Source of the DNA: an uncultured bacterium
GTDB taxonomy: Bacteria; Patescibacteriota; Minisyncoccia; Phycocordibacterales; GWA1-40-21
Assembly (NCBI GenBank): GCA_963804975.1
Contig: CAWDSG010000002.1
Span: forward strand, 405,015 to 469,014
Direction of reading: 5' to 3'
Length of the DNA stretch: 64,000 nucleotides
Shown: positions 1 through 64,000 of the stretch, piece by piece
How the letters are laid out: every line of letters begins with the position of its first letter
Position numbering within the stretch: position 1 is the stretch's first letter
Translations under genes and position numbers: made by a program
The notes under the pieces: generated by a model
What the model was told of the DNA's origin: nothing
Databases searched by the model: none
The model's input: the letters and a program-made list of their open reading frames with translations, nothing else

Positions 1-246
1 AGGAACATCAATTTTTGCTGAAGAAATGCGATGGCGAATAAGCTCTTCCACTATTTCCGCCCTAGCACTTCCAAATTCGAACTGAGAACGAAAATGAAGC
101 AGTTCTTCAAGTGTTTTTATCGAATAGAGAGTGTCTTTAAATGATCCAATATCACAATCCCTCATAGGAAAGGTTGTGGGGCTTGGTAGTTCCGGAAACG
201 TAAAAACCATTTCAACAAATTCAACTTTCTTCTCTTTTTTAGCCAT
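1..246 (-). CDS. hypothetical protein, N-terminal part (gene runs off the window start)
   Basis: ATG at 246..244 on minus strand preceded by AAGGAGA SD; frame open to position 1 (MAKKEKKVEFVEMVFTFPELPSP...). Absent from ORF track because truncated. Confidence 0.4.
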   Translation of the reverse strand, partial: MAKKEKKVEFVEMVFTFPELPSPTTFPMRDCDIGSFKDTLYSIKTLEELLHFRSQFEFGSARAEIVEELIRHRISSAKIDVP

Positions 247-339
247 AATCTGTCTCCTTAAAATCCAAGTTAAAGAACCATCTTGTTTGTACTTCAAACT
301 GCTGATACAAATTTAACGCAAATTATTAAAATAGTCAAA

Positions 340-945
340 TTAAATAGGAAAACCAATGTAAGCTTTGAGAATTTTCTTGCCGCTGATTGCTAGCGCAATT
401 GATCTCATGGAACCATCGTCAATATCCCCTTTAAGTTTTTTCTTCAAGCCCTTTCTGCCATTTGTGCCTGTGCCGCCTTTAAAAATAATCGGCAGTAAAT
501 ACTTTTCCTTTTGCAAAAGGTGTATATTTGTTTTCAGCATATTGGAAATGCCATATCGTGATCTTTTTTTAAGAAGCTCGGGATTATGATTTAAAGCATA
601 TTTCACTTTTTGTGCTGTTTCAGAAAGTGAACCATTCGTCCATGATAAAGGCAGACTGCCGGCTTTTTTCCAAACCCCGACTTCGCTAATTTTTACTTCT
701 CCTAAATACCATCTGCTATTATTATAGGCAACTAATCTTTTCCTCCATAGGCCCGCTATAATCTTATTTAACTGAGATTCTTTTAATTTAATTGTTTTAA
801 TTTTAACGAGTCGTAATTTTTGTTTAAAAATCTTTTCTGGAACAAAATTCAGATGTTTCCTCCTATTTTTCTTTGTACCGATAAAATCGGAAATTACATA
901 GGCGCGTTTTACTTCAATTATTCTTACTGGTTTGAGAATTTTCAT
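340..945 (-). CDS. hypothetical basic protein (201 aa)
   Basis: ORF track. Start abuts stop of upstream GH130 gene, suggesting translational coupling. No motif I can name with confidence. Confidence 0.45.
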   Translation of the reverse strand: MKILKPVRIIEVKRAYVISDFIGTKKNRRKHLNFVPEKIFKQKLRLVKIKTIKLKESQLNKIIAGLWRKRLVAYNNSRWYLGEVKISEVGVWKKAGSLPLSWTNGSLSETAQKVKYALNHNPELLKKRSRYGISNMLKTNIHLLQKEKYLLPIIFKGGTGTNGRKGLKKKLKGDIDDGSMRSIALAISGKKILKAYIGFPI

Positions 946-948
946 ATA

Positions 949-2868
949 TTACAGCAAAGAATCCAACAATTTTTTTATCGGCACGGTTGCAACACATACG
1001 ACATCATCAGCTCCGCCATAATAAATGAACAGTGTGTCACCTCGCAAAACCGTACCGCATGGAAAAACAACTCCTGATGTTACGCCTACTTTTTCATACG
1101 GCATTTCCGGATCAAAAATCGGAGGGCTTGTTCTAGCAAGCACATTTCTTGGATTTTTCAAATCAAGCAAAGCGAGACCGATGCGATAAGTGTGATGGTT
1201 TGAAGAGACGCCATGATACAAAAGCAGCCAGCCCTTTTTTGTTTTTATCGGAGGAGCGGTGATTCCGACCTTGTCACTGTCCCAATTCCCAGGCCTTGGC
1301 AGCATGATCGGCGTGCCGCGCGTAAGCAAGAGATTGGAAAAATCAAATGAACTGAATTTATCGGCGCAGATATCCGAATTTATCCGATGGAGAATCATAT
1401 AGTCATCCCCCACTTTTTCAGGAAATATGCATGCATCCTTGTCATCCACGCCATATGGCGAAATCAAAAACGGTTTTGTCCAATTCCATAGTTTATTCAA
1501 AAAATCATTCAAATATATGGAGGTAAGCGCCACACGAGGAGGATTTACTCCGTCATACGCCGTATAACACATATAAATTGTGTTCCCAATGAGCGTCAAC
1601 CGAGGATCCTCGCAACCGGAATTTCCGGGACGGTTTTTCATTTCAAACGGCTCTCGCGGAACATATATCGGTTTTTCACTTCTATTTTTGATCGTAAATC
1701 CATCATCACTTTCGGCATACCCGATAGTTGAAGTGCTGTCATTTGACATCGCCCGATAAAGAATACAGGTTGTATTCTCGATTTGAATTGCTGCAGGATT
1801 GAAAACGCCGTTCTTTTCCCAATCATATCCTTTTCTTGACATAAGGATCGGATTTTTGTCATATCTTGTAATAAAGGTATTCAAAGCATCCGGTTTCAAA
1901 GAAAACAGAAGATTATCCAAATTTACCGTTGCTTTGCAGCATACTGTATCAGCAGCGCCATAAAAAATTTCCAGATTATCTTTGTTTAAAAGAGCACCGG
2001 AAGGAAACACGACGTCCGACACTTGTCCGTATTTTTCATAAATTTCAGTCGGCGCAAACATAGGCCCTTTAGTTTTTCCGATAATTTTCTTTGGATTATT
2101 CGGATCCAAAAGCAATGTCTCCACTCCAAAAACCTTCACAAAAGGATTATTTTCCTTGAAATAGTTTTCAATATGTCCGTAAACGAGAAGCCATCCGTCT
2201 TTTGTTTTTACCGGAGGCGCGCCGACTTCAACCTGGTCCGCAGACGATCTGCGCGGATCAATCGTATGAGAATCGATTTCCGAATACCATTTTTTCCAGA
2301 ATTTTTCGCTATACATATCTTCGATTGCATCAAATTCTGCAATGCAGATTTTTGCCGGTGTCGGAGGAATATCCGTGTCAACTGATAAAATCGCAACTAT
2401 TTTACCATTGATTCTTTCCGGAAAAAGCGCCATTGCTTTGGAATTAAACGGTGTGATCAGACGCTTGCTTTCGATTTTTTGAAAATCTTTTGTAGTGGCA
2501 ACCGCAATTTTTATTCCGCTTGCGGAAAATGGATATGTTGAAAGCGCTGTATAAAAGATATAATATTTTCCTTCAAATTTTGTGACTCTTGGATCCTCGC
2601 AGCCATATCTTTCCCAGTCATATTCGGGGAATATCAGTTGCTTTCTGTCATGAAAATCAATGCCGTTTTTACTGTATGCATAGCCGATTGAGGAGATGCT
2701 TATATTTGCCCCATAATAATTTTCGGTTGAAGACATTGCCCTGTAAACATAATGCGTTGTCTCGCCATCTTTCACCGGACACCAGTTAAATACGGCTTTT
2801 TCCTCCCAAGGTTCATTGGTATTCGGATAAAGAATAGGATTATATAAAGATCTTTTTACAATAAACAT
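949..2868 (-). CDS. GH130-family glycoside hydrolase/phosphorylase with two tandem GH130 domains (beta-mannoside phosphorylase-like)
   Basis: Two repeats of the GH130 signature (NPIL..EPWE..VFNWCPV..YRAMS..IGYA and YDKNPILMSRKGYDWEKNGVFNPAAIQIENTTCILYRAMS). 639 aa. Confidence 0.8.
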   Translation of the reverse strand: MFIVKRSLYNPILYPNTNEPWEEKAVFNWCPVKDGETTHYVYRAMSSTENYYGANISISSIGYAYSKNGIDFHDRKQLIFPEYDWERYGCEDPRVTKFEGKYYIFYTALSTYPFSASGIKIAVATTKDFQKIESKRLITPFNSKAMALFPERINGKIVAILSVDTDIPPTPAKICIAEFDAIEDMYSEKFWKKWYSEIDSHTIDPRRSSADQVEVGAPPVKTKDGWLLVYGHIENYFKENNPFVKVFGVETLLLDPNNPKKIIGKTKGPMFAPTEIYEKYGQVSDVVFPSGALLNKDNLEIFYGAADTVCCKATVNLDNLLFSLKPDALNTFITRYDKNPILMSRKGYDWEKNGVFNPAAIQIENTTCILYRAMSNDSTSTIGYAESDDGFTIKNRSEKPIYVPREPFEMKNRPGNSGCEDPRLTLIGNTIYMCYTAYDGVNPPRVALTSIYLNDFLNKLWNWTKPFLISPYGVDDKDACIFPEKVGDDYMILHRINSDICADKFSSFDFSNLLLTRGTPIMLPRPGNWDSDKVGITAPPIKTKKGWLLLYHGVSSNHHTYRIGLALLDLKNPRNVLARTSPPIFDPEMPYEKVGVTSGVVFPCGTVLRGDTLFIYYGGADDVVCVATVPIKKLLDSLL

Positions 2869-4755
2869 TTAAGAAATAATTACTTTATTAATAGTCGGAA
2901 CTACTGCCATATCGTTTTTCAAACTCTCAAGAAGAATATTGAGCGGAACAGTTGCAACACAGACATACTTGTCTCCTCCGCCATAATAAATGAATAATTT
3001 TTCATTTTTTACCACAGCTCCGCAAGCATATACTATTCCCGGTTTCCAATCGTTTTCATACCACATATCGGGAGTAAGGATCGGAATGGACAATCTGGCT
3101 ATAATTTTTGTCGGATCATTCAAATCCAGAAGTATTGCGCCGATTTTGTATCTGCCTATTTCCGCGTCGTGAGCATGATAAAGAACAAGCCAGCCGTCTT
3201 TTGTTTTTACCGGAGCTGGACCGATGCTTCTCATACGGATATGCCATGCTATCTGCTTATTTGGCATAGCTTGAGGATCAGGACTTTCAAAATCAACATT
3301 TTCGGTATTCAAAGAATCAATATTTTCAACATATTCAATTAGAACATGGTCCGCTTCATCGGCGTGAAGATTATGAAGAATCGCGTACTTGCCGTTTATT
3401 TTTTCCGGAAACAAAACCCAGTTTTTGTGCCTTCCGATCGGCGAAATAAATTTCATCTCGCTCCATTTCCACACTTTATTGAGAAAATCCTGAACGGATA
3501 TGGAAATCATTCCGACTCTGATATTATCCCAATTATCAAAAGCATTGAATGTTACATAAATCCTATCATCGATCCTGACCATCCGCTGATCTTCGCATCC
3601 GCCCCAGCTTCCGCCGGAAGGATACATCACAGGATCAAATCTTTTTTCCACCGGCCGCAAGCCGAATTTTGAATATTCCAAAGCAAATACGGGATTCGGA
3701 TATATTTCATCAATATGTATTCCGTCCTTTGTTTTTGCATAGCCGATTCTTGAGATGCCGTCTTTTCCCATCGCCCTGAAAAGCAGATGTATTGTTCCGT
3801 CAATATTAACCGCTGTCGGGTTAAGCGTAGCAGCAGAGCTCCACCAGGATTCCGGTTTTGGCCCGATAATCGGATTATTTTTGTTTTTTTTGATTTTATC
3901 GAACGGTTTTAAAATAGATGGCCGGCTGAAAGGTATAAGCATTGAGGAAGAAATGGTGCCTTCTTTTTGCGAATGCCAATATATGGAAACCGTATCGCCA
4001 AAAAACAAGACGCCGATACATTTAAGATCAGATTCATATTTGATTTTCTTTTCAAAAATAGGGAAATCCGACCTCCAGATGACTTTTTTCGGATCAAGCG
4101 GCGAAATCAGCGCAGCGCCAATCTGCAATTTAATATGCTGATCAGCTCTGACGGAAGCGTCATAAAAAACCAAAATTCCTTTTTCGCAAGGTTTTGATGC
4201 AACGAATTTCAAATTGCCATTGTCAAAAAATCCAGGCCTTGATTTCAATATCGGTTCTTTTGCTTTTCCCCATTTTTTCAAATCTCCCGAAAATGCCAGA
4301 TTAATTGACGATTCCCCGTAATATAAAGCGTATTTGCCGCCGGAAAGCTCGGAAACTATTCCTCCTCTTTCCTTTATAGAAAGGTTATCGCTTATAACAG
4401 ACCATTTATTTACACCTCTTGAAATCGCAATAATAAGTTTTTTTGTCTTACCGGTTTTATAAGTAAAAGCAATGAGTTCTTTTTTCCCTATTTTAGATGA
4501 AACAATACTGTCTATTTTTTCCAATTTTATATTTTTCCCTGTTCCGGAATCAATAGTTATATTCTTCCTGATTTTTGAAAAAACAATGGATGATTTCCCT
4601 TTATTTGAAATTAAGAATATTTTTTTCGGATTTTCTTCAGATCTGCAAAAAATGAAGGATTTTTTATCACTGTTCAAAAAACCTACGGGATAAATCTTTT
4701 CTTCTTTTATGGTTTTTTTAATCATTTTAAAATATAAAAAACACAAAAAATGCAC
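2869..4755 (-). CDS. GH130-family glycoside hydrolase/phosphorylase (paralog)
   Basis: NPIIGPKPESWWSSAATLNPTAVNIDGTIHLLFRAMGKDGISRIGYAKTKDG and GCEDQRMVRIDDRIYVTF motifs typical of GH130. Directly adjacent to the first GH130 gene. Confidence 0.75.
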   Translation of the reverse strand: MHFLCFLYFKMIKKTIKEEKIYPVGFLNSDKKSFIFCRSEENPKKIFLISNKGKSSIVFSKIRKNITIDSGTGKNIKLEKIDSIVSSKIGKKELIAFTYKTGKTKKLIIAISRGVNKWSVISDNLSIKERGGIVSELSGGKYALYYGESSINLAFSGDLKKWGKAKEPILKSRPGFFDNGNLKFVASKPCEKGILVFYDASVRADQHIKLQIGAALISPLDPKKVIWRSDFPIFEKKIKYESDLKCIGVLFFGDTVSIYWHSQKEGTISSSMLIPFSRPSILKPFDKIKKNKNNPIIGPKPESWWSSAATLNPTAVNIDGTIHLLFRAMGKDGISRIGYAKTKDGIHIDEIYPNPVFALEYSKFGLRPVEKRFDPVMYPSGGSWGGCEDQRMVRIDDRIYVTFNAFDNWDNIRVGMISISVQDFLNKVWKWSEMKFISPIGRHKNWVLFPEKINGKYAILHNLHADEADHVLIEYVENIDSLNTENVDFESPDPQAMPNKQIAWHIRMRSIGPAPVKTKDGWLVLYHAHDAEIGRYKIGAILLDLNDPTKIIARLSIPILTPDMWYENDWKPGIVYACGAVVKNEKLFIYYGGGDKYVCVATVPLNILLESLKNDMAVVPTINKVIIS

Positions 4756-4854
4756 TAAGAACTTTAAGCTGTCAATATTATATTATCTTTAAAAATATCT
4801 TGCAATATCAGCATTAATTGGTATTTTAGGATAAAAATATATATAATAAGCAGG

Positions 4855-5610
4855 ATGACAAAAAAAGTAATTGTTTTTGATTTGGATGGGACTCTTGCCG
4901 AAAGCAAACAAAATTTGGACAGTGAAATGTCTGCTCTTCTTTACGATCTTTTATACGTTAAAATGGTCGGAATAGTTTCCGGCGGAGGAATGGCACAATT
5001 TCAAAAGCAAGTTATAGACAAACTGCCGCGAGATAACGAAAGATTGAAAAATCTCATTATTTTCCCGACGAAAGGCGCAATGATGTACAAATTTGACGGA
5101 GAAAAATGGAATAAAGTGTATGAAGAAAAATTAAATCCGACGGACAAGAAAAAAATAATAAGCGCTGTTGAAAAAGCAAAAAAAGAAGTTGATTTCCTGC
5201 CGCAAAAAACTTATGGGGATGCTCTGGAAGACAGAGAAACCGAATTTACTTTTTCTGCTTTGGGGCAAGATGCGCCGCTTGAACTGAAGAGAAATTGGGA
5301 TAAGGACGTAGTAAAACGGCAAAAATTAAAAACATTGATTAAGGATTATTTGCCGGAATTTGAAGTGGAAATAGGAGGAAGCACTTCAATAGATATCACA
5401 AAAAAAGGCATAGATAAGGCCTTTGCAATCAGGCAGATTTGCAAATATGAAAATATTGCAATTGACGAGATATTATTCGTTGGAGACGCTTTATTTATCG
5501 GCGGAAACGACAGCTCAGTCAAGAAAACAGGCGTGGACACTATTGCAGTCAAAGATTATAATGAAACAAAAGAAATTATAAAAAATATAATTGAAGGAAA
5601 AATACAATGA
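4855..5610 (+). CDS. phosphomannomutase, eukaryotic-type (HAD-IIB, PMM family)
   Basis: FDLDGTL DxDxT motif, LYVKMVGIVSGGG, C-terminal FVGDALFIGGNDSSV. Matches PMM (PF03332-like) architecture. TATAAT-like box about 12 nt upstream. Confidence 0.7.
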   Translation: MTKKVIVFDLDGTLAESKQNLDSEMSALLYDLLYVKMVGIVSGGGMAQFQKQVIDKLPRDNERLKNLIIFPTKGAMMYKFDGEKWNKVYEEKLNPTDKKKIISAVEKAKKEVDFLPQKTYGDALEDRETEFTFSALGQDAPLELKRNWDKDVVKRQKLKTLIKDYLPEFEVEIGGSTSIDITKKGIDKAFAIRQICKYENIAIDEILFVGDALFIGGNDSSVKKTGVDTIAVKDYNETKEIIKNIIEGKIQ

Positions 5611-5954
5611 AAATCAAATTAGACATGCGGCCGTGGGGAAAAGAAGAATGGTTCATCGCAAAAGAACCGATACGAATGGTAAAAATTCTTACTTTCAAAC
5701 CGAATCAGGAGTGCAGCTTGCAATATCATTATCACAGAAAGGAATTTTGGAGAATTCTGGAAGGCAGTGCAATAGTAACGATCGGAAAGAAAAAAATCAG
5801 AGCGAAAGTCGGCGACAATTTTGAAATCAAGAAAAAACAGATACATAGGATGCAAGGACTTTCAAAAGGAGCTAAAATCCTGGAAATCCATTTCGGAAAA
5901 TTTGACGAAAACGATATCGTGCGGCTGGAAGACGATTACGGCAGAGTGAAATAA
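5607..5954 (+). CDS. cupin-type mannose-6-phosphate isomerase (type II PMI cupin domain)
   Basis: RPWGKEEWF...KILTFKPNQECSLQYHYHRKEFWRILEGSA...VGDNFEIKKKQIHRM is the classic PMI/GMP cupin signature. ATGA overlap with the phosphomannomutase stop. Confidence 0.65.
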   Translation: MKIKLDMRPWGKEEWFIAKEPIRMVKILTFKPNQECSLQYHYHRKEFWRILEGSAIVTIGKKKIRAKVGDNFEIKKKQIHRMQGLSKGAKILEIHFGKFDENDIVRLEDDYGRVK

Positions 5955-5965
5955 AAAAATAAGCG

Positions 5966-6068
5966 AGCAAAACATTTCGTTTTAAAAAGCCTAGCGAACG
6001 CGTCGGCGCGAGCTCGAGGAATTTTTCAGCAGAAAAATATCCGTGCTTTTTAAACGAAATGTTTTGCT
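5966..6068. repeat. hairpin-embedded element, variant copy 1 (subfamily B): 24-bp IR AGCAAAACATTTCGTTTTAAAAAGC around core CTAGCGAACGCGTCGGCGCGAGCTCGAGGAATTTTTCAGCAGAAAAATATCCGT
   Basis: Between the convergent PMI-cupin and ackA genes. Shares GAACG..CGAGGAAATTTTT with the subfamily A cores. Confidence 0.55.
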
Positions 6069-6074
6069 AGCGAT

Positions 6075-7253
6075 TTATTTAAATTTTCTCACTCGTTCAG
6101 CCATATCGGACATTTCATCCGTACAAACGACAAAAACTTTGACCGGAGAAAAAGCCGAATTTATTTTTTTATCTATACCGACAGTATTGTTATTTACTTT
6201 TTTATTGATTTTTATTCCCAAGGGTTCAAGACCTTTGCAAATCCTTTCCCTTATGACAAATGACCTTTCCCCTATCGTTCCGGAAAATACCAAAGTATCC
6301 AATCCGCCCATTTCCGCCGCATACGAACCGATATATTTCTTGATGCTCAAGATAAATTTCTGCATCGCAAGTTTGGCGTCTTTATCGCCATTCTTTTCAA
6401 GTTCCAAAAGATCCCTGACATCAGAGCTTTTGCCGGAAAGTCCGAGGAGCCCGCACTCGTTGTTAAAATAAGCTTCAAGCTCTGTCGTATTTTTGTTTAA
6501 TTTTTGCCCAAGATACATTACAGCGACAGGATCAATATCGCCCACGCGTGTGGACATTATAAGCCCCTGAAGCGGAGTATAGCCCATAGAAGTATCAAAA
6601 CTTTTTCCATTCTTAACGGCAATCACACTCAAGCCGCCTCCAAGATGACAAATTATCAATTTTTCAGGGAGATTGCCTTTGGCAGACAGTTTATTTACGA
6701 TTGAACCTGCGGAAATGCCGTGATATCCAAAATGAAATATATCCAAATTTTCAGAAACTTTTTTCGGTATAGCATAATATTTAATAAAATCCGGAACATC
6801 TTTATGAAACGCGCTGTCCGAAATTCCCACAATCGGCGTATTTGAAAATATTTTCCTGATTTCGGTTATTTCTTTCAATGTTCCCGGAACATGGCGCGGA
6901 GCTTCTTCTTTTTCGTCCGTTATTTTTGAAATGAATGATTGGTCAACAATTCTATCCGATTGAAAATAAGTTCCCGGAGCCACAACTCTAATTCCAATTG
7001 ATGAAATATCATCTTTGCTTGCAATAATTTTCATATCAGTCGCTTTTTTTATGAAATACTCCAGTGAATCATTAAAGATCTCCGTTGTAATATTTTGTGT
7101 TGCATCTTTCCCTTTTCTGCCGGTATCAAAAAAACTGACAATCGGCTTATTCGCTTCAATTTCAAAATGACCAAAAAATAATTCCTCCTTTTCATTATAG
7201 ATGGAATATTTCGCCGACACGCTCCCCGTATTTACAATTAAGTATTTTTTCAT
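6075..7253 (-). CDS. ackA: acetate kinase
   Basis: MKKYLIVNTGSVSAKYSIY N-terminus and ICHLGGGLSVIAV...MGYTPLQGLIMSTRVGDIDP motifs of the acetate/propionate kinase family. Confidence 0.85.
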   Translation of the reverse strand: MKKYLIVNTGSVSAKYSIYNEKEELFFGHFEIEANKPIVSFFDTGRKGKDATQNITTEIFNDSLEYFIKKATDMKIIASKDDISSIGIRVVAPGTYFQSDRIVDQSFISKITDEKEEAPRHVPGTLKEITEIRKIFSNTPIVGISDSAFHKDVPDFIKYYAIPKKVSENLDIFHFGYHGISAGSIVNKLSAKGNLPEKLIICHLGGGLSVIAVKNGKSFDTSMGYTPLQGLIMSTRVGDIDPVAVMYLGQKLNKNTTELEAYFNNECGLLGLSGKSSDVRDLLELEKNGDKDAKLAMQKFILSIKKYIGSYAAEMGGLDTLVFSGTIGERSFVIRERICKGLEPLGIKINKKVNNNTVGIDKKINSAFSPVKVFVVCTDEMSDMAERVRKFK

Positions 7254-7258
7254 AATGA

Positions 7259-7525
7259 TTATTTCTTATTTGAAATACGCATCTTTTCCCTAAATTCTTG
7301 CTCTTTTTTTATTCTTTCCGCATCTTTATCAATTTCTTCTAATGATTTAATTGCATTTTCTTTGTGTTCTGAACAATAAAATGATCCTTCAATATAACAT
7401 TTAGCTTCAGAAAAACAGCTATCGTTATCGCATTGTGTCAATACATCTTTAACTGGTTCAATTATATAACCTTTTTCGCGAAGTTTTTCCTCCACACTTT
7501 TTTCAATTTTAGGTTCGGTTTCCAT
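7259..7525 (-). CDS. hypothetical small Cys-containing protein (88 aa)
   Basis: ORF track. Sits between xfp and ackA in the same orientation. Confidence 0.4.
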   Translation of the reverse strand: METEPKIEKSVEEKLREKGYIIEPVKDVLTQCDNDSCFSEAKCYIEGSFYCSEHKENAIKSLEEIDKDAERIKKEQEFREKMRISNKK

Positions 7526-7528
7526 ATT

Positions 7529-9928
7529 TTATTTCTTACCTTGCCACTTCCAATTCAAAATCTCTTCCGGATCGTCCCCCACTTTCAAAATATATTCTTT
7601 GTGCTCTTTGATTTTATTTTGATATTTTTCAATCAATTTTTTGGCTTTTTCTTTTTCAATTACTCCATTCTTTGCCATTTTTTCCACCGCTTCGATGAAC
7701 AGATTATATCTGTCCGCTTTATTCCTCATCAGAATATCAAGCGGAGTTGTGGTAGAGCCGCTTTCCATATAGCCATGCACCGAAAACCTGTCCAAGCTGT
7801 TCACATAATAAAACAAAATCTGCTGAAGAGTTTCCGGATATCCGTGAAAATTGAAAATAGCCGGCTTGTCCTTCGTAAAATATTTTTCAAATTCTCCTTC
7901 AGGAAGCTTATTGTAATGGCTGACCGTATTCGGAGAAATTTCCAGGATATTCACGAATCGTACTTTCACTTCAAGGGCTTCCTCTTTCAGTAATTGAACT
8001 GCCGCAAGAGCTTCTTTCACTAAGTACTGTCCGCAGCCGCATAAAACAACATCGGGATTTTCATCAGACGCAAAATCCCATATTGAAATTCCTTTCTCCA
8101 CTTCTTTTTTTGCCTGCTCAACAGTAAGCCATACCGGCTCAACACTCTTTTCGGAAACAATGACATTTATTTCATTTTTTGAAGACAAACATTTTTCGGC
8201 AATCAGAACAGCTTCGTTTTCGTCCGCAGGAAAATATACATTTATAAAATCGTGTTTTTTCAGCAATATATCCGCAATGAATCCGGGATTCTGATGTGAA
8301 AAACCGTTGTGCTCCTGCCGCCAACCGGTTGAAGAAATAATATAATTCAAAGACGGAATATCACCCCGCCATTTTGTCTCTCTCGCAATTTTCATAAATT
8401 TGCTGAATTGATCCGCCATGCTCGCTACGATCATAATAAACGACTCATACGAAGGAAAAACTGCAAACCTGCCCGAGAGCGCGTATCCTTGAGCGAGGCC
8501 TTGCAGGGAATTTTCCGAGAGTATTTCTATAACTCTGCCATCGCGAGCAAGGTCTATGTCCCACTCTTCTATTTTTCCGACAAAAGCACGGGGAGTGGCA
8601 TCAAAAATGTAATGCAGGCGATTTGAATAAGTTTCATCAGGAGAAAACATTCTGAAATTTCTTTTTTCTTTGTTTAATCGAACAACTTCGGCAAAATATT
8701 CGCCAATTTTTTGCATTGCGCCAACTGAGGTTTCGCCCGGAGCTTTTATTTTTGTTTCAAATTTTGAAATATCCGGCAAAATTAAATCCCGCGAATTATC
8801 TCCTTTTTTTATCCCGAATGCATGCTGATTGTCGCCCATTCTCAAACCTTCTTTAGGAATATTTTCTTCAATATCTTTTGAAAAACCGGTTTGTTGATTA
8901 AATAATTCATCAAATTTATAAGATTTCATCCATTTTTCCAGCGCTTTCAGCTCTTTTTTGTCCGTTTTCATTTCCCTGCCGACGATTTGATGAGAAAAAC
9001 AATTCCCCTCTACTTTCGCGTCAAATGCCTTGCCTCGTCCCTCAAGCGCCCAACTATTCAAATATTTGATGCCTGTCCAACCCTTCGGAGTTTTTAAAAC
9101 AATCATCGGGAATCTGTAATAATCTTCTCTCGGTTTGTCAGGATTTTCTCTTGCTTCCTTTTGAATCGCTCTGATGGACGCATAAGCAATGTCCAAAGCT
9201 TTAACCATTTTTTCATAAACTTTATCGTTGTGCCCTTCCACGATTATCGGCTTATATCCGTAACCTTTGAATAAAGATTTCAAATCCGAATTATTCATTC
9301 GGCCGAAAATTGTCGGTCCGGAAATTTTATATCCGTTCAAATGAAGTATCGGCAATACCGCGCCATTTTTTGCCGGGTCAATGAATTTATACAAATGCCA
9401 CGCGGTTGCCGCAGAAGCAGTTTCTGCTTCACCGTCGCCGACAAGACAGGCCACAATAAGGTCTGGATTGTCCAAAACTGCCCCGTAGGAAGTAGAAAGT
9501 GAGTATCCTAGTTCTCCACCCTCCAAGATAACTCCGGGCGTCGCTGGGCTTGAATGGCTTGGAAAACCGTAAGGCCAGCTGAAATTTTTTGTAATATAAG
9601 CAATGCCGTTTTCATCTTTTTTCGCTTCAGGATAATATTTTCCCAAAGTGCCTTCTAGAAAAACATTTGATTGGATTGCTGGAAAGCCATGACCGGGACC
9701 GAGCACGAACATCATATTGGCGCCTGTTTTGTTTATAAGATTATTCAGGCAAGCATATGTAAAATTGATTCCCGGACAAGTACCCCAGTGGCCGAGAAGC
9801 CGCGTTTTTATATCGTCAAAAGTAAGCTTATCATTTAATAAAAAATTGGATTGCAAATATATCTGCCCGACAGAAAGATAATTCGTTGCACGAACATATT
9901 TCTTGATTCGTTCGATTTCGTCTGACAT
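7529..9928 (-). CDS. xfp: xylulose-5-phosphate/fructose-6-phosphate phosphoketolase
   Basis: 799 aa. ATNYLSVGQIYL...LLGHWGTCPGINF N-terminal signature of XFP phosphoketolases. Confidence 0.9.
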   Translation of the reverse strand: MSDEIERIKKYVRATNYLSVGQIYLQSNFLLNDKLTFDDIKTRLLGHWGTCPGINFTYACLNNLINKTGANMMFVLGPGHGFPAIQSNVFLEGTLGKYYPEAKKDENGIAYITKNFSWPYGFPSHSSPATPGVILEGGELGYSLSTSYGAVLDNPDLIVACLVGDGEAETASAATAWHLYKFIDPAKNGAVLPILHLNGYKISGPTIFGRMNNSDLKSLFKGYGYKPIIVEGHNDKVYEKMVKALDIAYASIRAIQKEARENPDKPREDYYRFPMIVLKTPKGWTGIKYLNSWALEGRGKAFDAKVEGNCFSHQIVGREMKTDKKELKALEKWMKSYKFDELFNQQTGFSKDIEENIPKEGLRMGDNQHAFGIKKGDNSRDLILPDISKFETKIKAPGETSVGAMQKIGEYFAEVVRLNKEKRNFRMFSPDETYSNRLHYIFDATPRAFVGKIEEWDIDLARDGRVIEILSENSLQGLAQGYALSGRFAVFPSYESFIMIVASMADQFSKFMKIARETKWRGDIPSLNYIISSTGWRQEHNGFSHQNPGFIADILLKKHDFINVYFPADENEAVLIAEKCLSSKNEINVIVSEKSVEPVWLTVEQAKKEVEKGISIWDFASDENPDVVLCGCGQYLVKEALAAVQLLKEEALEVKVRFVNILEISPNTVSHYNKLPEGEFEKYFTKDKPAIFNFHGYPETLQQILFYYVNSLDRFSVHGYMESGSTTTPLDILMRNKADRYNLFIEAVEKMAKNGVIEKEKAKKLIEKYQNKIKEHKEYILKVGDDPEEILNWKWQGKK

Positions 9929-9939
9929 AGGGAAATTAT

Positions 9940-9970
9940 ATCAAGCTTTTTATAAATAAAAAAGCTTGAT
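9940..9970. promoter_or_regulatory. perfect 12-bp inverted repeat (ATCAAGCTTTTT-N6-AAAAAGCTTGAT) in the divergent xfp/typA promoter region; candidate operator
   Basis: Seen directly. Lies between two divergently transcribed genes, so it is not a terminator. Confidence 0.35.
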
Positions 9971-10029
9971 TTGATTTTAAATAAAAAAAATGTTTTAATA
10001 AGAATAGCGCGAGAGCGCTTTATTTCATT

Positions 10030-11856
10030 ATGGAAATTCGCAATATAGCAATAATCGCACACGTTGACCACGGTAAAACCACCCTCACAGACGCAATTTT
10101 GAGGCAAACGGGCATGGTGGAAGAAGGCGTGAGTATGGACAGCAATAAACTCGAACAAGAGCGCGGTATTACCATTTATGCCAAGAACACCTCCATTTTT
10201 TACAAGGATACAAAAATAAACATCGTTGATACTCCCGGTCACGCGGATTTCGGCTCAGAAGTTGAACGTGTTCTCCGCTCTATTGATACGGTACTTCTTG
10301 TGGTGGATGCGCAAGAAGGCCCGATGCCGCAAACTAGATTTGTCTTGAAAAAATCTCTTGAGCTCGGACTTAAACCGATTGTCGTTATAAATAAAATTGA
10401 CAAATCTGCCGCAAGACCGGAAGAAGCTCACGAAGAAGTGCTTGAACTTTTTATGGAACTTGGCGCAAATGACGAGCAACTGAACTTCCCTACTATTTAC
10501 GCTATCGGCAAAAAAGGCGTTGCGTGGAAAAACCTGCCTACCGGCCAGGCAGGTCTGAAAGATGAACGAAAAGACCTGCCTACCGGCCAGGCAGGTCTAA
10601 CTCCTCTTTTGGATCTGATTCTTGAAAAAATTCCGTCAGCTTCAACGCAGGAAAATCTCGCCGCTCCTTTTACGGCGCAAATTTTTAATCTCGCTTACGA
10701 TAATTTTCTCGGCAGAATGGGAATCGCCAGAATCTATACCGGAAAAGTAAAAGACGGACAGACAGTTTTTGTCAAAGACACAGACGAAAAAAGCAGACAA
10801 GCAAAAATCACAAAACTTTTCACTTTCAAAGGAATTCAAAGAGATGCCGTGCCGGAAGCCGCTGCCGGAGACATTGTTATGATTGCCGGAATTCCCGACG
10901 CTTACATCGGAGAAACTCTTTGCGAAAACACAGACCAAAAAGCTCTGCCTTCCATAAATATAGATGAGCCGACAATTTCTTTGAGTTTTTTGGTCAATGA
11001 TTCCCCGTTTGCAGGAAGAGAAGGAAAATTTGTTACAGGACGACAGATAAGAGAACGACTTGAAAAAGAATTGGAAGTAAATGTCGGGCTCAAAATAGAT
11101 TTTAATACCGATCCGATCACAGTTTACGGCAGAGGCGAACTTCACATCGCAATCTTGATAGAAAATATGCGCCGAGAAGGTTTTGAGCTTCAGGTTTCCC
11201 AACCGCAAGCAATTATTAAAGAAATTGACGGCGTAAGATCCGAACCGTTTGAAGAAGTCATCGTGGACGTGCCATCGGAATTCCAAGGAACGATCATTGA
11301 AAAACTCGGCAAAAGAAAAGGGATTATGAAAGATATGAAAATCAAAGACAACCAGGTCCGCATGGTCTTTGAAATTCCAACAAGAGGACTTCTTGGATAC
11401 AGAGGGGCTTTTATTATGGATACAAAAGGCCTTGGAATCCTTTCATCGCGATTTATCGGCTTCAAGCCATACACCGGAGAAATTCAGAAGCAAGAATTCG
11501 GCTCAATGACCTCAATGATTTCCGGAAAAGCTATGGCTTACTCGCTTTGGAACTTGCAGGAGCGCGGCGTGCTTTATATTGATCCTGCCATAGATATTTA
11601 TGAAGGAATGGTCATCGGACATGTTTTGAACGGCGAAAATCTTGAGGTAAACCCGATAAAAAATAAAAATCTTACGAACGTCCGCGCCTCGGCAAGCGAT
11701 GAAGCGCTTTATCTTGTTCCGCCATTTCGCCTTGATATTGAAAAAGGTTTGGAGATTATGCAAGACGATGAATATCTGGAAATCACTCCGAAATCCGTTC
11801 GTCTCCGAAAAAAGTTTTTGACTAAAAATGATAGATCAAAAGCCGGAAGAAAATAG
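10030..11856 (+). CDS. typA: translational GTPase TypA/BipA
   Basis: [20 protein letters not shown]-domain and overall BipA architecture. Carries a tandem 42-bp GC-rich palindromic insertion encoding [23 protein letters not shown]. Confidence 0.9.
10532..10596 (+). repeat. tandem duplication of GC-rich palindromic element ACCTGCCTACCGGCCAGGCAGGT, in frame inside typA
   Basis: Two copies (10532..10554 and 10574..10596) of a 23-bp near-palindrome, GC-rich against an AT-rich background. Confidence 0.8.
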
Positions 11857-11885
11857 GTTCCGGTTTCTAGGTTTTAGGTTCTAAT

Positions 11886-11922
11886 AAAAAATCATTCTCC
11901 AAACTTGGAGAATGATTTTTTG
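11886..11922. terminator. bidirectional rho-independent terminator hairpin (typA / LysE-family gene)
   Basis: AAAAATCATTCTCCAA-AC-TTGGAGAATGATTTTTT: perfect 12-bp stem with A-run and T-run on either side. Confidence 0.75.
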
Positions 11923-11924
11923 TT

Positions 11925-12524
11925 TTAAAATACGTTTAATAAAGTTTTTATACCTAGTATCATAAGTACAATGGCAAGAATTTTAAAAGTAATGCTTACC
12001 AGATTTTTCTTTTCTAAAACTGGACGGAATTTAAAGAATACAAAAGCCAGCAATGTAGTTGCTAAGAGCCAAGCAATTTCAAATATAAACAGAAAAATGA
12101 ATTTTCCGCCAATAAGAACGCTGTCCAGTATTAAGGCCTTCGGAATTCCCACGGCTATCCAAAAGATCCAATAACCGCTGTTTAGAGCCGTTAAAATTAT
12201 GATCTGATAAAAAGTGAGAATCTGTTTTGATTCGATATTTATTTTTTCTATTTTCCAAACCTTGGAAGCCAGCCAAAAAAGAACGATTGCCCCGCCAATT
12301 GAAATGATCTGTATGGCAATTTTTGACAGACCGATCTTGTAAACAATATAAATGGCCAAAAAAGCGCCGACAGTTTCGGCAATCAGAGCCAAAAAAACAA
12401 TCCTCATTCCCTTTCGGAAACTGCTATTTAAAATCTCAGCAAACGTTCCTGTAAGAATCGGGCCGGGAGTGGCTCCGCCGATCAATCCCAAAAGAAAAGC
12501 TTCAAATAATGAACCTATGACCAT
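11925..12524 (-). CDS. LysE/RhtB-family amino-acid exporter-like membrane protein
   Basis: Multi-TM protein with GPILTGTFAEILNSSFRKG segment resembling LysE translocators. Confidence 0.5.
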   Translation of the reverse strand: MVIGSLFEAFLLGLIGGATPGPILTGTFAEILNSSFRKGMRIVFLALIAETVGAFLAIYIVYKIGLSKIAIQIISIGGAIVLFWLASKVWKIEKINIESKQILTFYQIIILTALNSGYWIFWIAVGIPKALILDSVLIGGKFIFLFIFEIAWLLATTLLAFVFFKFRPVLEKKNLVSITFKILAIVLMILGIKTLLNVF

Positions 12525-12580
12525 GTTCGTATGATATCAATAATTTAACTAACTTTAAACTCCTTATTTATATTGATAAT

Positions 12581-12614
12581 AAAAATCATTCGCCAAGTTT
12601 GGCGAATGATTTTG
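12581..12614. terminator. terminator hairpin, near-identical paralog of the 11886 hairpin
   Basis: AAAAATCATTCGCCAA-GT-TTGGCGAATGATTTTG. Differs from the 11886 copy by compensatory stem changes (TCTCC/GGAGA to TCGCC/GGCGA). Confidence 0.7.
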
Positions 12615-12628
12615 ATGAAGCTCAATAT

Positions 12629-12856
12629 TTATTTTCTTGGATAAACCCTTTTAATGGTACGGCCCATAGCTTCAGCTATTGACTTACCGATATACCGTCG
12701 TCCACGAAGAACATCATTTAGATATTGTGGCGAAATATTTAATTCTTGAGCCGCTTTTTTCTGACCTCCTTTTGATTTTACAAACTCATTAATTTCCTCT
12801 AAAAAATCTTCTTCAGAAAGCGGTTCTTTTTGATTGCTTCCTATTTTATCAGTCAT
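12629..12856 (-). CDS. XRE-like helix-turn-helix DNA-binding protein (75 aa)
   Basis: GGQKKAAQELNISPQYLNDVLRGRRYIGKSIAEAMG fits an HTH_XRE pattern. Solitary, with no toxin partner seen. Confidence 0.5.
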   Translation of the reverse strand: MTDKIGSNQKEPLSEEDFLEEINEFVKSKGGQKKAAQELNISPQYLNDVLRGRRYIGKSIAEAMGRTIKRVYPRK

Positions 12857-12988
12857 GATGACCTCCAGAAAATGTTGAGAAACTAAGTTGTATCTGTAAA
12901 AAATCTTCCGATTATCAGCATAATGTTATTTAATAATTTGTCAAATCTTATTTGTTTTAAATACTAATTTTGATACAATGTATAAGTT

Positions 12989-14083
12989 ATGCCAGAAAAT
13001 ATTAACAGAAACAAAGTTTCCACTGAACCTTACAAAGGCGTGAGGGATTTTTATCCTGAAGATATGGCCGTTCAAAACTATATTTTTGATGTCTGGAAAA
13101 AAACCGCGGAAAGCTTCGGATATCAGGAATACAACGCTTCGGTGCTAGAACCGGCAAGTTTGTATAAAGCAAAATCCGGCGATGAAATCGTAAACGAGCA
13201 AATGTATGTGTTTACCGATAAAGGCGACAGAGAAGTCGCCCTAAGGCCAGAAATGACGCCAACAGTAGCTAGAATGATAGCAGCTAAAAGAAAGGAGCTT
13301 AAATTCCCTATTCGTTGGTACTCAATACCGAATGCATTCAGATATGAAAAACCGCAGCGAGGCAGAACTAGAGAATTTTTTCAATTCAATGCAGATATTT
13401 TCGGCGTTGAAAATATTCAGGCCGATATAGAAATGATTTCTCTCGCCTACCAGATAATGAAAAACTTCGGATTCAAAGACGATCAATTTGAAATTAAAAT
13501 AAATGTTAGCGCCGGCGCAACGAAAAAAGACGCGGAATTCATGATGAAAGAGCTCGCAAAAATCGGCATCAAAAACACAAGCTTTGACGAAGGAATTGTG
13601 CGAGGAATGGAATATTACACAGGCATTGTTTTTGAAATATACGATACGGGAAAAGAAAATCCTCGAGCAATTTTCGGTGGCGGACGATATGACAATCTCC
13701 TTGATATTTTTGATGCGGAAAAGATCCCCGCTGTCGGTTTCGGCATGGGAGATGTCATTATGCGCGATATGCTTGGAACATACGGCCTATTGCCTAAAAT
13801 TGAGGCCCCTGCAAAGCTTTATGTTTGCGTCTTAAACCAAGATTCTATTGCCTATGCGCAAGATTTGGCACAAAAAACTAGAGATTCCGGTGTAAGCACG
13901 ATAGTGGATTATTCCGGAAAGAAAGTTGGAGAACAAATACAATACGCCGATAAAAACAATATTCCGTATGTTGTTATTATTGGAGAAAATGAAATTAAAA
14001 CCGGCAAATTAAAGGTAAAAGAACTTTCCACAGGAAAAGAAACGGAGGTCACGAAAGATACGATAGCTAATGCAATAAAATAA
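12989..14083 (+). CDS. hisS: histidyl-tRNA synthetase (compact form)
   Basis: Class II motifs RPEMTPTVARM, FRYEKPQRGRTREFFQFNADIFG, GGGRYDNL and a C-terminal anticodon-binding domain. 364 aa, lacks the insertion domain. Confidence 0.8.
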   Translation: MPENINRNKVSTEPYKGVRDFYPEDMAVQNYIFDVWKKTAESFGYQEYNASVLEPASLYKAKSGDEIVNEQMYVFTDKGDREVALRPEMTPTVARMIAAKRKELKFPIRWYSIPNAFRYEKPQRGRTREFFQFNADIFGVENIQADIEMISLAYQIMKNFGFKDDQFEIKINVSAGATKKDAEFMMKELAKIGIKNTSFDEGIVRGMEYYTGIVFEIYDTGKENPRAIFGGGRYDNLLDIFDAEKIPAVGFGMGDVIMRDMLGTYGLLPKIEAPAKLYVCVLNQDSIAYAQDLAQKTRDSGVSTIVDYSGKKVGEQIQYADKNNIPYVVIIGENEIKTGKLKVKELSTGKETEVTKDTIANAIK

Positions 14084-14084
14084 A

Positions 14085-14690
14085 ATGCGCAAAATAGTTT
14101 TTGATATTGAAACAAGCAATGATTTCTTGTATGTCGGACTAGGCGATCTATCCAAGCTGGATTTGTCCGTTGTCTGCATTTACGATTACGAAACCGGCAA
14201 ATATTCCAGTTTCACGGAGGGTACACTGAAGGACCTCTGGCCGATTTTAGAAAAAGCGGAATTGCTTATCGGCTACAATAGCGATCATTTTGATATTCCA
14301 ATTTTAAATAAATATTATTCCGGAGACCTTTCAAAAATCAAAAGTTTGGATCTGATGAAAGAAATAAAGAAATCCCTGGGCAGAAGAATTAAGCTTGATA
14401 CTATCGCGGAAGCAACGCTTGGCAGGAATAAAACCGGAAGCGGAATAGATGCGATTAATTGGTGGAAGGCCGGAGAAAAGCAAAAAGTCATTGATTATTG
14501 CATTGAGGATGTGAAAATAACAAAAGAAGTTTACGAATACGCTCTGAAAAACGGCTTTCTCAAATACAAAGACGGACTTGGCCGCCTGCCCGGCCAAGGA
14601 TCAGGCAAAGAAATAAAAGAAATCCCGATTGATACTTCAAAATGGCAAGATATTGATAATTCAAAAATGACTTTCACCTTGCCGTTTTAA
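14085..14690 (+). CDS. DEDD-family 3'-5' exonuclease (DnaQ/RNase D-like)
   Basis: FDIETSN (Exo I), YNSDHFDIPIL (Exo II), YCIEDV (Exo III) motifs. Contains a GC-rich palindrome insertion near the C-terminus (LPGQGSG). Confidence 0.55.
   Translation: MRKIVFDIETSNDFLYVGLGDLSKLDLSVVCIYDYETGKYSSFTEGTLKDLWPILEKAELLIGYNSDHFDIPILNKYYSGDLSKIKSLDLMKEIKKSLGRRIKLDTIAEATLGRNKTGSGIDAINWWKAGEKQKVIDYCIEDVKITKEVYEYALKNGFLKYKDGLGRLPGQGSGKEIKEIPIDTSKWQDIDNSKMTFTLPF
14585..14599 (+). repeat. GC-rich palindromic element copy (CCTGCCCGGCCAAGG), in frame in the exonuclease gene
   Basis: Same motif family as in typA, leuS, rsmH, lysS, greA and priA. Confidence 0.6.
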
Positions 14691-14693
14691 TAA

Positions 14694-14772
14694 CTCACAT
14701 TCGGTAAAAATTTTAGCTCAAAAACTCGCTTCGCTCAAACAGTTCTCGCTGAAAATTTTTACCGAATGTGAG
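14694..14772. repeat. hairpin-embedded conserved-core element, copy 2: 18-bp IR flanking core GCTCAAAAACTCGCTTCGCTCAAACAGTTCTCGC (reverse orientation)
   Basis: Sits exactly between the convergent stop codons of the exonuclease gene and mltG. Core is identical to the 57934 copy. Confidence 0.8.
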
Positions 14773-14773
14773 T

Positions 14774-15763
14774 TTACTTCAAATATTTCGCGATGTTCGT
14801 GTCCTGTTCTTCCAATGTCTTTGCATAATGTATATTTCCTTCGCTGTCGCTCAAAAAGTAGAGATACGGCGTTGCGGTCGGCTCTATCGCATCCTCTATC
14901 GCGGAAAGTCCGGGATTTGAAATCGGGGTTGGCGGCAAGCCGGAATGATTGTAAGAATTGTACAGCGAATCGGATTTCAGATCATGCGTTGTTGTGCTGT
15001 AAAGATAGTCAATATACTTAAATGAAGAATCCACCTGAAGAGCCATCCCGAGCTTGATGCGCTTCCATAAAATGCCCGCGATGATTTTTCTCGATTCGTC
15101 GGTGTTGGCCTCATCTTCAAGTATTGAGGCCATTTTGATGACATCGGATTCCGGTTTGCCGAAGGTTTTGATGCCGCTTTCAGCCATTTTTATTTTTTCA
15201 TCGAAATTGCCTTTCATAATTTTAATTATGTCGTTTTCATCCGTATTCGGCAAAAGAAGATAGGTATCCGGAAAAAGATAACCCTCAAGATTCTGGCTTT
15301 TAATCAGATTTAAAAATATCTGCTTATTGAAAGTCGGGATGTATTTCGCGTAAATATCGGCAATCTGATATGAATTAAGGCCTTCCGGAATCGTTATTTT
15401 CAGCGGCTTGACATCGAAATCGCCGTGAGAAATTCTCCATGCGAGCTCAATTGCATTTTGCCGCGCATACAAAGCGTAATCTCCGGCGATCGTTTTCCGT
15501 TCACCGAATGAAAAAAGATATATGAATGTCTTGAACCAAAACGGAGAACGTATCACCCCCATATTAAGCAGATTATAAGCGGTTTTTGCGTACACTTCTC
15601 CTGATTTCAAATCGTATGCCGAACCGGCCGGAAATGCCGCAGGCGCCGACCAAAAAAAAGCGTTGAACGACACGGCAACAACCGCTAAAAAAAGCAAAAA
15701 AAATTGCTTCGTAAAAAATCTTTTGTATGGCTTGAACCATTCAAGTAAGGCCTGGTATCGCAT
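14774..15763 (-). CDS. mltG: endolytic murein transglycosylase MltG (YceG-like)
   Basis: N-terminal TM; C-terminal GLPPTPISNPGLSAIEDAIEPTATPYLYF signature of the YceG/MltG family. Confidence 0.8.
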   Translation of the reverse strand: MRYQALLEWFKPYKRFFTKQFFLLFLAVVAVSFNAFFWSAPAAFPAGSAYDLKSGEVYAKTAYNLLNMGVIRSPFWFKTFIYLFSFGERKTIAGDYALYARQNAIELAWRISHGDFDVKPLKITIPEGLNSYQIADIYAKYIPTFNKQIFLNLIKSQNLEGYLFPDTYLLLPNTDENDIIKIMKGNFDEKIKMAESGIKTFGKPESDVIKMASILEDEANTDESRKIIAGILWKRIKLGMALQVDSSFKYIDYLYSTTTHDLKSDSLYNSYNHSGLPPTPISNPGLSAIEDAIEPTATPYLYFLSDSEGNIHYAKTLEEQDTNIAKYLK

Positions 15764-15768
15764 AATAA

Positions 15769-17160
15769 TTATACGGGAAGGTTTGCCGGGGCTTCCGATT
15801 TCTTTGAAGGAACTCTTTTGAGAGTAGGCGTCTGGGAAACAATTCCGCTCGGAAAATGGAATATGGTGGCAAGCTCTTCCGTGTTCATAATAAACGGTTT
15901 TTGGTGATAAAAATGCTTATACGGCCACTGGAAAAATGATCTAAGCTTATAAGCGTGGAAAATACCGCTTTTGTATTCAAGTATTTTGGCTTTGTTTGAT
16001 TTAAAAGAATCAAAAATATCAAAAGAAAAGTGATTTTCAAAAAATGGAAATATCCTTGTAAAATCTTTTCTTGTATCGCCAATATCGGTTAAAAAACTAA
16101 ACATTAAACCATTAAGATTCTTTGAATTATACTGTCGCAAACATCCGATTATGCCGCTTATGCGGACAGAATTAAATGCGTCTTTTTCCGCAATATACAT
16201 GCTTCGTATCATGCAATCAAAAGGCACCTTGCCCGCGCTTCTCTCAAGCGCCGCTATAACTTCCGTCTGGCCTTTTGTCGGATTCGGAAATTTAAAAATC
16301 TTTTCTTCATCTTCGCCTTCTTTCGGTTTTGGAACCGCAGCTTGCCTGACTTTTTCCACTTCAATTTCATGTTCCTCTTTGATATCCCTTGCTCTTCCAA
16401 ACAAAGAAATCCAGAATTTTTGAAAAATATTAGCTTTTTTAATATCTTTTACTTTTATAGCAAGAGTGCCGTGATGCCAAGCTTCTGGTTCATGCTTTTG
16501 CACCAATATCTGGATCCAAACATTTTCGCCTGCTTTTATTGAACCCAAAAATTCCAAAACCGATGTCAATGGATCTATTTTGTATTCTTCTTTTGCATCC
16601 TGATCAAGCCCGTAATCAATGTATGTCTTTATGGGATACGGATCAGGCTGGATGAATTTATACTGGACTCCGTACATAAAATATTTTTCCATATCAAAAT
16701 GCACAGAGGCCGTATAATCGTCTTTTTCGGAAACCTCGTAGATTTCAAGATTTGGATATTGGGCATAAAGCTGCGCCTCAATGACATTTTTATATTTTGC
16801 CTGGCTGCACCATATGAAAAATTTCACTTCCCCGCCGATGGAAACAAGCTCGCACGAAAACCACGGCCTTGTCTTGCCTTCAATGAACGCTTCTCCGTAA
16901 TTTGACGCTCCGGTTTGGGCAAGATGCGAAAAAAATATTTCCATTCCGGCCGGCGACTTCAGAATCTCTTTCGGCAATTTGATTTCAAGAAGGCAGGTCT
17001 TTTGGGCTTCAACAAATTTTAACGTAATCCATCTGTAGCGCAAAATCCAAAACGCGACAATAAGCATCAAAGGCAAAAATATCGGCAGCAAAATTATCAA
17101 CGATTTGATAACCACCGGGAAAAGCCCCTGATTAAATGATTTTATTAATATTTGGATCAC
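15769..17160 (-). CDS. hypothetical membrane-anchored protein (463 aa)
   Basis: ORF track. Two N-terminal TM helices. No recognisable motif. Confidence 0.45.
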   Translation of the reverse strand: MIQILIKSFNQGLFPVVIKSLIILLPIFLPLMLIVAFWILRYRWITLKFVEAQKTCLLEIKLPKEILKSPAGMEIFFSHLAQTGASNYGEAFIEGKTRPWFSCELVSIGGEVKFFIWCSQAKYKNVIEAQLYAQYPNLEIYEVSEKDDYTASVHFDMEKYFMYGVQYKFIQPDPYPIKTYIDYGLDQDAKEEYKIDPLTSVLEFLGSIKAGENVWIQILVQKHEPEAWHHGTLAIKVKDIKKANIFQKFWISLFGRARDIKEEHEIEVEKVRQAAVPKPKEGEDEEKIFKFPNPTKGQTEVIAALERSAGKVPFDCMIRSMYIAEKDAFNSVRISGIIGCLRQYNSKNLNGLMFSFLTDIGDTRKDFTRIFPFFENHFSFDIFDSFKSNKAKILEYKSGIFHAYKLRSFFQWPYKHFYHQKPFIMNTEELATIFHFPSGIVSQTPTLKRVPSKKSEAPANLPV

Positions 17161-17197
17161 GAGTTAATTATAACAAAATAAAAAACAAAAAGAAAAT

Positions 17198-17274
17198 CCG
17201 TTCATAATAAATTTTATACGAGAAACTGTCCGAGCGAAGCGGGTTTTTCCGAGAAGAAAATTTATTATGAGCGG
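17198..17274. repeat. hairpin-embedded conserved-core element, copy 3 (core CGAGAAACTGTCCGAGCGAAGCGGGTTTTTCCGAGAAG inside an 18-bp IR)
   Basis: IR CCGTTCATAATAAATTTT / AAAATTTATTATGAGCGG. Lies between two minus-strand genes, downstream of 17279..18313. Confidence 0.7.
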
Positions 17275-17278
17275 ATTT

Positions 17279-18313
17279 TTACTTTACCACTTCATACTTG
17301 CCATCCTTATTTTTTCTGAAATATTTTTTGTTCTGGAGATTGATGACAATAGTGTTTTCCTTGACGTATCTTTCCTTCATTACTTTGTCGATAATGTCTT
17401 TTTTCGTCATCGGACCGTTCTTTTCTATGATTTTTCGTATGACATCTTTCACCACTCCGCTCATATAGCCCCATTCCGAAAGAGCGTACAAACCTCTGCC
17501 GACAAGCACAAATCTAGGATCTTTTATAAGTTCATTATGAGTTGTAGCTATGTGCGCTTTTTTATTAAATACGGCGGTAATTGCTTTTGCAACCTCTCTG
17601 AAATGGATCGGCGAACCATGCTTTCTGATGACCAGATATGCATAATCCCTCACGCCTTTTGTGCTGATATTCGGAGATTTTGTCCGGCCCCATTCGCCAA
17701 GGGGATTTTTTGAGACCTTCTTCGAAATGTTCATCCATCTTTTTGCAATCTCTTCGGTTTTATACTGTTCGGAAATATTTTCTATATAGCTTAAAAATCT
17801 TTTTATCATTTCCGGCTCTGATACAAGCTCGTCGTCTTTTAAGCTTTCATAAAGTTTTTTTAGCGATCCTTCTATTTTTTCTCTGAGATCTTTGTCGATA
17901 AACCATCGATGTTTGAAATCTTCATCTTCTTTCATCCTATTGAACGGATGGCCGATGACAAGCAAAAAATTCATCTGATTTTGCGTACCCTTGTCTTTTG
18001 AGACATGATTGAGCAGATCATGTTCCACGACAATTCCGCCCAAACTGTGAATGAGTTTTTCTATTTCATCAAATGTGGATTTTTCTTCCGTATAGTTTTT
18101 TGATTTTCGTATGACTCCAATAGCATGGTTTTCTATCTGCCTTACCCTTTCTCTCGTAATGCCGTAAGTTTTTCCGATAGCATCTAGCGTCATATGCTCG
18201 GGATTTTTTCCCAAACCGTATCGCTTGGTAATTACGTCTCTTGACCTTTCGTGGAGTGCGAGCAGTAATTTCTTGACCGACTGCTTCGGCTTAAAACTTA
18301 TTGTGTTCTTCAT
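17279..18313 (-). CDS. sigma-70 region-4 domain protein with C-terminal HARE-HTH-like domain
   Basis: N-terminal ALHERSRDVITKRYGLG..TLDAIGKTYGITRERVRQIENHAI is sigma-70 region 4. C-terminal IHFREVAKAI...DPRFVLVGRGLYALSEWGY matches the HARE-HTH pattern of RpoE/delta. Confidence 0.5.
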   Translation of the reverse strand: MKNTISFKPKQSVKKLLLALHERSRDVITKRYGLGKNPEHMTLDAIGKTYGITRERVRQIENHAIGVIRKSKNYTEEKSTFDEIEKLIHSLGGIVVEHDLLNHVSKDKGTQNQMNFLLVIGHPFNRMKEDEDFKHRWFIDKDLREKIEGSLKKLYESLKDDELVSEPEMIKRFLSYIENISEQYKTEEIAKRWMNISKKVSKNPLGEWGRTKSPNISTKGVRDYAYLVIRKHGSPIHFREVAKAITAVFNKKAHIATTHNELIKDPRFVLVGRGLYALSEWGYMSGVVKDVIRKIIEKNGPMTKKDIIDKVMKERYVKENTIVINLQNKKYFRKNKDGKYEVVK

Positions 18314-18408
18314 ACTTTAATAATGATTAATAATGCCTAATATTTGATGAACGTCTTGTCAAGGCATATTAGCACCCCCCATAAATAAAGTCAACAGCCC
18401 CTTGACCT

Positions 18409-21276
18409 TTATACAACAAAGTTGATTACTTTGTTTTTAACGAAGATTTTTTTAATAATTCTCTTGCCGGAGAGCCACTTGACAATATCTTGATTGTTTA
18501 AAGCTGATTTTTCCACTTTATCCTCCGAAGAATCTGCCGGTACGTCAAGAGTTGCCCGAACTTTGCCGTTTATCTGCACAACGATTTTCACATTTCCCGA
18601 TTTTAATTTGCTTTCATTATATTTCGGCCAGCTTTCCAAAGCAATCATTTTTTTACCACCAAAGTTTGCCCAAATCTCTTCACAGATATGCGGAGCAAAA
18701 GGAGAAAGAATTTTTATCAAGGATAAATATGATTCCTTGCTTATCTTGTCCTCTCCTTCAAAATTATTCGCCAAAATCATCATTGCAGAGACCGCAGTGT
18801 TTGCATTGAATGATGCGATATCGTCTCCGACTTTTTTTATCGTTTGATTCAATAATATTTTCGTTTCCTCGCTGTCGGTAAAATTTTCGGCAACTTTTTC
18901 CTGAAGCTTCCAGACCTTGTCCAAAAATCTTCTTGAGCCAACCATGCTATCGGTGCTCCAAGCAATCTCCTGTTCAAACGGTCCCATAAACGACTCATAA
19001 ACCCTGAGTGTGTCGGCGCCTACATTTTTTACCACCTCATCGGGATTGACCACATTTCCCCATCTTTTTGACATTTTCCTGTTATCCGAGCCGAGTATCA
19101 TTCCCTGATTTCTAAGCTGTTTAAAGGGCTCTTTTGTGCTTACTATGCCTATATCAAAGAGAAACTTGTGCCAAAAACGAACATAAATAAGATGTCTTGT
19201 GGCATGCTCCGTACCTCCGACATACATGTCCACCGGAGCCCAATATTTTTCTTTTTTCGGATCAACCAAGGCCTTATCGTTTTTTGGATCCATATAGCGT
19301 AAATAATACCAAGATGAGCCGGCCCATTGCGGCATCGTGTTTGTTTCTCTTTTACCGGCACCGCCGCATTTCGGACACTTCACGTTTACCCATTTTGTCA
19401 TGGCGGCAAGCGGCGACTCTCCGGTTCCTGTCGGTTCGTAAAATCTGACCTTTGGAAGCATAACAGGCAGATCTTTTTCCGGAACTGCAACTGTCCCGCA
19501 TTTTTCACAATGCACTATCGGGAATGGCTCGCCCCAATATCTCTGACGCGAAAAAACCCAATCCTGAAGTTTGTATGTGACTGTCATTTTTCCGCCGGCA
19601 AATTCTGTGATTTCTTTCATTATTTCCGTATTTTTCTTGCCGTCAAATTTTCCGGAATTGATCATTATTCCATTGCCGATAAATGCATGTGGTCCTTTTT
19701 CCAAATGAGCAATAATTTCAGGGAGTTCCGAAACAGGCCAAAAAATTTTATTTATTTCTGAAATCGGCACCCATACAACAGTGTGCTTCTCCGATTCTTC
19801 ATCTGAAAGTTCATTTTTTTCGAGATTCGCTAGTTCCACAACAAAAACTTGAGTAAATGCCTGGCGATTGACATTCTTATGTGCTGCATAAAAATGCGTT
19901 TCCATTTGCCAGCCAAGTTTCTCCACTTTTTTAAAATTTTTATAGCCGGTTTCTTCTTTCACTTCCCGTGCGATAGCATCTTCGCGCGATTCGTTTTCAT
20001 CAACGCCACCGATAACAAGTGTTTTCCATGGAACTTTTTTCCATTGGATTTGAATGATCTTATCTTCGGTAGGATGCTTCACAATTGCCTGCACATTGGC
20101 TCTCGGACTCCATTGTTTATCATTTTTGGGAAGATTATCTTTATCAATAAAAAACGGTGCAATAACCTGTTTTATCGGCAAATTATATTTCTTTGCAAAA
20201 GCAAAATCGCGGTCATCATGTGCCGGCACAGCCATTACTGCCCCCGTGCCATAATTCGCCAAAACATAATCCGCGATAAATACGGGAATTTCTTCCTTGT
20301 TTACTGGATTTACGGCTTTCACTCCGTCAAGTTTAACGCCGGTTTTTTCCTTGCCTTCCGCAGTCCTTTCTATTTCCGTCCTGTTTTTTATTTCCTTCCT
20401 GTATTTCTCAACTTCAGCCCAATTTTTTATCTGCGGCTTCAATTCATCAATCAAACTATTTTCCGGAGCAATAACGACATAAGAAAGGCCGAATAAAGTA
20501 TCAGGTCTTGTAGTGAATACTTTTATTTCTTTTCCTGCCTGCGCAGGCAGGTTTGAATCCTTAATTTTAAAAGTAATTTCCGCGCCTTCCGAACGGCCAA
20601 TCCAATTCCTCTGCAATTCCTTGATGTGTTCCGGCCAGGCAAGCTCATCCAAATCATTCAAAAGCCGATCGGCATAATCGCGGATTTTCAAAACCCATTG
20701 TTTCATCTGTTTTTTCTCTACCACAGTCCCGCACTGTTCGCATTTTCCGTTCTCTATATCTTCATTTGCCAATCCGGTCTTGCAGGAAGGGCACCAATTT
20801 ATCGGCGCAAATGACTCATAAGCCAGACCTTTTTTGAACATCTGCAAGAATATCCATTGCGTCCATTTGTAATATTTCGGATCTGTTGTGTTTATTTCCC
20901 TATCCCAATCATAATCCAGACCTATAATACTTAACTGTTCTTTGTATCTTTTGACATTTTTCTTTACTGCAATTTCAGGATTTATTTTATTTTTTAAGGC
21001 GTACTGTTCTGCCGGCAAGCCAAAAGCGTCCCAACCCATCGGATGAAGAACATTAAAACCATTCATTCTTTTGAATCTTGAATAAATATCAGTAGCGACA
21101 TAACCTCGCGGATGGCCGACATGAAGGCCTTCTCCCGACGGATACGGGAACATATCAAGCACGTAACATTTCGGCTTGTCGCTCTTCTCGGTGGTCTTGT
21201 AGATTTTTTCCGCAGCCCATTTCTTTTGCCATTTCTTCTCAATCTTTATGTGGTCGTATTTGCCGGTTTTATTCAT
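18409..21276 (-). CDS. leuS: leucyl-tRNA synthetase with inserted Nudix-like domain
   Basis: HVGH, editing domain, KMSKR, anticodon-binding domains. Likely start MNKTGKYDHIKIEKKWQKKW at 21276 (ORF track extends to 21342). About 160 extra residues between the AHDDRDF..IKQVI and GIMINSGKFDG blocks contain a perfect Nudix box. Confidence 0.93.
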   Translation of the reverse strand: MNKTGKYDHIKIEKKWQKKWAAEKIYKTTEKSDKPKCYVLDMFPYPSGEGLHVGHPRGYVATDIYSRFKRMNGFNVLHPMGWDAFGLPAEQYALKNKINPEIAVKKNVKRYKEQLSIIGLDYDWDREINTTDPKYYKWTQWIFLQMFKKGLAYESFAPINWCPSCKTGLANEDIENGKCEQCGTVVEKKQMKQWVLKIRDYADRLLNDLDELAWPEHIKELQRNWIGRSEGAEITFKIKDSNLPAQAGKEIKVFTTRPDTLFGLSYVVIAPENSLIDELKPQIKNWAEVEKYRKEIKNRTEIERTAEGKEKTGVKLDGVKAVNPVNKEEIPVFIADYVLANYGTGAVMAVPAHDDRDFAFAKKYNLPIKQVIAPFFIDKDNLPKNDKQWSPRANVQAIVKHPTEDKIIQIQWKKVPWKTLVIGGVDENESREDAIAREVKEETGYKNFKKVEKLGWQMETHFYAAHKNVNRQAFTQVFVVELANLEKNELSDEESEKHTVVWVPISEINKIFWPVSELPEIIAHLEKGPHAFIGNGIMINSGKFDGKKNTEIMKEITEFAGGKMTVTYKLQDWVFSRQRYWGEPFPIVHCEKCGTVAVPEKDLPVMLPKVRFYEPTGTGESPLAAMTKWVNVKCPKCGGAGKRETNTMPQWAGSSWYYLRYMDPKNDKALVDPKKEKYWAPVDMYVGGTEHATRHLIYVRFWHKFLFDIGIVSTKEPFKQLRNQGMILGSDNRKMSKRWGNVVNPDEVVKNVGADTLRVYESFMGPFEQEIAWSTDSMVGSRRFLDKVWKLQEKVAENFTDSEETKILLNQTIKKVGDDIASFNANTAVSAMMILANNFEGEDKISKESYLSLIKILSPFAPHICEEIWANFGGKKMIALESWPKYNESKLKSGNVKIVVQINGKVRATLDVPADSSEDKVEKSALNNQDIVKWLSGKRIIKKIFVKNKVINFVV
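19678..20160 (-). other. Nudix hydrolase-like domain inserted within LeuS (Nudix box GGVDENESREDAIAREVKEETGY at about 19942..20010)
   Basis: Matches Gx5Ex7REUxEExGU exactly. Flanking beta-strand-like segments ANVQAIVKHPTEDKIIQIQ and VVWVPISEINK. Confidence 0.65.
20534..20551 (-). repeat. GC-rich palindromic element copy (CCTGCCTGCGCAGGCAGG, perfect palindrome), in frame in leuS
   Basis: Encodes NLPAQAGKE in LeuS. Confidence 0.7.
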
Positions 21277-21408
21277 ATTAAAACATAATATAACAAAAAT
21301 AGTCGGAAATAAAGAGTTCTTTGGCTTGACATAATCCGTCATTTAATTAAGATAGGACCAGAACAGGCAAGTCCGTTCCTTTCCAAAAAAATCTGTCAGG
21401 AGAGAAAA

Positions 21409-21741
21409 ATGATCAAAATTACGAAGAAATTTACAGAAAAATTTAAGGTTTTTTCGTCAAGCTTTTCAAAAGAGAAAATCTCGGAGGTTCCCGGAAAAAT
21501 TTTGGAGACTATTCTGACTCTTTTGACCGAGATAGGCAGTTTCCTGATTGGGATCGTAATCTATGCCGATGCAGTAGGTCTCCTTTTGCTGGCTGCAGGT
21601 ATGGATAAATTCCCCGTTTCTAAATTCATTTTCATTGTAGCGGCTTTTACAATGGTGGTGTCGTATCACTACGCCATGAAAACACCTCAGAAAGCGCCCC
21701 AGAAAGTGCTTCAAGAGGTGCAAGAAAAAAAGAAGAGGTAA
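21409..21741 (+). CDS. hypothetical small membrane protein (110 aa)
   Basis: ORF track. TTGACA-like box and GGAGAG SD upstream. Confidence 0.4.
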   Translation: MIKITKKFTEKFKVFSSSFSKEKISEVPGKILETILTLLTEIGSFLIGIVIYADAVGLLLLAAGMDKFPVSKFIFIVAAFTMVVSYHYAMKTPQKAPQKVLQEVQEKKKR

Positions 21742-21757
21742 GAGGCAATACATTATA

Positions 21758-21790
21758 AAGGCCCGAACACGGAAGTGTTCGGGCCTGATT
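21758..21790. terminator. bidirectional terminator hairpin GGCCCGAACAC-GGAA-GTGTTCGGGCC
   Basis: Perfect 11-bp GC-rich stem followed by a T-run, between convergent genes. Confidence 0.7.
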
Positions 21791-22987
21791 TTATTCTTCT
21801 GATTCCAGTCGTGTTATTTCCAAAATTTTTGATTTGGATTTTTTACCCACAATCTTTATTGTACGAGGTTCAATATCTATTTGGTTTGCTGAAGCATCTA
21901 TTTGTATTTTTCCGCCCAAATTATTAATATCTTTTATTTTTGGATAAACTCTTGAATCTAATGAAGCACACGCAGCATTAAATTTTTTTGTTGCTCCTTC
22001 AAGTGAGGCACCTATACCTGCAAAATGTCCAAAAAAAGTATTAATCCGATCTCCTAAATCAGTAATTTCTTCAGCAAGTTTAGAAGCATTTTCTATAGTT
22101 TTCTGTTGCCTCCACGCATGAGCAATTAAAGATAAGAGGGGCATTATTATTGCTGGACTTGCTAACATTACTTTTTTATCTTGAGCTTCTGTGTATAAAT
22201 TCATGTCTTCTTCAACGACTGCTCGTATAGCAGCTTCGCTCGGGATAAACATAACAACGTATGGTACTCTAGGATCTACATACTTCTGATATTCTTTGCT
22301 TGAAAGTTCTTTTATGCGTTCTTTTATATGTTGAGTAAATTTTACTATATGTTCTTTTCTTTTTTCAGCATTTTTTTCTACAACAGCTTTATCAAATTCT
22401 TCCAAACTAGCCTTGCTATCAATGGCAAGTTTTAATCCATCGGGAAGAGTAATAATCACGTCTGGACGTAGGTTAGCATTGTCCCCGGTAACAGTTTCTT
22501 GAGTTTGAAAAACAACACCTTCATTCAAGTCTGATTTTTCTAAAATTGTTTTCAAAAGCAATTCCCCCCATTTTCCTCTAACGGCACTGGCTGAGGATAA
22601 TAAGTTTTTAACGGTACCAACTTCCTCTTGCATTTTTGCTCCGGCGTTTAATACGGTTTCAATACTCTTTCCAAGAGATCCTGTTTGTTCTGCTCTCATT
22701 TTTTCAAAATCAGAAATTTTTTCATCAACGGCTTTCATTGACTTATTTATTTCTTGTGCAATTCTATCAAAATTTTTTTCTTTACTTTCAAGATTAATGG
22801 AAAAATCTTTTGATTGATTACGAAGAACATCACCAGCAACAGCTTTAAAACGTGATTCTAGTTGATCTATATCCTTGCCTCTTTCTTCAAGCTGGACCTT
22901 TTTAATATCTAATTCCTTATTTTTTATATAGGATGCAAGAAAAAAACCTATAATTCCTCCTAAAATTATTGTGATAATATAAATCAT
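21791..22987 (-). CDS. rmuC: DNA recombination protein RmuC
   Basis: N-terminal TM, coiled-coil, conserved RmuC C-terminal region (VMFIPSEAAIRAVVEED...ASPAIIMPLLSLIAHAWRQQ). Start set at MIYIITIILGG (22987). The longer ORF-track N-terminus overlaps yqeY and is unlikely. Confidence 0.8.
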   Translation of the reverse strand: MIYIITIILGGIIGFFLASYIKNKELDIKKVQLEERGKDIDQLESRFKAVAGDVLRNQSKDFSINLESKEKNFDRIAQEINKSMKAVDEKISDFEKMRAEQTGSLGKSIETVLNAGAKMQEEVGTVKNLLSSASAVRGKWGELLLKTILEKSDLNEGVVFQTQETVTGDNANLRPDVIITLPDGLKLAIDSKASLEEFDKAVVEKNAEKRKEHIVKFTQHIKERIKELSSKEYQKYVDPRVPYVVMFIPSEAAIRAVVEEDMNLYTEAQDKKVMLASPAIIMPLLSLIAHAWRQQKTIENASKLAEEITDLGDRINTFFGHFAGIGASLEGATKKFNAACASLDSRVYPKIKDINNLGGKIQIDASANQIDIEPRTIKIVGKKSKSKILEITRLESEE

Positions 22988-23035
22988 ATATCTATTGTAC
23001 CAAAAAAATTTGAAATATGCTAAAATAATTCCATT

Positions 23036-23488
23036 ATGACAATACAAAAACAAATCAATGACGGGATAAAAGATGCGATGATTAAAAAGGACACTGTCCG
23101 CCTCACGGCGCTTCGCGGGGTCCTCGCGACTTTTACAAATGAAATGCTTGCCAAAAAACCTGCCGTACAGGAACTTCCGGATGAAGATGCCATCGCAATA
23201 ATCAGAAGATTGGTAAAGCAAAGGAAGGACTCCATTGAACAATTCACGAAAGGCGGAAGGATGGATTTGGTGAAAAACGAAGAGGCCGAAATGAAAATTC
23301 TGGATGAATTCCTGCCCCAAATGATGAGCAAGGAAGAAATCGTGAAAGTTGTGAAAGCTAAAGTTGCCGCAGCAGGAGAAATAGACAAAACCAAACTTGG
23401 CCAATTTATGGGCGGAATTATGAAAGAATTGAAAGGAAAAGCCGATGGCGCCATTGTGAAAGAAGTGATTGAAGAGATTGTAAAATAG
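23036..23488 (+). CDS. yqeY: GatB/YqeY domain protein
   Basis: Typical YqeY sequence (IKDAMIKKDTVRLTALRGVLA...LDEFLPQMMSKEEI). Confidence 0.8.
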   Translation: MTIQKQINDGIKDAMIKKDTVRLTALRGVLATFTNEMLAKKPAVQELPDEDAIAIIRRLVKQRKDSIEQFTKGGRMDLVKNEEAEMKILDEFLPQMMSKEEIVKVVKAKVAAAGEIDKTKLGQFMGGIMKELKGKADGAIVKEVIEEIVK

Positions 23489-23561
23489 TTGACTAAATAC
23501 CTTAAATATTGCTATTATACAGACCAGAATGTTCCAAAATTAATTTTGATCGGAGAATTCC

Positions 23562-23885
23562 ATGGATTTTGATTTTCAACCAGCTTTAGATTTTTATTCT
23601 TCTCTGCGCAAAAAAGGAAAAAATCGCAAAGAAGCTTTGGAATTGGCATTGAATAAGTTTGATTTAATGCGTCCCGGTATTCACAATGAATTTGAAAAGC
23701 TTATTGAAGAAGAAATTGAACCCGGTATTGAAGCAAGAGAATGGGTTGCCAAAGAACAAAAAGAAATTCATAGGCATGATTTGACACCACCTGCAATTAC
23801 TGAAGTTTTGACCGAGAAAGAAGAAGTGGAAGATAAGATGGAACCGTGGTGTAAAGGAGCATGGGATAGCTGGAAAAAAAGATGA
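23562..23885 (+). CDS. hypothetical acidic protein (107 aa)
   Basis: ORF track only. Confidence 0.4.
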   Translation: MDFDFQPALDFYSSLRKKGKNRKEALELALNKFDLMRPGIHNEFEKLIEEEIEPGIEAREWVAKEQKEIHRHDLTPPAITEVLTEKEEVEDKMEPWCKGAWDSWKKR

Positions 23886-23951
23886 TCCGTCTAAACAATG
23901 GGTCATTTTTTCTTTATCTTAAATCCAAAAAATGATATATTTGCTTCGTAT

Positions 23952-23990
23952 GGCTCCATCGTCTAACGGTTAGGACATGCCTTCGAGAGG
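23952..23990 (+). other. tRNA 5'-half-like fragment (duplicate of the 5' half of the downstream tRNA-Glu-like gene), followed by a 10-bp perfect hairpin 23991..24023
   Basis: GGCTCCATCGTCTAACGGTTAGGACATGCCTTCGAGAGG against GGCCTTATCGTCTAACGGTTAGGACATAGCCTTCTCAAGCG. No T-arm or 3' acceptor follows. Confidence 0.4.
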
Positions 23991-24139
23991 TTAAAGTTGG
24001 AGTAAGGATCCAACTTTAAGACTTGTGATAATCTTTATACGAGCAAAGCGAAGTAGAAAGTAGAACAAGTGTACAGCTTCTGTAAGAAGAGAAATTCGGG
24101 GTTTGATATAAATTAAGTTAAAAATTGAATAGTAATGTT

Positions 24140-24215
24140 TGGCCTTATCGTCTAACGGTTAGGACATAGCCTTCTCAAGCGTTAGAATCGGGGTTCGATT
24201 CCCCGTAAGGTCACC
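24140..24215 (+). tRNA. tRNA-Glu(CUC)-like; all arms canonical except a poorly paired anticodon stem (possible pseudo-tRNA or unusual tRNA)
   Basis: Acceptor GGCCTTA/TAAGGTC, D-arm GTCT..GGAC, loop TTCTCAA with U33 and anticodon CTC, T-arm CGGGGTTCGATTCCCCG, encoded CCA. Anticodon stem TAGCC/GCGTT pairs at only 2 of 5 positions. Confidence 0.5.
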
Positions 24216-24239
24216 ATTTCGTGCTAGCACGAGATATAT

Positions 24240-24761
24240 ATGGGATATATAATCACAAACATTTCACTTCCTATACTAATTCAAGACACAGCAGCACTGG
24301 TAGTTTCTGTTTCAATAGGATTTTTTATTTGGATAATTAAGCAGTCCTATGACAAACATGAGCAAGAACTTAAATCACTAAAAAAATTAGAGATATGTTT
24401 AAGTGGTGATTTAGCCACAAATAAACATAATGAGGAATATCTAAATGATTGGATGGATAATTTAAAGAAAAATAAACTTTTTTCGTGTGCATTTAGAACA
24501 TACGAATTAGATAATTCTGAACTTGTGTATATAACAAATTTAGAACTTATAAATAAGATCAACACCCTAAGTTATGGATTAAATATTTTATTTAATGATT
24601 TAAAAAATAATTATGATGTATATACATCTAACTCGCTTAGATTTTTAGATAAAGATCTTGTTAATAATTGGAAAGAAATGAATATTAATACATTAGTGCA
24701 ATTAAACATTCCAAAAAATAACTTTTATGATTTCAAAAGACAAAAGTATTTGCGTAATTAG
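24240..24761 (+). CDS. hypothetical protein, AT-rich ORFan with N-terminal TM
   Basis: ORF track. Markedly lower GC than neighbours. Lies immediately downstream of the tRNA. Confidence 0.4.
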   Translation: MGYIITNISLPILIQDTAALVVSVSIGFFIWIIKQSYDKHEQELKSLKKLEICLSGDLATNKHNEEYLNDWMDNLKKNKLFSCAFRTYELDNSELVYITNLELINKINTLSYGLNILFNDLKNNYDVYTSNSLRFLDKDLVNNWKEMNINTLVQLNIPKNNFYDFKRQKYLRN

Positions 24762-24770
24762 AAACAAGAA

Positions 24771-24810
24771 AGACGGAGCGCGTCGGCTCAGTCGAGTTCG
24801 CGCAAAATTT
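24771..24810. repeat. variant copy (subfamily B) of the conserved-core element: GGAGCGCGTCGGCTCAGTCGAGTTCGCGCAAAATTTCAG
   Basis: Shares GCGCGTCGGC..TCGAG..AATTTCAG with the 5991..6044 core. Confidence 0.45.
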
Positions 24811-25157
24811 CAGAAATTATCTTGCATGACATTTTTTGTGCAGTCACAATTATATGCTGCCACTTTAATCCCCGACATCTCAATAATTTGTTGAGCAACG
24901 TTCCAATATTTTTTCCCTTCATAACTGCATGATATAAATCCATATTATTATTAATAAGCTCGCTAAATTTTCGCCATGTTCCACATATAAATTTGCCTAA
25001 TCTATCCCTTTCTTCTTTCCGCTCACCATAATTTTTTCAGGTTTTTTAACCAATAATTTCTTTAATATATAAAATTCCACTGCTAAACAAATTTTGCGTT
25101 TTCCATGTTTTTCTTTTTTTACATTTTCCTCATACACAATTATATTATCAAATTATT

Positions 25158-26450
25158 TTATTTCTTCTTTAGCCATTCTTCCTCCTGCCTCACCAGCAAT
25201 TCCCCTGCTTTTTCCGGCTCTGCCATTATTTCCTCCACTGTCCGCTCCATTCTCATTGATTGTGAGCCCTTCACAAGGATTATATCGTTTTCCGCAATCA
25301 TATTCTGAATTTCTTCGCCTGCTCCGACAGAATCTTCAAATTGGAAAATGTTGCTTTCATCCATTCCGGCATCAAGCGCGCCTTCGGCAATTTTTCTTGA
25401 CCTCAAGCCGACGGTTGCCAAAATATCACAGGATTTTGCTGAGAGCTTCCCCGCTTCGTAATGCTCTTTTACCGAATGTTTGCCGAGCTCCATCATATCG
25501 CCAAGAACTGCAAATTTTTTACCTTTTGCTTTAATATTTCCCAAAGTATTAAGCGCCAAAGTGACTGCAACCGGCGAGGAATTGTAAGTATCGTCGATTA
25601 TCATGGAATTTTTTATTCCGGGAATTATTTTCATCCTTCCTTTCGGCGTCTCATGGTTCAAAAGCGCCTCGCCGGCTTTCACCAAATTCACTTTGGCCGA
25701 TATGCCAACGGCAAGCGCCGCCAAAGTCGCATAAATATTTTTCATCCCAAGCGAACCATAGACCACAATCGGCACGATATTATTTTCATACTGCACTTTG
25801 AATGTCATTCCTGCCGGCTTTTCGTTCTCGTAATATATCTGTTCGTCGGATGCAACAAGATTTGACATGTTGTCCGTGCCGTAAACAATCGATAAATTTT
25901 TGGATTCATCTTTCATTTTCATCGCGTCGGCGTCATCGCCGTTGACTATAAGCGTGCCGTTATGCTTCAGGGCGTCAACCAGATATTTTTTTTCGCGCAC
26001 AATCGCGTCTCTTGTCGGAAAAAATTCAATATGAACGGGCACTTTTGCGAATGCGGTAATAACCACTGCATCGGGCTTGAGCCATTTGGCTATATTTTTT
26101 ATGTCCTTTGGCTTGTCGGCGCCGACTTCAAGCACCAGCCACTGCGGATAATTGACTCTGAAAAAAAGTTCTGAAAAACCGATCCAAATATTGTAAAGCC
26201 AAAGCAGCGGATCATTCCATGCGTTTTGACAGCCAATGACAGTGAGCGGAATGCCGATATCGCTATTGAAACTTTTTTCGCTTTTTCGAATGTAGAAAAA
26301 TTTTGACATTACCGAAAAAATCGCATCTTTTGCAGATGTTTTTCCGACGCTTCCGGTAATCGCAATTATTTTGGGCTTATATTTATTTATTATAAGCTTT
26401 GCCTGCCATTGTATTATTGAAGAAATTATTTTTTTAAATATCCGTTTCAT
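25158..26450 (-). CDS. murF: UDP-N-acetylmuramoyl-tripeptide--D-alanyl-D-alanine ligase
   Basis: ITGSVGKTSAKD P-loop and Mur ligase domain order. Sits in the division-cluster position after ftsI. Confidence 0.85.
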   Translation of the reverse strand: MKRIFKKIISSIIQWQAKLIINKYKPKIIAITGSVGKTSAKDAIFSVMSKFFYIRKSEKSFNSDIGIPLTVIGCQNAWNDPLLWLYNIWIGFSELFFRVNYPQWLVLEVGADKPKDIKNIAKWLKPDAVVITAFAKVPVHIEFFPTRDAIVREKKYLVDALKHNGTLIVNGDDADAMKMKDESKNLSIVYGTDNMSNLVASDEQIYYENEKPAGMTFKVQYENNIVPIVVYGSLGMKNIYATLAALAVGISAKVNLVKAGEALLNHETPKGRMKIIPGIKNSMIIDDTYNSSPVAVTLALNTLGNIKAKGKKFAVLGDMMELGKHSVKEHYEAGKLSAKSCDILATVGLRSRKIAEGALDAGMDESNIFQFEDSVGAGEEIQNMIAENDIILVKGSQSMRMERTVEEIMAEPEKAGELLVRQEEEWLKKK

Positions 26451-26468
26451 TTTTTATTTTTATATTTT

Positions 26469-28214
26469 TTATCTGTCCGGCGGTATCTCGTAATAATTTA
26501 TCAGAAAATTTGTGACGTCAAAAAAAGGTGCTGTTAGAGTTTGGGAAGCATAATTGACGCCCTGCGGCTCATAAGTGTAAAGGAAAACCAGAAATCTCGG
26601 GTTGTAAGCGGGAAAATAGCCGAAAAAAGAGTGCAAATACTGGTCCGTGTAATAGCCTCCTCCCTCGCTTGCCAGCCGCGCTATTTGGGCTGTTCCTGTT
26701 TTTGCGGCAATACTGTAATTTTTCATTTTCAATGTCCCGCCGGCAAGGGACTGATCCACCACATTCACAAGCATCTGTGTAATTTTCTCGCTTGTGCCCG
26801 ATTTAATAACTTGTTTCGCTTCATCGGTATAATCGATTGTCTTTGAAAGTCCCGTTATGTAATTAATTTTATCCGCCACATGCGGAGTGATCAGTTTTCC
26901 TCCGTTTGCAAGCACCGAGAGCGCGCGTGCAGTAATGATCGGCGTCATTGAAATGCCCTGTCCGAAAGATGCGGTGTCATATTCAATTTGTTTTTGATTA
27001 TTGAGATTATCCAATAAATTGCTGATATCGCCGGCTGCTTCATCCGGCAAATCTATGCCGGTTTCCGAACCGATGCCGAAATTTTCAAAACATTTCAGCA
27101 TTGTCGGTTTGCCGATTTTCGTTGCGATAAAAGATGCGCCGACATTCAGCGATTGATTTAAAATTTGCTGCATAGGAATTATACCTCTCGCTTTTCCGTC
27201 AAAATTATGTATTGTGTTTCCGTCAACATTGATAAAACCTGTGTCATTGTAAGTAGTTGTGGCGGTTATTGCTCCGCTGTCAAGGCCGGCGGCCATAGTG
27301 AGAGGTTTAATTATGGAACCCATTTCGTAAGCATCGCTTACCAAAGGATTTGAATAAATACTGGCATCTTTTTGGCTGCCGAAGCTATTCAGATTAAAAT
27401 TCGGATACATTGCCATTGCATAAATTTCGCCTGTATTCGGATCCATAACGATTGCCCCGGTCATTTGGGAATTCCATTTTTTATTCGCATCCGCAACCAC
27501 TTTTTCAACATATTCCTGCACCTCAGGATCTATTGTCGTGACAACATCTCCTTCTTTTCCGTTATTCTCTATAAAATTGATTTTGATATCGGAAAATAAT
27601 TCCGCAAAAGTATTCACATACATAGGACTGTTATTCCTGCTTAATACGTCATTGTAATATGCTTCAAGGCCGTATCTGCCTGTCAAATTTTTACCCGTGT
27701 CATCATAACCCACAAAACCGATGATACGCGACGCAAGATCGTTCCCCGGATAATATCTCCACTTCTCATTTTCAATTATAATTCCCTGCAAATTCAAAAC
27801 GCTGATTTTTTTAATCTCTTCTTCAGGCACTTCCCTTGCAATTTCTTCGTACGAATCGTCTTTTTTTAATATTTTTGAATAAAAATCCGCCTCATCAAGC
27901 GGAATTATATTCGAAATTTCCTTGTAATATTCGTCCGTATCGGTCGCCATAACTTTGACATTGAGCGCCAAAATATAGCCGGTCTTCAGGCCTGCCGCGG
28001 ATATCAACGACCCGTTTTTATCCTGAAAATAAATGGATCCGCGATCGAACGTGTCGTTTGAGACGCTTACATATTGGTTATCCGCTTTTTCGCTGTAATT
28101 ATCGCCATATACCACCTGCAAAAAATAGAGGCGGACGGCCACAATCAAGGCAAAAAAAACAATCAGGCAAAAAATTAATCTTACTCTGTTTTGAAAATAA
28201 TTAGTAATTTTCAT
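26469..28214 (-). CDS. ftsI: penicillin-binding protein (class B transpeptidase, FtsI-like)
   Basis: N-terminal TM; SIIKP (SxxK), SFGQG-type and KTGTAQ motifs. Division-cluster context. Confidence 0.85.
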   Translation of the reverse strand: MKITNYFQNRVRLIFCLIVFFALIVAVRLYFLQVVYGDNYSEKADNQYVSVSNDTFDRGSIYFQDKNGSLISAAGLKTGYILALNVKVMATDTDEYYKEISNIIPLDEADFYSKILKKDDSYEEIAREVPEEEIKKISVLNLQGIIIENEKWRYYPGNDLASRIIGFVGYDDTGKNLTGRYGLEAYYNDVLSRNNSPMYVNTFAELFSDIKINFIENNGKEGDVVTTIDPEVQEYVEKVVADANKKWNSQMTGAIVMDPNTGEIYAMAMYPNFNLNSFGSQKDASIYSNPLVSDAYEMGSIIKPLTMAAGLDSGAITATTTYNDTGFINVDGNTIHNFDGKARGIIPMQQILNQSLNVGASFIATKIGKPTMLKCFENFGIGSETGIDLPDEAAGDISNLLDNLNNQKQIEYDTASFGQGISMTPIITARALSVLANGGKLITPHVADKINYITGLSKTIDYTDEAKQVIKSGTSEKITQMLVNVVDQSLAGGTLKMKNYSIAAKTGTAQIARLASEGGGYYTDQYLHSFFGYFPAYNPRFLVFLYTYEPQGVNYASQTLTAPFFDVTNFLINYYEIPPDR

Positions 28215-28542
28215 TGAAAGACAATGCTAAGCCGCTCTCGGCTGGGGTAATGACGGCAAAATCATTTTCCGAAACGGCGACATATCCCTTTGACAATGCA
28301 AGATCCATGGTAATATTTTTTTCCATCGAAAGATATGAAAATTCCAGGGAATCAACATTTGAATTCAAAGATGACATCTGTCCTTCCAAATTTTGCTCGG
28401 CAACGGCATTTTGAAATGTTCTTTCCACCAAAAAGCCGTATAAAATAATGAGCAATGAAAATAAAGAAAAAAGAATCCAGAAAATCTTTTTTTCTCTGTA
28501 TCCTATTTTTTCTATTTGATTTTTGATTATTTGTGCCACCAT
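28201..28542 (-). CDS. ftsL: FtsL-like cell division protein (by position and topology)
   Basis: Small bitopic protein between rsmH and ftsI. Confidence 0.45.
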   Translation of the reverse strand: MVAQIIKNQIEKIGYREKKIFWILFSLFSLLIILYGFLVERTFQNAVAEQNLEGQMSSLNSNVDSLEFSYLSMEKNITMDLALSKGYVAVSENDFAVITPAESGLALSFNENY

Positions 28543-28549
28543 TTTATTT

Positions 28550-29458
28550 TCAAATTTTTTCTATGATTCTTAATTTTGCGCTTCTTGACCGAGGATTCTC
28601 TTTTAATTCATATTCACTTGGCGTAATTGGTTTTTTATTTATAAGCTTTCCTTCTTTTGATTTTGACTTGTCCCTGAAAAAATTCTTGACTTCCCTGTCC
28701 TCAACGCTGTGAAATGAAATTATTGCCATTCGTCCTTCTTTATTCAGCAAATTCCATCCTTTCTCCATTCCTTCTTTGAGAGCGCTGATCTCGTCATTGA
28801 CCGCAATCCTCAAGGCCTGGAATGTTTTTGTGGCAAAATGAATCTTTCCTTTCCTGTAAGATGCCGGAACTGCGTTTCTGATTATTTCCACTAATTCGTC
28901 CGTGGTCTTGATTTCTTTTTTCAATCTTTCTTCCACAATCGCCTTTGCGATTCTTCTTGCATATCTTTCGTCTGAATATCCGTAAAGAATGTCGGCAATG
29001 GTTTCTTCTTTCCAATTATTCAGGATTATTTCGGCCGTCAATATATTTTTTGCCGGACTTTCAGAAAAAGTCATCTGGAGAGGTTCGTTGTTTTTGAAAG
29101 TAAATCCTCTGCCGGAATTTTCTAACTGATCGCTTGAAAGCCCAAGATCCAAAAGTATCGCGTCCACTTTTTGAATATTTAAATCTTTTAGAACCACATC
29201 GATATTTCTGTAATCTGAAAGTACAAGTTTGTAATCGCATCCGATTTTTGCCTGCCCGGCCAGGGAAAGAATTTTTTCGGCATTTTTTATGGCAGACAAA
29301 TCTTTATCTACTGCAATGACCTTCACTTTGCCGCCGAATTCGGAACAGACCTTTGCAGAATGCCCCGCGCGCCCCAAAGTCCCGTCAAAAAATATTGATC
29401 CGGACTTAAGATTTAAATTTTCTATTGCTTCATTTAAAAGAACTGTCTTATGTATCAT
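28550..29458 (-). CDS. rsmH: 16S rRNA m4C1402 methyltransferase RsmH (MraW)
   Basis: MIHKTVLLNEAIENL...DGTLGRAGHS N-terminal signature. Confidence 0.9.
   Translation of the reverse strand: MIHKTVLLNEAIENLNLKSGSIFFDGTLGRAGHSAKVCSEFGGKVKVIAVDKDLSAIKNAEKILSLAGQAKIGCDYKLVLSDYRNIDVVLKDLNIQKVDAILLDLGLSSDQLENSGRGFTFKNNEPLQMTFSESPAKNILTAEIILNNWKEETIADILYGYSDERYARRIAKAIVEERLKKEIKTTDELVEIIRNAVPASYRKGKIHFATKTFQALRIAVNDEISALKEGMEKGWNLLNKEGRMAIISFHSVEDREVKNFFRDKSKSKEGKLINKKPITPSEYELKENPRSRSAKLRIIEKI
29241..29255 (-). repeat. GC-rich palindromic element copy (CCTGCCCGGCCAGGG), in frame in rsmH
   Basis: Encodes LSLAGQAKI. Confidence 0.65.
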
Positions 29459-29462
29459 ATTT

Positions 29463-29897
29463 TTATAACGCGCCCGCCTGTCCGAGTTTCTCCGCCAATT
29501 GGTCTGCTCTCTTTTCCACTCCGCCTTTGTATTCTTTCCAGGCCTCCTCGTTCCAGATTTCCACTCTGTCCTGCACGCCGACTACCGAGACCTTGTTTTT
29601 CAAATCTGCGCGCTTGACCAAGAATTCAGGCAGAAGAATCCTGCCAATAGCGTCCACTTCCACTTCGGTGGCGCTTCCGAACATATAGCGGTTGAAGCTT
29701 CTGTTGTCCGCCTGGAGCATTGAAAAGTTTGAAAGCTTTGATGAAATATTTTTCCACTGCGCGAGAGTAAAAAGCCAAAGGCAGTTATCAAGTCCGGCAG
29801 TCACGATGATTTTCTTGCCGATTTCCTTTCTGAATTTCACAGGCAAAGACACTCTTTTCTTCTCGTCCAGTGTATGTATGTATTCGCCGATTAACAT
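29463..29897 (-). CDS. mraZ: transcriptional regulator MraZ
   Basis: MLIGEYIHTLDEKKRVSLPVKFRKE; duplicated MraZ fold. Confidence 0.9.
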   Translation of the reverse strand: MLIGEYIHTLDEKKRVSLPVKFRKEIGKKIIVTAGLDNCLWLFTLAQWKNISSKLSNFSMLQADNRSFNRYMFGSATEVEVDAIGRILLPEFLVKRADLKNKVSVVGVQDRVEIWNEEAWKEYKGGVEKRADQLAEKLGQAGAL

Positions 29898-30016
29898 GAT
29901 AGATTTTTTTAAGCGAGCAAAGCGAGATTTTTAAAAATCATCACCCTGTGAAATATTTTGATTTATCAAAATCAAATCGTGGAAGATTTATATTTCACTG
30001 AGGTAAATTTTCGTAT

Positions 30017-30066
30017 CTTCCCACTTCTTCCCACCTGATGTATATTTTATTACACTTTATCCCACA
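30017..30066 (-). promoter_or_regulatory. putative MraZ operator: GTGGG direct repeats (GTGGGAAGAAGTGGG plus a third GTGGG 31 nt away) about 120 nt upstream of mraZ
   Basis: On the minus strand GGTGGGAAGAAGTGGGAAGA gives two GTGGG boxes with a 5-nt spacer, as described for MraZ-binding repeats in other bacteria. Confidence 0.45.
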
Positions 30067-30235
30067 ATACAACAAGTCATCTCACTTCTCTTCCGCTATG
30101 ATTCCGGCTGATTATTCAAAAAATATGAATAGAAAAAATACGGCTCAAAATAAGCTTATAAAAATAAAAACGAACAAAAAAGTCATTTGAAACTTTTCCG
30201 CTCGTTTTAAGTTATCAACAGGTTATGAATAGTTC

Positions 30236-30504
30236 AAAAATAAAAGGGTTCCGCACGGAACCCTTTCGGTCAAGCCACAATTTGTTAATTGGCGCGTGGT
30301 ATTTCACTTATGCTTCATTTTCGACTCCAGAATTACTGGCATAATTCTTTCAGTGTCTCCCACGTATTCTACTCAACCAAATAACTCTTATAGGCCCAGT
30401 AACGGGGATCGAACCCGTCCCACCAAAGTTCCTACTCCCATGATGCCTTTCATGAAGGAACCCGACAACTTGGTAGTGCCATGAGAACTTACTGTTGTTA
30501 TCCC
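30236..30504 (-). ncRNA. candidate ~270-nt small RNA of unknown class, with its own promoter and terminator; contains a tRNA-like T-arm
   Basis: Minus strand: TTGACT-N17-TAATAT promoter right after the lysS stop, and the intrinsic terminator GAAAGGGTTCCGTGCGGAACCCTTT + T-run at the 3' end. Internal GGGACGGGTTCGATCCCCGTTACTGGGCC T-arm/acceptor-like element. CCAGTAATTCTGGAGTCGAAA resembles a tmRNA 5' end, but no plausible tag ORF. Confidence 0.35.
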
Positions 30505-30559
30505 AAAAATATATTAATATTTTAAAATAATAAAGTCAAGAAAAAAAATAGTTTTTATT

Positions 30560-32032
30560 TTATCCCCTTGGTCGCATAAACGGAAAAATTTGGCATTCGC
30601 GGGCGGATTTGTCCATAAGAAAAATAAAGAGCAGTTCTGAAAAACCAAATCCGAATGTCGGCGGCATTCCATACTCAAGCGCTTCCACAAAATCGCTATC
30701 CATCATCTGCGCTTCCTCGTCCCCTTCTGCGCGAAGCTTTGCCTGCTCTTCAAACCTTTGCATCTGATCAATCGGGTCATTCAATTCGCTGAAACCCTTG
30801 CCCATTTCATTTCCGGCAAGTATCACTTGGAATCTTTCCACTAGATTTTTATTTTTCTCCATTCTCTTTGCAAGCGGTTCCATTATTACCGGGACATTCA
30901 CAAGAAATCCCGGGCCGGCAATCTGCTTTCTGCAATATTTCCAAAGTGCGTCAATGCCGCGATTCATATTGAATCCTTTCCTGTCATATTCCACTTTCAA
31001 ACTCTGCAATTTCTTTTCTATTTCTTTCATATCTGTTTTTAGCACATCAATATCGGTCGTTTTTTTGATCGTTTCAACATAATCATACTTTTCCCATTTC
31101 TTTCCTAAATCTATATCAAATCCTTTTATCTTGAATTTCAGCGTGCCGAATATTTCTTCCGCGATATATTTATACAAATCCTGTACAAATTTCATACCCT
31201 CGTTGTAATCGGAATATGCCTGATAAAATTCCACCTGCGTATAATCCTGCAAATGCTCGGCATCAACACCCTCATTTCTGAAAATTCTGCCGACTTCATA
31301 AACCTTCGGAAAACCGGCAACAATGAGACGCTTGAGCCAAAGCTCCAGAGAAATTCTTAAATAAACATCCGTGTCATACGCGTTATAATGCGTGATGAAC
31401 GGCTTGGCTTCCGCTCCGCCTGCGGTATTTTCAAGAACTGGTGTCTGTACTTCCATAAAACCTGATTTTTCAAGAAATTTTCGAATTGCGACGAAAAATT
31501 TTGCTTTTTTCTCAATCATATCTTTGACTTTCGGATTGAATATGATGTCCAGATATCTTTTTCTCAATCTTTCTTCTTCATCGGCAAGGCCATGCCATTT
31601 CTCCGGAAGCGGGCGCAAAGATTTGGCAAGCATTTTCCAATCCGCGACTTGCAAAGTTTTTTCTCCTCGCTTCGTCACAAAAAGTTTTCCGGAAATTTCC
31701 ACAAAATCCCCGATATCTGCCGTATCGGAAAATAAATCAAAAAGTTTGCCTGACCGGCCAGGTTCATCCATTTCGTCGCGTTTCAAAAGCCCCTGAAAAG
31801 TTCCTGTGCCGTCATTTATATTAAAAAATACAAGTCCGCCCTGCCCCCTGATGGACATTATTCTACCAACAAGATGAATATCTTTTTCTTTTTTGGATAT
31901 TTTTTCAAAATCAGAAACAACTTCAGCGAGCAAATAATCTTTTTTGGAAACTGCCGGGTAAGGATTTATACCGAGCTTCTCAAGCTTTTTCAGTTTTTCT
32001 ATTCTGGTATTTCTTAATTCTTCAAAAGCCAT
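30560..32032 (-). CDS. lysS: lysyl-tRNA synthetase (class II)
   Basis: N-terminal OB anticodon-binding domain plus class II catalytic core, 490 aa. Confidence 0.9.
   Translation of the reverse strand: MAFEELRNTRIEKLKKLEKLGINPYPAVSKKDYLLAEVVSDFEKISKKEKDIHLVGRIMSIRGQGGLVFFNINDGTGTFQGLLKRDEMDEPGRSGKLFDLFSDTADIGDFVEISGKLFVTKRGEKTLQVADWKMLAKSLRPLPEKWHGLADEEERLRKRYLDIIFNPKVKDMIEKKAKFFVAIRKFLEKSGFMEVQTPVLENTAGGAEAKPFITHYNAYDTDVYLRISLELWLKRLIVAGFPKVYEVGRIFRNEGVDAEHLQDYTQVEFYQAYSDYNEGMKFVQDLYKYIAEEIFGTLKFKIKGFDIDLGKKWEKYDYVETIKKTTDIDVLKTDMKEIEKKLQSLKVEYDRKGFNMNRGIDALWKYCRKQIAGPGFLVNVPVIMEPLAKRMEKNKNLVERFQVILAGNEMGKGFSELNDPIDQMQRFEEQAKLRAEGDEEAQMMDSDFVEALEYGMPPTFGFGFSELLFIFLMDKSARECQIFPFMRPRG
31748..31761 (-). 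repeat. GC-rich palindromic element copy (CCTGACCGGCCAGG), in frame in lysS
   Basis: Encodes EPGRSGK. Confidence 0.55.
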
Positions 32033-32043
32033 TATTTAATATT

Positions 32044-32526
32044 TTATTTTACATCAACAACTTTATATTCCATTTTCCCGCTTGGAGAATTAAAAGAAAA
32101 CGATTCGCCTTTCTTTTTGCCGAGCACCGCTGCGCCGATCGGAGATTTGTTTGATATCTTGCCGCCTGACATATTTGACTCGGCCGAACCAACAATCATA
32201 AAAGTTCTTTTTGTTCCCTGGCCGGGCAGGCCGTCATTTTTCTCCACAGTCACCGTGCTGCCTATCATCGCATGGTCGCCGTGCCTGTCTTCCACCACAA
32301 TGGAATTCTTCAATATTGATTCAAGTTTGGAAATCCTCTCTTCTATATCCGCTTGCTGGGCCCGCGCTTCATGATATTCGGCATTTTCCGAAAGATCACC
32401 GAGCCCGCGCGCATAATCAAGCGCTTCGGCAACTTCTTTTCTTTTTACATTCTTAAGTTCTTTGAGCTCGGCTGCCAATTCATCATACTTCTGTTTCGTA
32501 AGATACTCTCTTTGTACATCGGCCAT
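32044..32526 (-). CDS. greA: transcription elongation factor GreA
   Basis: LTKQKYDELAAELKELKNVKRKEVAEALDYARGLGDLSENAEYHEARAQQADIEERISKLE signature. Confidence 0.9.
   Translation of the reverse strand: MADVQREYLTKQKYDELAAELKELKNVKRKEVAEALDYARGLGDLSENAEYHEARAQQADIEERISKLESILKNSIVVEDRHGDHAMIGSTVTVEKNDGLPGQGTKRTFMIVGSAESNMSGGKISNKSPIGAAVLGKKKGESFSFNSPSGKMEYKVVDVK
32217..32230 (-). repeat. GC-rich palindromic element copy (CCTGGCCGGGCAGG), in frame in greA
   Basis: Encodes the extra loop residues GLPGQG, which are absent from E. coli GreA at this position. Confidence 0.65.
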
Positions 32527-32717
32527 CCCAGTTGTAAAATTTTAAAGCTACTAATGTTTATTTTGACCTTTATAATGATTTAAACTCACTCAAACTCTTG
32601 CTTTGTTATTGTCCTATCGGAATTTACAACGGGACAAGTGATATTAGATTTTGTTATATTTATAAACTTGCGCAAATTCTAGCAATTTTAAGGCGGAAAG
32701 TAAAGGATTTTTTATTC
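32527..32717 (-). promoter_or_regulatory. greA promoter/leader module, copy A of a duplicated element (box1 CACTTGTCCCGTTGTAAATTCCGA; box2 AGCTTTAAAATTTTACAACTGGG-ATG)
   Basis: Box2 matches 26/26 and box1 22/23 with the module in front of mrdA. Candidate -35 TTGTCC, 17-nt spacer, -10 GACAAT. Confidence 0.5.
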
Positions 32718-34421
32718 TTATTTCAGATACTCCGGTTTGTTCGCATTCATCCAGTCAAAAACCTGCCTCATCACATAAACGCCTCCGAGAGTATTCGCCG
32801 CCGGGCCTTTTTCCATAACCACGGCAAAAGCGTATTTCGGATTACCATACGGGAAAAATCCTGTCACCCAAGAATTGGTAAATTGGTTATTAACGCCAAG
32901 CTGAGCCGTGCCTGTTTTTGCGGCAATTGCCACATAAGGAACATTGAGGCCGACCGCCACGCCGCCCTCCACATCCATTCTCATGCCGGCGCGCACGATG
33001 TTAAAATAATTTTTGTCAAAATTTAATTGTGTGAAATCATTCGGATTTCCGCCTGAAATTATAGACGGCGCCAAAAGTTTTCCGCTATTTGCAATGCTTG
33101 CAATCGCCCTTGCCATCTGGATCGGAGTGACTTGCCAGCCGTATTGCCCTATCGCCGTATGATACGTGTCACCGATAAGCCAGCTTTCATTATTGAAATT
33201 TTCCGCTTTCCATTCCGGGTTCGGAACAGTGCCGGCGCTGCCATTGAAAAATCCTTCAGGCAAATCTTTTCCAAAACCGAACATATCCATATATTTGTCT
33301 ATCATATTTATGCCGAGGCCTTTCTGGTTTTCATATCCTCCGCCGATTTCATAAAAATAAACGTCTGAAGAAACGGCGATGGCCTGCTCCATATCAACCC
33401 ATCCTTGCGGCCTCCAATCTTTGAATATTGAAGGATGATTCGGATCATACGGATTGGGAACGGAAATTGAACCTGTACTTAAAATCTTGGTTTTCGGATC
33501 AATAATTTTTTCGGAAAGAGCGGCAAGAGCTATAAAAGGTTTTACGATTGAACCCGGCGTGTAGAGGCCGTTGATCGCCCTGTTCAGAAATGGATTGTTT
33601 TTATCGCTAAGAAATCGGTTGATCGCTTTTGTGTTTGTCTTATCGGTCAAAATCTGGGAATCATATTCCGGAAAGCTTGTCATGGCTATTACCTCGCCTG
33701 TGTTTGCATCCATTATGACTCCTGCGCCGCCCGTAAATCCGGTTTGCGCCGTGAGGCCGGCAATAATATTATAAAGCTCGGTTTGTACATCGGAATCTAT
33801 TGAAAGAGTGATATTTTCACCGTCAATCGGCTTTTGTTCAACGCTTTGCGACTCTATATTTCCGTTTGCATCCGTTTCAACGATGCGGAGGCCGTTTGCT
33901 CCGGCAAGCTCTCCATTAAAAAATTTTTCCACCCCGTCCTCGCCGACAAAATCCTCATTATAATAAAAACCGGAATTATCTTTCTGCGGATATTTCAAAT
34001 AACCGACGAGATCGGATAAACCCGGCGCGTCATCGTAAATTCTTAGCGAAAATTCCGGAGTGCTTGAGCCGGCAATGTTCCAAGCGAGTTCTTCGCCGTT
34101 TCTGTCGTAAATAACGCCTCTTTGCGGAAAAAGAATCGTGTATCTGAGCATGTTATTGTTGCTTTTTTCGAGATATTCGCTGCCATGAACCGCCTGCAAT
34201 AAAAAAGATTTGATAAAAAAAAGGCAAAAAATCAAAACACAGAATATGCCGAAAGAAATGAATGTTTTTGAGGAAATTGTTTTTTCAAGCCGCCCTTCAA
34301 ACTGGTTTACGTCGAATTTCGGCAGATTTTCCGAATCCAAAAAAATCTCGTCAGGATCGATATCTTTTATCCTGCTCTCGTACCGATTATTTCTGAATTT
34401 TCTCTTGAATTTATTGAACAT
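32718..34421 (-). CDS. mrdA: penicillin-binding protein 2 (elongation transpeptidase)
   Basis: SxxK (GSIVKP), SSD, KTGTAQ motifs. Follows mreBCD. Confidence 0.85.
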   Translation of the reverse strand: MFNKFKRKFRNNRYESRIKDIDPDEIFLDSENLPKFDVNQFEGRLEKTISSKTFISFGIFCVLIFCLFFIKSFLLQAVHGSEYLEKSNNNMLRYTILFPQRGVIYDRNGEELAWNIAGSSTPEFSLRIYDDAPGLSDLVGYLKYPQKDNSGFYYNEDFVGEDGVEKFFNGELAGANGLRIVETDANGNIESQSVEQKPIDGENITLSIDSDVQTELYNIIAGLTAQTGFTGGAGVIMDANTGEVIAMTSFPEYDSQILTDKTNTKAINRFLSDKNNPFLNRAINGLYTPGSIVKPFIALAALSEKIIDPKTKILSTGSISVPNPYDPNHPSIFKDWRPQGWVDMEQAIAVSSDVYFYEIGGGYENQKGLGINMIDKYMDMFGFGKDLPEGFFNGSAGTVPNPEWKAENFNNESWLIGDTYHTAIGQYGWQVTPIQMARAIASIANSGKLLAPSIISGGNPNDFTQLNFDKNYFNIVRAGMRMDVEGGVAVGLNVPYVAIAAKTGTAQLGVNNQFTNSWVTGFFPYGNPKYAFAVVMEKGPAANTLGGVYVMRQVFDWMNANKPEYLK

Positions 34422-34543
34422 CCCAGTTGTAAAATTTTAAAGCTGTTAATATTTGGTTTTATTTTTATATTAATTTTTAATTTTTCTATATTTTTCTTCG
34501 TCATTATCAGTTCGGAATTTACAACTGGACAAGTGGTTGATTT
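34422..34543 (-). promoter_or_regulatory. mrdA promoter/leader module, copy B of the duplicated element
   Basis: CACTTGTCCAGTTGTAAATTCCGA ... AGCTTTAAAATTTTACAACTGGG-ATG. Box1 and box2 contain 11-nt inverted repeats (CCAGTTGTAAA / TTTACAACTGG). Candidate -10 is TGATAAT. Confidence 0.5.
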
Positions 34544-34807
34544 TTAAATTCGGTAAAATTTTATTATTTTTTTCAATGGGAAAGACAAAATAAATATAAT
34601 GATCGCAAGCGCGGTGAAAACATAATGGAAATGGATTCCCATGAATCCTCCGCCGCCATAGAGGATATCCAGAATGAAAGCCCAGACGATTGATTCAACG
34701 AATATATGGAAAATAAAAATAAACGCGAAAATCAGAAAAAAAGTGAGATATGGCGGAAGAAGAAAAACCGACAGGATAAGTATGCAGTTTGAAAAAATCC
34801 GCGTCAT
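34544..34807 (-). CDS. mreD: rod shape-determining protein MreD-like small membrane protein
   Basis: Position after mreC; about 3 TM segments in 87 aa. Confidence 0.45.
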   Translation of the reverse strand: MTRIFSNCILILSVFLLPPYLTFFLIFAFIFIFHIFVESIVWAFILDILYGGGGFMGIHFHYVFTALAIIIFILSFPLKKIIKFYRI

Positions 34808-34809
34808 GG

Positions 34810-35616
34810 TTATTTGGTCTTATCGCCCGGCAAGACTTCCACATATTGGAGCTCCGAAATATTTACCGGATTTTTGAATAAAATTGTTTCAAAAGAATCG
34901 GCAGGCTTTGATTCTATTTTTTCCACTGCGCTGAAAACATTGTATGAAATCGACGGAACAACGATTGGATCTCCGATTTTAATATCGGAGCCGGCCGGCG
35001 TTTTGGCAACGAAATTTCCTCCTCCCATTCCATTAGCTTCTTTTTCAATTTTATCGCTGCCTATAAGCACATTCATTTTTTCTCCGGACGAAGAATATAA
35101 GACGACTTTTGACGAATAATCATACAATTCGGCGACATAGCCGATATAAATATTTCCGTTTGCCAAAACCTGATCTCCAGCCGATATGTCGTCTTCGCTC
35201 CCGGCATCGATTATCAGAGTATCATACGGCGATAAAAACGGTTTAGTTAAAATTGCCGCAAGAATTTCCTTTTGGCTGTTATTTTTCCTGCCAAGAATAT
35301 TTTTCAGGTTGTCATTCTCATTTTTTATCGCTTCAAAAAGAAGTTGATTCTCCCGGTCATTTTCCAGCGATTTTTTCAGCAGATTATTCTCGGCAATGAG
35401 CGAAGATTTGGAACGCATAAGCTCTATGCTTTCGGAAAAGAAAACTGTGATGGAATTTCTGATATTCCAAAAAGGCGAAGCAACGCCGAATAAAATATTC
35501 CTCGGCGCATAAAAAGAGAAAATCACTATGAAAAAAACAACGAAAAAACTTGCAAGAATAAATTTCTTTTTGCCGCTTCTTTGTCCAAAATTGTCATTTC
35601 TTAGGCGGAAGTTCAT
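34810..35616 (-). CDS. mreC: rod shape-determining protein MreC
   Basis: N-terminal TM, coiled-coil, C-terminal beta domain. Sits in the mreB-mreC-mreD position. Confidence 0.8.
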   Translation of the reverse strand: MNFRLRNDNFGQRSGKKKFILASFFVVFFIVIFSFYAPRNILFGVASPFWNIRNSITVFFSESIELMRSKSSLIAENNLLKKSLENDRENQLLFEAIKNENDNLKNILGRKNNSQKEILAAILTKPFLSPYDTLIIDAGSEDDISAGDQVLANGNIYIGYVAELYDYSSKVVLYSSSGEKMNVLIGSDKIEKEANGMGGGNFVAKTPAGSDIKIGDPIVVPSISYNVFSAVEKIESKPADSFETILFKNPVNISELQYVEVLPGDKTK

Positions 35617-36685
35617 CTTCTTTCTGTATTAATACATCCTTATACGTTTCCATATTTTCAAGGATGATTCCTGCTCCTCTCGCTACGGCAGTAAGCGGAT
35701 CATCGGCAATTCTCACGGGAATTTTCAGATAATTGCTCAAAAGATTGTCAAATCCTTTTATAAGCGCTCCTCCGCCGAAAAGATATATGCCGCGTTGCAT
35801 TATATCGGAAAGAATTTCCGGAGGCGTGGTTTCAAGAACTTCTTTCGTGCCTTCAACCAAACTTTCAATGGATCCCGACATTGCTTCCCTCACATCGGAA
35901 TCCGTAAGAATAACTTCTCGAGGCAGACCGGTTATCAAGTCCCTTCCTTTTATAGGAGCTTCAAGTATCTCGCATGGAACAACCGAACCGATGCATATTT
36001 TTATATTTTCAGCGGTTTTTTCTCCTATCAATATTTTAAATTCGCTTCTGATGTAGCTTATAATGTCGTTGTTCAATTTATCTCCGGCGATTCTTAAATT
36101 TTTTGACCTGACAATTCCCCCAAGCGATATGACCGCAATATCCGAAGTTCCTCCGCCGATATCTATAACCATATTTCCAACCGGATCGTGTATGGGCAAA
36201 CGAATGCCGATCGCCCCCGCCATCGGCTCTTCGACGATATGAACTTCACGTGCGCCGGCATTCCTTGCGGCATCGCGGACCGCGCGAATCTCAACATTTG
36301 TCACACCGCTTGGCACACCGACTACAACTCTCGGTCCGAGTATTTTAGGGGAAAGTTCCTCAGCTTTTTTGATGAGGTATGCGATCATTTCTTCAGTTAC
36401 TTCAAAATCAGAAATTACGCCGTCAACTAACGGCCTGACAGCCGCAATATGTGGAGGAGTTCTGCCGAGCATTTCTCTTGCTTGCGCTCCGACTGCTACT
36501 ACTTGTCCTGTTTTTTGATTCAGGGCAACTACCGACGGCTCGTTTATGACAATTCCCTTTCCGGCCAAATAAACCAGGGTATTTGCCGTACCCAGATCAA
36601 TCCCAATGTCATTGGAAAGATATTTGTCTATTTTTTTTCTGAGATTTTTAAACATTTTTTTATTTATATTTCTTAACAAAATCAA
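35594..36685 (-). CDS. mreB: rod shape-determining protein MreB
   Basis: DIGIDLGTANTLVY, actin-like ATPase motifs. True start may be the MFKNLRKK Met at 36655. Confidence 0.9.
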   Translation of the reverse strand: MILLRNINKKMFKNLRKKIDKYLSNDIGIDLGTANTLVYLAGKGIVINEPSVVALNQKTGQVVAVGAQAREMLGRTPPHIAAVRPLVDGVISDFEVTEEMIAYLIKKAEELSPKILGPRVVVGVPSGVTNVEIRAVRDAARNAGAREVHIVEEPMAGAIGIRLPIHDPVGNMVIDIGGGTSDIAVISLGGIVRSKNLRIAGDKLNNDIISYIRSEFKILIGEKTAENIKICIGSVVPCEILEAPIKGRDLITGLPREVILTDSDVREAMSGSIESLVEGTKEVLETTPPEILSDIMQRGIYLFGGGALIKGFDNLLSNYLKIPVRIADDPLTAVARGAGIILENMETYKDVLIQKEDELPPKK

Positions 36686-37925
36686 AAAGCTCTTTTTCTT
36701 TCAGCATTGAGACCTTTTCGGTTTTTCTTTCTTTGATCTCAAGCTCTCCCTTTTCCAAACCTTTTTCAGAAACGACAATTCTCAAAGGAATTCCTATCAA
36801 GTCAGAATCGGCAAATTTTTCTCCAGCGCGGGCATCTCTGTCGTCATACAAAACTTCTACGCCGACTTTTTCAAGCTCGTTGTAAATTTTTTCCGCTTCT
36901 TTTTTAACTTTTGAATTTTCCGATGGTAACTCAATCAGATGAACTTTGAAAGGCGCGACAGATACCGGCCAAACCATTCCTTTTTCATCGCAAAGTATTT
37001 CCACTATGGCACCCATTAATCTTCCAAGACCTATGCCATAACTGCCCATTATCACCAATTTATTTTCGCCTTTTTCATTATTATATTTCAAATCAAACGG
37101 CTCCGAAAATCTTGTTCCAAGAGAGAATATATTGCCAACTTCAATGGCTCTTTTCTCCGTCAAATTATCTTTTTTGAAACCCAAACTCTTTAAAATTTCA
37201 TCTGTATAAATCTCCTTATTTACAGCCATTCCTTTCTTTTCATCAAGATAAATAGTGTCTTCTCCTGCATCAGTTATAGCTTGAAATTCGTGTGAAAATT
37301 TTGAAAAGGAACCGCCAGAAGCAAAAGTGAAATAAGTCAAATCACCTATACCAACTCTTTCAAAAATTCTTTTGTAGGCCTTTTTAGCTTTTTCATAAAA
37401 ATCATTGTGTTCTTTCTCGTCTTTTGAAAAAGAATACAGCGCTTTCCAATAAAATTCCCTTCCCCGCAAAAGGCCTGATTTGCTTCTTTCCTCGTTCCTG
37501 AAAATTTCCTTGAAATCATACGGATACATCGGCAAATCTTTATAAGAACTTATGTATTGTTTCAATATGTTTGAATACGCCTCTTCGTTTGTAAAAGACA
37601 ATCCGACGTCTGTGCCGTTTTTTAATTTTGTTTTAAACCAGTTATCAACGACCTCGTCGTTCCATCTTCCCGATTTTTCCCAAACTTCTTTGCTCTGGAT
37701 GATGGATGTCTTCATTTCTTGCCCACCGATTGCATTCATTTCTTCACGGATGATAGCTTCGAGTTTTTTCATAACTCGCAGTCCAAGCGGCAAATAAGAA
37801 TAAATTCCGGCCATTTCTTTATTTATAAATCCGGCGCGAATAAGGAGATTTGCGTTTTTTGACACCTCGTCTTTTGGCCCTTCCTTGCGGGTCTTGCTAA
37901 GCAGCTCTGATTGTCTCATAAGCAA
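36660..37925 (-). CDS. proS: prolyl-tRNA synthetase (short form without editing insertion)
   Basis: LLIRAGFINKEMAGIYSYLPLGLRVMKKLEAIIREEMN N-terminus, class II motifs, C-terminal anticodon-binding domain. Confidence 0.85.
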   Translation of the reverse strand: MLMRQSELLSKTRKEGPKDEVSKNANLLIRAGFINKEMAGIYSYLPLGLRVMKKLEAIIREEMNAIGGQEMKTSIIQSKEVWEKSGRWNDEVVDNWFKTKLKNGTDVGLSFTNEEAYSNILKQYISSYKDLPMYPYDFKEIFRNEERSKSGLLRGREFYWKALYSFSKDEKEHNDFYEKAKKAYKRIFERVGIGDLTYFTFASGGSFSKFSHEFQAITDAGEDTIYLDEKKGMAVNKEIYTDEILKSLGFKKDNLTEKRAIEVGNIFSLGTRFSEPFDLKYNNEKGENKLVIMGSYGIGLGRLMGAIVEILCDEKGMVWPVSVAPFKVHLIELPSENSKVKKEAEKIYNELEKVGVEVLYDDRDARAGEKFADSDLIGIPLRIVVSEKGLEKGELEIKERKTEKVSMLKEKELFDFVKKYK

Positions 37926-37984
37926 AATGATAGCTTAATTCCATATAAAAAACAAATGTTTGACAAAAAGAAAAGTTGGTTCCA

Positions 37985-39244
37985 TTATCTAACATAACCT
38001 TTTTTATAGACCTCATCTAAAATATAAGGTAATAGTAATTTTGTTTTTCGTATAGCCATGGATAAAGCCTGTTTAACTTCTTCGTAAGTGCCAACGCAGT
38101 CAAAAGGTTTATGCCCAGATATTCCCAATAATTCTTTTGCTGTTTTTAATAAGCTTCGTTTTTCAAAAAGATTTTCTCCAAAAATTTTGATTAAATCTTT
38201 CTTATTTAAAAATGGATAAAGAATAATAAATGCAAATAAGCATTTTGAGCAATTATTGCACCATATATCTTTTTTTGAACCTTTATTACAGCTTCTGAAA
38301 ACAGAAAAATATTTTGGATATTTTGAAAATAATTTTGCAATTTGCAATTCATTCAGTGATCTCAAAAAGCTGAAATAGTTAATGTATTTTGCTAAATATT
38401 TTTTAGAATAATCATTAAATGACCTCTCAAATTGTATGGATTTTGAATATTGATGATTGATTGTGTGATTATGAAATCGAACATTGCCTTGACTAGCGCT
38501 TTTTTCATTTGAAAGAGCTATTTCACTATAATCATATAGAACTGCTACTGTGACACTGACAAAAGCCAAATAAGCGGAAAAAGGAGTATGCCCGTTTAAA
38601 TAACCTTGTTTGTTTAATTTAAGCAATTTCTTATCAAGATACCGTTTAATGATGATGGGACTTTCGCAGCCAGCAATTTTTACAACACGTAATGATGCTT
38701 TTGTCGGATTAAGCAGAAGGCAGTTATATTTTTTGACTTTCTTTTTAAATGTTTCCAAAGTTACTATTGAATCTTTGCCTCCACCAATGGGGATTAATGT
38801 ATTTTTACTTTGTTTCTTTGTATAAACAAAGTGAGAAAAGTCTTGAATAGATTTATTAATAATCTTAACAAAATTCTTCTTGGTAAAATCTATTTTGTTT
38901 ATATAAAAGAATTCTCCGAGACCTTTAGTCAAAAGATTCTTCCAGAAACGAATTTGTTCGCTGTTAAGTTTTCCTGCTTCTATGATAATTTCCGGTGAGC
39001 AAGTAGATTTCCAATAGCTTGGTATTTCCGTCAAACCTAAATAAAATGCTAAATTGTTGAGAACCTTTTTGTCTAAGTTTTTAAAGTGCCTATCTGAATC
39101 CAAAAAAACTATTTTAGGTTTAAATATAATATTCGGTTCAATTTCAAAAACAAAAGATATTGATAATTTATTTCTAGTTTGCTTTATGGAATAACTTTTA
39201 TAAATAAATCTTTGGTGCTTCTTGATAAGTTCCGATCTTTTCAT
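37985..39244 (-). CDS. PP-loop ATP pyrophosphatase superfamily protein (QueC/TtcA-like) with C-terminal Cys cluster; AT-rich
   Basis: IPIGGGKDSIVTLE PP-loop (SGGxDS-like); C-terminal WCNNCSKC and CVG cysteines. Roughly 28 percent GC, much lower than neighbours. About 150 aa of unknown N-terminal domain. Confidence 0.45.
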   Translation of the reverse strand: MKRSELIKKHQRFIYKSYSIKQTRNKLSISFVFEIEPNIIFKPKIVFLDSDRHFKNLDKKVLNNLAFYLGLTEIPSYWKSTCSPEIIIEAGKLNSEQIRFWKNLLTKGLGEFFYINKIDFTKKNFVKIINKSIQDFSHFVYTKKQSKNTLIPIGGGKDSIVTLETFKKKVKKYNCLLLNPTKASLRVVKIAGCESPIIIKRYLDKKLLKLNKQGYLNGHTPFSAYLAFVSVTVAVLYDYSEIALSNEKSASQGNVRFHNHTINHQYSKSIQFERSFNDYSKKYLAKYINYFSFLRSLNELQIAKLFSKYPKYFSVFRSCNKGSKKDIWCNNCSKCLFAFIILYPFLNKKDLIKIFGENLFEKRSLLKTAKELLGISGHKPFDCVGTYEEVKQALSMAIRKTKLLLPYILDEVYKKGYVR

Positions 39245-39272
39245 AAAGAAAGTATACCAAAAAATTCAAAGT

Positions 39273-40367
39273 TTAATGAATCAACCTCAAAATATCCTTG
39301 TAAGTTATAAAAATCATCAGTGCGATAAGAAGGACAAAACCCACCATATTTATCCAATTCAATATGACTGGTTTTATTTTTCTTCTGATAATTGTTTCAA
39401 TTATTACAAACAAAGCTCTCCCGCCATCAAGCGCCGGAAATGGAATCAGATTCAAAACCGCCAGATTTATTGAAATCATTGCAACAAAACCCAAAAGATA
39501 TGAGATGCCCAAACTGCTCGCTTGCCCTACCATTACCGCAATCCCCACCGGTCCGGCAATCTGAGAAAGAAAACCGCCATCGCCTCTGAACGCCGCACCG
39601 ATAAAACCAATTATTCCTTTTGCAATATTTCCCGTCTCTATTACCGTAAGTTTTGCTCCCTCATAAAATGACTGGAAGAAACCAAATTTAACCGTGCCGA
39701 CAAGCGCCATTGATATTCCTATGGCTTTTCTTCCGTCAACAAGACCGCTCGCCGCTATGACTTTTGCTGTGCCGGTGGCATTACCTCTTTTGTATCCTAT
39801 ATTTATTATTCCTTTGCTTCCGGCAATTATATTTTGAACATCTGAAATCCCGGGATTCAGCACTTGCGCTTTATCGGATACGATTGAGAGAATATCATCG
39901 CCTTCCTGCATTCCGGCTTTATCAGACGGAGAATCTTTTTCAACTGAAAGAACCATTACCGAGACATTTTGAGCCTTGTCCTTATACTGATCTTCAATGG
40001 AAGTCAAAAGCCCGATATTGAATGAGATTGAAATCAAAACCCAGGCAAAAACAAAGTTCATCAGGATTCCGGACAAAAGAATGACAATTTGCTTCCATTT
40101 TGAGGCATTTACCAAACTCCTCGCGCTATCAATGCCGTTCATGGATTCTTCGTCTGGATTTTCCCCGAAAATTTTCACATAACCGCCAAAAGGAATCAAA
40201 TTTAAGGAATAAACCGTCTCGCCTCTTTTCCAACTGAAAACTGTCGGCGGAAATCCGATGGCAAATTCATCCACTCTTATGCCGAATATTTTCGCCATCG
40301 TAAAATGGCCAAGCTCGTGGACGAAAACAAGAATCGCCAGAATTATCAAAAAAAGTATGACGGTCAT
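39273..40367 (-). CDS. rseP: RIP site-2 zinc metalloprotease RseP
   Basis: HELGH zinc motif in TM1, PDZ domain, C-terminal TMs. Confidence 0.85.
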   Translation of the reverse strand: MTVILFLIILAILVFVHELGHFTMAKIFGIRVDEFAIGFPPTVFSWKRGETVYSLNLIPFGGYVKIFGENPDEESMNGIDSARSLVNASKWKQIVILLSGILMNFVFAWVLISISFNIGLLTSIEDQYKDKAQNVSVMVLSVEKDSPSDKAGMQEGDDILSIVSDKAQVLNPGISDVQNIIAGSKGIINIGYKRGNATGTAKVIAASGLVDGRKAIGISMALVGTVKFGFFQSFYEGAKLTVIETGNIAKGIIGFIGAAFRGDGGFLSQIAGPVGIAVMVGQASSLGISYLLGFVAMISINLAVLNLIPFPALDGGRALFVIIETIIRRKIKPVILNWINMVGFVLLIALMIFITYKDILRLIH

Positions 40368-40369
40368 TT

Positions 40370-40921
40370 TTAACTATTTATCTCTTTTTCTTTCTTTCCA
40401 AACAAAACTTCCAGATTTTTATTCGCATCGTCTATTATTTTCTGCATCTCGTTCTTGTATCTGAATTTATCATCCTCGCCCATTCCGCCCTTTTTTTCTT
40501 GCGCCTGGATATCATTCCAGATTTCATCGCGGATAGTACGGACATTCACTCTTGCATCTTCAAGCTTCGCCTTTGCCGCCTTTACCATAAGATCTCTTTT
40601 ATCGCCTGTGAGCTCCGGGAAAAATATTCTTACTCCTTTGTCATCCACGCCGACCGAAACTCCGAGATTTGCCGCTGTTATGGCTTTTTCAATTTCTTTT
40701 GCCTGCGATTTATCGTAAGGTGAAACTCTGATGACTCTCGCATCCTCAATCCCGATGCTTGCGACTTGGTTTAAATGCATTCTTGAACCATACGCTTCTA
40801 CCTGTACACCATCCAAAATCGCTGGGCTTGCTATGCCGGTGCGCAAAGTCGTGTATTCTTTAACGAGCCAGTCCTGCGCTCCTTTTATTTTTTCTTTTAG
40901 AATATTAAAATTATACGCCAT
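40370..40921 (-). CDS. frr: ribosome recycling factor
   Basis: Full-length match to the RRF pattern (VEAYGSRMHLNQVASIGIEDARVIRVSPYD...). Confidence 0.9.
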   Translation of the reverse strand: MAYNFNILKEKIKGAQDWLVKEYTTLRTGIASPAILDGVQVEAYGSRMHLNQVASIGIEDARVIRVSPYDKSQAKEIEKAITAANLGVSVGVDDKGVRIFFPELTGDKRDLMVKAAKAKLEDARVNVRTIRDEIWNDIQAQEKKGGMGEDDKFRYKNEMQKIIDDANKNLEVLFGKKEKEINS

Positions 40922-41330
40922 GTTGTTTTTTATCTTTTTCTTTTTTTTCAGTTGAGTTCCTTTTTAATTTAGGCAGGAGTTCCTCTGCTTGTTTAAGACC
41001 AATCTCAATATGAAGATGCCTCAATGCTATTTTTAGGAGAATAGGCGTAACATTTATTCCTTCTATCATTTCCGCATGACCTTCGCGAGTTAGGCCTCCT
41101 TCTGCTCTCAAATTGTCAGCAATATCTTCAAGGGTCGCTGTTTCAAGATCTTTCAATCCTAAAATTTTTTTGAAAGCTTTTTTTTCCTGATTTGACACTT
41201 TTTCTTCTTTTGCTTTTGACACCAGCGATCTCTCTTTCCCTTCTGTTTCCAGAAATTCATTTAATTCTTTTATTTTATCTTCCGGTCGTATTGGTGATTG
41301 TTCTTTCATAATAGTCATATTATATCCCAA
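40911..41330 (-). CDS. hypothetical protein (139 aa)
   Basis: ORF track only. Confidence 0.4.
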   Translation of the reverse strand: MGYNMTIMKEQSPIRPEDKIKELNEFLETEGKERSLVSKAKEEKVSNQEKKAFKKILGLKDLETATLEDIADNLRAEGGLTREGHAEMIEGINVTPILLKIALRHLHIEIGLKQAEELLPKLKRNSTEKKEKDKKQHGV

Positions 41331-41356
41331 AATAAATATAAAAACAAAAACCCGAA

Positions 41357-42046
41357 TTATTCCGCCGGCAAAACCAGTGCCAAATACTCCAAAAGCATTT
41401 TGAGCGATGGGGATTGCTCGCTTGCATATTGGCGGACCTTTTCCATTCTTTCAAACATTTCGGTTTTTGATTTTCCTTCCTTTGAAAAATCGGTTTTATT
41501 TTTCAGTTCCGATTCCAAAGCATTGATAAATTTGGAAACTTCAATTTTAGATTTCTCTTCGTCCGTAATACTTTCCATAAGATTTTTAATCTCTTCCATT
41601 TTCTCGCCCATCGGCATCTTGATGAATTTTTTTACATCAATCGCCGAATCGCTTTTGCCAGAATGTTCAATGATGTTCATTCTTGATTTCAATGTCGCAA
41701 TAAGTCCGTTTGCGGAAGGAATTATCAGAAAAAAGTGCGTGTCGCCTCTCGGCTCTTCAAAAAGTTTCAACATCGCGTTCTGTGCTTTCTCTGTAATAAA
41801 GTTTGCGCTTACGATAAATATTTTTTTATCCGATAATACCGGCTTGTTTCCGTGAAGGTTTTTTATGGTTCTTGAATCCTCAATATCCATTACATCATAA
41901 ACTCCTCGCCAAAAATCCGGATTGCCTTCCGTTTTAAAACCAAGTTCCTTTTTCAAAAAATTTTCAAGTTCGGAAACAATCTCATCCGCATTGCCGACAA
42001 TGCAATATGCGTGATGCAGATTTTTGTCTTTAATATACAAATCCAT
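41357..42046 (-). CDS. holB: DNA polymerase III delta-prime-like subunit (short HolB-like)
   Basis: HAYCIVGN...KIFIVSANFITEKAQNAMLKLFEEPRGDTHFFLIIPSANGLIATLKSRMNII matches the delta' clamp-loader pattern without an intact Walker A. Confidence 0.55.
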   Translation of the reverse strand: MDLYIKDKNLHHAYCIVGNADEIVSELENFLKKELGFKTEGNPDFWRGVYDVMDIEDSRTIKNLHGNKPVLSDKKIFIVSANFITEKAQNAMLKLFEEPRGDTHFFLIIPSANGLIATLKSRMNIIEHSGKSDSAIDVKKFIKMPMGEKMEEIKNLMESITDEEKSKIEVSKFINALESELKNKTDFSKEGKSKTEMFERMEKVRQYASEQSPSLKMLLEYLALVLPAE

Positions 42047-42063
42047 ATCAATATCAATTTGTA

Positions 42064-43077
42064 TTACCTTTTAGCTATAATAGATTTCTTATACGTATCC
42101 AAATGCTCCAGTGCAATTCCCGTCCCTTTTGCCACACAGTAAAGCGGTTCGTCCGCAACCTGCGCTTTCACTCCAGTTCTTCTGAAAACAAGCTCTGTCA
42201 TATTTCTAAGCTGGCTTGAACCACCAGTCATTATTATTCCGTTGTCAATAATATCCGCGGCAAGTTCAGGTGGAGTTTCCTGCAAAACATCTTTTATCGC
42301 TTTCACCATATCTTTCAATTCTTTTGAAATAGCTTTGACAACTTCATTGGTTTTGAGTTCTGTAGAGCGAGGAAGTCCGGTCATAAAGTCCCTGCCTTTT
42401 ACAATCATAACCAGTTCTTCTTCCACGGGAACGGCACTTCCGATTTTTATCTTGATATCTTCCGCGGTCTTGTCTCCCACAGCAAGATTGAAAGTTTTTT
42501 TCAAATAATCTGCGATAGCAGCATCAATTTTATTTCCTGCGCATTTCACGGAAGTTGAAGATACGATTCCTCCCAAAGAAATGACTGCAACATCCGTCGT
42601 TCCCCCGCCAATATCCACCACCATGTGCCCCATTGCTTCATAAATGGGAATGCCGGCTCCGATAGCAGCTAAAATGGGCTCCTTGACCACGTAAGCGTTT
42701 TTTGCTCCGGCTCTTATCGCCGCCTCAACTACTGCCCTTCTTTCCGTTGATGTGATTCCCGCGGGTACGGAGACCATGACTTCCGGTTTGAAAATATTCC
42801 ATTTGCCGAGAGCTTTGTCTATAAAATATCTGAGCATTGCTTCGGTAATTCTGTAATCGGCAATGACGCCGTCTTTCATCGGACGATAAGCGATAATGGA
42901 ATCCGGAGTCCTTCCGATCATGCTTTTTGCTTCAATCCCGACTGCAAGAATTTTGTTGTCCTGCTCGGCTATGGCAACGACGGATGGCTCAAAGAGAACC
43001 ACTCCTTTATTCGGCAAAAAAACCAGCGTATTCGCCGTTCCCAGATCTATCCCCAATTTGCGAATGAATATGCTCAT
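42064..43077 (-). CDS. MreB/Mbl-like actin homolog (second paralog)
   Basis: LGIDLGTANTLVFLPNKGVVLFEPSVVAI and the full actin-fold motifs. Confidence 0.85.
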   Translation of the reverse strand: MSIFIRKLGIDLGTANTLVFLPNKGVVLFEPSVVAIAEQDNKILAVGIEAKSMIGRTPDSIIAYRPMKDGVIADYRITEAMLRYFIDKALGKWNIFKPEVMVSVPAGITSTERRAVVEAAIRAGAKNAYVVKEPILAAIGAGIPIYEAMGHMVVDIGGGTTDVAVISLGGIVSSTSVKCAGNKIDAAIADYLKKTFNLAVGDKTAEDIKIKIGSAVPVEEELVMIVKGRDFMTGLPRSTELKTNEVVKAISKELKDMVKAIKDVLQETPPELAADIIDNGIIMTGGSSQLRNMTELVFRRTGVKAQVADEPLYCVAKGTGIALEHLDTYKKSIIAKR

Positions 43078-43129
43078 TAAAGTTATATTATATCTTTTTT
43101 AAGTAATTGCAAATTAAAAATACCAGAGG

Positions 43130-43321
43130 TTGACAAAATAGTTTGTTTTGGTAGTATACTGATTAAGTGCGCTCACAAATGGTTACCGTGCTTGTGACCT
43201 GAGAACCTTATGGTAATGCACACCAAGAGGTTGGAGGTTAGATTCTTAATCTCTATGAGCGTCACCAAAACACCCATAAAAAATATTGGGTCAGCCATCT
43301 CTTCGGGGATGGCTTTTTTTA
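43130..43321 (+). ncRNA. candidate structured leader or small RNA upstream of murA: consensus sigma-70 promoter plus ~150 nt plus intrinsic terminator
   Basis: TTGACA at 43130 and TAGTAT/TATACT at about 43152..43160. Closing helix GCGCTCA...TGAGCGT encloses about 110 nt. Terminator GCCATCTCTTCGGGGATGGC + T7 ends at 43321, 45 nt before the murA ATG. Confidence 0.4.
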
Positions 43322-43366
43322 TGTTTCATTTATACAAAAAATCTATAAATATGCTAGAATCTTTTT

Positions 43367-44674
43367 ATGACCGACAAAGGACCGATGAATTTCGAGATAG
43401 ACGGCGGGAAAAAACTTTCCGGCACCGTCATAACCAAAACATCAAAAAACGGCGCGATGGGCATTATTTCCGCATCACTATTGAACAAAGGAAAAACGCT
43501 TCTCAAAAATGTTCCTAAAATCGAAGAGGTTTACAGGATGGTGGAAGTGCTTCAAAGCATCGGTGTATCGGTGCGATGGATCGACAGCAACCTTGAAATC
43601 AAAGCGGATAAAATAAATCTGAAAAATATCAACAAAGAATCTGCGGAAAAAACAAGAAGTATCATCATGCTCATCGGCCCGCTTGCCCATAGATTCAAAA
43701 AATTTTCGCTTCCGCATTCCGGCGGATGTAAGCTAGGAAGTCGCACCGTAATGCCTCATTTCTTTGCGCTAGAAAATTTAGGCATCAGTATCAAAACAAG
43801 GCATGATAGCTACAGTATTTCGCATAAAAAACTTTCGCCCAGCGAATTCACGCTCTATGAGTCCGGAGATACCGTCACAGAAAATGCAATTATGGCCGCA
43901 TCGCTTATTCCCGGAAAAACAAAGATTAAATTCGCCTCCGCAAATTATCAGGTGCAGGATTTATGCTTCTTTCTGCAGAAATTCGGCGTCAAAATTGACG
44001 GAATCGGCACAACCACGATTGCAGTCCATGGCGTCAAAAAAATAAATAAAAATATCACGTATTATCTTGCCGAAGATCCGATAGACAGCATGTTTTTTAT
44101 CGCAGTTTCAGCTGTGACCAAATCCGGCATCATTATCAAGCGTTGCCCTATTGATTTCCTTGAAATAGAACTATTGAAACTCAAAAAAATGGGTTTTAAA
44201 TATAAAATTTTGAAAAAATATAAAGCGCTGAATAGAAAAACAAATCTGGTTGATATCAAAACATTTCCGTCAAATCTTGTCGCTCTCGGCGACAAAATAG
44301 AATCCCGGCCGTATCCGGGGCTCAATATAGACAATCTTCCCTTTTTTGCTGTCATTGCCACGCAAGCAAAAGGCCAGACGCTCATCCACGACTGGGTTTA
44401 TGAAAAAAGAGCGATACATTATAAAGAGCTGGATCGGTTGGGCGCTGATACAATCCTTGCCGATCCGCACAGATTTTACGTAAACGGAAAAACGAAGCTC
44501 AAGCCCGCAGAAATTATTTCCCCTTCCGCTCTCCGTCCTGCAGCTGTTGTGCTTATCGGAATGCTGGCCGCACACGGAAAATCCATCTTGAGAAATGTTT
44601 ACAACATCAACCGCGGGTATGAGGATATCGCGAAAAGATTGAATGAGCTCGGAGCAAAAATAAAGATTCTCTAG
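43367..44674 (+). CDS. murA: UDP-N-acetylglucosamine 1-carboxyvinyltransferase
   Basis: 435 aa EPT-fold sequence (LSGTVITKTSKNGAMGIISASLL...). Confidence 0.9.
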   Translation: MTDKGPMNFEIDGGKKLSGTVITKTSKNGAMGIISASLLNKGKTLLKNVPKIEEVYRMVEVLQSIGVSVRWIDSNLEIKADKINLKNINKESAEKTRSIIMLIGPLAHRFKKFSLPHSGGCKLGSRTVMPHFFALENLGISIKTRHDSYSISHKKLSPSEFTLYESGDTVTENAIMAASLIPGKTKIKFASANYQVQDLCFFLQKFGVKIDGIGTTTIAVHGVKKINKNITYYLAEDPIDSMFFIAVSAVTKSGIIIKRCPIDFLEIELLKLKKMGFKYKILKKYKALNRKTNLVDIKTFPSNLVALGDKIESRPYPGLNIDNLPFFAVIATQAKGQTLIHDWVYEKRAIHYKELDRLGADTILADPHRFYVNGKTKLKPAEIISPSALRPAAVVLIGMLAAHGKSILRNVYNINRGYEDIAKRLNELGAKIKIL

Positions 44675-44677
44675 AAA

Positions 44678-44881
44678 TTAATCCGTACCTAATATTTCGG
44701 AATGATTTTCCTTTGCTAATTTTCTTAATTTTATAACAGCTTCAATTTCTTTAATATCTTTCTCAGTAATAGGATGTACACCTTTTTCTTCTACCTTTTT
44801 TAGAATTTCTTTCCAAGACATATCATCAGTTAACTGAAGTATAAATTCTTTTGTATTTTCTGGATTTGCTGGTAATTCCAT
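44678..44881 (-). CDS. hypothetical small protein (67 aa)
   Basis: ORF track. Immediately downstream of the GNAT gene. Confidence 0.35.
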   Translation of the reverse strand: MELPANPENTKEFILQLTDDMSWKEILKKVEEKGVHPITEKDIKEIEAVIKLRKLAKENHSEILGTD

Positions 44882-44913
44882 ATAATTTTATATTAATCAT
44901 TAATAAGTTAAAG

Positions 44914-45405
44914 TCAACCAACGAACATTTCTAAAGTTAAATCATGATCTTTAAATCCGATTTTTTTGTAAAAACTTATTCCTTCTCTATTTTTTGCAGA
45001 AGCTTTAACAGTAATGCGATAAACTCTGTTTTTCCTACACCAATTCATAAAATTTTTCGCTAATTTCGTACCTATTCCTCTGCCTCTAAAACTTTTTTCG
45101 ATAGACATGTTTTCCAATTCGGCATATTTTGCTTTTTTGAGAAAAAATTCTCTTTCAGAAATTCCACCGCATAAATAGCCAATAATTTTACCTTTTAGTT
45201 CTGCTATTTCTACAAAGCTGTTTTTCCCCATAATTCTATTTTTAAAATACTTTTTTCCTTCATTGTAAGTCCATTTTAAATTTAAACTCTTGTCATACTC
45301 CTTGTATTCTTTTTTAAATAAATTAAAATTTAATTTCAAAATACCGCCAAGATCTTCAATTTTTGCCTTTTTAATTAAAATATCGTTTTTTATGAAGGAT
45401 TCCAT
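44914..45405 (-). CDS. GNAT family N-acetyltransferase
   Basis: ENMSIEKSFRGRGIGTKLAKNF acetyl-CoA binding motif (R/QxxGxG/A). Confidence 0.75.
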   Translation of the reverse strand: MESFIKNDILIKKAKIEDLGGILKLNFNLFKKEYKEYDKSLNLKWTYNEGKKYFKNRIMGKNSFVEIAELKGKIIGYLCGGISEREFFLKKAKYAELENMSIEKSFRGRGIGTKLAKNFMNWCRKNRVYRITVKASAKNREGISFYKKIGFKDHDLTLEMFVG

Positions 45406-45468
45406 AAATTCATTATATCAGATTTTGAAAAGTTGAAAAACCGCCTATTTTCTGTCATTATACAGCTA

Positions 45469-47400
45469 ATGAAAATTCTGGAAGTTATTCCAATTTCAAA
45501 AGGAATCACAATGGAAACGCTTACGTATTTTACCGGAAGCGATGTTCCCGCTGGTTCCGTGGTAAAAGTTCCGCTCAGGAAAAAAGCGATTTCGGCAATC
45601 GTCCTGTCCGTCAGAGAGGCGGAAATCATGAAGTCGGAAATAAAAAAATCAGCATTTTCGCTGAAAAAAATCGAAAAGATAAAACATTCAAATTTGCTTA
45701 GAAAAGAATTTGTGGAAGCATCGGTGGATACGGCCGAATATTATGCCGGCTTTACCGGAGCTGTACTTGGTTCAATGATTCCTAAGGTTTTTTTCGAAAA
45801 TCTGGACAAGCTTAAAATCCCAAAAAGTGAAGTTTTAGCCGAAACGCCAAAAGCTGCGGAAAAATTCGCCATCCAATCAAATGACGAAGACAGATACGCC
45901 CATTATAAAAGCATTATTCGGGAAGAATTCGCAAAAAACTATTCCGTGTTTTTCTGTCTGCCGACAATTCAGGATATTAAAAAAGCAACTGAGACCTTGA
46001 AAAAAGGAATTGAACATTACACCTTTACGCTTCATGGACTGATGAAAAAGAAAGAAATCATAGAAATTACAAATAAAATCCTCAAAGAAAAACATCCTAT
46101 TTTGATAATCGCCACAGGCGCATTTTTGAGCATTCCAAAAGAAAAAATCGGCACGATAATAATAGACAAGGAAAATTCGCGGGCTTACAAGCAGCAGACA
46201 AGACCATACATTGACATCAGAAATTTCGCTGAAGCATTCGCAAATAAAATAAAAGCAAAAATAATTTTCGGCGACCTGCTTCTGCGCGCAGAAACGATAT
46301 ACCGATACAAAAAAGGAGAGCTGATAGAAATCGCTCCGCTCAAATTCCGTTCGCTCACTACTTCAAATGAAGTGCTTATAGATATGAAGCAAAAAAAGAC
46401 GGGCAAAAATGATGAGAAAGAAACAAAAAAAGACGAATTCAGGATATTCAGTCCGGAGCTTGAGAAAAAAATAAAGGAAAATATCGAGAATAACGAGCAT
46501 ATGTTCATTTTCACCGCAAGGCGAGGCCTTTCCCCTTCCACACTCTGCTCCGATTGCGGAAATATAGTCAAATGCAATTCTTGCGGAGCTCATGTAGTTT
46601 TGCACCTACCTAGCCGGCAGGCAGGTAAAGCGACGGAGAATTTCTTTTTGTGCCACAGATGCGGAGAAAGAAGAAGTGCAAATGAAAAATGCGTAAACTG
46701 CGGAGGATGGAAGCTTGCAACGCTTGGAATCGGCGCAGAACTGATTGAAGAAAAATTGAAGGAAATGTGCCCAAAATGCAAAATCTGGAGATTGGATGCC
46801 GATGTTGCCAAAACCCACAAAAAAGCCGGAGAGATTGCGGAAAAATTTTACAATTCTCCGGAAAGCATTCTGATCGGAACGGAAATGGCGCTTCTTTATC
46901 TTTCAAAAAAAGTTGAAAATTCCGCCGTGGTTTCCATGGATACTTTTTTCTCAATCCCCGATTTCAGGGTAAACGAAAAGGTTCTGAATATTCTGCTGAA
47001 AATACGCGCTATTACGGACAGAAGTCTGATAATACAGACCCGCGACAGCTCGCAGAAAGTTTTCAACTACGCTTTGACCGGGAATTTGATTGACTTCTTC
47101 AAAGATGAAATTGACGATAGGAAAGCTCTCGGCTATCCGCCATTTTCAACTCTCATAAAAATATCCGTTTCAGGTTCCAAAGAAGACGTTTTGAAATCCG
47201 CGGAAGATTTGCAAAAAACTATAGAACCGTACGAAATGGATGTATTCCCCGCGTTTATTCCGCAGAAAAAAGGAAAATGCGGCATAAATGGAATAATAAA
47301 AATCCCAGGAGGAAAATGGCCCGACAAAAATATTTCCGAAAAACTGAAATATCTTCCGATGAATTTCTCCGTGAATGTGGATCCGGATAGTTTATTGTAA
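45469..47400 (+). CDS. priA: primosomal protein N' (PriA) with degenerate helicase motifs
   Basis: N-terminal 3'-binding domain, Cys-rich zinc-binding region (CSDCGN..CNSCGAH..CHRCGE..CVNCGG), RRG and GTEM motifs. Walker A is absent and the DEEH box reads IIIDKENSRAYKQ. ORF track start at 45433; the Met at 45469 is more likely. Confidence 0.8.
   Translation: MKILEVIPISKGITMETLTYFTGSDVPAGSVVKVPLRKKAISAIVLSVREAEIMKSEIKKSAFSLKKIEKIKHSNLLRKEFVEASVDTAEYYAGFTGAVLGSMIPKVFFENLDKLKIPKSEVLAETPKAAEKFAIQSNDEDRYAHYKSIIREEFAKNYSVFFCLPTIQDIKKATETLKKGIEHYTFTLHGLMKKKEIIEITNKILKEKHPILIIATGAFLSIPKEKIGTIIIDKENSRAYKQQTRPYIDIRNFAEAFANKIKAKIIFGDLLLRAETIYRYKKGELIEIAPLKFRSLTTSNEVLIDMKQKKTGKNDEKETKKDEFRIFSPELEKKIKENIENNEHMFIFTARRGLSPSTLCSDCGNIVKCNSCGAHVVLHLPSRQAGKATENFFLCHRCGERRSANEKCVNCGGWKLATLGIGAELIEEKLKEMCPKCKIWRLDADVAKTHKKAGEIAEKFYNSPESILIGTEMALLYLSKKVENSAVVSMDTFFSIPDFRVNEKVLNILLKIRAITDRSLIIQTRDSSQKVFNYALTGNLIDFFKDEIDDRKALGYPPFSTLIKISVSGSKEDVLKSAEDLQKTIEPYEMDVFPAFIPQKKGKCGINGIIKIPGGKWPDKNISEKLKYLPMNFSVNVDPDSLL
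46605..46626 (+). repeat. GC-rich palindromic element copy (CCTACCTAGCCGGCAGGCAGGT), in frame in priA between zinc-finger cysteines
   Basis: Encodes HLPSRQAGKA. Confidence 0.6.
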
Positions 47401-47403
47401 AAA

Positions 47404-47476
47404 AACAAGCGCAATTAAAAAAATTCTCCGAGAACTGTTTGAACGAAGTGAGTTTTCGAGGAGAAATTTTTTAATT
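47404..47476. repeat. hairpin-embedded conserved-core element, copy 5 (22-bp IR around core GAGAACTGTTTGAACGAAGTGAGTTTTCGAG)
   Basis: AACAAGCGCAATTAAAAAAATT ... AATTTTTTAATTGCGCTTGTT, between the convergent priA and ftsQ stops. Confidence 0.8.
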
Positions 47477-47493
47477 GCGCTTGTTTATATTAA

Positions 47494-48345
47494 TTAATTT
47501 TTACACACTGCAGCAGGACTGCATACAACCCTGTTTCCGTAACGCAAATCAACATAATTTATTTTTGCAAGCGATGCTTTGTCCATTTTGATAAATCCGT
47601 CATTTACAAGCGCCTGCAAATTTATCAATGATTGTCCGAATGTTTTTTCGTCATTGAGCAAAATCTTGCCTCCATTTTGCAAATAAACTTGATATGTATG
47701 AGCATCAACCGCATAAAAATACTCCGGATAAAAATCAAGCTGGCTCAAAGCTCCGATAAAAGCTGAGATTTCGGCAAATCTATGGCTGTCAAAATAAAAT
47801 TCTCCTATCGGATTTTGATTCGTTATCATGCCGAAATATTCAGGAAACGCGCTTATCACCGTTGAACTTGCAAACACAAAACCTGTCTTATCCATCAGAA
47901 AACAATTTCCCGGCACATCCGGAGTGCCTCCGCACCAATGATTTTGGGCAACCCGCTCGGACACTTTAATTTCTATATCATTTAAATTTTTGAATGATAT
48001 TTTTACCGAATTTATTGTTTTTATATCGCTCAAAATCTGATTTTTAATATCATTTCTTTCCAAAAGCAAATAATTATCTGTCGGAATAATCAGCAGATAT
48101 CTTTTGTTAAGCTCCGCATTCACAATCGCCGAAATTTCACTGCTTGATACGGATGAATTGCCGGCAATGGAAACATTCCGTATCCGCACCTTATCCGAGG
48201 TAAGTCCGAGAATGCACAGCGAAATGAGAAATAAAATATAAAGAGCCGAGAGGCCGATTTTTCTTATGCGGCTCAATCTCCTCTTTTTCCTCAAGGATTG
48301 GTTTATATTTGATCGCTGCTGCATAGCGAATTTATTTCTTTCCAA
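47494..48345 (-). CDS. ftsQ: FtsQ/DivIB-like cell division protein (POTRA domain)
   Basis: N-terminal basic region plus TM, POTRA-like segment; typical bitopic layout. Confidence 0.5.
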   Translation of the reverse strand: MERNKFAMQQRSNINQSLRKKRRLSRIRKIGLSALYILFLISLCILGLTSDKVRIRNVSIAGNSSVSSSEISAIVNAELNKRYLLIIPTDNYLLLERNDIKNQILSDIKTINSVKISFKNLNDIEIKVSERVAQNHWCGGTPDVPGNCFLMDKTGFVFASSTVISAFPEYFGMITNQNPIGEFYFDSHRFAEISAFIGALSQLDFYPEYFYAVDAHTYQVYLQNGGKILLNDEKTFGQSLINLQALVNDGFIKMDKASLAKINYVDLRYGNRVVCSPAAVCKN

Positions 48346-49609
48346 TAACTTCTTTTCCGCCCATGTATTTTTGCAAACCTTTTGGAATTTTTATGCTTCC
48401 GTCCGCCTGCTGATTATTTTCCAAAATCTGGATCAATATTCTCGGAGTGGCAATAGCGGTGTTATTCAAAGAATGGACGAATTTTGATTTGCCGTCCGCA
48501 TCTTTGTATTTTATATTCAATCTTCTCGCCTGAAAATCATGGAAATACGAGCAAGAATGCGTTTCGCCATATTTATTCTTTGACGGCATCCATGTCTCAA
48601 TATCATATTTTTTCACCTGCCCTTGGCCGAGATCGCCTCCGCAATTTACAACCACTCTGTAAGGCAAATCCATCGCCTGCAAAATTTCTTCGGCATTTTT
48701 CAAAAGTTCCTCGTGAAATTTCACGGATACCTCGTGCGACGCTTCGCAAAGTATCACTTGTTCAAATTTCATAAATTCGTGCAAGCGATAAAGACCTTTG
48801 ACATCCTTGCTGTAGCTTCCCGCTTCCCTTCTGAATGCCGGAGAAAACGCGAATTTTTTCATTGGCAAATCTTTTTTATTCAAAACTTTGTCTGCAAAAT
48901 AACCCATTGTGGCAACTTCCGCCGTGCCGGCAAGATAATCGTTATCTTGTGTTTTATACAAATCATCTTCTCCTTGCGGCAGATATCCTGTACCAAATAA
49001 TGTTTCTTTTCTGACAAGCGACGGGACCATCATAAATCCATAATCGCTTTTTTTCTCCCTGAAAATATCTATCGCAAGCTGCCAGACGGCAAATGCAAGC
49101 TCAGCTCCTTCGTTTTTCAAAAAATATCCGCGGAATCCGGCTACTTTTGTCCCCGCTTCAAAATCGGCAAGGTCGTGCTTTTCCATGAGTTCAATATGGT
49201 CTTTCGGCTTGAAATCGAATTTTGGAATCTTGCCCCAAACTTTTATTTCCTTGTTGTCGGCATCGGAATCGCCTTTAGGCACGGATACATCCGGAATATT
49301 CGGAACTTGAAGCATCAGCATTTGCCAGTTTTTCATCACTTCTTTGAGTTTTTCTTCCTCTTTCTGAAGTGCTTCTTTCAGAATTTTCATCTGGCTAAGC
49401 AATTCTTTTTTTTGTCCTTCGTCTTTTAAATCAGGCAAACGGAAAGAAACCTCATTCTGCTCAGCTCTCTTTTTTTCTATTGAAGTCAGCAATTCCCTTC
49501 TTTTGTCGTCTACGGAAATCAAATCGTCCACATTAAACTTAATGTGCTTTTTCCTGGCGCCTTCCGTGATTAATTCTTTGTTTTCTCTGATGAATTTGAT
49601 ATCAAGCAT
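48332..49609 (-). CDS. serS: seryl-tRNA synthetase
   Basis: N-terminal coiled-coil arm (MLDIKFIRENKELI...) plus class II core, 425 aa. Confidence 0.9.
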   Translation of the reverse strand: MLDIKFIRENKELITEGARKKHIKFNVDDLISVDDKRRELLTSIEKKRAEQNEVSFRLPDLKDEGQKKELLSQMKILKEALQKEEEKLKEVMKNWQMLMLQVPNIPDVSVPKGDSDADNKEIKVWGKIPKFDFKPKDHIELMEKHDLADFEAGTKVAGFRGYFLKNEGAELAFAVWQLAIDIFREKKSDYGFMMVPSLVRKETLFGTGYLPQGEDDLYKTQDNDYLAGTAEVATMGYFADKVLNKKDLPMKKFAFSPAFRREAGSYSKDVKGLYRLHEFMKFEQVILCEASHEVSVKFHEELLKNAEEILQAMDLPYRVVVNCGGDLGQGQVKKYDIETWMPSKNKYGETHSCSYFHDFQARRLNIKYKDADGKSKFVHSLNNTAIATPRILIQILENNQQADGSIKIPKGLQKYMGGKEVIGKK

Positions 49610-49663
49610 AAAATATTTGATTCGTATATATTATATTAACAATAAATGTTAGAATAAACAACA

Positions 49664-50536
49664 ATGCTCAATAATTTTAAAACGGAGACACTCATCGGCA
49701 AAAATATTCCGAAAAAACTCCGTGAAATTTCCGATGCTCCGAAGAAATTATATCTGCAAGGAAAACTTCCCTCGCCGGATACCAAAATCCTCTGCGTCGT
49801 TGGTTCCCGCAACTATACATCCTATGGCAAAGATGCGTGCGAAAAACTCATTGCCGGGCTTGCCGGATATGATATCTGCATTGTTTCAGGTCTTGCGCTT
49901 GGAATAGACGCTATTTCGCATAAAGCCGCGCTTCTCGCAGGATTAAAAACTGTTGCAATTCCCGGTTCCGGACTTGATCCGTCCGTTTTGTACCCAATTA
50001 CGAATAAAAATCTCGCGGAAAAAATCCTTGAGGCCGGCGGAGCGCTGCTTAGCGAATTTGAACCGACTTTCCGCGCCACCCCATATAGCTTCCCTCAAAG
50101 AAACAGGATTATGGCCGGGATATCCGACGCCACGCTTGTTGTGGAAGCCGAACTTAAATCCGGGACTTTAATCACTTCAAAATACGCGACCGAATACAAT
50201 CGCGATGTGCTCGCCGTCCCTGGTTCTATCTTTTCCAAAAATTCTGACGGACCGCATATGCTCATCCGCCTTGGCGCCACTCCGGTGCGGACGAGCGAAG
50301 ATATTTTGGAAGCTCTTGGCTTTAAAGTGGAACAGAAAATAGAAAATCTGAAATTGAAATATGCCGATTGCTCGGATGAAGAAATGCTTATCGTCAAACT
50401 TTTGGCAGAGCCGCTTCAAAAAGACGAGCTTATCCGCCAATCAAAAATGCCGATTTCCAAAGTTAGCGGAGTGCTTTCAATAATGGAAATTAAAGGTTTG
50501 ATAAAAGAAAGTATGGGAGAGATAAGATTAGTTTAG
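49664..50536 (+). CDS. dprA: DNA processing protein DprA (Smf)
   Basis: VVGSRNYTSYGKDACEKLIAGLAGYDICIVSGLALGIDAISHKAALLAG Rossmann-like DprA signature. Confidence 0.85.
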   Translation: MLNNFKTETLIGKNIPKKLREISDAPKKLYLQGKLPSPDTKILCVVGSRNYTSYGKDACEKLIAGLAGYDICIVSGLALGIDAISHKAALLAGLKTVAIPGSGLDPSVLYPITNKNLAEKILEAGGALLSEFEPTFRATPYSFPQRNRIMAGISDATLVVEAELKSGTLITSKYATEYNRDVLAVPGSIFSKNSDGPHMLIRLGATPVRTSEDILEALGFKVEQKIENLKLKYADCSDEEMLIVKLLAEPLQKDELIRQSKMPISKVSGVLSIMEIKGLIKESMGEIRLV

Positions 50537-50787
50537 AAACTAAAAGTTTTTAAAGCAATAACGACCCACAAAATAAAAAATAATATTGCTAGTTCTCCAA
50601 TAAAAAACATGACTGTTTTAAAACTAATTATTTTCCCTTCTTTCTTTACTTGTTTTATATGTCCAGAAATAAGACTCACGAATAAATATATAAGAATTAA
50701 ACCTATCAATAAAATAATTGGCATTGTTTTTAAAATTATTATAAATACTAATAAGTTAATTATACCAAAATTTGCATAAAATAACAT
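50533..50787 (-). CDS. hypothetical small membrane protein (84 aa)
   Basis: ORF track; two predicted TMs. Confidence 0.35.
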   Translation of the reverse strand: MLFYANFGIINLLVFIIILKTMPIILLIGLILIYLFVSLISGHIKQVKKEGKIISFKTVMFFIGELAILFFILWVVIALKTFSF

Positions 50788-50809
50788 TTATGTGTAATAC
50801 TAGGGTGCA

Positions 50810-52978
50810 ATGAAACTTTTAATTGTAGAATCACCGTCGAAAGCGAAGACGATAGAAAAATATTTGGATGGAAAATATACCGTCAAAGCGTCTGTCGGAC
50901 ATATTCGGGATTTGCCAAAATCCAACAAGAAAGCCATTGATATAGAAGGCGGTTTTATTCCTCATTACGAAATCAGCCCAGGCAAAGAGAAAATCGTTTC
51001 CGAAATAAAAAGCTTGGCAAATAAAGCCGATGAGGTCTTGCTTGCAACCGACCCTGACCGAGAAGGAGAAGCTATAGCTTGGCATATCAAAGAAGCCGTC
51101 GGACTGAAGAATCCGAAAAGAATCCGTTTCCATGAAATTACAAAAGATGCGATAAAAGAAGCGATTCAGAATCCTACCGAAATAGACGACAACCTAAGAA
51201 AAGCGCAGGAAGCAAGAAGGGTTTTAGACCGCCTTGTCGGATATGACCTTTCCGGACTTATTTGGAAAAAAATCCGCTACGGACTTTCCGCGGGGCGCGT
51301 ACAATCACCTGCACTTCGCATCGTAATGGAACGCGAGAGAGAAATCCGCGCATTCAAACCGGAACAGTTCTGGGTTATTGAAGCCGATACCGAAACAAAA
51401 AAAAGAGAAAAAATAACTTTGACCTGCGATAAAGAACCTCGCGACATAAAAGAAGTTGAAAAAATACTTGAAATCGGAAATAAAGAAACTTGGACTGTAA
51501 AAGACGTTACAGAAACCGAGACAAAAAGAACTCCAAAAGCGCCGTTCACCACTTCCACTCTCCAGCAAGCGGCAAGCACCCGCCTCGGCTACGCTCCGTC
51601 AAATACTATGCGCATAGCGCAAAAACTTTACGAAGCCGGACTTATCACTTATATGAGAACCGACAGCACAAACTTGGGCGCTACAGCACTGGATCAGATC
51701 GGCGCAGTTGTCTCCAAAAAATACGGGGTAAATTATGCAAAAAGAAATATTTATATTACAAAAAGCAAAAACGCGCAGGAAGCGCACGAAGCGATAAGGC
51801 CGACAGATGCGAGCCGTGAAATCGCCGGACACGCAGATGACCAGAAAAAGCTTTACCGCCTTATTTGGCAAAGAGCTGTTGCATCGCAAATGTCTGATGC
51901 AAAAATATTGAGGACAAAAATTATCGCTCAAGCCGGCGTTGACAAAGAAATTCCCACTTTTTCAATAAACGGTTCACGCACGCTTTTTGACGGATGGCTT
52001 AAAGCGGATCCGGATGCCCGCGGAGAGGATGTTGAATTGCCAAAAGTGGAAATCAATGAGATTTTGAAGCTTTTGGATATTCGTTCGGCAGAAAAATTCA
52101 CAGAACCTCCTTCAAGATACACCGAGGCCGGGCTCATCAAAGAACTTGAAAAAAGAGGAATCGGCAGACCTTCAACATACGCCACGATTATGAAAACTCT
52201 TGATGAGAGGGGTTATACGACAAAAGAAGGAAAAACTCTGATACCGACGGACACGGGCGATGTGGTAAGCACTTTCCTTGAAAATAATTTTGCAAATTAT
52301 ATAAGCGACACTTTCACGGCAGAAATGGAAGACGAGCTTGACGATATCGCAACCGGCAAGCGAGAATACGTAAAAACCTTGAAAGATTTTTACGGGCCAT
52401 TTTCAAAAGATATAAAAGCAAAAGACAAGATCGCAAAAGTGACAAACTTGGGTGAAGCCGATAAAAAATATAAATGTCCTGTCTGCGGCGGCCCGATGGT
52501 CATCAAACTTTCAAAGAACGGGAAATTCTTGAGCTGCAAGAAATACCCGAAATGCATGGGCGCGAGAACAATCACCGGTGAAGAGCTTGAAGGGCCGAAA
52601 GAAACCGGCGAGATGTGCCCGGAATGTAAAGACGGCAAACTCATAGAACGAGAAGGAAAATTCGGCAGATTCGTGGCTTGTTCAAATTATCCGAAATGCA
52701 AATATATAAAAAAAGACGCGATTACGCAAAATACCACGGGAATAAAGTGTCCTGTCTGTAAAGCTGGAGAGATGACGGAGCGAAAAGGAAGATTTGGAGT
52801 ATTTTACAGCTGTACGAATTACCCGAAATGCAAATATACCATAAAAGCAAAACCGACCGGCAAACTCTGCCCTACTTGCGGAAGTTTGATGATGGAAGGC
52901 ACAAAAACAATTCCTGAAAGATGCAGTGATGTAAAATGTTCGAACAATAGACCGGACAAGATTGAAAAGAAAAATTAA
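50810..52978 (+). CDS. topA: DNA topoisomerase I
   Basis: MKLLIVESPSKAKTIEKYLDG TOPRIM start and C-terminal tandem zinc ribbons (CPVCGG..CKKYPKC, etc.). Confidence 0.9.
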   Translation: MKLLIVESPSKAKTIEKYLDGKYTVKASVGHIRDLPKSNKKAIDIEGGFIPHYEISPGKEKIVSEIKSLANKADEVLLATDPDREGEAIAWHIKEAVGLKNPKRIRFHEITKDAIKEAIQNPTEIDDNLRKAQEARRVLDRLVGYDLSGLIWKKIRYGLSAGRVQSPALRIVMEREREIRAFKPEQFWVIEADTETKKREKITLTCDKEPRDIKEVEKILEIGNKETWTVKDVTETETKRTPKAPFTTSTLQQAASTRLGYAPSNTMRIAQKLYEAGLITYMRTDSTNLGATALDQIGAVVSKKYGVNYAKRNIYITKSKNAQEAHEAIRPTDASREIAGHADDQKKLYRLIWQRAVASQMSDAKILRTKIIAQAGVDKEIPTFSINGSRTLFDGWLKADPDARGEDVELPKVEINEILKLLDIRSAEKFTEPPSRYTEAGLIKELEKRGIGRPSTYATIMKTLDERGYTTKEGKTLIPTDTGDVVSTFLENNFANYISDTFTAEMEDELDDIATGKREYVKTLKDFYGPFSKDIKAKDKIAKVTNLGEADKKYKCPVCGGPMVIKLSKNGKFLSCKKYPKCMGARTITGEELEGPKETGEMCPECKDGKLIEREGKFGRFVACSNYPKCKYIKKDAITQNTTGIKCPVCKAGEMTERKGRFGVFYSCTNYPKCKYTIKAKPTGKLCPTCGSLMMEGTKTIPERCSDVKCSNNRPDKIEKKN

Positions 52979-53003
52979 AAAACCGCCTGAAAGCGGTTTT
53001 TTA
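52979..53003 (+). terminator. rho-independent terminator after topA (AAAACCGC-CTGAAA-GCGGTTTTTT)
   Basis: Seen directly. Confidence 0.7.
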
Positions 53004-53047
53004 ATTCCTTTATGGACTTTATGGATTTTTAATTTTATACTGATTAT

Positions 53048-54565
53048 ATGCCTTTGGAAGAAATCATAAAACTATTGGAATCGCCGCCGCAAAAAGACAA
53101 GGAGCTTATACAAAAAGCTTATGATTTTTCGCTGAAAGCTCACGAAGGACAGTTGCGAAAATCCGGAGATCCTTATTTCAGCCATGTGTTTGAAACAGTA
53201 AAAATTCTTGCCGAATTGAAGATGGATGCTCCCACTCTTGCTGCCGGATTTTTGCATGATGCGATAGAAGACGGTGTCGCTACGGAAGAACAGATACAAA
53301 AAGAATTTGGAGACGAGGTTTTGTTTCTGGTAAACGGCGTTACCAAGCTCGGCAAAGTCAGATACAAAGGCGCGGAAAAACACGTTGAATCCCTGCGAAA
53401 ATTTCTCGTGGCCACCGCGCAGGATATCCGCGTGCTTATCATAAAACTTGCGGACCGGCTTCACAATATGCGCACGCTTGAATTCGTGGACAAAGATAAA
53501 CAGAAAAAAATCGCTCTTGAAACATTGGAAATATACGCTCCCCTTGCTGACCGGCTTTCCATCAGGATGCTGTCCCGCGAACTTGAAGACCTGTCTTTCA
53601 AATATGTCCATCCGAAAGAATATGAGGAAACTTTCCAACTCATAAAAAGCAAAGAAAAAGAAGCTGCGCCGGTACTTGAAAAATTCCTTAAGACCGTCAA
53701 GAAAGCTTTAGCCGAAGAAAAAATCACCGACTTTAAAACGGATTACAGGCATAAAGGCATTTACAGCTTGTACAGGAAATTGATCAGGAAAGATTATCAG
53801 GTGGAAAAAGTTTATGACATTCTCGCGGCCAGAATAATGGTAAAAACAGTATCCGATTGCTACAAAGTTCTAGGAGTAATTCACAGCATTTTCAGGCCGA
53901 TACCGGGAAGAATCAAGGATTACATCGCTTATCCAAAACCGAATGGCTACCGAAGCTTGCATACGACTGTTCTTATCGGAGACGGTTCCTCGGTTGAAGT
54001 GCAGATAAGAACATATGAAATGCATTATGAATCGGAATATGGAATCGCTTCCCACATCTCTTATAAAAAATATGGTTCGAGAAATACCGCAGATTCGGAA
54101 AAAAGATGGTTTGCCAAATTTCTGCCGAAAATAATAAACTTTTCCAGAAATTCAAAAAATACCGATGAAAAAGAGACACCGAAATGGATAAAGGATCTGG
54201 CGGAATCCCAAAAAAACATCAAAACCGATTTGGAAAAAAACCAATTTATAAAAGATTTAAAATCAGATTTTTTCAGCGAAAGGATATTCGTCCTGACGCC
54301 CAAAGGCGACGTCATAGACCTGCCGATAGGATCAATGCCGGTTGATTTTGCTTATGCGATCCATTCAAATGTTGGAAACCATATGAGCGGAGTGAAAATA
54401 AACAATAAAATGGTCTCGCTTGATACGGAACTGAATAATGGCGATATCGTTCAAATAGTAACGAAGGAATCAGCGAAACCGTCTGCCAAATGGATGGATA
54501 TCGCCAAAACGAATATGGCAAAGCGCCATATAAGCAATTTTGTAGAAAAGAATCAAAGAAAATAG
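53048..54565 (+). CDS. rel: bifunctional (p)ppGpp synthetase/hydrolase Rel/SpoT homolog (short, no ACT domain)
   Basis: HD domain (HVFETVKILAELKMDAPTLAAGFLHDAIEDG), synthetase domain (YPKPNGYRSLHTTV), TGS domain. Confidence 0.85.
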   Translation: MPLEEIIKLLESPPQKDKELIQKAYDFSLKAHEGQLRKSGDPYFSHVFETVKILAELKMDAPTLAAGFLHDAIEDGVATEEQIQKEFGDEVLFLVNGVTKLGKVRYKGAEKHVESLRKFLVATAQDIRVLIIKLADRLHNMRTLEFVDKDKQKKIALETLEIYAPLADRLSIRMLSRELEDLSFKYVHPKEYEETFQLIKSKEKEAAPVLEKFLKTVKKALAEEKITDFKTDYRHKGIYSLYRKLIRKDYQVEKVYDILAARIMVKTVSDCYKVLGVIHSIFRPIPGRIKDYIAYPKPNGYRSLHTTVLIGDGSSVEVQIRTYEMHYESEYGIASHISYKKYGSRNTADSEKRWFAKFLPKIINFSRNSKNTDEKETPKWIKDLAESQKNIKTDLEKNQFIKDLKSDFFSERIFVLTPKGDVIDLPIGSMPVDFAYAIHSNVGNHMSGVKINNKMVSLDTELNNGDIVQIVTKESAKPSAKWMDIAKTNMAKRHISNFVEKNQRK

Positions 54566-54589
54566 CCGAGAATACATTTCGTACCCCGG

Positions 54590-54931
54590 CTATGATCGCT
54601 TCTCAGAGAAAAATCGTTTAATTTTTTTGTTTATTATTGTATCGATAAATTTTTCTTGTGCATCTATATCACCGTAAGGAATATTAAGATATTCTTTAAC
54701 AGTTTCTTCTCCATAAGATCTTTTTATTAAAGAAGTTATTGATTTTCTTGCATTAAGAAACTGATCTTGATAAAAAGACGCTGAAGAATATTCGAAAAAG
54801 CTTGAACGATTGGCTCTGTCTAAAAGATTCATGTATGTTTCCATATCCCAAACATACATTATAATTCTCATATCAATCAAACCCCGACAACGAAAAATCC
54901 ACACTAAATTCCATACCAAACATTTCATCAT
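54590..54931 (-). CDS. hypothetical protein (113 aa), AT-rich
   Basis: ORF track only. Confidence 0.3.
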   Translation of the reverse strand: MMKCLVWNLVWIFRCRGLIDMRIIMYVWDMETYMNLLDRANRSSFFEYSSASFYQDQFLNARKSITSLIKRSYGEETVKEYLNIPYGDIDAQEKFIDTIINKKIKRFFSEKRS

Positions 54932-55000
54932 TCTATACCCTCCAATTTAAAAGAGCTTTTTGCCAAGATTAATCTAGCACAATAATATATGTTCGTCTAT

Positions 55001-55996
55001 TTACAAGCTAAAATTCTTGACCGAATATAAGTCCTCGTCCTTTTTTTCCTGAATATCTTTTTCGTCGTTCATTTCAGTCGCTTCCTCATCATTAAGCTTC
55101 GGCTGCGATTCGACATTGCCGATTTCAGAAATATGCTTATCCAAAAGCTCGTCAACTTTTCTTTTTTTCTGGGAATTCAAAAGATCAAATATCGCCCTGA
55201 CATCGTCGTTTGAAAAGAAATCTATGATAATAGTCCCGCCGTTAAGGCCTTTCTCAATATGAACTCTTGTGCCGAGCGATTCGGCAAATTTTTCTTCAAG
55301 CGCGGTAAGCTCCGGATCAAACACGACTTCTTTTTTTCTGGCCTTCTCAACAGCGATTTTTCTGGCAATTATTTCCGCATCCCGCACGGTTATCTTTTTG
55401 TAAATAATTTCCTTGAATAAAGTTTCCTGCTCGTCCTTTCTGTCTATAAGCATCAGAAGCGGCCTTGTATGACCTTCAAGAATCTTGCCTTCGGAAATCG
55501 CCTGAAGCATGTGTTCCGGCAAAGACAAAATTCTCAAGCTGTTTGAAACATACTCCCTGCTTTTGCCGATTTTTTCCGCAATTTTGGTATGCTTCAAACC
55601 GAAATCATCCACAAGTTTCTGGAATGCTTTTGCCCTGTCCACGCAATTCAAATCTTCTCTCTGAAGATTTTCAATAATTGAAAGTTCAAGCTTCATCAGA
55701 TCGGATTCCTCGTTTGAGCGGATTACCACCGGAATTTGCGCTATACCCGCTATTTTTGACGCCCTTAATCTTCTTTCTCCGGAAATGAGCTCGTACTCGA
55801 CGGCAAGCCCGCCATCGGGTTTCTGAATTTCTTTTCTTGTGACGACTATCGGCTGAAGAACTCCGTATTGCCTGATGGATTCGGCAAGATCCCTTAATTT
55901 TGATTCGTCAAAATCTTTTCTCGGCTGAAAAGGGTTCGGTTTGACCTTATCAAGCTCAACCCAAAATATAGAATCGTTATAAAACTGTGAGGCCAT
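55001..55996 (-). CDS. parB: ParB/Spo0J-like partition protein
   Basis: KVKPNPFQPRKDFDESKLRDLAESIRQYGVLQPIVV...GERRLRASKIAG ParB box. Start Met ambiguous (55996 or 56014). No parA in window. Confidence 0.8.
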   Translation of the reverse strand: MASQFYNDSIFWVELDKVKPNPFQPRKDFDESKLRDLAESIRQYGVLQPIVVTRKEIQKPDGGLAVEYELISGERRLRASKIAGIAQIPVVIRSNEESDLMKLELSIIENLQREDLNCVDRAKAFQKLVDDFGLKHTKIAEKIGKSREYVSNSLRILSLPEHMLQAISEGKILEGHTRPLLMLIDRKDEQETLFKEIIYKKITVRDAEIIARKIAVEKARKKEVVFDPELTALEEKFAESLGTRVHIEKGLNGGTIIIDFFSNDDVRAIFDLLNSQKKRKVDELLDKHISEIGNVESQPKLNDEEATEMNDEKDIQEKKDEDLYSVKNFSL

Positions 55997-56072
55997 ATGG
56001 GAACATTTTATCACATAAAATAATTTAGTAAAAATTGATTTTTGTTAATAAATCGTATATTATTGGCCGGAA

Positions 56073-56154
56073 GCCAGAGTGATGAAATTGGCAAACATAC
56101 TCGACTCAAAATCGAGCGCCGAAAGGCTTGTGGGTTCAAGTCCCACCTCTGGCA
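56073..56154 (+). tRNA. tRNA-Leu(CAA), class II with long variable arm
   Basis: Acceptor GCCAGAG/CTCTGGC, anticodon stem CTCGA/TCGAG, loop CTCAAAA, variable hairpin GCCGAAAGGC, T-arm GTGGGTTCAAGTCCCAC, discriminator A. Confidence 0.8.
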
Positions 56155-56169
56155 CAAACAACACAAATT

Positions 56170-56448
56170 ATGAACTTAGAAAATATTAAAATAATTAAAT
56201 CTGATGATAGGGGTATTATTTATGATTGTGGCAAATCAAGTTTTATTGCAAGAAAAAAAGGTAGTATCAGTGCCAATCATATACATGAAGATGCTGAGAC
56301 TATTTATCTAGTTAAAGGAAAAATTGAGCTAACTATCGGCAAAGAAACTAAAATAGTTAAAGCTCCAATAAAATTTAGTTATACTTCGAATATCTACCAT
56401 AAATTAGTTGCTCTTACAGATATTGAACTTATCATAGATAGAGATTAG
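56170..56448 (+). CDS. small cupin-domain protein (92 aa)
   Basis: Start at MNLENIKIIKSDD (the ORF-track start overlaps the tRNA). Single cupin beta-barrel pattern. AT-rich. Confidence 0.4.
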   Translation: MNLENIKIIKSDDRGIIYDCGKSSFIARKKGSISANHIHEDAETIYLVKGKIELTIGKETKIVKAPIKFSYTSNIYHKLVALTDIELIIDRD

Positions 56449-56456
56449 TTAATTTT

Positions 56457-57353
56457 ATGAGATCAAAAGTTTTAGTTGTTCTTGGCCCTACTGCAACCGG
56501 TAAAAGCGATATTGCTATTCAAATCGCCAAAAAATGTAATGGTGAAATTATAAGTGCTGATTCACGGCAGGTTTATAAAAGAATGAACCTCGGTAGCGGT
56601 AAAATTACTAAAAAGGAAATGGTGGGTGTTCCTCACCATTTACTTGATGTAGTTAAACCAAGTACCAGATTTTCGGTTGCTCATTATAAAAAACTTGCCG
56701 AAAAAGCGATTGAAAAAATAATCTCGCACGGAAAATTACCAATTATCTGCGGAGGAACGGGTTTTTACATTGATAGCATTGCCAAAAATATATTGCTTCC
56801 GGAAGTTTCGCCAAATCAAAAATTAAGAAAAATTCTTGAGAAAAAATCCGCCGAAAAGCTTTTCAAAAAACTAAAAAAACTTTCTCCTTCCCGCGCCAAA
56901 TCCATTGACCGGCACAACAAAGTCCGCCTTATACGGGCAATTGAAATAGCAAAATCTCTCGGCAATATTCCGAAAATAAAAGAATTGCCGAGCAAATACG
57001 ATTTCATTTTTATCGGTCTTGATCTGCCTGATAAAGAATTGGAGAAAAGAATAGAAATTCGCCTGCTTGCGCGAATAAAAAAAGGAATGATAAAAGAAGT
57101 TGAAAATTTGCATAAGCAAGACGTGTCTCGGAGAAGATTGGAGTCATTCGGGCTTGAATACAGGCAAACTGCTTTATATTTACAAGGAAAAATTACTCTC
57201 AAACAAATGATTGAAAATATCAAAAATGAAAGCTGGCAATACGTGAAGCGTCAAAGGACTTGGTTTAAAAGGAATAAGCAAATTAAATGGTTTGAACCTA
57301 AAGAAATAAAGAAAATATTGAGTTTAATTAAAAATAAAATATTAAAATCCTAA
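56457..57353 (+). CDS. miaA: tRNA dimethylallyltransferase
   Basis: VLGPTATGKSDIAIQIA P-loop and SADSRQVYKRMNLGSGK motif. Confidence 0.9.
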   Translation: MRSKVLVVLGPTATGKSDIAIQIAKKCNGEIISADSRQVYKRMNLGSGKITKKEMVGVPHHLLDVVKPSTRFSVAHYKKLAEKAIEKIISHGKLPIICGGTGFYIDSIAKNILLPEVSPNQKLRKILEKKSAEKLFKKLKKLSPSRAKSIDRHNKVRLIRAIEIAKSLGNIPKIKELPSKYDFIFIGLDLPDKELEKRIEIRLLARIKKGMIKEVENLHKQDVSRRRLESFGLEYRQTALYLQGKITLKQMIENIKNESWQYVKRQRTWFKRNKQIKWFEPKEIKKILSLIKNKILKS

Positions 57354-57839
57354 AACTTTAATTTTATCCAGAGAACCTTTTTCTATATGTTTGAAACAGC
57401 CGGCAAGCTCCTTAAGCCACTTCTTTTTCTTCTCAACAATATCTTTAAAAGTGAATATAAAAATCTTATCAAAACCGTTGTAAGCGGATAAAACCTTTAC
57501 ATCGCCGTTCACATGACAAAGCACCGTGGCTATATCATCCACAGGAATAACAACTCTGGCGCTAATGCCCATATCGTCAAACATATCCTGAACAAGCTCC
57601 TGATTTTCTTCCAAAATATCCCTTGCCAGCTGTTTTTCTTTTAAAGTTTTTGTGACTCTTCCTAAAGGGCCGAATTTCACTTTCCACCCCTTTTTTCTGA
57701 AAGCTTTGTTTATTTTTTCTCCGCCGCCAATCAAAATCACCGTAAAATATTTTTTTGATATTTTTCTTATCTCTCCGATTGCTTTTTTATTCTTTAGCAA
57801 TGAACCGGAAATCTTGATTAGAGCGTTTTGTTTTATCAT
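57342..57839 (-). CDS. amino-acid kinase superfamily protein (UMP kinase-like, short)
   Basis: IKISGSLL and ILIGGGEKINKAF resemble the N-terminal motifs of the carbamate/UMP kinase fold. Only 165 aa. Confidence 0.35.
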   Translation of the reverse strand: MIKQNALIKISGSLLKNKKAIGEIRKISKKYFTVILIGGGEKINKAFRKKGWKVKFGPLGRVTKTLKEKQLARDILEENQELVQDMFDDMGISARVVIPVDDIATVLCHVNGDVKVLSAYNGFDKIFIFTFKDIVEKKKKWLKELAGCFKHIEKGSLDKIKVLGF

Positions 57840-57842
57840 ATG

Positions 57843-57913
57843 CGGGAGATGGAGGAATCGGACCTCCGACAGCGGTTTTGGAGACCGCAGTTATACCACT
57901 TAACTAATCTCCC
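57843..57913 (-). tRNA. tRNA-Trp(CCA)
   Basis: Minus strand GGGAGAT..GTTA-AGTGGTA-TAAC..GCGGT-CTCCAAA-ACCGC..GGAGGTCCGATTCCTCC..ATCTCCC-G. Confidence 0.85.
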
Positions 57914-57933
57914 CTATACAAACACTATACCAA

Positions 57934-58013
57934 AAAGGGCGGCATGGCGCAAAAATTTTCTTCGAGAACTGTTTGAGCGAAGCGAGTTTTTGAGAAGATA
58001 ATTTTTATGCCAT
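57934..58013. repeat. hairpin-embedded conserved-core element, copy 6 (20-bp IR AGGGCGGCATGGCGCAAAAATT around core CGAGAACTGTTTGAGCGAAGCGAGTTTTTGAG)
   Basis: Between rpmG and tRNA-Trp. Confidence 0.8.
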
Positions 58014-58031
58014 GCCGCCCTTACCCCGTTT

Positions 58032-58190
58032 TTATTTCTTGGCTTCTTTGTGCACTGTCTGTTTTCTGCACCATTTGCAAAATTTCTTAAGCTCTATTTT
58101 GCGCTCAACTTTCTTTTTATTTTTTCTCGTCCAATAATTGATCCTTCTACAATCCTTGCAGGCAAGTTTTATCAGTTGTGGCTGTGGCAT
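58032..58190 (-). CDS. rpmG: 50S ribosomal protein L33
   Basis: MPQPQLIKLACKDCRRINYWTRKNKKKVERKIELKKFCKWCRKQTVHKE: L33 zinc-ribbon pattern. The ORF-track ORF is longer; the true start is the internal Met. Confidence 0.75.
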   Translation of the reverse strand: MPQPQLIKLACKDCRRINYWTRKNKKKVERKIELKKFCKWCRKQTVHKEAKK

Positions 58191-58252
58191 ATATATTAAA
58201 TTAAGTTTTGAGAGTATATCGCAAACCGCCGGAAAATGCAATTGCAGGCGTA

Positions 58253-59932
58253 TTATTTGAGATCCGTAGTACTTGTATCCGGCACAATCGGCCTGACTTT
58301 CCAAAACTTCTCATGGAGCGTATGGACTGTTTCTTCAAATTCGCGGCTCTTCAAAAGCTTGAGGACAATTATAAGTGCGGCTATGCCTAGAATTCCGGCG
58401 CAAAAACCCTGCATAAAAATGCCTCCGGTTTTGTTCAGATTAAAAATATTATTGAACAGATTCAAGCCGAGATATGCCACAAAACCCATGATTACAGAAG
58501 CGGAAAAGGACTGGAAAAGTGTTTTAATAAGCGGAATCGAAAAACCTGAATGTTCCTTTTCAAACCATTTCCAGAGGATAATGCAATTGATGATCTGGGC
58601 GAGAGAAAACCCAAGCGCAAGCATCAGCACTTCGGTTCCGGCAATATCATCAACACGGAAAAGATGTTCTATAAAAAATCTGAAGAAATAAATATTATAA
58701 AATATTTTTATGAATGCGTAAGAAAGCCCGATTGACAAGATTCCTGTAATCAAGCTCGCATACAAAGATTTTTTCGTATTTCCCTTGGCGTAATATCCTC
58801 TGATAAAAATAAGCACCAGCGATTGAGCCATAACGGAAAAAGCGAATATGGCGAGAGATGCGGCGGTAAGCTTGGTGCCGTTCCAGCCAAATTTTCCCGC
58901 TCCGTATATCACTCTTACGATCTGGGCGCGAAGCACAATAAAGATGACGCTGATCGGTATGGACCAAAAAATGGTATGGCGAAGCGCAGCGGAAATATGC
59001 GAGAGAAATTCTTCTTTCAGATTTTTGGTGATGAATCGCGACAATGTGGGAAATGCGGCAAGCGAATAACTCATGCCGATTATTGAGAGCGGAACCCCTT
59101 GAAGATTGCTTGAAAAATTAAAAACCGAAATCGAACCGACAGTCATTAAAGACGCCATGCCGACAAGAGCAAGCATTGTAATCTGAGTCATGGCAAGCGT
59201 AATTGTACGCGGTATTGATGTGAGGAAAACATTTTTTATGATCGGCCAGTCAAAATGAAACGGCCACGCCCTGAAAAATCCGCTTTTGAAGACAAACGGA
59301 AGCTGAATGGAAAGATGCATAATCGTGCCGAGAATAACGCCGTAAGCAAGGCCATAAATGCCAAAAAACGGATAAAAAAACAATGCGCCTATTATAATGC
59401 CGACATTGTAGACAAGAGGACAAAGAGCGTAAACAAGAAATCTTTTTCCGACCTGTGTAATGCTTGCAAGAAAATTCGAGGTTCCCAGAAAAATCGGCGA
59501 TAAAAGCAGGATTCTGGCCATACGTATAAGGGCCGTCTTATCGGCAATTCCCGGAAAAATGTGCGGGGCGAGAAACGGTATTAAAAAGAATGTAATGATG
59601 CTTGCGCCGACAATAAGCAGCGAAAAAAACGAGAAAATCGTATTGATGAAAGATTTCGTCTCTTCGGTTGATTTTTCAAGCCGATTTGTAATGAAAGGCA
59701 CAAGAACCGAAATGGAAACGATTGAGCCGACCGTGGCAAAAATAAAATCCGGAATTTCAAAAGAAGAATAATAAATATCCAGCGTATGGCCGATGCCAAA
59801 AGAAGATGCCAGAACTCTATCCCTCAAAAGCGCAAGCACTTGTGATAAAATAGCGAAAAGGCCTAGAAGATACGCCGCTTCATGAAGGCCTTCTATTTTT
59901 TTATAGAAAATATTGAAAAAATTTTTAACCAT
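58253..59932 (-). CDS. murJ: lipid II flippase MurJ (MviN)
   Basis: 559 aa polytopic protein with MurJ-like N-terminus (AAYLLGLFAILSQVLALLRDRVLASSFG). Confidence 0.8.
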   Translation of the reverse strand: MVKNFFNIFYKKIEGLHEAAYLLGLFAILSQVLALLRDRVLASSFGIGHTLDIYYSSFEIPDFIFATVGSIVSISVLVPFITNRLEKSTEETKSFINTIFSFFSLLIVGASIITFFLIPFLAPHIFPGIADKTALIRMARILLLSPIFLGTSNFLASITQVGKRFLVYALCPLVYNVGIIIGALFFYPFFGIYGLAYGVILGTIMHLSIQLPFVFKSGFFRAWPFHFDWPIIKNVFLTSIPRTITLAMTQITMLALVGMASLMTVGSISVFNFSSNLQGVPLSIIGMSYSLAAFPTLSRFITKNLKEEFLSHISAALRHTIFWSIPISVIFIVLRAQIVRVIYGAGKFGWNGTKLTAASLAIFAFSVMAQSLVLIFIRGYYAKGNTKKSLYASLITGILSIGLSYAFIKIFYNIYFFRFFIEHLFRVDDIAGTEVLMLALGFSLAQIINCIILWKWFEKEHSGFSIPLIKTLFQSFSASVIMGFVAYLGLNLFNNIFNLNKTGGIFMQGFCAGILGIAALIIVLKLLKSREFEETVHTLHEKFWKVRPIVPDTSTTDLK

Positions 59933-59984
59933 GATAAATTCGCTTTTAGTATACAGTATTTTTTATGATATTCAATTCAAAAGA

Positions 59985-60011
59985 AAAGGGCCCGCTTTTC
60001 GCGGGCCCTTC
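59985..60011 (-). terminator. terminator hairpin for rnpB (AGGGCCCGC-GAAAA-GCGGGCCCT + T-run on minus strand)
   Basis: Seen directly. Confidence 0.7.
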
Positions 60012-60416
60012 CCATAAACCTTTCTACCTGTAAGCCGAATTCTGTTGATCATATTGCTATGATCAGATAGCCATCTGTCTGGGCCAACGATTGCTCACTG
60101 GCTCAAGCGGCGCTTCCGCACTGAAACGGACACGGCCTTGCATTCAAGTAAGGATTTTGCCGTTGCACTCTTTTAGTCGCCTAAAAGATTTATCCTGTCT
60201 TGCGGCAGGATAGATTTTTTCTTTCGAAAAAATCCGTCACTGTTCTCACCTCTCATATCGCTATGGACGGGCGTTACCCGCTACCTTTCCCAGCACTTTT
60301 ATACTACCAATGATGAATATTTTAATACCGATATAATTCGTAGTATAAAGGTGCTGGGTGAATGTTCGGACTTTCCTCCCCGATTAAAAACCGGAGTAAC
60401 TATCCGATAAAAAGGA
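60010..60416 (-). ncRNA. rnpB: RNase P RNA (bacterial type A)
   Basis: Minus strand contains GGAGGAAAGUCCGAACA (P4 5'), GGGUAACGCCCG, AGUGCAACGG, UGAGCCAGUGAGCAAUCGUUGGCCCAGACAGAUGGCUAUC, ACAGAAUUCGGCUUA (P4 3'). TTGATT-N17-TATAAT promoter at about 60452..60424. Confidence 0.85.
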
Positions 60417-60458
60417 TACTTGTATTATATAACAATATATAAATTAAATCAAGTAAAT

Positions 60459-60490
60459 AAAAATCCGCGCTTTTTAAGCGCGGATTTTTA
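60459..60490. terminator. hairpin AAATCCGCGC-TTTTTA-AGCGCGGATTT terminating the pilin-like operon
   Basis: Seen directly. Confidence 0.6.
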
Positions 60491-60507
60491 TTTACAAAAT
60501 TTTTCGG

Positions 60508-60810
60508 TTAAATGGTGGCAAGAATGATATTGATGATTCCAATTGCCGAAACCATAATGAATATGCCGATTACTCCCCATATCATATGCTGATAACCCTC
60601 TTTTCTTTTGTCGGGAACATCGGCATTCTGAATGAAAACCATCACGCCCCAGACAAAATAAACAACTGCAAGAGCAAATAAAAGATAAATAACCGGCTTG
60701 ACGATCTGATCCAACACATTCTGATATAACTTACTGAAGGTAATATTGGTATTAGTGCCGCTCGGAACAATAATGGCGGCATATGTTTTTTGGATTATAA
60801 AATCCAGCAT
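60508..60810 (-). CDS. TrbC/VirB2-like small 2-TM protein (paralog 5 of 5)
   Basis: C-terminal MIWGVIGIFIMVSAIGIINIILATI shared with the paralogs. Confidence 0.45.
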   Translation of the reverse strand: MLDFIIQKTYAAIIVPSGTNTNITFSKLYQNVLDQIVKPVIYLLFALAVVYFVWGVMVFIQNADVPDKRKEGYQHMIWGVIGIFIMVSAIGIINIILATI

Positions 60811-60816
60811 ATTGTT

Positions 60817-61173
60817 TTATATGGTTGGAATCTGGCTGCCGATATTTTCCTGTACGCCCGATGTGCCGAATGTCGCCTGAAGTATCGCCACAAGTCCCCA
60901 AACTGACACCATTATGAATATGCCGATAATTCCCCAGAGCATGCCTGATTTTGCCGCTTTTTTCTTTTCTTCATTTCCGGACATAACGTAAAGAATAACG
61001 TTCCAAATAAACCAGACTACCGCCAAACCTATAAGCAAAGGCACCAATCTGTTCAGTATCACACCGGCAAAACTAAACAATCCCATAATACCCTGATTTG
61101 GAGCATATCCTTGAGCGAGTGCCACAAGAGGAGAAACTCCAACCGAAGCGCTTGCTAATATTCTTTTCATCAT
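60817..61173 (-). CDS. TrbC/VirB2-like pilin paralog (4 of 5)
   Basis: Signal peptide plus two hydrophobic helices; LWGIIGIFIMVSVWGLVAILQATFG. Confidence 0.5.
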   Translation of the reverse strand: MMKRILASASVGVSPLVALAQGYAPNQGIMGLFSFAGVILNRLVPLLIGLAVVWFIWNVILYVMSGNEEKKKAAKSGMLWGIIGIFIMVSVWGLVAILQATFGTSGVQENIGSQIPTI

Positions 61174-61283
61174 AAATAAATTACTTTTAATGAATAAACT
61201 TCGCGACCTTAATTATAATATAAACATTATAAATCTTACAAAAGCAACAATCAAGTGGATAATTACGCCTAAAGATCCGTCAT

Positions 61284-61838
61284 TTATCTTGGCATATTGA
61301 TGCTGCTGGTATTCAATCTAAACGTAGATTGAAGAATATTTACGATTCCCATAACCGAAAAAATGACAAATAGGCCTATAATCCCCCATAAAATAAACTG
61401 TTTTCCCGTATCTTTGTCTTCTTTGCCGCTTGCGCGTATGATTTTGAATATTCCCCAAAGGAAAAAAACAAGAGCAAGGCCGATAATAATGCGAACCACC
61501 AGATAATAGAAGCATCCTACCACAAGGTTCATGATTAAGCTCTTAAAATCCGTTACCGCTCCGGGGTTGCAGCTGAAAGAATTTGTTGTTGCGGAGCCGT
61601 TTACAGCTGAACTAGCTCCGCCGCAAAAAGCCGGGTCGTTTCCGACATAAACATGATTGACGCAGCTTGGATCGTGGCCGTTCGGAAAAACCGCCAGATT
61701 CGGCTCGCAATAACAGCCGGTAGCCGCATAAGAAATACGAGCTCCGGCAAAAAAAGAAACGGAAACACTAAAAGCAACGAGTAGAGATAAAATAAAAACT
61801 GAAATTATTTTTTTATTTTCGATATTTGATCTTTGCAT
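61284..61838 (-). CDS. TrbC/VirB2-like pilin paralog with Cys-rich N-terminal extension (3 of 5)
   Basis: ILWGIIGLFVIFSVMGIVNILQSTF, compared with the NVMSTFFG C-terminus of TrbC as recalled. Eight Cys in the extracellular part. Confidence 0.5.
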   Translation of the reverse strand: MQRSNIENKKIISVFILSLLVAFSVSVSFFAGARISYAATGCYCEPNLAVFPNGHDPSCVNHVYVGNDPAFCGGASSAVNGSATTNSFSCNPGAVTDFKSLIMNLVVGCFYYLVVRIIIGLALVFFLWGIFKIIRASGKEDKDTGKQFILWGIIGLFVIFSVMGIVNILQSTFRLNTSSINMPR

Positions 61839-61846
61839 TTTGATTT

Positions 61847-62215
61847 TTACGATTGCAGATTCTTTATCGTGCTGATAATGATCGTTGCGATTATTTTTGC
61901 GCCAAGCAGGATGGCAACGCCAATGCAGGTATTGAAAAAAATATCTTTCGCTTTTTTAAGCCCTTCAGGATTTCCCCGCGCCGCCACAAACTTATATCCG
62001 GAATAAATAAAAGCAACAATCGCGACGACACTTCCCACTTCCAAAACATAACCCAGAATTGTATTCACGAGAGTCGGAACATCGGTAATGTTTTTTAAAG
62101 GATTCTGTATTACTCCGGCCTGCGCAGCGTAAGAAACCGAGGGAATAAAAATTGCCGAAGCGGAAACCAAAAACATAAAAATTGTTATTCTTATTTTTTT
62201 ACAATATTTTTTCAT
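61847..62215 (-). CDS. TrbC/VirB2-like pilin paralog (2 of 5)
   Basis: PTLVNTILGYVLEVGSVVAIVAFIYSGYKFVAARGNPEG resembles the TrbC core. Confidence 0.5.
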   Translation of the reverse strand: MKKYCKKIRITIFMFLVSASAIFIPSVSYAAQAGVIQNPLKNITDVPTLVNTILGYVLEVGSVVAIVAFIYSGYKFVAARGNPEGLKKAKDIFFNTCIGVAILLGAKIIATIIISTIKNLQS

Positions 62216-62235
62216 TTTTTTAATTTAATTGATAA

Positions 62236-62619
62236 TTAACTTCCTAAAAATCTCAATGCTCCCGTGCTTGAATTTACAAGCGCCGCGATAACCGTATGGA
62301 TAATAAGCCAAGCGCATAGCACGATAAGTATGCCGATAATGGTTTTCTTGAACATCCCGAGAGCTTCTTCTATTTTGACTGTATTGCCGGGATTGAAAAG
62401 CATTTCTCCGCCTGCAATCGCAAAAGTAATGGCTGCCACTGAAACAGATATTCCTAAAAACCAATTGATGATGTTATTTACAAGAGTCGCCAGAGAACTG
62501 AAATCGCAATCGGGACCGTTGCACGGAACAAGCCCGGCTGCAAGAGCGGCCATCGGAACACCAATGAATGCAAAAAATAAAAACGGAAGGATTTTATAAT
62601 AAAGATTGTTATTCTTCAT
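62236..62619 (-). CDS. TrbC/VirB2-like pilin paralog (1 of 5)
   Basis: Long signal peptide, then ATLVNNIINWFLGISVSVAAITFAIAGGEMLFNPGN, compared with VirB2 ATMVNNICTFILGPFGQSLAVLGIVAIG as recalled. Confidence 0.55.
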   Translation of the reverse strand: MKNNNLYYKILPFLFFAFIGVPMAALAAGLVPCNGPDCDFSSLATLVNNIINWFLGISVSVAAITFAIAGGEMLFNPGNTVKIEEALGMFKKTIIGILIVLCAWLIIHTVIAALVNSSTGALRFLGS

Positions 62620-62682
62620 AAAATATTTTTAAACCGATGTTCTCTTTATTTTCTCATATTTCAAGGACATTCTCAACATTAT

Positions 62683-63984
62683 TCACTGGAACAGATTATT
62701 CAATTCGGTATCGGCTTTTTGCACTGAATCGTCAACGCTGAGATTGCCTGTGGTTATATCCCTGATCATTCCTTTAAATATGCTGTTTGTGCCGTCAATA
62801 CTCGGGTCAACCCATCCTTTGGCAATAAGCGCTGAATTATAAAATACGGTTTTTTGCGGATCAGGCGTGCCGGCAGCGATCAGGTCTATCCTTGCCGGCG
62901 CCGCATCATAAACCTGCAAAAATTCGGAAACGCCGTCGGAATCGGCCAAAACGGAAATCAAGTTATACGCGGCAAGATTATTCGGCGAACTTTTCAAAAA
63001 AGCAAAGCCGTACAATTCTCCGAACGTCGTTTTGGCGGTTGCATTCAGCGTTTGCGGCATCATTGTCACGTCAAAATTGAGATTTGGATTTTTATCGGCG
63101 ATATCGGCCGCTTCCGAAGCAAAACCGAAATAAGTGGCGAGATTTCCGGAAAGGAAAAAGTTTTTTGACAGCGGAAGAGAGCTGTTCCACGAATAAACTG
63201 ATTTTTTCGGATTTGAATAATCGGTGAAGAATTGCACGGCCGAAACCGCCGGTATCATTGAGCTGTTTGCCAATTTTTGGTACAAGTTTGATATGAAAGA
63301 ACCGGTTGAACTATCATATGAAACTATCGGGCTTCCCGCCTGCATGATAAGCGCGCTCAAAAACGCTTTTGCGTTATTGATATTGTCGTACTCACCGAAA
63401 GATGCGATACTTTGATTGATATTTCCGTTCTGATCTATTTTGGTAAGCTTTTCTGCAAGCAGTGGAAATTCGGACCAGGCCGCCGGCGGATTTGCTATCA
63501 GCGCATTTGCAAAAATATCTTTGTTCCAGTACATAACCATCGGGTCAACAAAAAATGGGATAGCGAACATTCCGCTTGGCTGAATATAAATTTCCGCCTC
63601 TTGGATATAAGTGTCCAAAAATGTCCTTTGCGGAATTGAAGTGATAAAGGCAACCTTATCCAAATATCGGTCCATTAGCTCCTGCGGTATGAGTATGACA
63701 TCCGGCCCTTTGCCTGTGGCAATCGCTTCCACAAGATCGCTATCTATTGTAGAAATATTTTTTTCTACATAAGTAAGCTTGAATTGCAGATTCTTGTCCT
63801 GCTCGTATTTTGAAATAAAATTATCAAAAGTGGTTTTGGCCACCGTGCCCCAGATGGAAACATTCACCTGGCTGTTCGCGGAATTATTTGACCTGAACAA
63901 GGAAAACGAAAGGAGCCCGACAACGATAAAAAAACCGAATACCGACAAAAGAACCATTTTGAATTTATTGCTGCCTTTTTCCAT
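62683..63984 (-). CDS. ABC transporter extracellular solute-binding protein (family 1, sugar-binding-like), TM-anchored
   Basis: VSIWGTVAKTTFDNFISKYEQD...ATGKGPDVILIPQELMDRY: SBP_bac_1 pattern. N-terminal TM anchor. Confidence 0.7.
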   Translation of the reverse strand: MEKGSNKFKMVLLSVFGFFIVVGLLSFSLFRSNNSANSQVNVSIWGTVAKTTFDNFISKYEQDKNLQFKLTYVEKNISTIDSDLVEAIATGKGPDVILIPQELMDRYLDKVAFITSIPQRTFLDTYIQEAEIYIQPSGMFAIPFFVDPMVMYWNKDIFANALIANPPAAWSEFPLLAEKLTKIDQNGNINQSIASFGEYDNINNAKAFLSALIMQAGSPIVSYDSSTGSFISNLYQKLANSSMIPAVSAVQFFTDYSNPKKSVYSWNSSLPLSKNFFLSGNLATYFGFASEAADIADKNPNLNFDVTMMPQTLNATAKTTFGELYGFAFLKSSPNNLAAYNLISVLADSDGVSEFLQVYDAAPARIDLIAAGTPDPQKTVFYNSALIAKGWVDPSIDGTNSIFKGMIRDITTGNLSVDDSVQKADTELNNLFQ

Positions 63985-64000
63985 GATTGATTTTTAATGA

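Follow-up and report, generated by a model that had tools for sequence, protein, structure and literature searches.

The two identical sequence boxes found upstream of greA and of mrdA are the ends of a 113-nt unit, one copy of which precedes each of the two genes in the window, as we call here the whole 64,000-nt stretch of DNA analysed. Copies of the same unit lie directly against the start codons of unrelated genes in other genomes, and they are probably mobile, transcribed leader elements that abut the start codon and act through a terminal RNA helix. The first-pass annotation of this locus had taken the boxes for a duplicated regulatory module with a promoter; its observation is confirmed, while its interpretation mostly fails.

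The two copies in the mreB-lysS gene cluster

The 26-mer AGCTTTAAAATTTTACAACTGGGATG, made of 23 nt plus the ATG, is found at exactly two sites in the 64 kb (32524-32549 and 34419-34444), and the 24-mer CACTTGTCCNGTTGTAAATTCCGA is likewise found at exactly two (32617-32640 and 34512-34535); shuffled sequences are expected to contain neither (0 in each case). Copies A and B thus have in common a 24-nt 5' box (box 1) and a 23-nt 3' box plus ATG (box 2), at an offset of 93 nt in both, and they are of equal length (113 nt; Table 1). Both boxes had been correctly described before, as had an 11-nt inverted repeat, which is perfect in copy B and carries one mismatch in copy A. The duplicated unit also ends at the ATG, as had been proposed, but it had been drawn too long, across the whole mrdA-greA spacer. 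The segment between the boxes had been called unrelated, which holds only in the sense that the copies are not recent mutual duplicates: the 67-nt interior has the same length in both copies, aligns without gaps and is ~60% identical, the level of any two family members. A recent duplication of A from B is rejected, as their interior identity ranks 469th among 741 family pairs. Over 117 nt the two copies align ungapped with 76% identity, and against the covariance model of the element family copy A scores 105 bits and copy B 95 bits. Copy B begins 9 nt past the mreD stop codon and finishes at the mrdA ATG.

Table 1. Genes, element copies and associated motifs of the locus, in window coordinates
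Feature	Position	Strand	Description
mreB-mreC-mreD-mrdA-greA-lysS		minus	Gene order in the window, all on one strand
greA	32044-32526	minus	160 aa; GreA_GreB_N and GreA_GreB domains
mrdA (PBP2)	32718-34421	minus	567 aa; PBP_dimer and Transpeptidase domains
mreD	34544-34807	minus	
Element copy A	32527-32639	minus	113 nt, ACTTGTCCC...CAACTGGG; between ancestral greA leader and greA ATG
Element copy B	34422-34534	minus	113 nt; fills the mreD-mrdA intergenic space
Copy A predicted terminal helix, 5' strand	32623-32635	minus	GUCCCGUUGUAAA; RNAfold, RNAalifold
Copy A predicted terminal helix, 3' strand	32525-32538	minus	UUUACAAC-U-GGGAU; includes A and U of the greA AUG; one bulged U
Copy B predicted terminal helix, 5' strand	34518-34530	minus	C-to-A removes the bulge, giving a contiguous 12-bp helix
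Copy B predicted terminal helix, 3' strand	34420-34433	minus	Adjoins and overlaps the mrdA AUG
Ancestral greA promoter	32676-32704	minus	TTTACT-17-TGcTAGAAT; 36 nt upstream of copy A
Promoter-like match in copy B	34503-34532	minus	TTGTCC-18-GATAAT; 9/12 match; not conserved in the family

The copies are not an assembly artefact, because the identical sequence is present in a Logan assembly (L001, L002) of this organism made from an independent data set. The Logan contigs are interrupted inside copy A, with L001 beginning in the 3' box and L002 finishing near that box, as would fit a repeat that splits the assembly graph.

The window also holds other short repeats. A second family of ~55 nt has three copies with 82-87% identity (14706-14761, 47416-47473 and 57951-58007), two of which sit inside larger hairpins (47392-47497 and 57935-58022); they may represent terminators or a further interspersed palindromic element. 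Near-identical 33-nt palindromes, AAAAATCATTCTCCAAACTTGGAGAATGATTTT, lie at 11887-11919 and 12581-12613, on both sides of an ORF at 11925-12524. In addition, ARAGORN predicts at 24141-24216 (+) a tRNA with a four-base anticodon 'ctca' and an apparent 8-nt anticodon loop, which scores 45 bits against the Rfam tRNA model and may be unusual or suppressor-like.

An element family inserted directly 5' of start codons

A search with an exact 20-mer from box 2 returned nine GTDB species-representative genomes, namely Patescibacteria/'Saccharibacteria' MAGs and a single MAG with the label Nanoarchaeota. Each of the nine has box 1 ~93 nt upstream and an ATG directly after box 2, but the genes downstream are different. 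In metagenomes, an exact 19-mer from box 1 matched 41 contigs, with ~32 complete modules. The remaining matches, which are without box 2, are due to chance; in L037 and L042, for example, a 23-nt match to box 1 is coding sequence of an SDR gene. Every genuine box 1 found elsewhere is paired with a box 2, so that the independent occurrence of the two boxes, which the first-pass annotation had named as weakening a single module, was not observed. The combined searches give 39 unique copies of 111-116 nt (length sd 2.0), 38 of which are in sense orientation and end in ...CTGGG immediately followed by ATG. Copies can be dense, with two in the 64-kb window, four in 13 kb (L016) and three in 14 kb (L064). 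Neither box was found in viral contigs. The homologues of the window PBP2 come from sources with names such as Paceibacterota, Minisyncoccia and Parcubacteria.

The genes downstream of the copies are ~25 unrelated housekeeping genes. They include rpsU (in five genomes), rpsB, leuS, greA, mrdA, murG, murJ, rmlB and lepB, as well as genes for a prepilin peptidase, pilB-like ATPases, YraN, PrsW-like and dprA-like proteins, and mgtC. Such a range speaks against the proposal that a shared regulator couples greA to mrdA in one regulon. Co-control of the two genes is further contradicted by relatives with 77-78% identical PBP2, in which the mreBCD-mrdA-greA-lysS order is kept and the element is missing at both sites; the mreD-mrdA gap of these element-less relatives measures 33 nt (L053) or 12 nt (L054), and the mrdA-greA gap 26 nt (L054). 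The regulon reading is thus largely refuted.

Comparison of filled with empty sites reveals the geometry of the insertion. At greA, the empty site of L053 reads AAAATCAATATC straight into the ATG, whereas in the window AAAATCTAATATC is followed by ACTTGTCCC...CTGGG and only then by the ATG. The promoter of greA has its equivalent in the element-less relatives L053, L054 and L056. At rpsU, sites are empty in L058, L062, L064, L066 and L068 and filled in L005 and L043; the empty form, TTGCxT-N17-TGtTAATAT-N8-10-ATG (L058, L060, L066, L068), corresponds in the two filled sites to an identical promoter and 9-nt spacer, then the element, then the ATG. At greA, mrdA and rpsU alike, three independent sites with the same geometry, what distinguishes the filled site from the empty one is a clean insertion immediately 5' of the ATG, and no target duplication is seen for this canonical family in the comparison. 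All canonical copies, those of the window included, begin with the constant pentamer ACTTG, within which U4-G5-U6 of the RNA is predicted to be able to pair with AUG.

Divergent, younger subfamilies do show duplications. Five of their copies are surrounded by perfect 5-bp direct repeats (ATGAA twice, ATGGA, GTGAA and ATAGG), three of them with a -10-like hexamer 7 nt ahead of the 5' direct repeat, and the L064 and L009 subfamilies possess perfect inverted repeats of 13-15 nt. The 5-bp repeats look like the target duplication of a leaderless start and suggest a target preference that contains the ATG. Short ORFs do run from the 5' ATG of some young copies; their length is unconserved and the canonical family has none, so that a leader peptide was discarded as an explanation. 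The family, which is interspersed in genomes of Paceibacteria/Patescibacteria, is part of a wider MITE-like superfamily with a TCCCGT...ACGGGA core, a few members of which do not adjoin an ATG (L039b, L029b, L014b and L016 212-326). The last of these, on the plus strand, is a related-looking inverted-repeat element, GGACCCCGTTAAAAGTC...GACTTTGTACGGGGTC, that abuts no ATG and is followed by a second partial left end.

These features are the ones by which MITEs are recognized: a length of 111-116 nt, the absence of a conserved ORF, ends formed by imperfect inverted repeats of 11-15 nt, and multiple interspersed copies with filled/empty-site polymorphism. It is conceivable, if rather unlikely, that nothing more is involved than a selfish MITE, whose conserved ends are terminal inverted repeats (TIRs) bound by a transposase, whose RNA helix is incidental, and whose position against the ATG reflects an RTGRA-like target preference together with the loss of harmful insertions. 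The inverted-repeat ends, the small size without an ORF, the filled and empty sites, the several copies per 13-14 kb and the 5-bp duplications of the young subfamilies all agree with it. Against it, no target duplication accompanies the canonical copies, nor was an autonomous partner IS detected among inverted-repeat pairs 170-4000 bp apart in ~570 kb of sequence; further objections come from the conservation of the transcribed unit (see below).

Searched against Rfam 15 at E<=10, neither the window region nor L009 nor the structured copies of L064 gave a relevant match, and no ribozyme family matched in the region or in the structured subfamilies. A ribozyme or riboswitch core was rejected for the canonical copies, the interior of which is unconserved. 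In the literature searched on leaderless genes, MITEs and conserved intergenic motifs of Patescibacteria, no description of the element was found, and the family has apparently been undescribed until now.

The predicted terminal helix and the probable transcription of the element

The best-supported feature of the element is the long-range pairing of its boxes, which the first-pass annotation had already raised as an option. All 39 copies are predicted to close by a terminal helix with a mean pair probability of ~0.94. In this helix, G5-A17 would pair with U-U-U-A-C-A-A-C-(U)-G-G-G-A-U, forming 13 bp with one bulged U, so that the A and U of the AUG are themselves paired. Within the canonical family the helix is invariant and hence uninformative about covariation; several variants, among them a CU-to-UC swap (L019), a C-to-U change giving G.U (L017, L031) and the loss of the bulge in window copy B, keep the pairing. 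A canonical copy at L008 1104-1238 (+) carries inside its 5' arm a 17-nt self-complementary insertion, CCTGCCTGCGCAGTCAG, which is predicted to fold into its own hairpin at the helix bulge and to leave the terminal helix intact within a three-way junction. On the other hand, the top of the helix is weakened without compensation in L034, L052, L039 and L016b, and the folding energy of the whole element is unremarkable (z -0.3 to -2.0).

A family covariance model (R1, then R2) was used to find the divergent subfamilies, which keep TCCCGT...GGGATG and have the helix altered on both strands. Their 5' and 3' strands read GUUAGAAAU with AUUUCUAAU, GUUAGAGAU with AUCUCUAAC, GUACGAAAUAG with CUAUUUCGUAC, and GUGUGAAAUU with AAUUUC..UUUAC. 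In the combined subfamily alignment, 4 of the 13 pairs are altered in both partners (18 cells), and the covariation score was reached by none of 500 shuffles; this covariation is between subfamilies only and comes from a model-fitted alignment of related sequences. In L064 an internal hairpin is also swapped for an unrelated hairpin at the same position. A concerted change of the two arms between subfamilies is likewise expected of co-evolving TIRs, as transposase-bound terminal inverted repeats would covary just as helix arms do, and this evidence sits equally well with a selfish MITE. A structured-looking leader of another kind precedes rpsA (ribosomal protein S1) in relatives, where a conserved CAAGGTTGCGCAAAAAGCTAACCTC...AAACTTTTTG is followed by a terminator-like hairpin (L059 ~50-245, L062 ~5450-5644, L066 ~4980-5074 and L068 ~3630-3823); it is distinct from the start-codon element.

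The promoters lie outside the element. A strict extended -10 (TGnTAnnnT) ends 5-40 nt upstream of it in 19 of the 39 copies, with 1.8 expected, and in 12 of these 19 it ends 8-13 nt upstream, which puts the predicted transcription start 1-6 nt before the element. Most other copies start 2-9 nt past the stop codon of a co-oriented gene, like copy B after mreD. Since every context provides an upstream promoter or an operon position, both arms should be in the mRNA, and the arrangement of these sequences makes it very likely that the element is transcribed as part of it.

The first-pass annotation had instead placed a promoter within box 1. The TTGTCC...GAYAAT match is indeed present, with a spacer of 18 nt and not 17; TTGTCC is conserved in the family, but the -10 position has a low information content, the hexamer there often being a poor one. 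Because free-standing copies have an extended -10 just upstream, box 1 is not the family promoter; greA keeps its ancestral promoter upstream of copy A. An internal sigma-70 promoter at a fixed interior position was also considered and gave no positional signal. In the two window copies, TTGTCC-18-GAYAAT may act as a secondary promoter.

It is very improbable that the boxes combine a sigma-70 promoter (TTGTCC/GAYAAT) with an operator pair for one regulator, possibly through looping of 93 bp of DNA, to co-control greA and mrdA. In both window copies no other sequence matches sigma-70 better, the 93-bp spacing amounts to ~9 helical turns, the conservation of the arms goes beyond pairing, and two palindromes, AAGCTT and TAAAATTTTA, occur in box 2. 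However, the -10 is unconserved and the real promoters lie upstream, the downstream genes are functionally unrelated and near relatives are without the module at both genes; moreover, the L008 insertion would break an operator, and the CU-to-UC swap and G.U changes fit pairing, not a protein site. It is scarcely credible that the inverted repeats flank a promoter-bearing segment flipped by a recombinase. They do surround ~90 bp of AT-rich DNA directly upstream of genes, but the interior has a single orientation in all ~49 assembled copies, the segment is very short for synapsis, the genes downstream are essential housekeeping genes, and no adjacent recombinase appears in the gene tables.

Selection appears to act on the arms. 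In orthologous pairs, the arm not used for finding the copy is 0.74-0.97 identical, similar to the 0.81-0.95 of codon positions 1+2 and above the 0.45-0.78 of position 3, and the interior is no more similar than that of random family pairs. On the sense strand of the interior, A accounts for 52% and T for 29%, compared with 35% and 36% in other upstream regions. Length, sense orientation, A-richness and arm conservation fit a constraint on the transcript better than the neutral decay of a dead transposon. This is where the selfish-MITE account is most strained: a dead insertion should decay evenly, yet the arms are kept at orthologous sites while the interior saturates, the length is constrained, the sense orientation is strict, the sense strand favours A over T, and the L008 copy is retained although a hairpin insertion splits its 5' arm. 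The arms are also conserved beyond the needs of pairing, in the unpaired ACUUG, UUACGAG and AGCUUUAAAAU, which points to a reader, be it a protein or an RNA, and fits recognition at the DNA level just as well.

No SD-like motif precedes any of the 48 window ORFs (~5% expected at random), and in 18 of them the start codon follows the end of a TAnnnT hexamer at 5-9 nt, typically as TATAAT-N6-ATG, against ~9% at random. Translation in this organism should therefore be SD-independent and largely leaderless, so that any insertion between promoter and ATG would be costly; in this setting, a structure that juxtaposes the 5' boundary and the AUG is a plausible reason why the insertions are tolerated or useful.

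The mechanism most consistent with these data would run as follows. A canonical copy is oriented in sense, its last G abutting the A of the gene's ATG, and would be transcribed from a pre-existing promoter a few nt upstream or by operon read-through. The ends of its RNA would then pair, GUCCC-GUUGUAAA with UUUACAAC-U-GGGAU, looping out the A-rich and otherwise unconstrained interior; the helix so formed would have 13 bp, and the start codon would lie at its base, the A and U being paired. Such pairing would bring the 5' edge of the unit, that is, the transcription start or the upstream stop codon, next to the AUG, and the element would most likely serve as a portable leader acting in cis, by which translation initiation is set or gated. 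We infer that the helix forms in vivo and that its effect is on translation rather than on stability or processing; the way in which the canonical family reaches the ATG without target duplication is inferred as well.

An effect on processing would take the form of RNA punctuation, in which an endonuclease such as RNase III cuts at or near the helix base, so that the cistron downstream is released with its 5' end at the AUG or within a few nt of it, recreating a leaderless mRNA. We consider this improbable. The SD-less, largely leaderless genome, the exact coincidence of the helix base with the AUG, and the location of elements both after formerly near-leaderless promoters (as in the empty rpsU site, with its -10, N8-10 and ATG) and between cistrons (mreD/mrdA) are in its favour, and RNase III is known to remove rRNA intervening sequences of similar size. 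However, a bulged helix of 13 bp is short for RNase III, there is no match to a ribozyme or other Rfam family, and we know of no RNase that cuts exactly at a helix base to leave the AUG. A related proposal, to which we give little credence as well, is that of a transposon neutralising its own effect at the RNA level: once inserted at the start codon of a leaderless or tightly coupled gene, it would have its AUG-containing helix either recognised and cut or bypassed by the ribosome. If true, the self-neutralising element would restore a 5'-AUG mRNA or stop-start proximity, and this would amount to a bacterial 'mRNA punctuation' specific to SD-less CPR bacteria and comparable in its effect to mitochondrial tRNA punctuation.

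Implications and relation to known systems

To our knowledge, almost nothing has been established experimentally about gene expression in bacteria of the candidate phyla radiation. If the reading of the element as an RNA leader is true, it would make translation initiation and the expression of operons in uncultivated Paceibacteria accessible to study, with ~50 natural variants and matched filled and empty sites, and would be a case of a transposable element that has been kept, and possibly recruited, to serve as a module of gene expression. At a practical level, the element accounts for odd gaps of 110-190 nt in operons that are compact otherwise, and some contig breaks in assemblies may be partly due to it; masking or annotating it is advisable to avoid misreading it as gene-specific regulation.

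Some resemblances to known sites were dismissed. The motif order is reversed relative to integron attC (GTT...AAC), and the genes flanking the element are syntenic core genes; comparison with attC, dif, sigma-54/UAS and TyrR-box motifs showed that order or spacing does not fit.

ERIC sequences are more conserved across species than neutral DNA and affect the stability of flanking mRNA. Like the element, ERIC/IRU, RUP, BOX and other MITE-like repeats (PMC10969869, PMC3049150) are short imperfect palindromes, and they are found in transcribed intergenic DNA, but no systematic abutment of start codons is reported for any of them, and their sequences are unrelated to it. The term 'start codon' is absent from a 2024 review of MITEs. 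Putative mobile promoters (PMC3488235, PMC3575422) share with the element the occurrence of homologous upstream regions before non-homologous genes, within and between genomes; here, in contrast, the propagated unit is most likely the leader, and the promoters stay outside. In translational riboswitches and thermometers, as is predicted here, a helix that closes over a long range covers the initiation site with its 3' strand, while the canonical family is mobile, has no conserved ligand-binding core and has no common theme among its downstream genes.

Among known systems, the CREE/NEMIS of Neisseria (PMC2649163; reviewed in PMC2229807) resemble the element in being non-coding, ~100-150 bp long, bounded by terminal inverted repeats, interspersed and polymorphic in insertion between strains. 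They are co-transcribed with their neighbours, the RNA hairpin of their repeats is the functional unit, and they can influence the expression of adjacent genes; Correia repeat-enclosed elements are in addition RNase III substrates (PMC2649163). CREE differ from the element in inserting at TA with TA duplication, in either orientation and at variable distances from genes, and in carrying promoter and IHF motifs. The element, unlike CREE, is fixed in the sense orientation and has its last base next to the ATG, the AUG inside the predicted helix and an unconserved interior; it shows no target duplication in its canonical copies and resides in an SD-less CPR host.

Follow-up and report, generated by a model that had tools for sequence, protein, structure and literature searches.

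Several riboswitch families, among them the SAM-I (S-box), the yybP-ykoY Mn2+ and the cobalamin riboswitches, have four-way-junction aptamers coupled to terminator expression platforms. The ydaO architecture, that of the c-di-AMP riboswitch (ydaO/yuaA, RF00379), is pseudo-two-fold-symmetric. CPR bacteria have tiny genomes and, to our knowledge, mostly do without the classical small-RNA chaperones. A search of the literature on regulatory or structural small RNAs in CPR/Patescibacteria found none.

The element described here is from a 606-kb CPR genome of the Patescibacteria/Paceibacteria lineage, of which a stretch of 64,000 nt (the window) was analysed. It lies in the 289-nt spacer between mreB and murA, which are divergently transcribed. 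The element is best read as a self-contained, lineage-specific small non-coding RNA gene that probably arrived as a cassette of about 200 nt between the core promoters of mreB and murA. We give this reading a probability of roughly 0.55. Like the SAM-I/S-box, yybP-ykoY and cobalamin riboswitches, the element has a P1-closed four-way junction of about 100 nt that is followed by a terminator upstream of a biosynthetic gene, but it differs from them in having no model match, no antiterminator and no conservation, and in the presence of a murA promoter after the terminator. With the c-di-AMP riboswitch the only likeness is the cell-wall gene context; the element folds as a simple four-way junction and does not match that family at E<=10. 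Coordinates of all the features are collected in Table 1.

Table 1. Coordinates of the element, of neighbouring genes and of other features discussed in the text (window positions, unless a related locus is named)
Feature	Position	Strand	Remarks
mreB	42064-43077	-	
TTGCAAA, read as -35 of the divergent mreB promoter	43107-43113	-	invariant in alignment A3; left boundary of the insertion
Predicted small-RNA promoter, -35 hexamer TTGACA	43130-43135	+	perfect consensus match
Predicted small-RNA promoter, extended -10 TGgTAGTAT	43149-43157	+	16 nt after the -35
Putative transcription start of the small RNA	43164-43167	+	foot of helix P1; placed from the -10 spacing
Four-way-junction core, 99 nt	43167-43265	+	predicted fold
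Helix P1	43167-43175 with 43256-43261 and 43263-43265	+	U43262 bulged
Hairpin H1	43181-43199	+	loop CGUGCUU; inside P1
Hairpin H2	43204-43232	+	loop AAUGCAC; inside P1
Hairpin H3	43233-43254	+	loop AUUC; inside P1
A-rich linker	43266-43292	+	weak hairpin ACCCA / UGGGU (43272-43276 with 43287-43291)
Intrinsic terminator	43293-43320	+	9-bp stem and UUCG loop (43293-43314); T-run 43314-43320
Predicted murA extended -10 promoter TATGCTAGAAT	43350-43360	+	followed by 6 nt and the ATG; outside the small RNA
murA	43367-44674	+	ATG at 43367
rnpB, class A RNase P RNA	60015-60415	-	95.8 bits, E=6e-30
Inverted-repeat copies, locus L008	2662-2797, 5118-5252		
Inverted-repeat copy, locus L014	2662-2800		
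Inverted-repeat copies, locus L015	2555-2690, 5798-5935		
Inverted-repeat copy, locus L015	~508-522	-	
Inverted-repeat copy, locus L006	1180-1265		

The original prediction had proposed a promoter composed of TTGACA and TATACT. The -35 hexamer is present as described, but TATACT (43155-43160) would leave a less favourable spacer of 19 nt. The best -10 hexamer is TAGTAT (43152-43157), which has a 16-nt spacer and, taken with the -35, scores 10 of 12 consensus matches; it is counted as extended because a TG is present upstream. TGnTAnnnT is the usual promoter form in this DNA and is found upstream of many genes as well as of tRNA-Trp (TGGTATAGT). The putative start of the RNA was placed at the foot of P1 because leaderless genes in this genome have the ATG about 6 nt after the -10.

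A structured region of about 150 nt closed by a long-range helix with internal hairpins had also been proposed. The helix, here termed P1 (GUGCGCUCA paired with UGAGCG(U)CAC), and three hairpins are found in the predicted fold, but the length requires correction, as P1 closes 99 nt. The minimum free energy (MFE) of positions 43160-43325 is -55.8 kcal/mol with a z-score of -4.2, and none of 200 shuffled sequences was as stable. For the core alone (43165-43270) the MFE is -35.7 kcal/mol (z = -4.0) and the MFE structure is the same as the centroid. Pair probabilities are about 0.9 or more in all helices, save for a few terminal pairs at 0.6-0.76, and most pairs are at 0.93 or higher. Six G.U pairs on the plus strand become A.C mismatches if the minus strand is read, and the minus strand folds less well; the six G.U pairs thus agree with the orientation of the promoter and terminator. 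It should be added that the GUGC of loop 1 is complementary to the GCAC of loop 2. A kissing interaction between the two loops is possible from the sequence, or the match may have arisen by chance, as a 4-nt match of two 7-nt loops is not improbable. The fold is without covariation support because homologues were not found.

The intrinsic terminator that had been proposed just before murA is confirmed. It consists of the hairpin AGCCAUCUC-UUCG-GGGAUGGCU and a T-run, and ends 45 nt 5′ of the murA ATG. The hairpin has a free energy of -14.4 kcal/mol and forms at a probability of about 1.0. Open reading frames across the element have no Pfam matches, and the element has no terminal repeats, and neither a second copy nor similarity to a gene fragment within the window.

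The statistical weight of these signals was assessed over the whole window. In a scan of folding energies adjusted for GC content by regression, the core ranks 56th of 5114 windows, or in about the top 1%. Promoter-like sites with at least 10 of 12 consensus matches number 30 in the 128 kb of both strands, and are thus fairly frequent in this AT-rich DNA, but only three of these have the TG. Single signals are each of moderate weight; their ordered combination on the same strand within an intergenic insertion is unlikely to have come about by chance. The GC-adjusted scan also gives other strongest-folding windows at 57926-58035, 47376-47510, 10501-10660, 12501-12685 and 30101-30285, several of which resemble bidirectional terminators. 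Long spacers are found in the window at 12525-12988 and 29898-30559.

Of importance to the interpretation of the locus is the presence of what appears to be murA's own promoter. An extended -10 motif, TATGCTAtAAT, precedes murA at the same place in most relatives; the TGCTA core of the motif does not vary in a six-way alignment (A3). At the gene starts of the whole window, Shine-Dalgarno motifs are almost absent, and many first genes have a TGn-extended -10 with its end about 6 nt ahead of the ATG, a layout that points to widespread leaderless mRNAs in this genome. The murA arrangement, TATGCTAGAAT followed by 6 nt and the ATG, is this genome's usual first-gene layout, and therefore murA is most likely expressed as a leaderless mRNA begun downstream of the terminator. 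On the other side of the element, the sequence following TTGCAAA on the minus strand has a -10-like hexamer at about 16 nt and then the mreB ATG.

The relatives of this MurA are all from Paceibacteria-type metagenome-assembled genomes. No other protein on record is more than 85% identical to it, and the MurA search gave no relative between 85% and 100% identity. In about 60 related loci, mreB and murA are neighbours in divergent orientation. In the two closest species (loci L001 and L012, with MurA 85% and 80% identical) the genes are likewise adjacent, the spacer is 70-72 nt long and the element is absent; it is also absent from relatives that, like this genome, have no N-terminal HTH domain in MurA, where the spacer is 70-111 nt. 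The blocks TTGCAAA and TGCTA, both invariant in A3, are separated by 6 to about 50 nt in relatives and by 236 nt in the window. The additional sequence of about 200 nt is the cassette of promoter, RNA and terminator, which lies exactly between the mreB -35 and the murA -10. As judged from these motifs, the cassette is inserted without disturbing the predicted core promoter of either mreB or murA.

Searches for the element elsewhere were negative. Neither nhmmer nor blastn found a homologue in 80 murA loci, and a covariance model built from the single sequence (R1) matched only itself in the window and 87 related loci (about 0.63 Mb). Two scans of metagenome contigs, one with a loop-and-junction pattern and one with a junction pattern with R/Y helices, gave no matches, nor did four pattern scans of viral sequences. 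A BLAST search of phages matched the terminator only, and one of plasmids gave nothing. The one copy found is from the same strain: the sequence is present base for base in an independent assembly, Logan ERR10755942, and this identity rules out an assembly artefact. With respect to conservation or covariation in related genomes, as might be expected of a small RNA, only this identical same-strain copy was found.

Other lineage-specific DNA is also present around murA. A GNAT acetyltransferase gene (163 aa) and a 67-aa open reading frame with a weak match to DUF6996 are situated between murA and priA (44678-45405, minus strand). This island has a low GC content (0.21-0.30) and is found in this genome only; priA directly follows murA in, for example, L001. 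Two relatives have non-coding stretches of about 300 nt in the mreB-murA spacer (L042, ~2360-2670; L049, ~2370-2650) that are richer in GC (35-45%), have no long open reading frame and no Rfam match at E<=1. These could be other unannotated RNAs.

The order of promoter, P1-closed structured RNA, terminator and biosynthetic gene had led to the proposal of a transcription-attenuation riboswitch or leader of murA, with c-di-AMP as a candidate ligand. In such a model the four-way junction would be an aptamer, for c-di-AMP or a cell-wall precursor for example, that gates read-through of the terminator, and the upstream promoter would be a second, regulated promoter of murA. As internal genes are translated without Shine-Dalgarno motifs here, a read-through transcript would in principle be translatable. 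However, a riboswitch gene is generally transcribed through the element with no promoter between the two, and here the conserved murA promoter, the predicted TATGCTAGAAT, lies between the terminator and the ATG. An antiterminator that competes with the terminator and is linked to P1 would also be expected, but none was found in constrained folds, whether either terminator arm was kept single-stranded, all terminator pairs were forbidden or P1 was opened. The terminator arms have no alternative partner in these folds, and thus there is no expression platform; the terminator remains intact when P1 is opened and is structurally independent of the junction. Two checks that accompanied the proposal, an Rfam/Infernal scan that includes ydaO and a comparison of murA upstream regions, also go against it. 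Rfam 15 was scanned over the whole window at the gathering threshold and over the element at E<=10 as well; no family, riboswitches and ydaO included, was found on the element, and the only hits in positions 43050-43400 were chance ones at the terminator. The lack of a match carries weight because the same E-value mode recovers a divergent RNase P RNA at E=6e-30. No aptamer conserved with covariation is found upstream of murA orthologues: the element is absent from all 87 related loci, including those that also have no HTH domain. The riboswitch or leader reading, c-di-AMP included, is not supported and appears very unlikely, and since murA has a conserved leaderless promoter past the terminator, a murA riboswitch is not an appropriate annotation for the element. 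The independent small RNA that had been offered as the alternative, with a promoter and terminator of its own, is consistent with all of the results against a leader.

A cloverleaf with likeness to tRNA, in which ACCA (43264-43267) follows an acceptor-like P1, was also considered; such an RNA would be matured by RNase P and 3′ nucleases, and might be aminoacylated or serve as a decoy. The element shares with tRNA and tRNA-like cloverleafs a closing helix and three hairpins, in a four-way junction of 99 nt; the ACCA comes directly after the last P1 pair when U43262 is bulged, and GUCACCA also ends one tRNA gene in the window. Yet the junction geometry differs (linkers of 5, 4, 0 and 1 nt, versus 2, 1, 4-5 and 0 in tRNA), the conserved loop motifs, those of the T-loop and D-loop, are missing, and CCA is encoded in only one of the three tRNA genes of the window. 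ARAGORN gave nothing credible at default or relaxed thresholds, nor is there a match to the tRNA model of Rfam at E<=10, so that a tRNA or tmRNA identity was rejected, and a tRNA-like RNA seems highly improbable. A serious rival, even if an unlikely one, is that the DNA is inert, i.e. the relic of a recombination event or mobile element in an insertion hotspot, in which the signals and the fold are fortuitous or decaying and have no function. The mreB-murA spacer does behave as a hotspot, with diverse lineage-specific small open reading frames and non-coding stretches in relatives, and the GNAT gene with its 67-aa reading frame is a second lineage-specific insertion just downstream of murA. 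The absence of homologues and of covariation support, and the only moderate statistics of the individual signals, would also be explained. On the other hand, inert DNA would not be expected to have a perfect -35, a TG-extended -10, a well-defined fold at the predicted start and a 9-bp UUCG terminator, all in order on one strand, and the lack of terminal repeats, of a second copy in the window and of similarity to gene fragments does not speak for a mobile-element relic.

One of the tRNA genes in the window is unusual. The gene at 24141-24216 (plus strand) has an Rfam model score of 45 bits, and ARAGORN gives it a four-base anticodon, 'ctca', with no amino acid assigned. It is the sole CCA-encoding gene among the three.

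The reading of the element as an independent RNA gene is supported by a bona fide rnpB in the same window that has the same layout. The rnpB score is below the gathering threshold of 100 bits, and the gene is therefore missed by a scan at that threshold. It is preceded by TTGATT, 17 nt and TATAAT, and has downstream, at ~59985-60012, an intrinsic terminator made up of a hairpin and a T-run. With rnpB and stand-alone sigma-70 small RNA genes the element has in common its own -35 and -10, a structured body at the start, a GC-rich hairpin with a U-tract, and an intergenic location. Unlike these, it has no match among described families and no homologue that could be detected, and sister species do not have it; the SRP, 6S, tmRNA and RNase P models do not match the element at E<=10.

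Taken as an independent small RNA gene, the element has, as sequence signals, its own promoter and intrinsic terminator on one strand of an intergenic region, and its expression can be envisaged as follows. RNA polymerase would start at about 43164-43167 from the strong sigma-70-type promoter (TTGACA, 16 nt, TGgTAGTAT) and produce an RNA of about 155 nt, in which the first 99 nt form the P1-closed four-way junction and are followed by the A-rich linker with its small hairpin. Transcription would stop constitutively at the autonomous terminator, at about 43320 and upstream of the murA promoter, and murA would be transcribed separately, as a leaderless message, from TATGCTAGAAT. We infer that the unit is transcribed, that the 5′ end is at the position given and that its product is trans-acting. 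Because the body is compact and highly structured and the single-stranded segments are short, the RNA seems likelier to be a stable one with a protein-binding or structural role than a regulator that works by base pairing. Predicted duplexes with 50 gene starts of the window gave no convincing target and did not single out murA, mreB or others.

The murA promoter region of relatives shows features of its own. Most relatives have a MurA with an N-terminal XRE-type HTH domain of about 70 aa (PF01381, PF12844, PF13560), in proteins of 500-512 aa; examples are found in L004 (2165-2367), L023, L025 and L026 and in proteins P0003-P0009. In HTH-MurA loci the murA -10 is inside a perfect palindrome, TATAGCATATATGCTATA or ATATCATATATGATAT. 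The strict palindrome pattern was matched in 17 of the 58 HTH-containing loci and in none of the 30 that have no such domain. These observations suggest that a MurA-HTH fusion represses its own promoter. Neither the HTH domain nor the left half of the palindrome has been retained in the genome analysed here. A search of the literature on HTH-MurA found nothing relevant.

A repeated inverted-repeat element is also present in several of the related loci (Table 1). Its ends are ACCCGTTAAAGTTTTTGCTGAYG and CATCAGCAAAAATTTTCTCGGGTAA, and the interior is variable. It is inserted in front of different genes (HTH-murA, priA), each time exactly between the ATG and a promoter of the leaderless type, and the arms covary between copies (GCTGA/TCAGC, GTTGA/TCAAC, GCCAA/TTGGC and GACTGA/TCAGTC). 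Possible identities are a miniature transposon-like repeat and an RNA element of the 5′ UTR. It is absent from the window.

The cassette between mreB and murA might be looked at in a broader way, as the first representative, so far from one species, of a new class of four-way-junction RNAs of tRNA size in CPR bacteria, perhaps with a kissing interaction between loops 1 and 2, that acts in trans by binding a protein or ligand and was recently gained as a cassette. This broader proposal is rather improbable. The element is an orphan candidate of a known kind, and its interest is modest absent proven transcription or homologues. If real, a strongly promoted RNA gene with clear limits and a good fold that is present in one species and not in its sisters would represent a tractable case of the recent gain of an RNA gene in a reduced genome.

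Follow-up and report, generated by a model that had tools for sequence, protein, structure and literature searches.

Genes and signals of the locus

Five consecutive ORFs encoding proteins of 100–184 aa were found in the 64-kb stretch of DNA analysed here (the window), as an earlier note had described. These ORFs and the other features of the locus presented in this section lie on the minus strand. The first gene of the module (62683..63984) encodes a family-1, carbohydrate-type solute-binding protein (SBP) of 433 aa, which scored 68.2 bits on PF01547 (cut-off 26 bits) and 58.4 bits on PF13416. Its N-terminus is hydrophobic and has no lipobox cysteine; this N-terminus and the PF01547 match bear out the description of a transmembrane-anchored family-1 SBP gene upstream of the array.

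Paralog 1 (P1, 62236..62619, 127 aa) has a signal peptide ending ALA/AG, a CNGPDC motif, the stretch ATLVNNIINWFLG ahead of helix 1 and a conserved C-terminal tail, GALRFLGS. P2 (61847..62215, 122 aa) and P3 (61284..61838, 184 aa) have signal peptides ending SYA/AQ and SYA/AT, respectively. P4 (60817..61173, 118 aa) has a short signal peptide ending ALA/QG, a basic loop (SGNEEKKKAAKSG) and a conserved C-terminal tail that ends in QIPTI, and P5 (60508..60810, 100 aa) has no signal peptide, starts with the leader MLDFIIQKTYA and stops directly past helix 2.

The 63-nt spacer between the SBP gene and P1 (62620..62682) contains a weak promoter-like sequence, TTGAGA-17-GAAAAT with TG. This spacer usually measures 2–60 nt in relatives and, therefore, co-transcription with the SBP gene is likely. 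A near-consensus promoter-like sequence (TTGATT-17-TATAAT) and a conserved GGTCGC motif were located in the 110-nt spacer between P3 and P4 (61174..61283), which is 97–133 nt long in five relatives, the other junctions being mostly under 30 nt; the –35 and –10 boxes and the GGTCGC motif align in close relatives. As reported earlier, the array ends at a hairpin beside rnpB. Runs of A and T lie on either side of the GC-rich core stem (CCGCGCTT/AAGCGCGG) of this terminator-like hairpin (60453..60495), which has 20 pairs in all and reads alike on both strands. The neighbouring rnpB gene (RNase P RNA, 60015..60415), which lies outside the module, matched RF00010 over the full model (positions 1–367; E 7.4e-30) with 95.8 bits, a score just under the gathering score of 100, and is preceded by its own promoter-like site, TTGATT-17-TATAAT (60452-60424).

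Family assignment and hairpin architecture of the five proteins

In the Pfam HMM scan, all five paralogs passed the gathering cut-off of PF18895 (T4SS_pilin, 26.6 bits), with 40.6 bits for P1, 32.8 for P2, 32.8 for P3 (residues 110–169), 36.6 for P4 and 45.1, the top score, for P5. The cut-off of PF04956 (TrbC/VirB2, 27.9 bits) was passed only by P2 (39.0 bits, E 9.6e-10); P5 reached 18.4 bits, below the cut-off, and P1, P3 and P4 gave no match to this model at E<=1. The same precomputed Pfam labels are borne by independent gene calls from an identical Logan contig and from three relatives. The assignment of all five proteins to the T4SS pilin family is thus right. The TrbC/VirB2 label proposed in the earlier note holds through PF18895 for the five proteins and through PF04956 for P2, the other four falling short of the latter; with HMM hits present, the family claim was not refuted.

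Hydropathy analysis of the five sequences confirmed the two strongly hydrophobic helices that had been described for each protein, with a short charged loop between them. The AlphaFold (AF2) model of P4 is a helical hairpin (helices 29–64 and 68–103, pLDDT above 90), and the helical-hairpin architecture of PF18895 members is shared here. A long signal peptide had been ascribed to every paralog: P1–P4 do have one, with AxA-type cleavage sites, although the lengths (20–38 aa) are not uniformly long, and P5 has none. The short leader of P5 (MxDFxxQKxYA) is kept in close orthologs and is missing from distant ones. The eight-cysteine extension claimed for one paralog has to be corrected, since P3 contains six cysteines (at 42, 44, 59, 72, 90 and 109). 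Five of them lie in a presumably extracellular extension of ~60 aa and the sixth, C109, stands at the start of the first hairpin helix. Among orthologs, C90 and C109 alone are found again, the length of the extension is hypervariable (proteins classed as P3-type span 95 to 366 aa), and the extension can be aligned only with that of the closest relative, L002. Natural fusions were also encountered, in which a single polypeptide carries 3–17 pilin hairpins, with one signal peptide where this was checked (P0241).

Residues 44–56 of P1 match the VirB2 stretch ATMVNNICTFILG at 8 of 13 positions, and both segments lie just ahead of helix 1; the pairwise E-value of P1 against VirB2 was only 0.007. 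The VirB2 motif quoted in the earlier note proved correct, and the mature VirB2 sequence matches PDB 8cue/8exh over its whole length. No significant sequence similarity between the paralogs and any solved pilin was found; hhalign against VirB2 gave a probability of 1.6%, and fold searches returned generic helical hairpins only. Like Agrobacterium VirB2 and RP4 TrbC (PF04956; PDB 8cue, 8exh), the array proteins combine a signal peptide with a two-helix hairpin whose loop is short and charged; in addition, P2 scores above the cut-off of the family model and P1 has the xATxVNNIxxFxLG motif ahead of helix 1. The VirB2 and TrbC systems differ in having a single pilin gene each, within the virB/trb operon, whereas here five differentiated genes occur and the machinery is not nearby. 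Furthermore, the VirB2/TrbC pilin undergoes cyclisation and is assembled, together with phospholipid, across a diderm envelope, while the host of the array is presumed to be monoderm, and there is no significant whole-sequence similarity. A second likeness is that to the Mycoplasma ICE pilin-like protein (NF045849, Mbov_0395 family), a small VirB2-like hairpin of a conjugative T4SS in bacteria with no outer membrane. NF045849 was the best NCBIfam match for P2–P5, but none of the five qualifies as a member (9.4–33.9 bits against a 40-bit cut-off; P5 33.9, P4 31.2) and, unlike the array genes, the Mycoplasma gene is single-copy and sits on a mobile element.

One question is whether the Pfam label could be misleading, the five products being generic small two-helix membrane proteins unconnected to type IV secretion. 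A search with P4 gave 216 homologs at E<=1e-3 from Candidatus Paceibacterota; PF18895 is the annotation of nearly all of them, and some bear the NCBI name 'pilin'. Automatic names among them are inconsistent ('succinate dehydrogenase anchor subunit', 'PnuC'), which fits the generic view, as do the lack of a significant match to solved pilins and the distance to T4SS genes. However, P2 exceeds the cut-off of the curated TrbC/VirB2 model, on which P5 reaches 18 bits, the VirB2 motif stands at the equivalent position in P1, such pilin genes adjoin virB4 in 1,135 Patescibacteria assemblies (PMC12102498), and the Southlakia epibionticum pilins lie inside an essential T4SS cluster (PMC10633639). This makes the generic view very improbable.

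Conservation of the array and of its association with the SBP gene

As the earlier note had recommended, the array was sought in related genomes, and the same paralogs were found in the same order (1-2-3/4-4-5), the best match of each paralog being at the same ordinal position. The commonest patterns were 12345 (18 loci), 12445 (11 loci) and 124445 (6 loci); nearly always, the arrays begin with P1 and P2 and finish with P4 and P5. Among close relatives, defined by an SBP identity of at least 57%, orthologs of P1, P2, P4 and P5 are 47–75% identical and those of P3 37–57%, whereas the paralogs within the window share 24–35% identity. Against first-position orthologs, P1 showed 47–63% identity in close relatives and about 20% in the distant locus L010. 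The identity of P4 and P5 to their L002 counterparts (75% and 71%) is like that of the adjacent SBP (74%). Variation sits mainly in two features: the N-terminal extensions, which are absent in some P2-, P3- and P4-type genes and reach about 370 aa in others, and the copy number of middle genes of P3/P4 type (from 5 to 8 in relatives). Since each paralog has positional orthologs that, in close relatives, resemble it more than its neighbours do, and the ends of the array are fixed, the duplications predate the clade and each copy has been maintained. On sequence comparison, the five pilins thus appear to be an old, individually conserved and ordered set.

These data bear on the possible antigenic diversification suggested in the earlier note. 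In this reading, tandem duplication and divergence would provide alternative pilus subunits and so vary the antigens or the range of hosts, which has been proposed for the Bartonella trwL and Anaplasma virB2 paralogs. Those systems resemble the present one in that a host-dependent bacterium carries a tandem set of VirB2-family genes, and the low identity among paralogs, comparable to that of published arrays (PMC12102498), the changing number of middle genes and the variable extensions would fit such a role. However, trwL and virB2 have been interpreted as lineage-specific amplifications for variant surfaces, whereas the present copies are ancient, ordered and conserved. With positional orthologs throughout the clade, and with the orthologs of close relatives more alike than the paralogs, the array does not fit the recently amplified, variant-generating type of Bartonella Trw or Anaplasma. 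With P4 and P5 conserved as much as the SBP, the first two and last two positions fixed and the duplications older than the clade, antigenic variation is an improbable explanation.

The association with the SBP gene is persistent as well. The pilin array follows the SBP gene directly in 39 of 39 metagenome loci with at least 2.5 kb of downstream sequence and in all 13 untruncated genome loci, and the only clear exception is L034, where the SBP gene is followed by EF-Ts and no pilins. The SBP–pilin module is, then, nearly invariant in one clade of Paceibacterota. Both parts were duplicated together in L072 and L043, and their adjacency is kept in L087, where the methyltransferase gene is absent, and in loci with a different downstream flank. 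The module belongs to a wider conserved block (GyrA, methyltransferase, SBP, pilins) of housekeeping synteny, and the adjacency may in part be inherited with it.

The alignment of the SBP orthologs has 48 invariant columns. A profile of 13 orthologs matched 488 SBP sequences in PDB, and its match to 4r9f ('MBP1') covered residues 16–395 (E 3.9e-23). The protein of this structure, CpMnBP1 (PDB 4r9f/4r9g), is the closest solved relative, the match being nearly full-length; it is a CUT1-type carbohydrate binder, to which PMC4792470 assigns the role of binding component in an ABC transporter for manno-oligosaccharides. In contrast, no ABC permease or ATPase gene was found beside the SBP gene in related loci, where the neighbours are the methyltransferase and GyrA genes upstream and the pilins downstream, nor did any window ORF scanned against Pfam match an ABC-transporter family. 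GH130 mannoside phosphorylases are encoded within the window.

It is conceivable that the SBP and the pilins form one unit capturing host sugars or glycans. The SBP would then either work with the pilus in adhesion or sensing, or receive what a pilus-based uptake conduit delivers. The nearly invariant adjacency, the very short spacers, the joint duplications, the persistence in altered flanks, the lack of transporter genes beside the SBP gene, the manno-oligosaccharide-binding relative together with the GH130 enzymes of the window and the speculation in reviews about uptake from the host through a T4SS pilus (PMC12857230, PMC11665869) point in that direction. On the other hand, the gene order may simply be inherited with the wider block, L034 has the SBP gene alone and orphan SBP genes are common, the coupling is read from gene order, and the published Saccharibacteria arrays have not been reported with an SBP. 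On balance this unit seems unlikely.

Solute-binding folds tied to a secretion or adhesion organelle do have precedents in Agrobacterium ChvE, enterococcal PrgZ and Streptococcus parasanguinis FimA; ChvE acts by signalling through VirA, and PrgZ, which feeds Opp, belongs to the peptide-binding family 5. None of the three is known to be encoded at the head of a pilin operon.

Type IV secretion context and proposed working of the array

Window ORFs of at least 70 aa, taken from a crude non-overlapping gene call with the partial ORF 1-297 set aside, were scanned against Pfam, except for the last four (56128-58304), which were assigned by reading. No T4SS motor or channel genes (VirB4, VirB6, VirB3, VirB8) were present among the ORFs of the window, in agreement with the earlier note, which had seen neither VirB4 nor VirB6. 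T4SS machinery genes were not detected within 10 kb upstream in 14 related genomes either, and in about 95 related loci neither a VirB4-like ATPase nor other T4SS machinery lay within 8–10 kb of the array. The link of this array to type IV secretion rests on family membership and the literature.

In the Patescibacteria, which are ultra-small bacteria, 441 arrays of 2–11 VirB2-like pilin genes with a mean identity of 25% have been described, VirB4 occurs in 2,417 of 3,035 assemblies, and pilin genes adjoin virB4 in the assemblies mentioned above (Quinonero-Coronel et al. 2025, PMC12102498). The present array has the same Pfam families (PF18895, PF04956), belongs to the same phylum and consists of tandem divergent paralogs, with five genes and a mean identity of about 29%, and therefore adds to this known type. 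According to Wang et al. 2023 (PMC10633639), the array of six predicted pilins in Southlakia epibionticum ML1 is essential and located within the T4SS gene cluster itself, whereas the one studied here stands behind an SBP gene in housekeeping synteny, with no T4SS gene for at least 60 kb to one side and, in relatives, for at least 10 kb to the other. In enrichments of Patescibacteria with methanogenic archaea, T4SS pilins rank with the most highly expressed genes whose function is unknown (PMC10936435). The role in contact with a host or episymbiont put forward in the earlier note matches the published view of such arrays (PMC10633639, PMC12102498, PMC12857230).

The explanation that we favour, with moderate confidence, is a differentiated set of VirB2-like pilins, conserved behind an SBP gene and served by a motor encoded elsewhere. 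P1–P4 would be made with Sec-type signal peptides, and all five proteins would reside in the cell membrane as helix-loop-helix hairpins with both termini outside and the short charged loop inside. By analogy with VirB2, these hairpins may constitute a membrane pool, to be extracted and polymerised by a VirB4-type ATPase whose gene would lie elsewhere in the genome. The age, individual conservation and fixed order of the five genes suggest that their products most likely act together as differentiated subunits, and not as interchangeable variants; we count the natural multi-hairpin fusions as support for this joint action. P4 and P5, behind their own promoter-like site, are candidates for the abundant subunits, P1–P3 are probably co-transcribed with the membrane-anchored, sugar-type SBP, and P3 would display its variable, cysteine-containing extension outside the cell.

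It may also be asked whether a pilus is formed at all. The hairpins could remain in the membrane and, with no extended pilus, build a hetero-oligomeric ring or part of the channel in a T4SS of monoderm type or in another envelope complex. The VirB4 clade of Patescibacteria falls within the monoderm class MPF-FATA, in which pili are lacking (PMC12102498), and a T4SS pilus, called an 'intriguing possibility', is yet to be seen in any Patescibacterium (PMC12857230). Fusions of up to 17 hairpins are more readily imagined as a multi-pass assembly in the membrane than as subunits of a pilus, and all five proteins score, below the cut-off, on the NF045849 model from wall-less bacteria. Against this, although neither point is excluding, sequence groups the paralogs with the pilus-forming TrbC/VirB2 proteins, and the presumed extracellular extensions and conserved C-terminal tails suggest surface display. 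There is some chance that such an assembly is the true one, but a small one.

More speculative is the idea that the VirB2-like proteins and the orphan membrane-anchored SBP make up a single apparatus apart from the T4SS cluster, namely a five-subunit hetero-filament or channel in contact with the host, whose dedicated binding protein, the SBP, would capture glycans or oligosaccharides from it; to this idea we attach little credence. What the locus adds to the published arrays is the near-invariant SBP–pilin module, its setting in housekeeping synteny without a nearby VirB4-like ATPase, and the conserved promoter-like site of P4–P5; an SBP link and positional orthology of the arrays are not mentioned in PMC12102498. 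In an apparatus of this kind, the natural poly-pilin fusions, with up to 17 hairpins per chain, would mean that the subunits come together in a defined order and ratio. A single SBP–pilin apparatus, if true, would represent direct genomic support for the uptake role that has been speculated for the Patescibacterial T4SS pilus.

Gene organization of the locus

Six co-directional genes, all on the minus strand, occupy positions 60508–63984. The first encodes the membrane-anchored family-1 solute-binding protein (SBP; 62683–63984, 433 aa), and it is followed by the genes of the VirB2-like pilin paralogs P1 (62236–62619, 127 aa), P2 (61847–62215, 122 aa), P3 (61284–61838, 184 aa), P4 (60817–61173, 118 aa) and P5 (60508–60810, 100 aa), with spacers of 63, 20, 8, 110 and 6 nt in that order. 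After P5 there is a hairpin of 20 pairs with a GC-rich core and A and T runs at its flanks (60453–60495), then the RNase P RNA gene (60015–60415, minus strand; RF00010, 95.8 bits, E 7e-30), preceded by a promoter-like site, and next the MurJ gene. The six-gene run, the terminator hairpin and the adjoining rnpB described in the earlier note were largely confirmed. The 95.8 bits of the RNase P RNA compare with an Rfam gathering score of 100, so that a default Rfam scan misses this gene; in the alignment its peripheral helices are short or absent and there is a 78-nt insertion.

The remaining window contains housekeeping genes (dcw/mre cell-wall genes, aminoacyl-tRNA synthetases, topoisomerase I, RelA/SpoT and ParB), together with phosphoketolase and acetate kinase genes. 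Homologs carry the names Candidatus Paceibacterota, Patescibacteria group and Minisyncoccia, and a Logan contig of 6,070 bp identical to the locus was found by exact-protein look-ups. The leucyl-tRNA synthetase (18409–21342, minus strand, 977 aa) has an inserted NUDIX domain (PF00293, residues 437–532, 48.9 bits). A tRNA-like gene on the plus strand (24141–24216; Rfam tRNA, 45 bits) could not be named by ARAGORN; the anticodon it reported, ctca, has four bases and lies in an enlarged loop, and the fold of minimum energy departs from a clean cloverleaf. Of 61 genes, 6 still end in TGA, that of the SBP among them, and hence there is no sign of recoding.

Family assignment of the paralogs and the search for a motor

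The five proteins were compared with the profiles PF18895 (T4SS_pilin; cut-off 26.6 bits) and PF04956 (TrbC/VirB2; cut-off 27.9 bits). All exceeded the cut-off of PF18895 (P1, 40.6 bits; P2, 32.8; P3, 32.8; P4, 36.6; P5, 45.1), whereas PF04956, the family that the earlier note had named for a check, recovered P2 (39.0 bits) but gave 18.4 bits for P5 and no hit for P1, P3 and P4. Searches of NCBIfam with P1–P5 returned only sub-threshold matches, to the Mycoplasma ICE pilin-like family NF045849. A short charged loop lies between two strongly hydrophobic helices in each of the five proteins, and the AlphaFold model of P4 (57 sequences) is a confident hairpin. The signal peptides that had been attributed to the whole array were found, with AxA-type sites, in P1–P4 (ALA↓AG, SYA↓AQ, SYA↓AT and ALA↓QG); in P5 there is only a leader of 11 residues, which is kept in close orthologs and absent from distant ones. 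The paralog described as having eight cysteines, P3, has six.

The VirB2 motif quoted in the earlier note proved accurate. The mature VirB2 query matched PDB 8cue/8exh from end to end, and residues 44–56 of P1 agree with VirB2 in 8 of 13 positions and at the equivalent place. Apart from this motif, no significant similarity to solved pilins was obtained by phmmer and profile searches of the PDB with P1, P2 and alignment A1, or by hhalign against VirB2, and fold searches were uninformative, the fold being so simple. It is very unlikely that P1–P5 are small membrane proteins unrelated to type IV secretion systems (T4SS). Judged from their sequences, the interpretation as a pilin family is supported.

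No T4SS family was matched among the scanned ORFs of the window, which bears out the earlier statement that neither VirB4 nor VirB6 is encoded there, and no recurrent large Walker-A protein was found within 8–10 kb in about 95 loci. Two candidates were rejected. In relatives, a conserved protein of 816 aa encoded upstream of the SBP had been guessed to be VirB4 but was identified by Pfam as GyrA; around it are encoded a SAM methyltransferase, an MBL-fold protein, ribosomal protein S1, Pth, signal peptidase I and HisRS. A 463-aa membrane protein (15769–17160, minus strand) lacks a Walker A motif, and PF26449 (DUF8128) is the one domain carried by its homologs. This protein has no local Pfam match and more than 4,100 homologs, mostly labelled Paceibacterota; its gene lies between YceG/MltG and a sigma-factor-like gene.

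Linkage to the solute-binding protein and order of the paralogs

Species-representative genomes were scanned with the SBP and 14 loci were obtained, with SBP identities from 74% to 35%; the nearest is on the chromosome OY970290.1 (681,747 bp; 74%). In every locus the SBP is directly followed by pilin ORFs, usually five, this being the comparison with related genomes proposed earlier. When metagenomes were scanned with 13 aligned SBP orthologs, at least 568 relatives were found, and 80 loci were kept. In 39 of 39 metagenome loci that extend downstream by 2.5 kb or more, the array lies directly behind the SBP, with five (n=20), six (n=11), seven (n=6), eight (n=1) or three (n=1) pilin genes, counts which may take in a few overlapping ORFs. 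At least the first pilin is visible in 24 of the 26 loci with 450–2,500 bp downstream, and the SBP-to-pilin spacer in metagenome loci is mostly 2–60 nt. Three look-ups begun from pilin homologs instead of the SBP each led to a methyltransferase, the SBP and 4–6 pilins.

The genes upstream in relatives (ribosomal protein S1, MBL-fold protein, small membrane protein, GyrA and SAM methyltransferase) are conserved, and therefore the SBP–pilin module lies in a conserved housekeeping block. The pairing is kept in one locus without the methyltransferase (L087) and across different downstream flanks (MurJ where the relatives are close, other genes where they are distant), and SBP and pilins have been duplicated together in L072 and L043, which suggests that it is more than inherited gene order. 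Among individual loci, L072 (6173–10770) has two SBP paralogs, 45% identical, with one pilin between them; in L043 (162–4198) the SBP is flanked by pilins on either side; and in L034 (3720–6119) EF-Ts follows the SBP and pilins are absent.

As the single-sequence AlphaFold model of the SBP was unusable (pLDDT 39), a PDB profile search was used instead, and the closest solved relative was the manno-oligosaccharide-binding protein 4r9f (PMC4792470). No ABC permease or ATPase genes accompany the SBP. A mannose-utilisation cluster at 949–5954 comprises two GH130 beta-1,4-mannooligosaccharide phosphorylase-family genes, a PMM-like HAD hydrolase and a mannose-6-phosphate isomerase cupin; the SBP, being closest to 4r9f, may be linked with it across 57 kb. 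That the locus encodes an SBP-coupled apparatus for glycan capture, to which the kinship with 4r9f and the near-invariant pairing are pertinent, is quite improbable in our estimation.

In nearly all relatives, the gene that best matches a given window paralog stands at the corresponding place in the array. In four close relatives (L002–L008) the orthologs of P1, P2, P4 and P5 are 47–75% identical and those of P3 37–57%; in the distant L010 the orthologs are 20–41% identical. Paralogs within the window share 24–35% identity, and the window SBP is 38–74% identical to those of the same five loci. In the comparison with L002, P4 (75%), P5 (71%) and the SBP (74%) are conserved to the same degree. 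Synonymous sites are saturated, because ortholog protein identity is 37–75%. The order patterns among all loci were 12345 (n=18), 12445 (n=11), 124445 (n=6) and 123445 (n=4); arrays nearly always begin with types 1 and 2 and finish with 4 and 5, extra copies occurring only mid-array. Most of the variation falls in the extensions at the N-terminus of P2-, P3- and P4-type genes (0 to ~370 aa), and the window P3 has its cysteine-rich stretch in common only with the closest relative.

Paralogs that generate variants might be sought in these extensions and extra copies, but this explanation is very doubtful: the genes are positional orthologs, and those of close relatives (37–75%) are more alike than the paralogs of the window (24–35%). 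The antigenic diversification proposed in the earlier note is therefore unsupported. The pattern fits a differentiated subunit set and not recent diversification for antigenic variation, and the conserved ordered paralogs argue for a hetero-oligomeric structure. The array is an old, ordered set of five hairpin proteins of PF18895, whose genes follow an SBP gene, and no motor gene was found in the vicinity.

Expression signals, proposed assembly and significance

The P3–P4 spacer is 97–133 nt long in five relatives, most other junctions being shorter than 30 nt. In the window (61174–61283) it contains a near-consensus promoter-like site, TTGATT-17-TATAAT, which aligns in close relatives. A conserved GGTCGC lies just downstream of its -10 box, before P4, and was seen in the equivalent spacers of L002, L004, L006, L008, L010 and L013; it may represent an element of regulation or of the 5' UTR. 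In view of the long spacer and the aligned site, two transcription units are proposed. For the first, SBP-P1-P2-P3, transcription would start upstream or at a weak promoter between SBP and P1, and for the second, P4-P5, at a strong internal promoter; the hairpin after P5 would terminate both. The conserved predicted promoter suggests that P4 and P5 are the abundant subunits. T4SS pilins are among the highest-expressed genes of unknown function in enrichments of Patescibacteria and methanogenic archaea (PMC10936435).

By analogy with VirB2, the proteins would be inserted by the Sec pathway with both termini outside and held in a membrane pool, from which VirB4 would drive extraction and polymerisation, the loops lining the lumen. 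We infer that P1–P5 co-assemble as differentiated subunits, with P4/P5 as the probable bulk subunits and P1–P3 as accessory or tip subunits, among which P3 would display a variable head; the SBP may act at the same surface. The full pilin profile search gave 37,934 cluster representatives (50% identity) at E<=1e-3, and several hairpins were found fused in one chain: 17 in P0281 (1,775 aa), three in P0241 (336 aa) and six in P0261 (555 aa). With two helices in each unit, the topology of these proteins is self-consistent, and a signal peptide occurs in P0241 on the first unit only; the fusions support pilins acting together, though an artefact of the gene models is conceivable. To our knowledge, T4SS of Patescibacteria are without relaxase and coupling proteins, and pilins, normally absent from monoderm T4SS, are nevertheless present in them. 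A membrane-embedded ring instead of a pilus is unlikely. A recent review calls pilus formation in monoderm Patescibacteria an 'intriguing possibility' and speculates on uptake from the host (2025 review, PMC12857230).

Multi-gene pilin arrays of Patescibacteria are already known: VirB2-like pilins occur in 1,948 VirB4-positive assemblies, near virB4 in 1,135, and 441 arrays of 2–11 genes have a mean identity of 25% (Quinonero-Coronel et al. 2025, PMC12102498). In Southlakia epibionticum a series of predicted pilins, which are essential, lies within the T4SS cluster (Wang et al. 2023, PMC10633639), whereas the present array lies behind an SBP and away from any motor gene seen in the window. Four features were not found in PMC10633639, PMC12102498 and PMC12857230: the positional orthology of paralogs, a near-invariant SBP head gene, detachment from the motor in a Paceibacterota clade and a conserved internal promoter.

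The T4SS of Patescibacteria is essential in the sole species tested, and this locus leaves the picture of its role unchanged. It offers three testable handles, namely the ordered paralog set, the SBP-headed motor-detached arrays and the internal promoter. Arrays of this one subfamily, regularly headed by a sugar-type binding protein and detached from motor genes, are candidates for interaction and localisation experiments, and, if the SBP link is functional, it would bear on how ultra-small epibionts acquire nutrients from their hosts.
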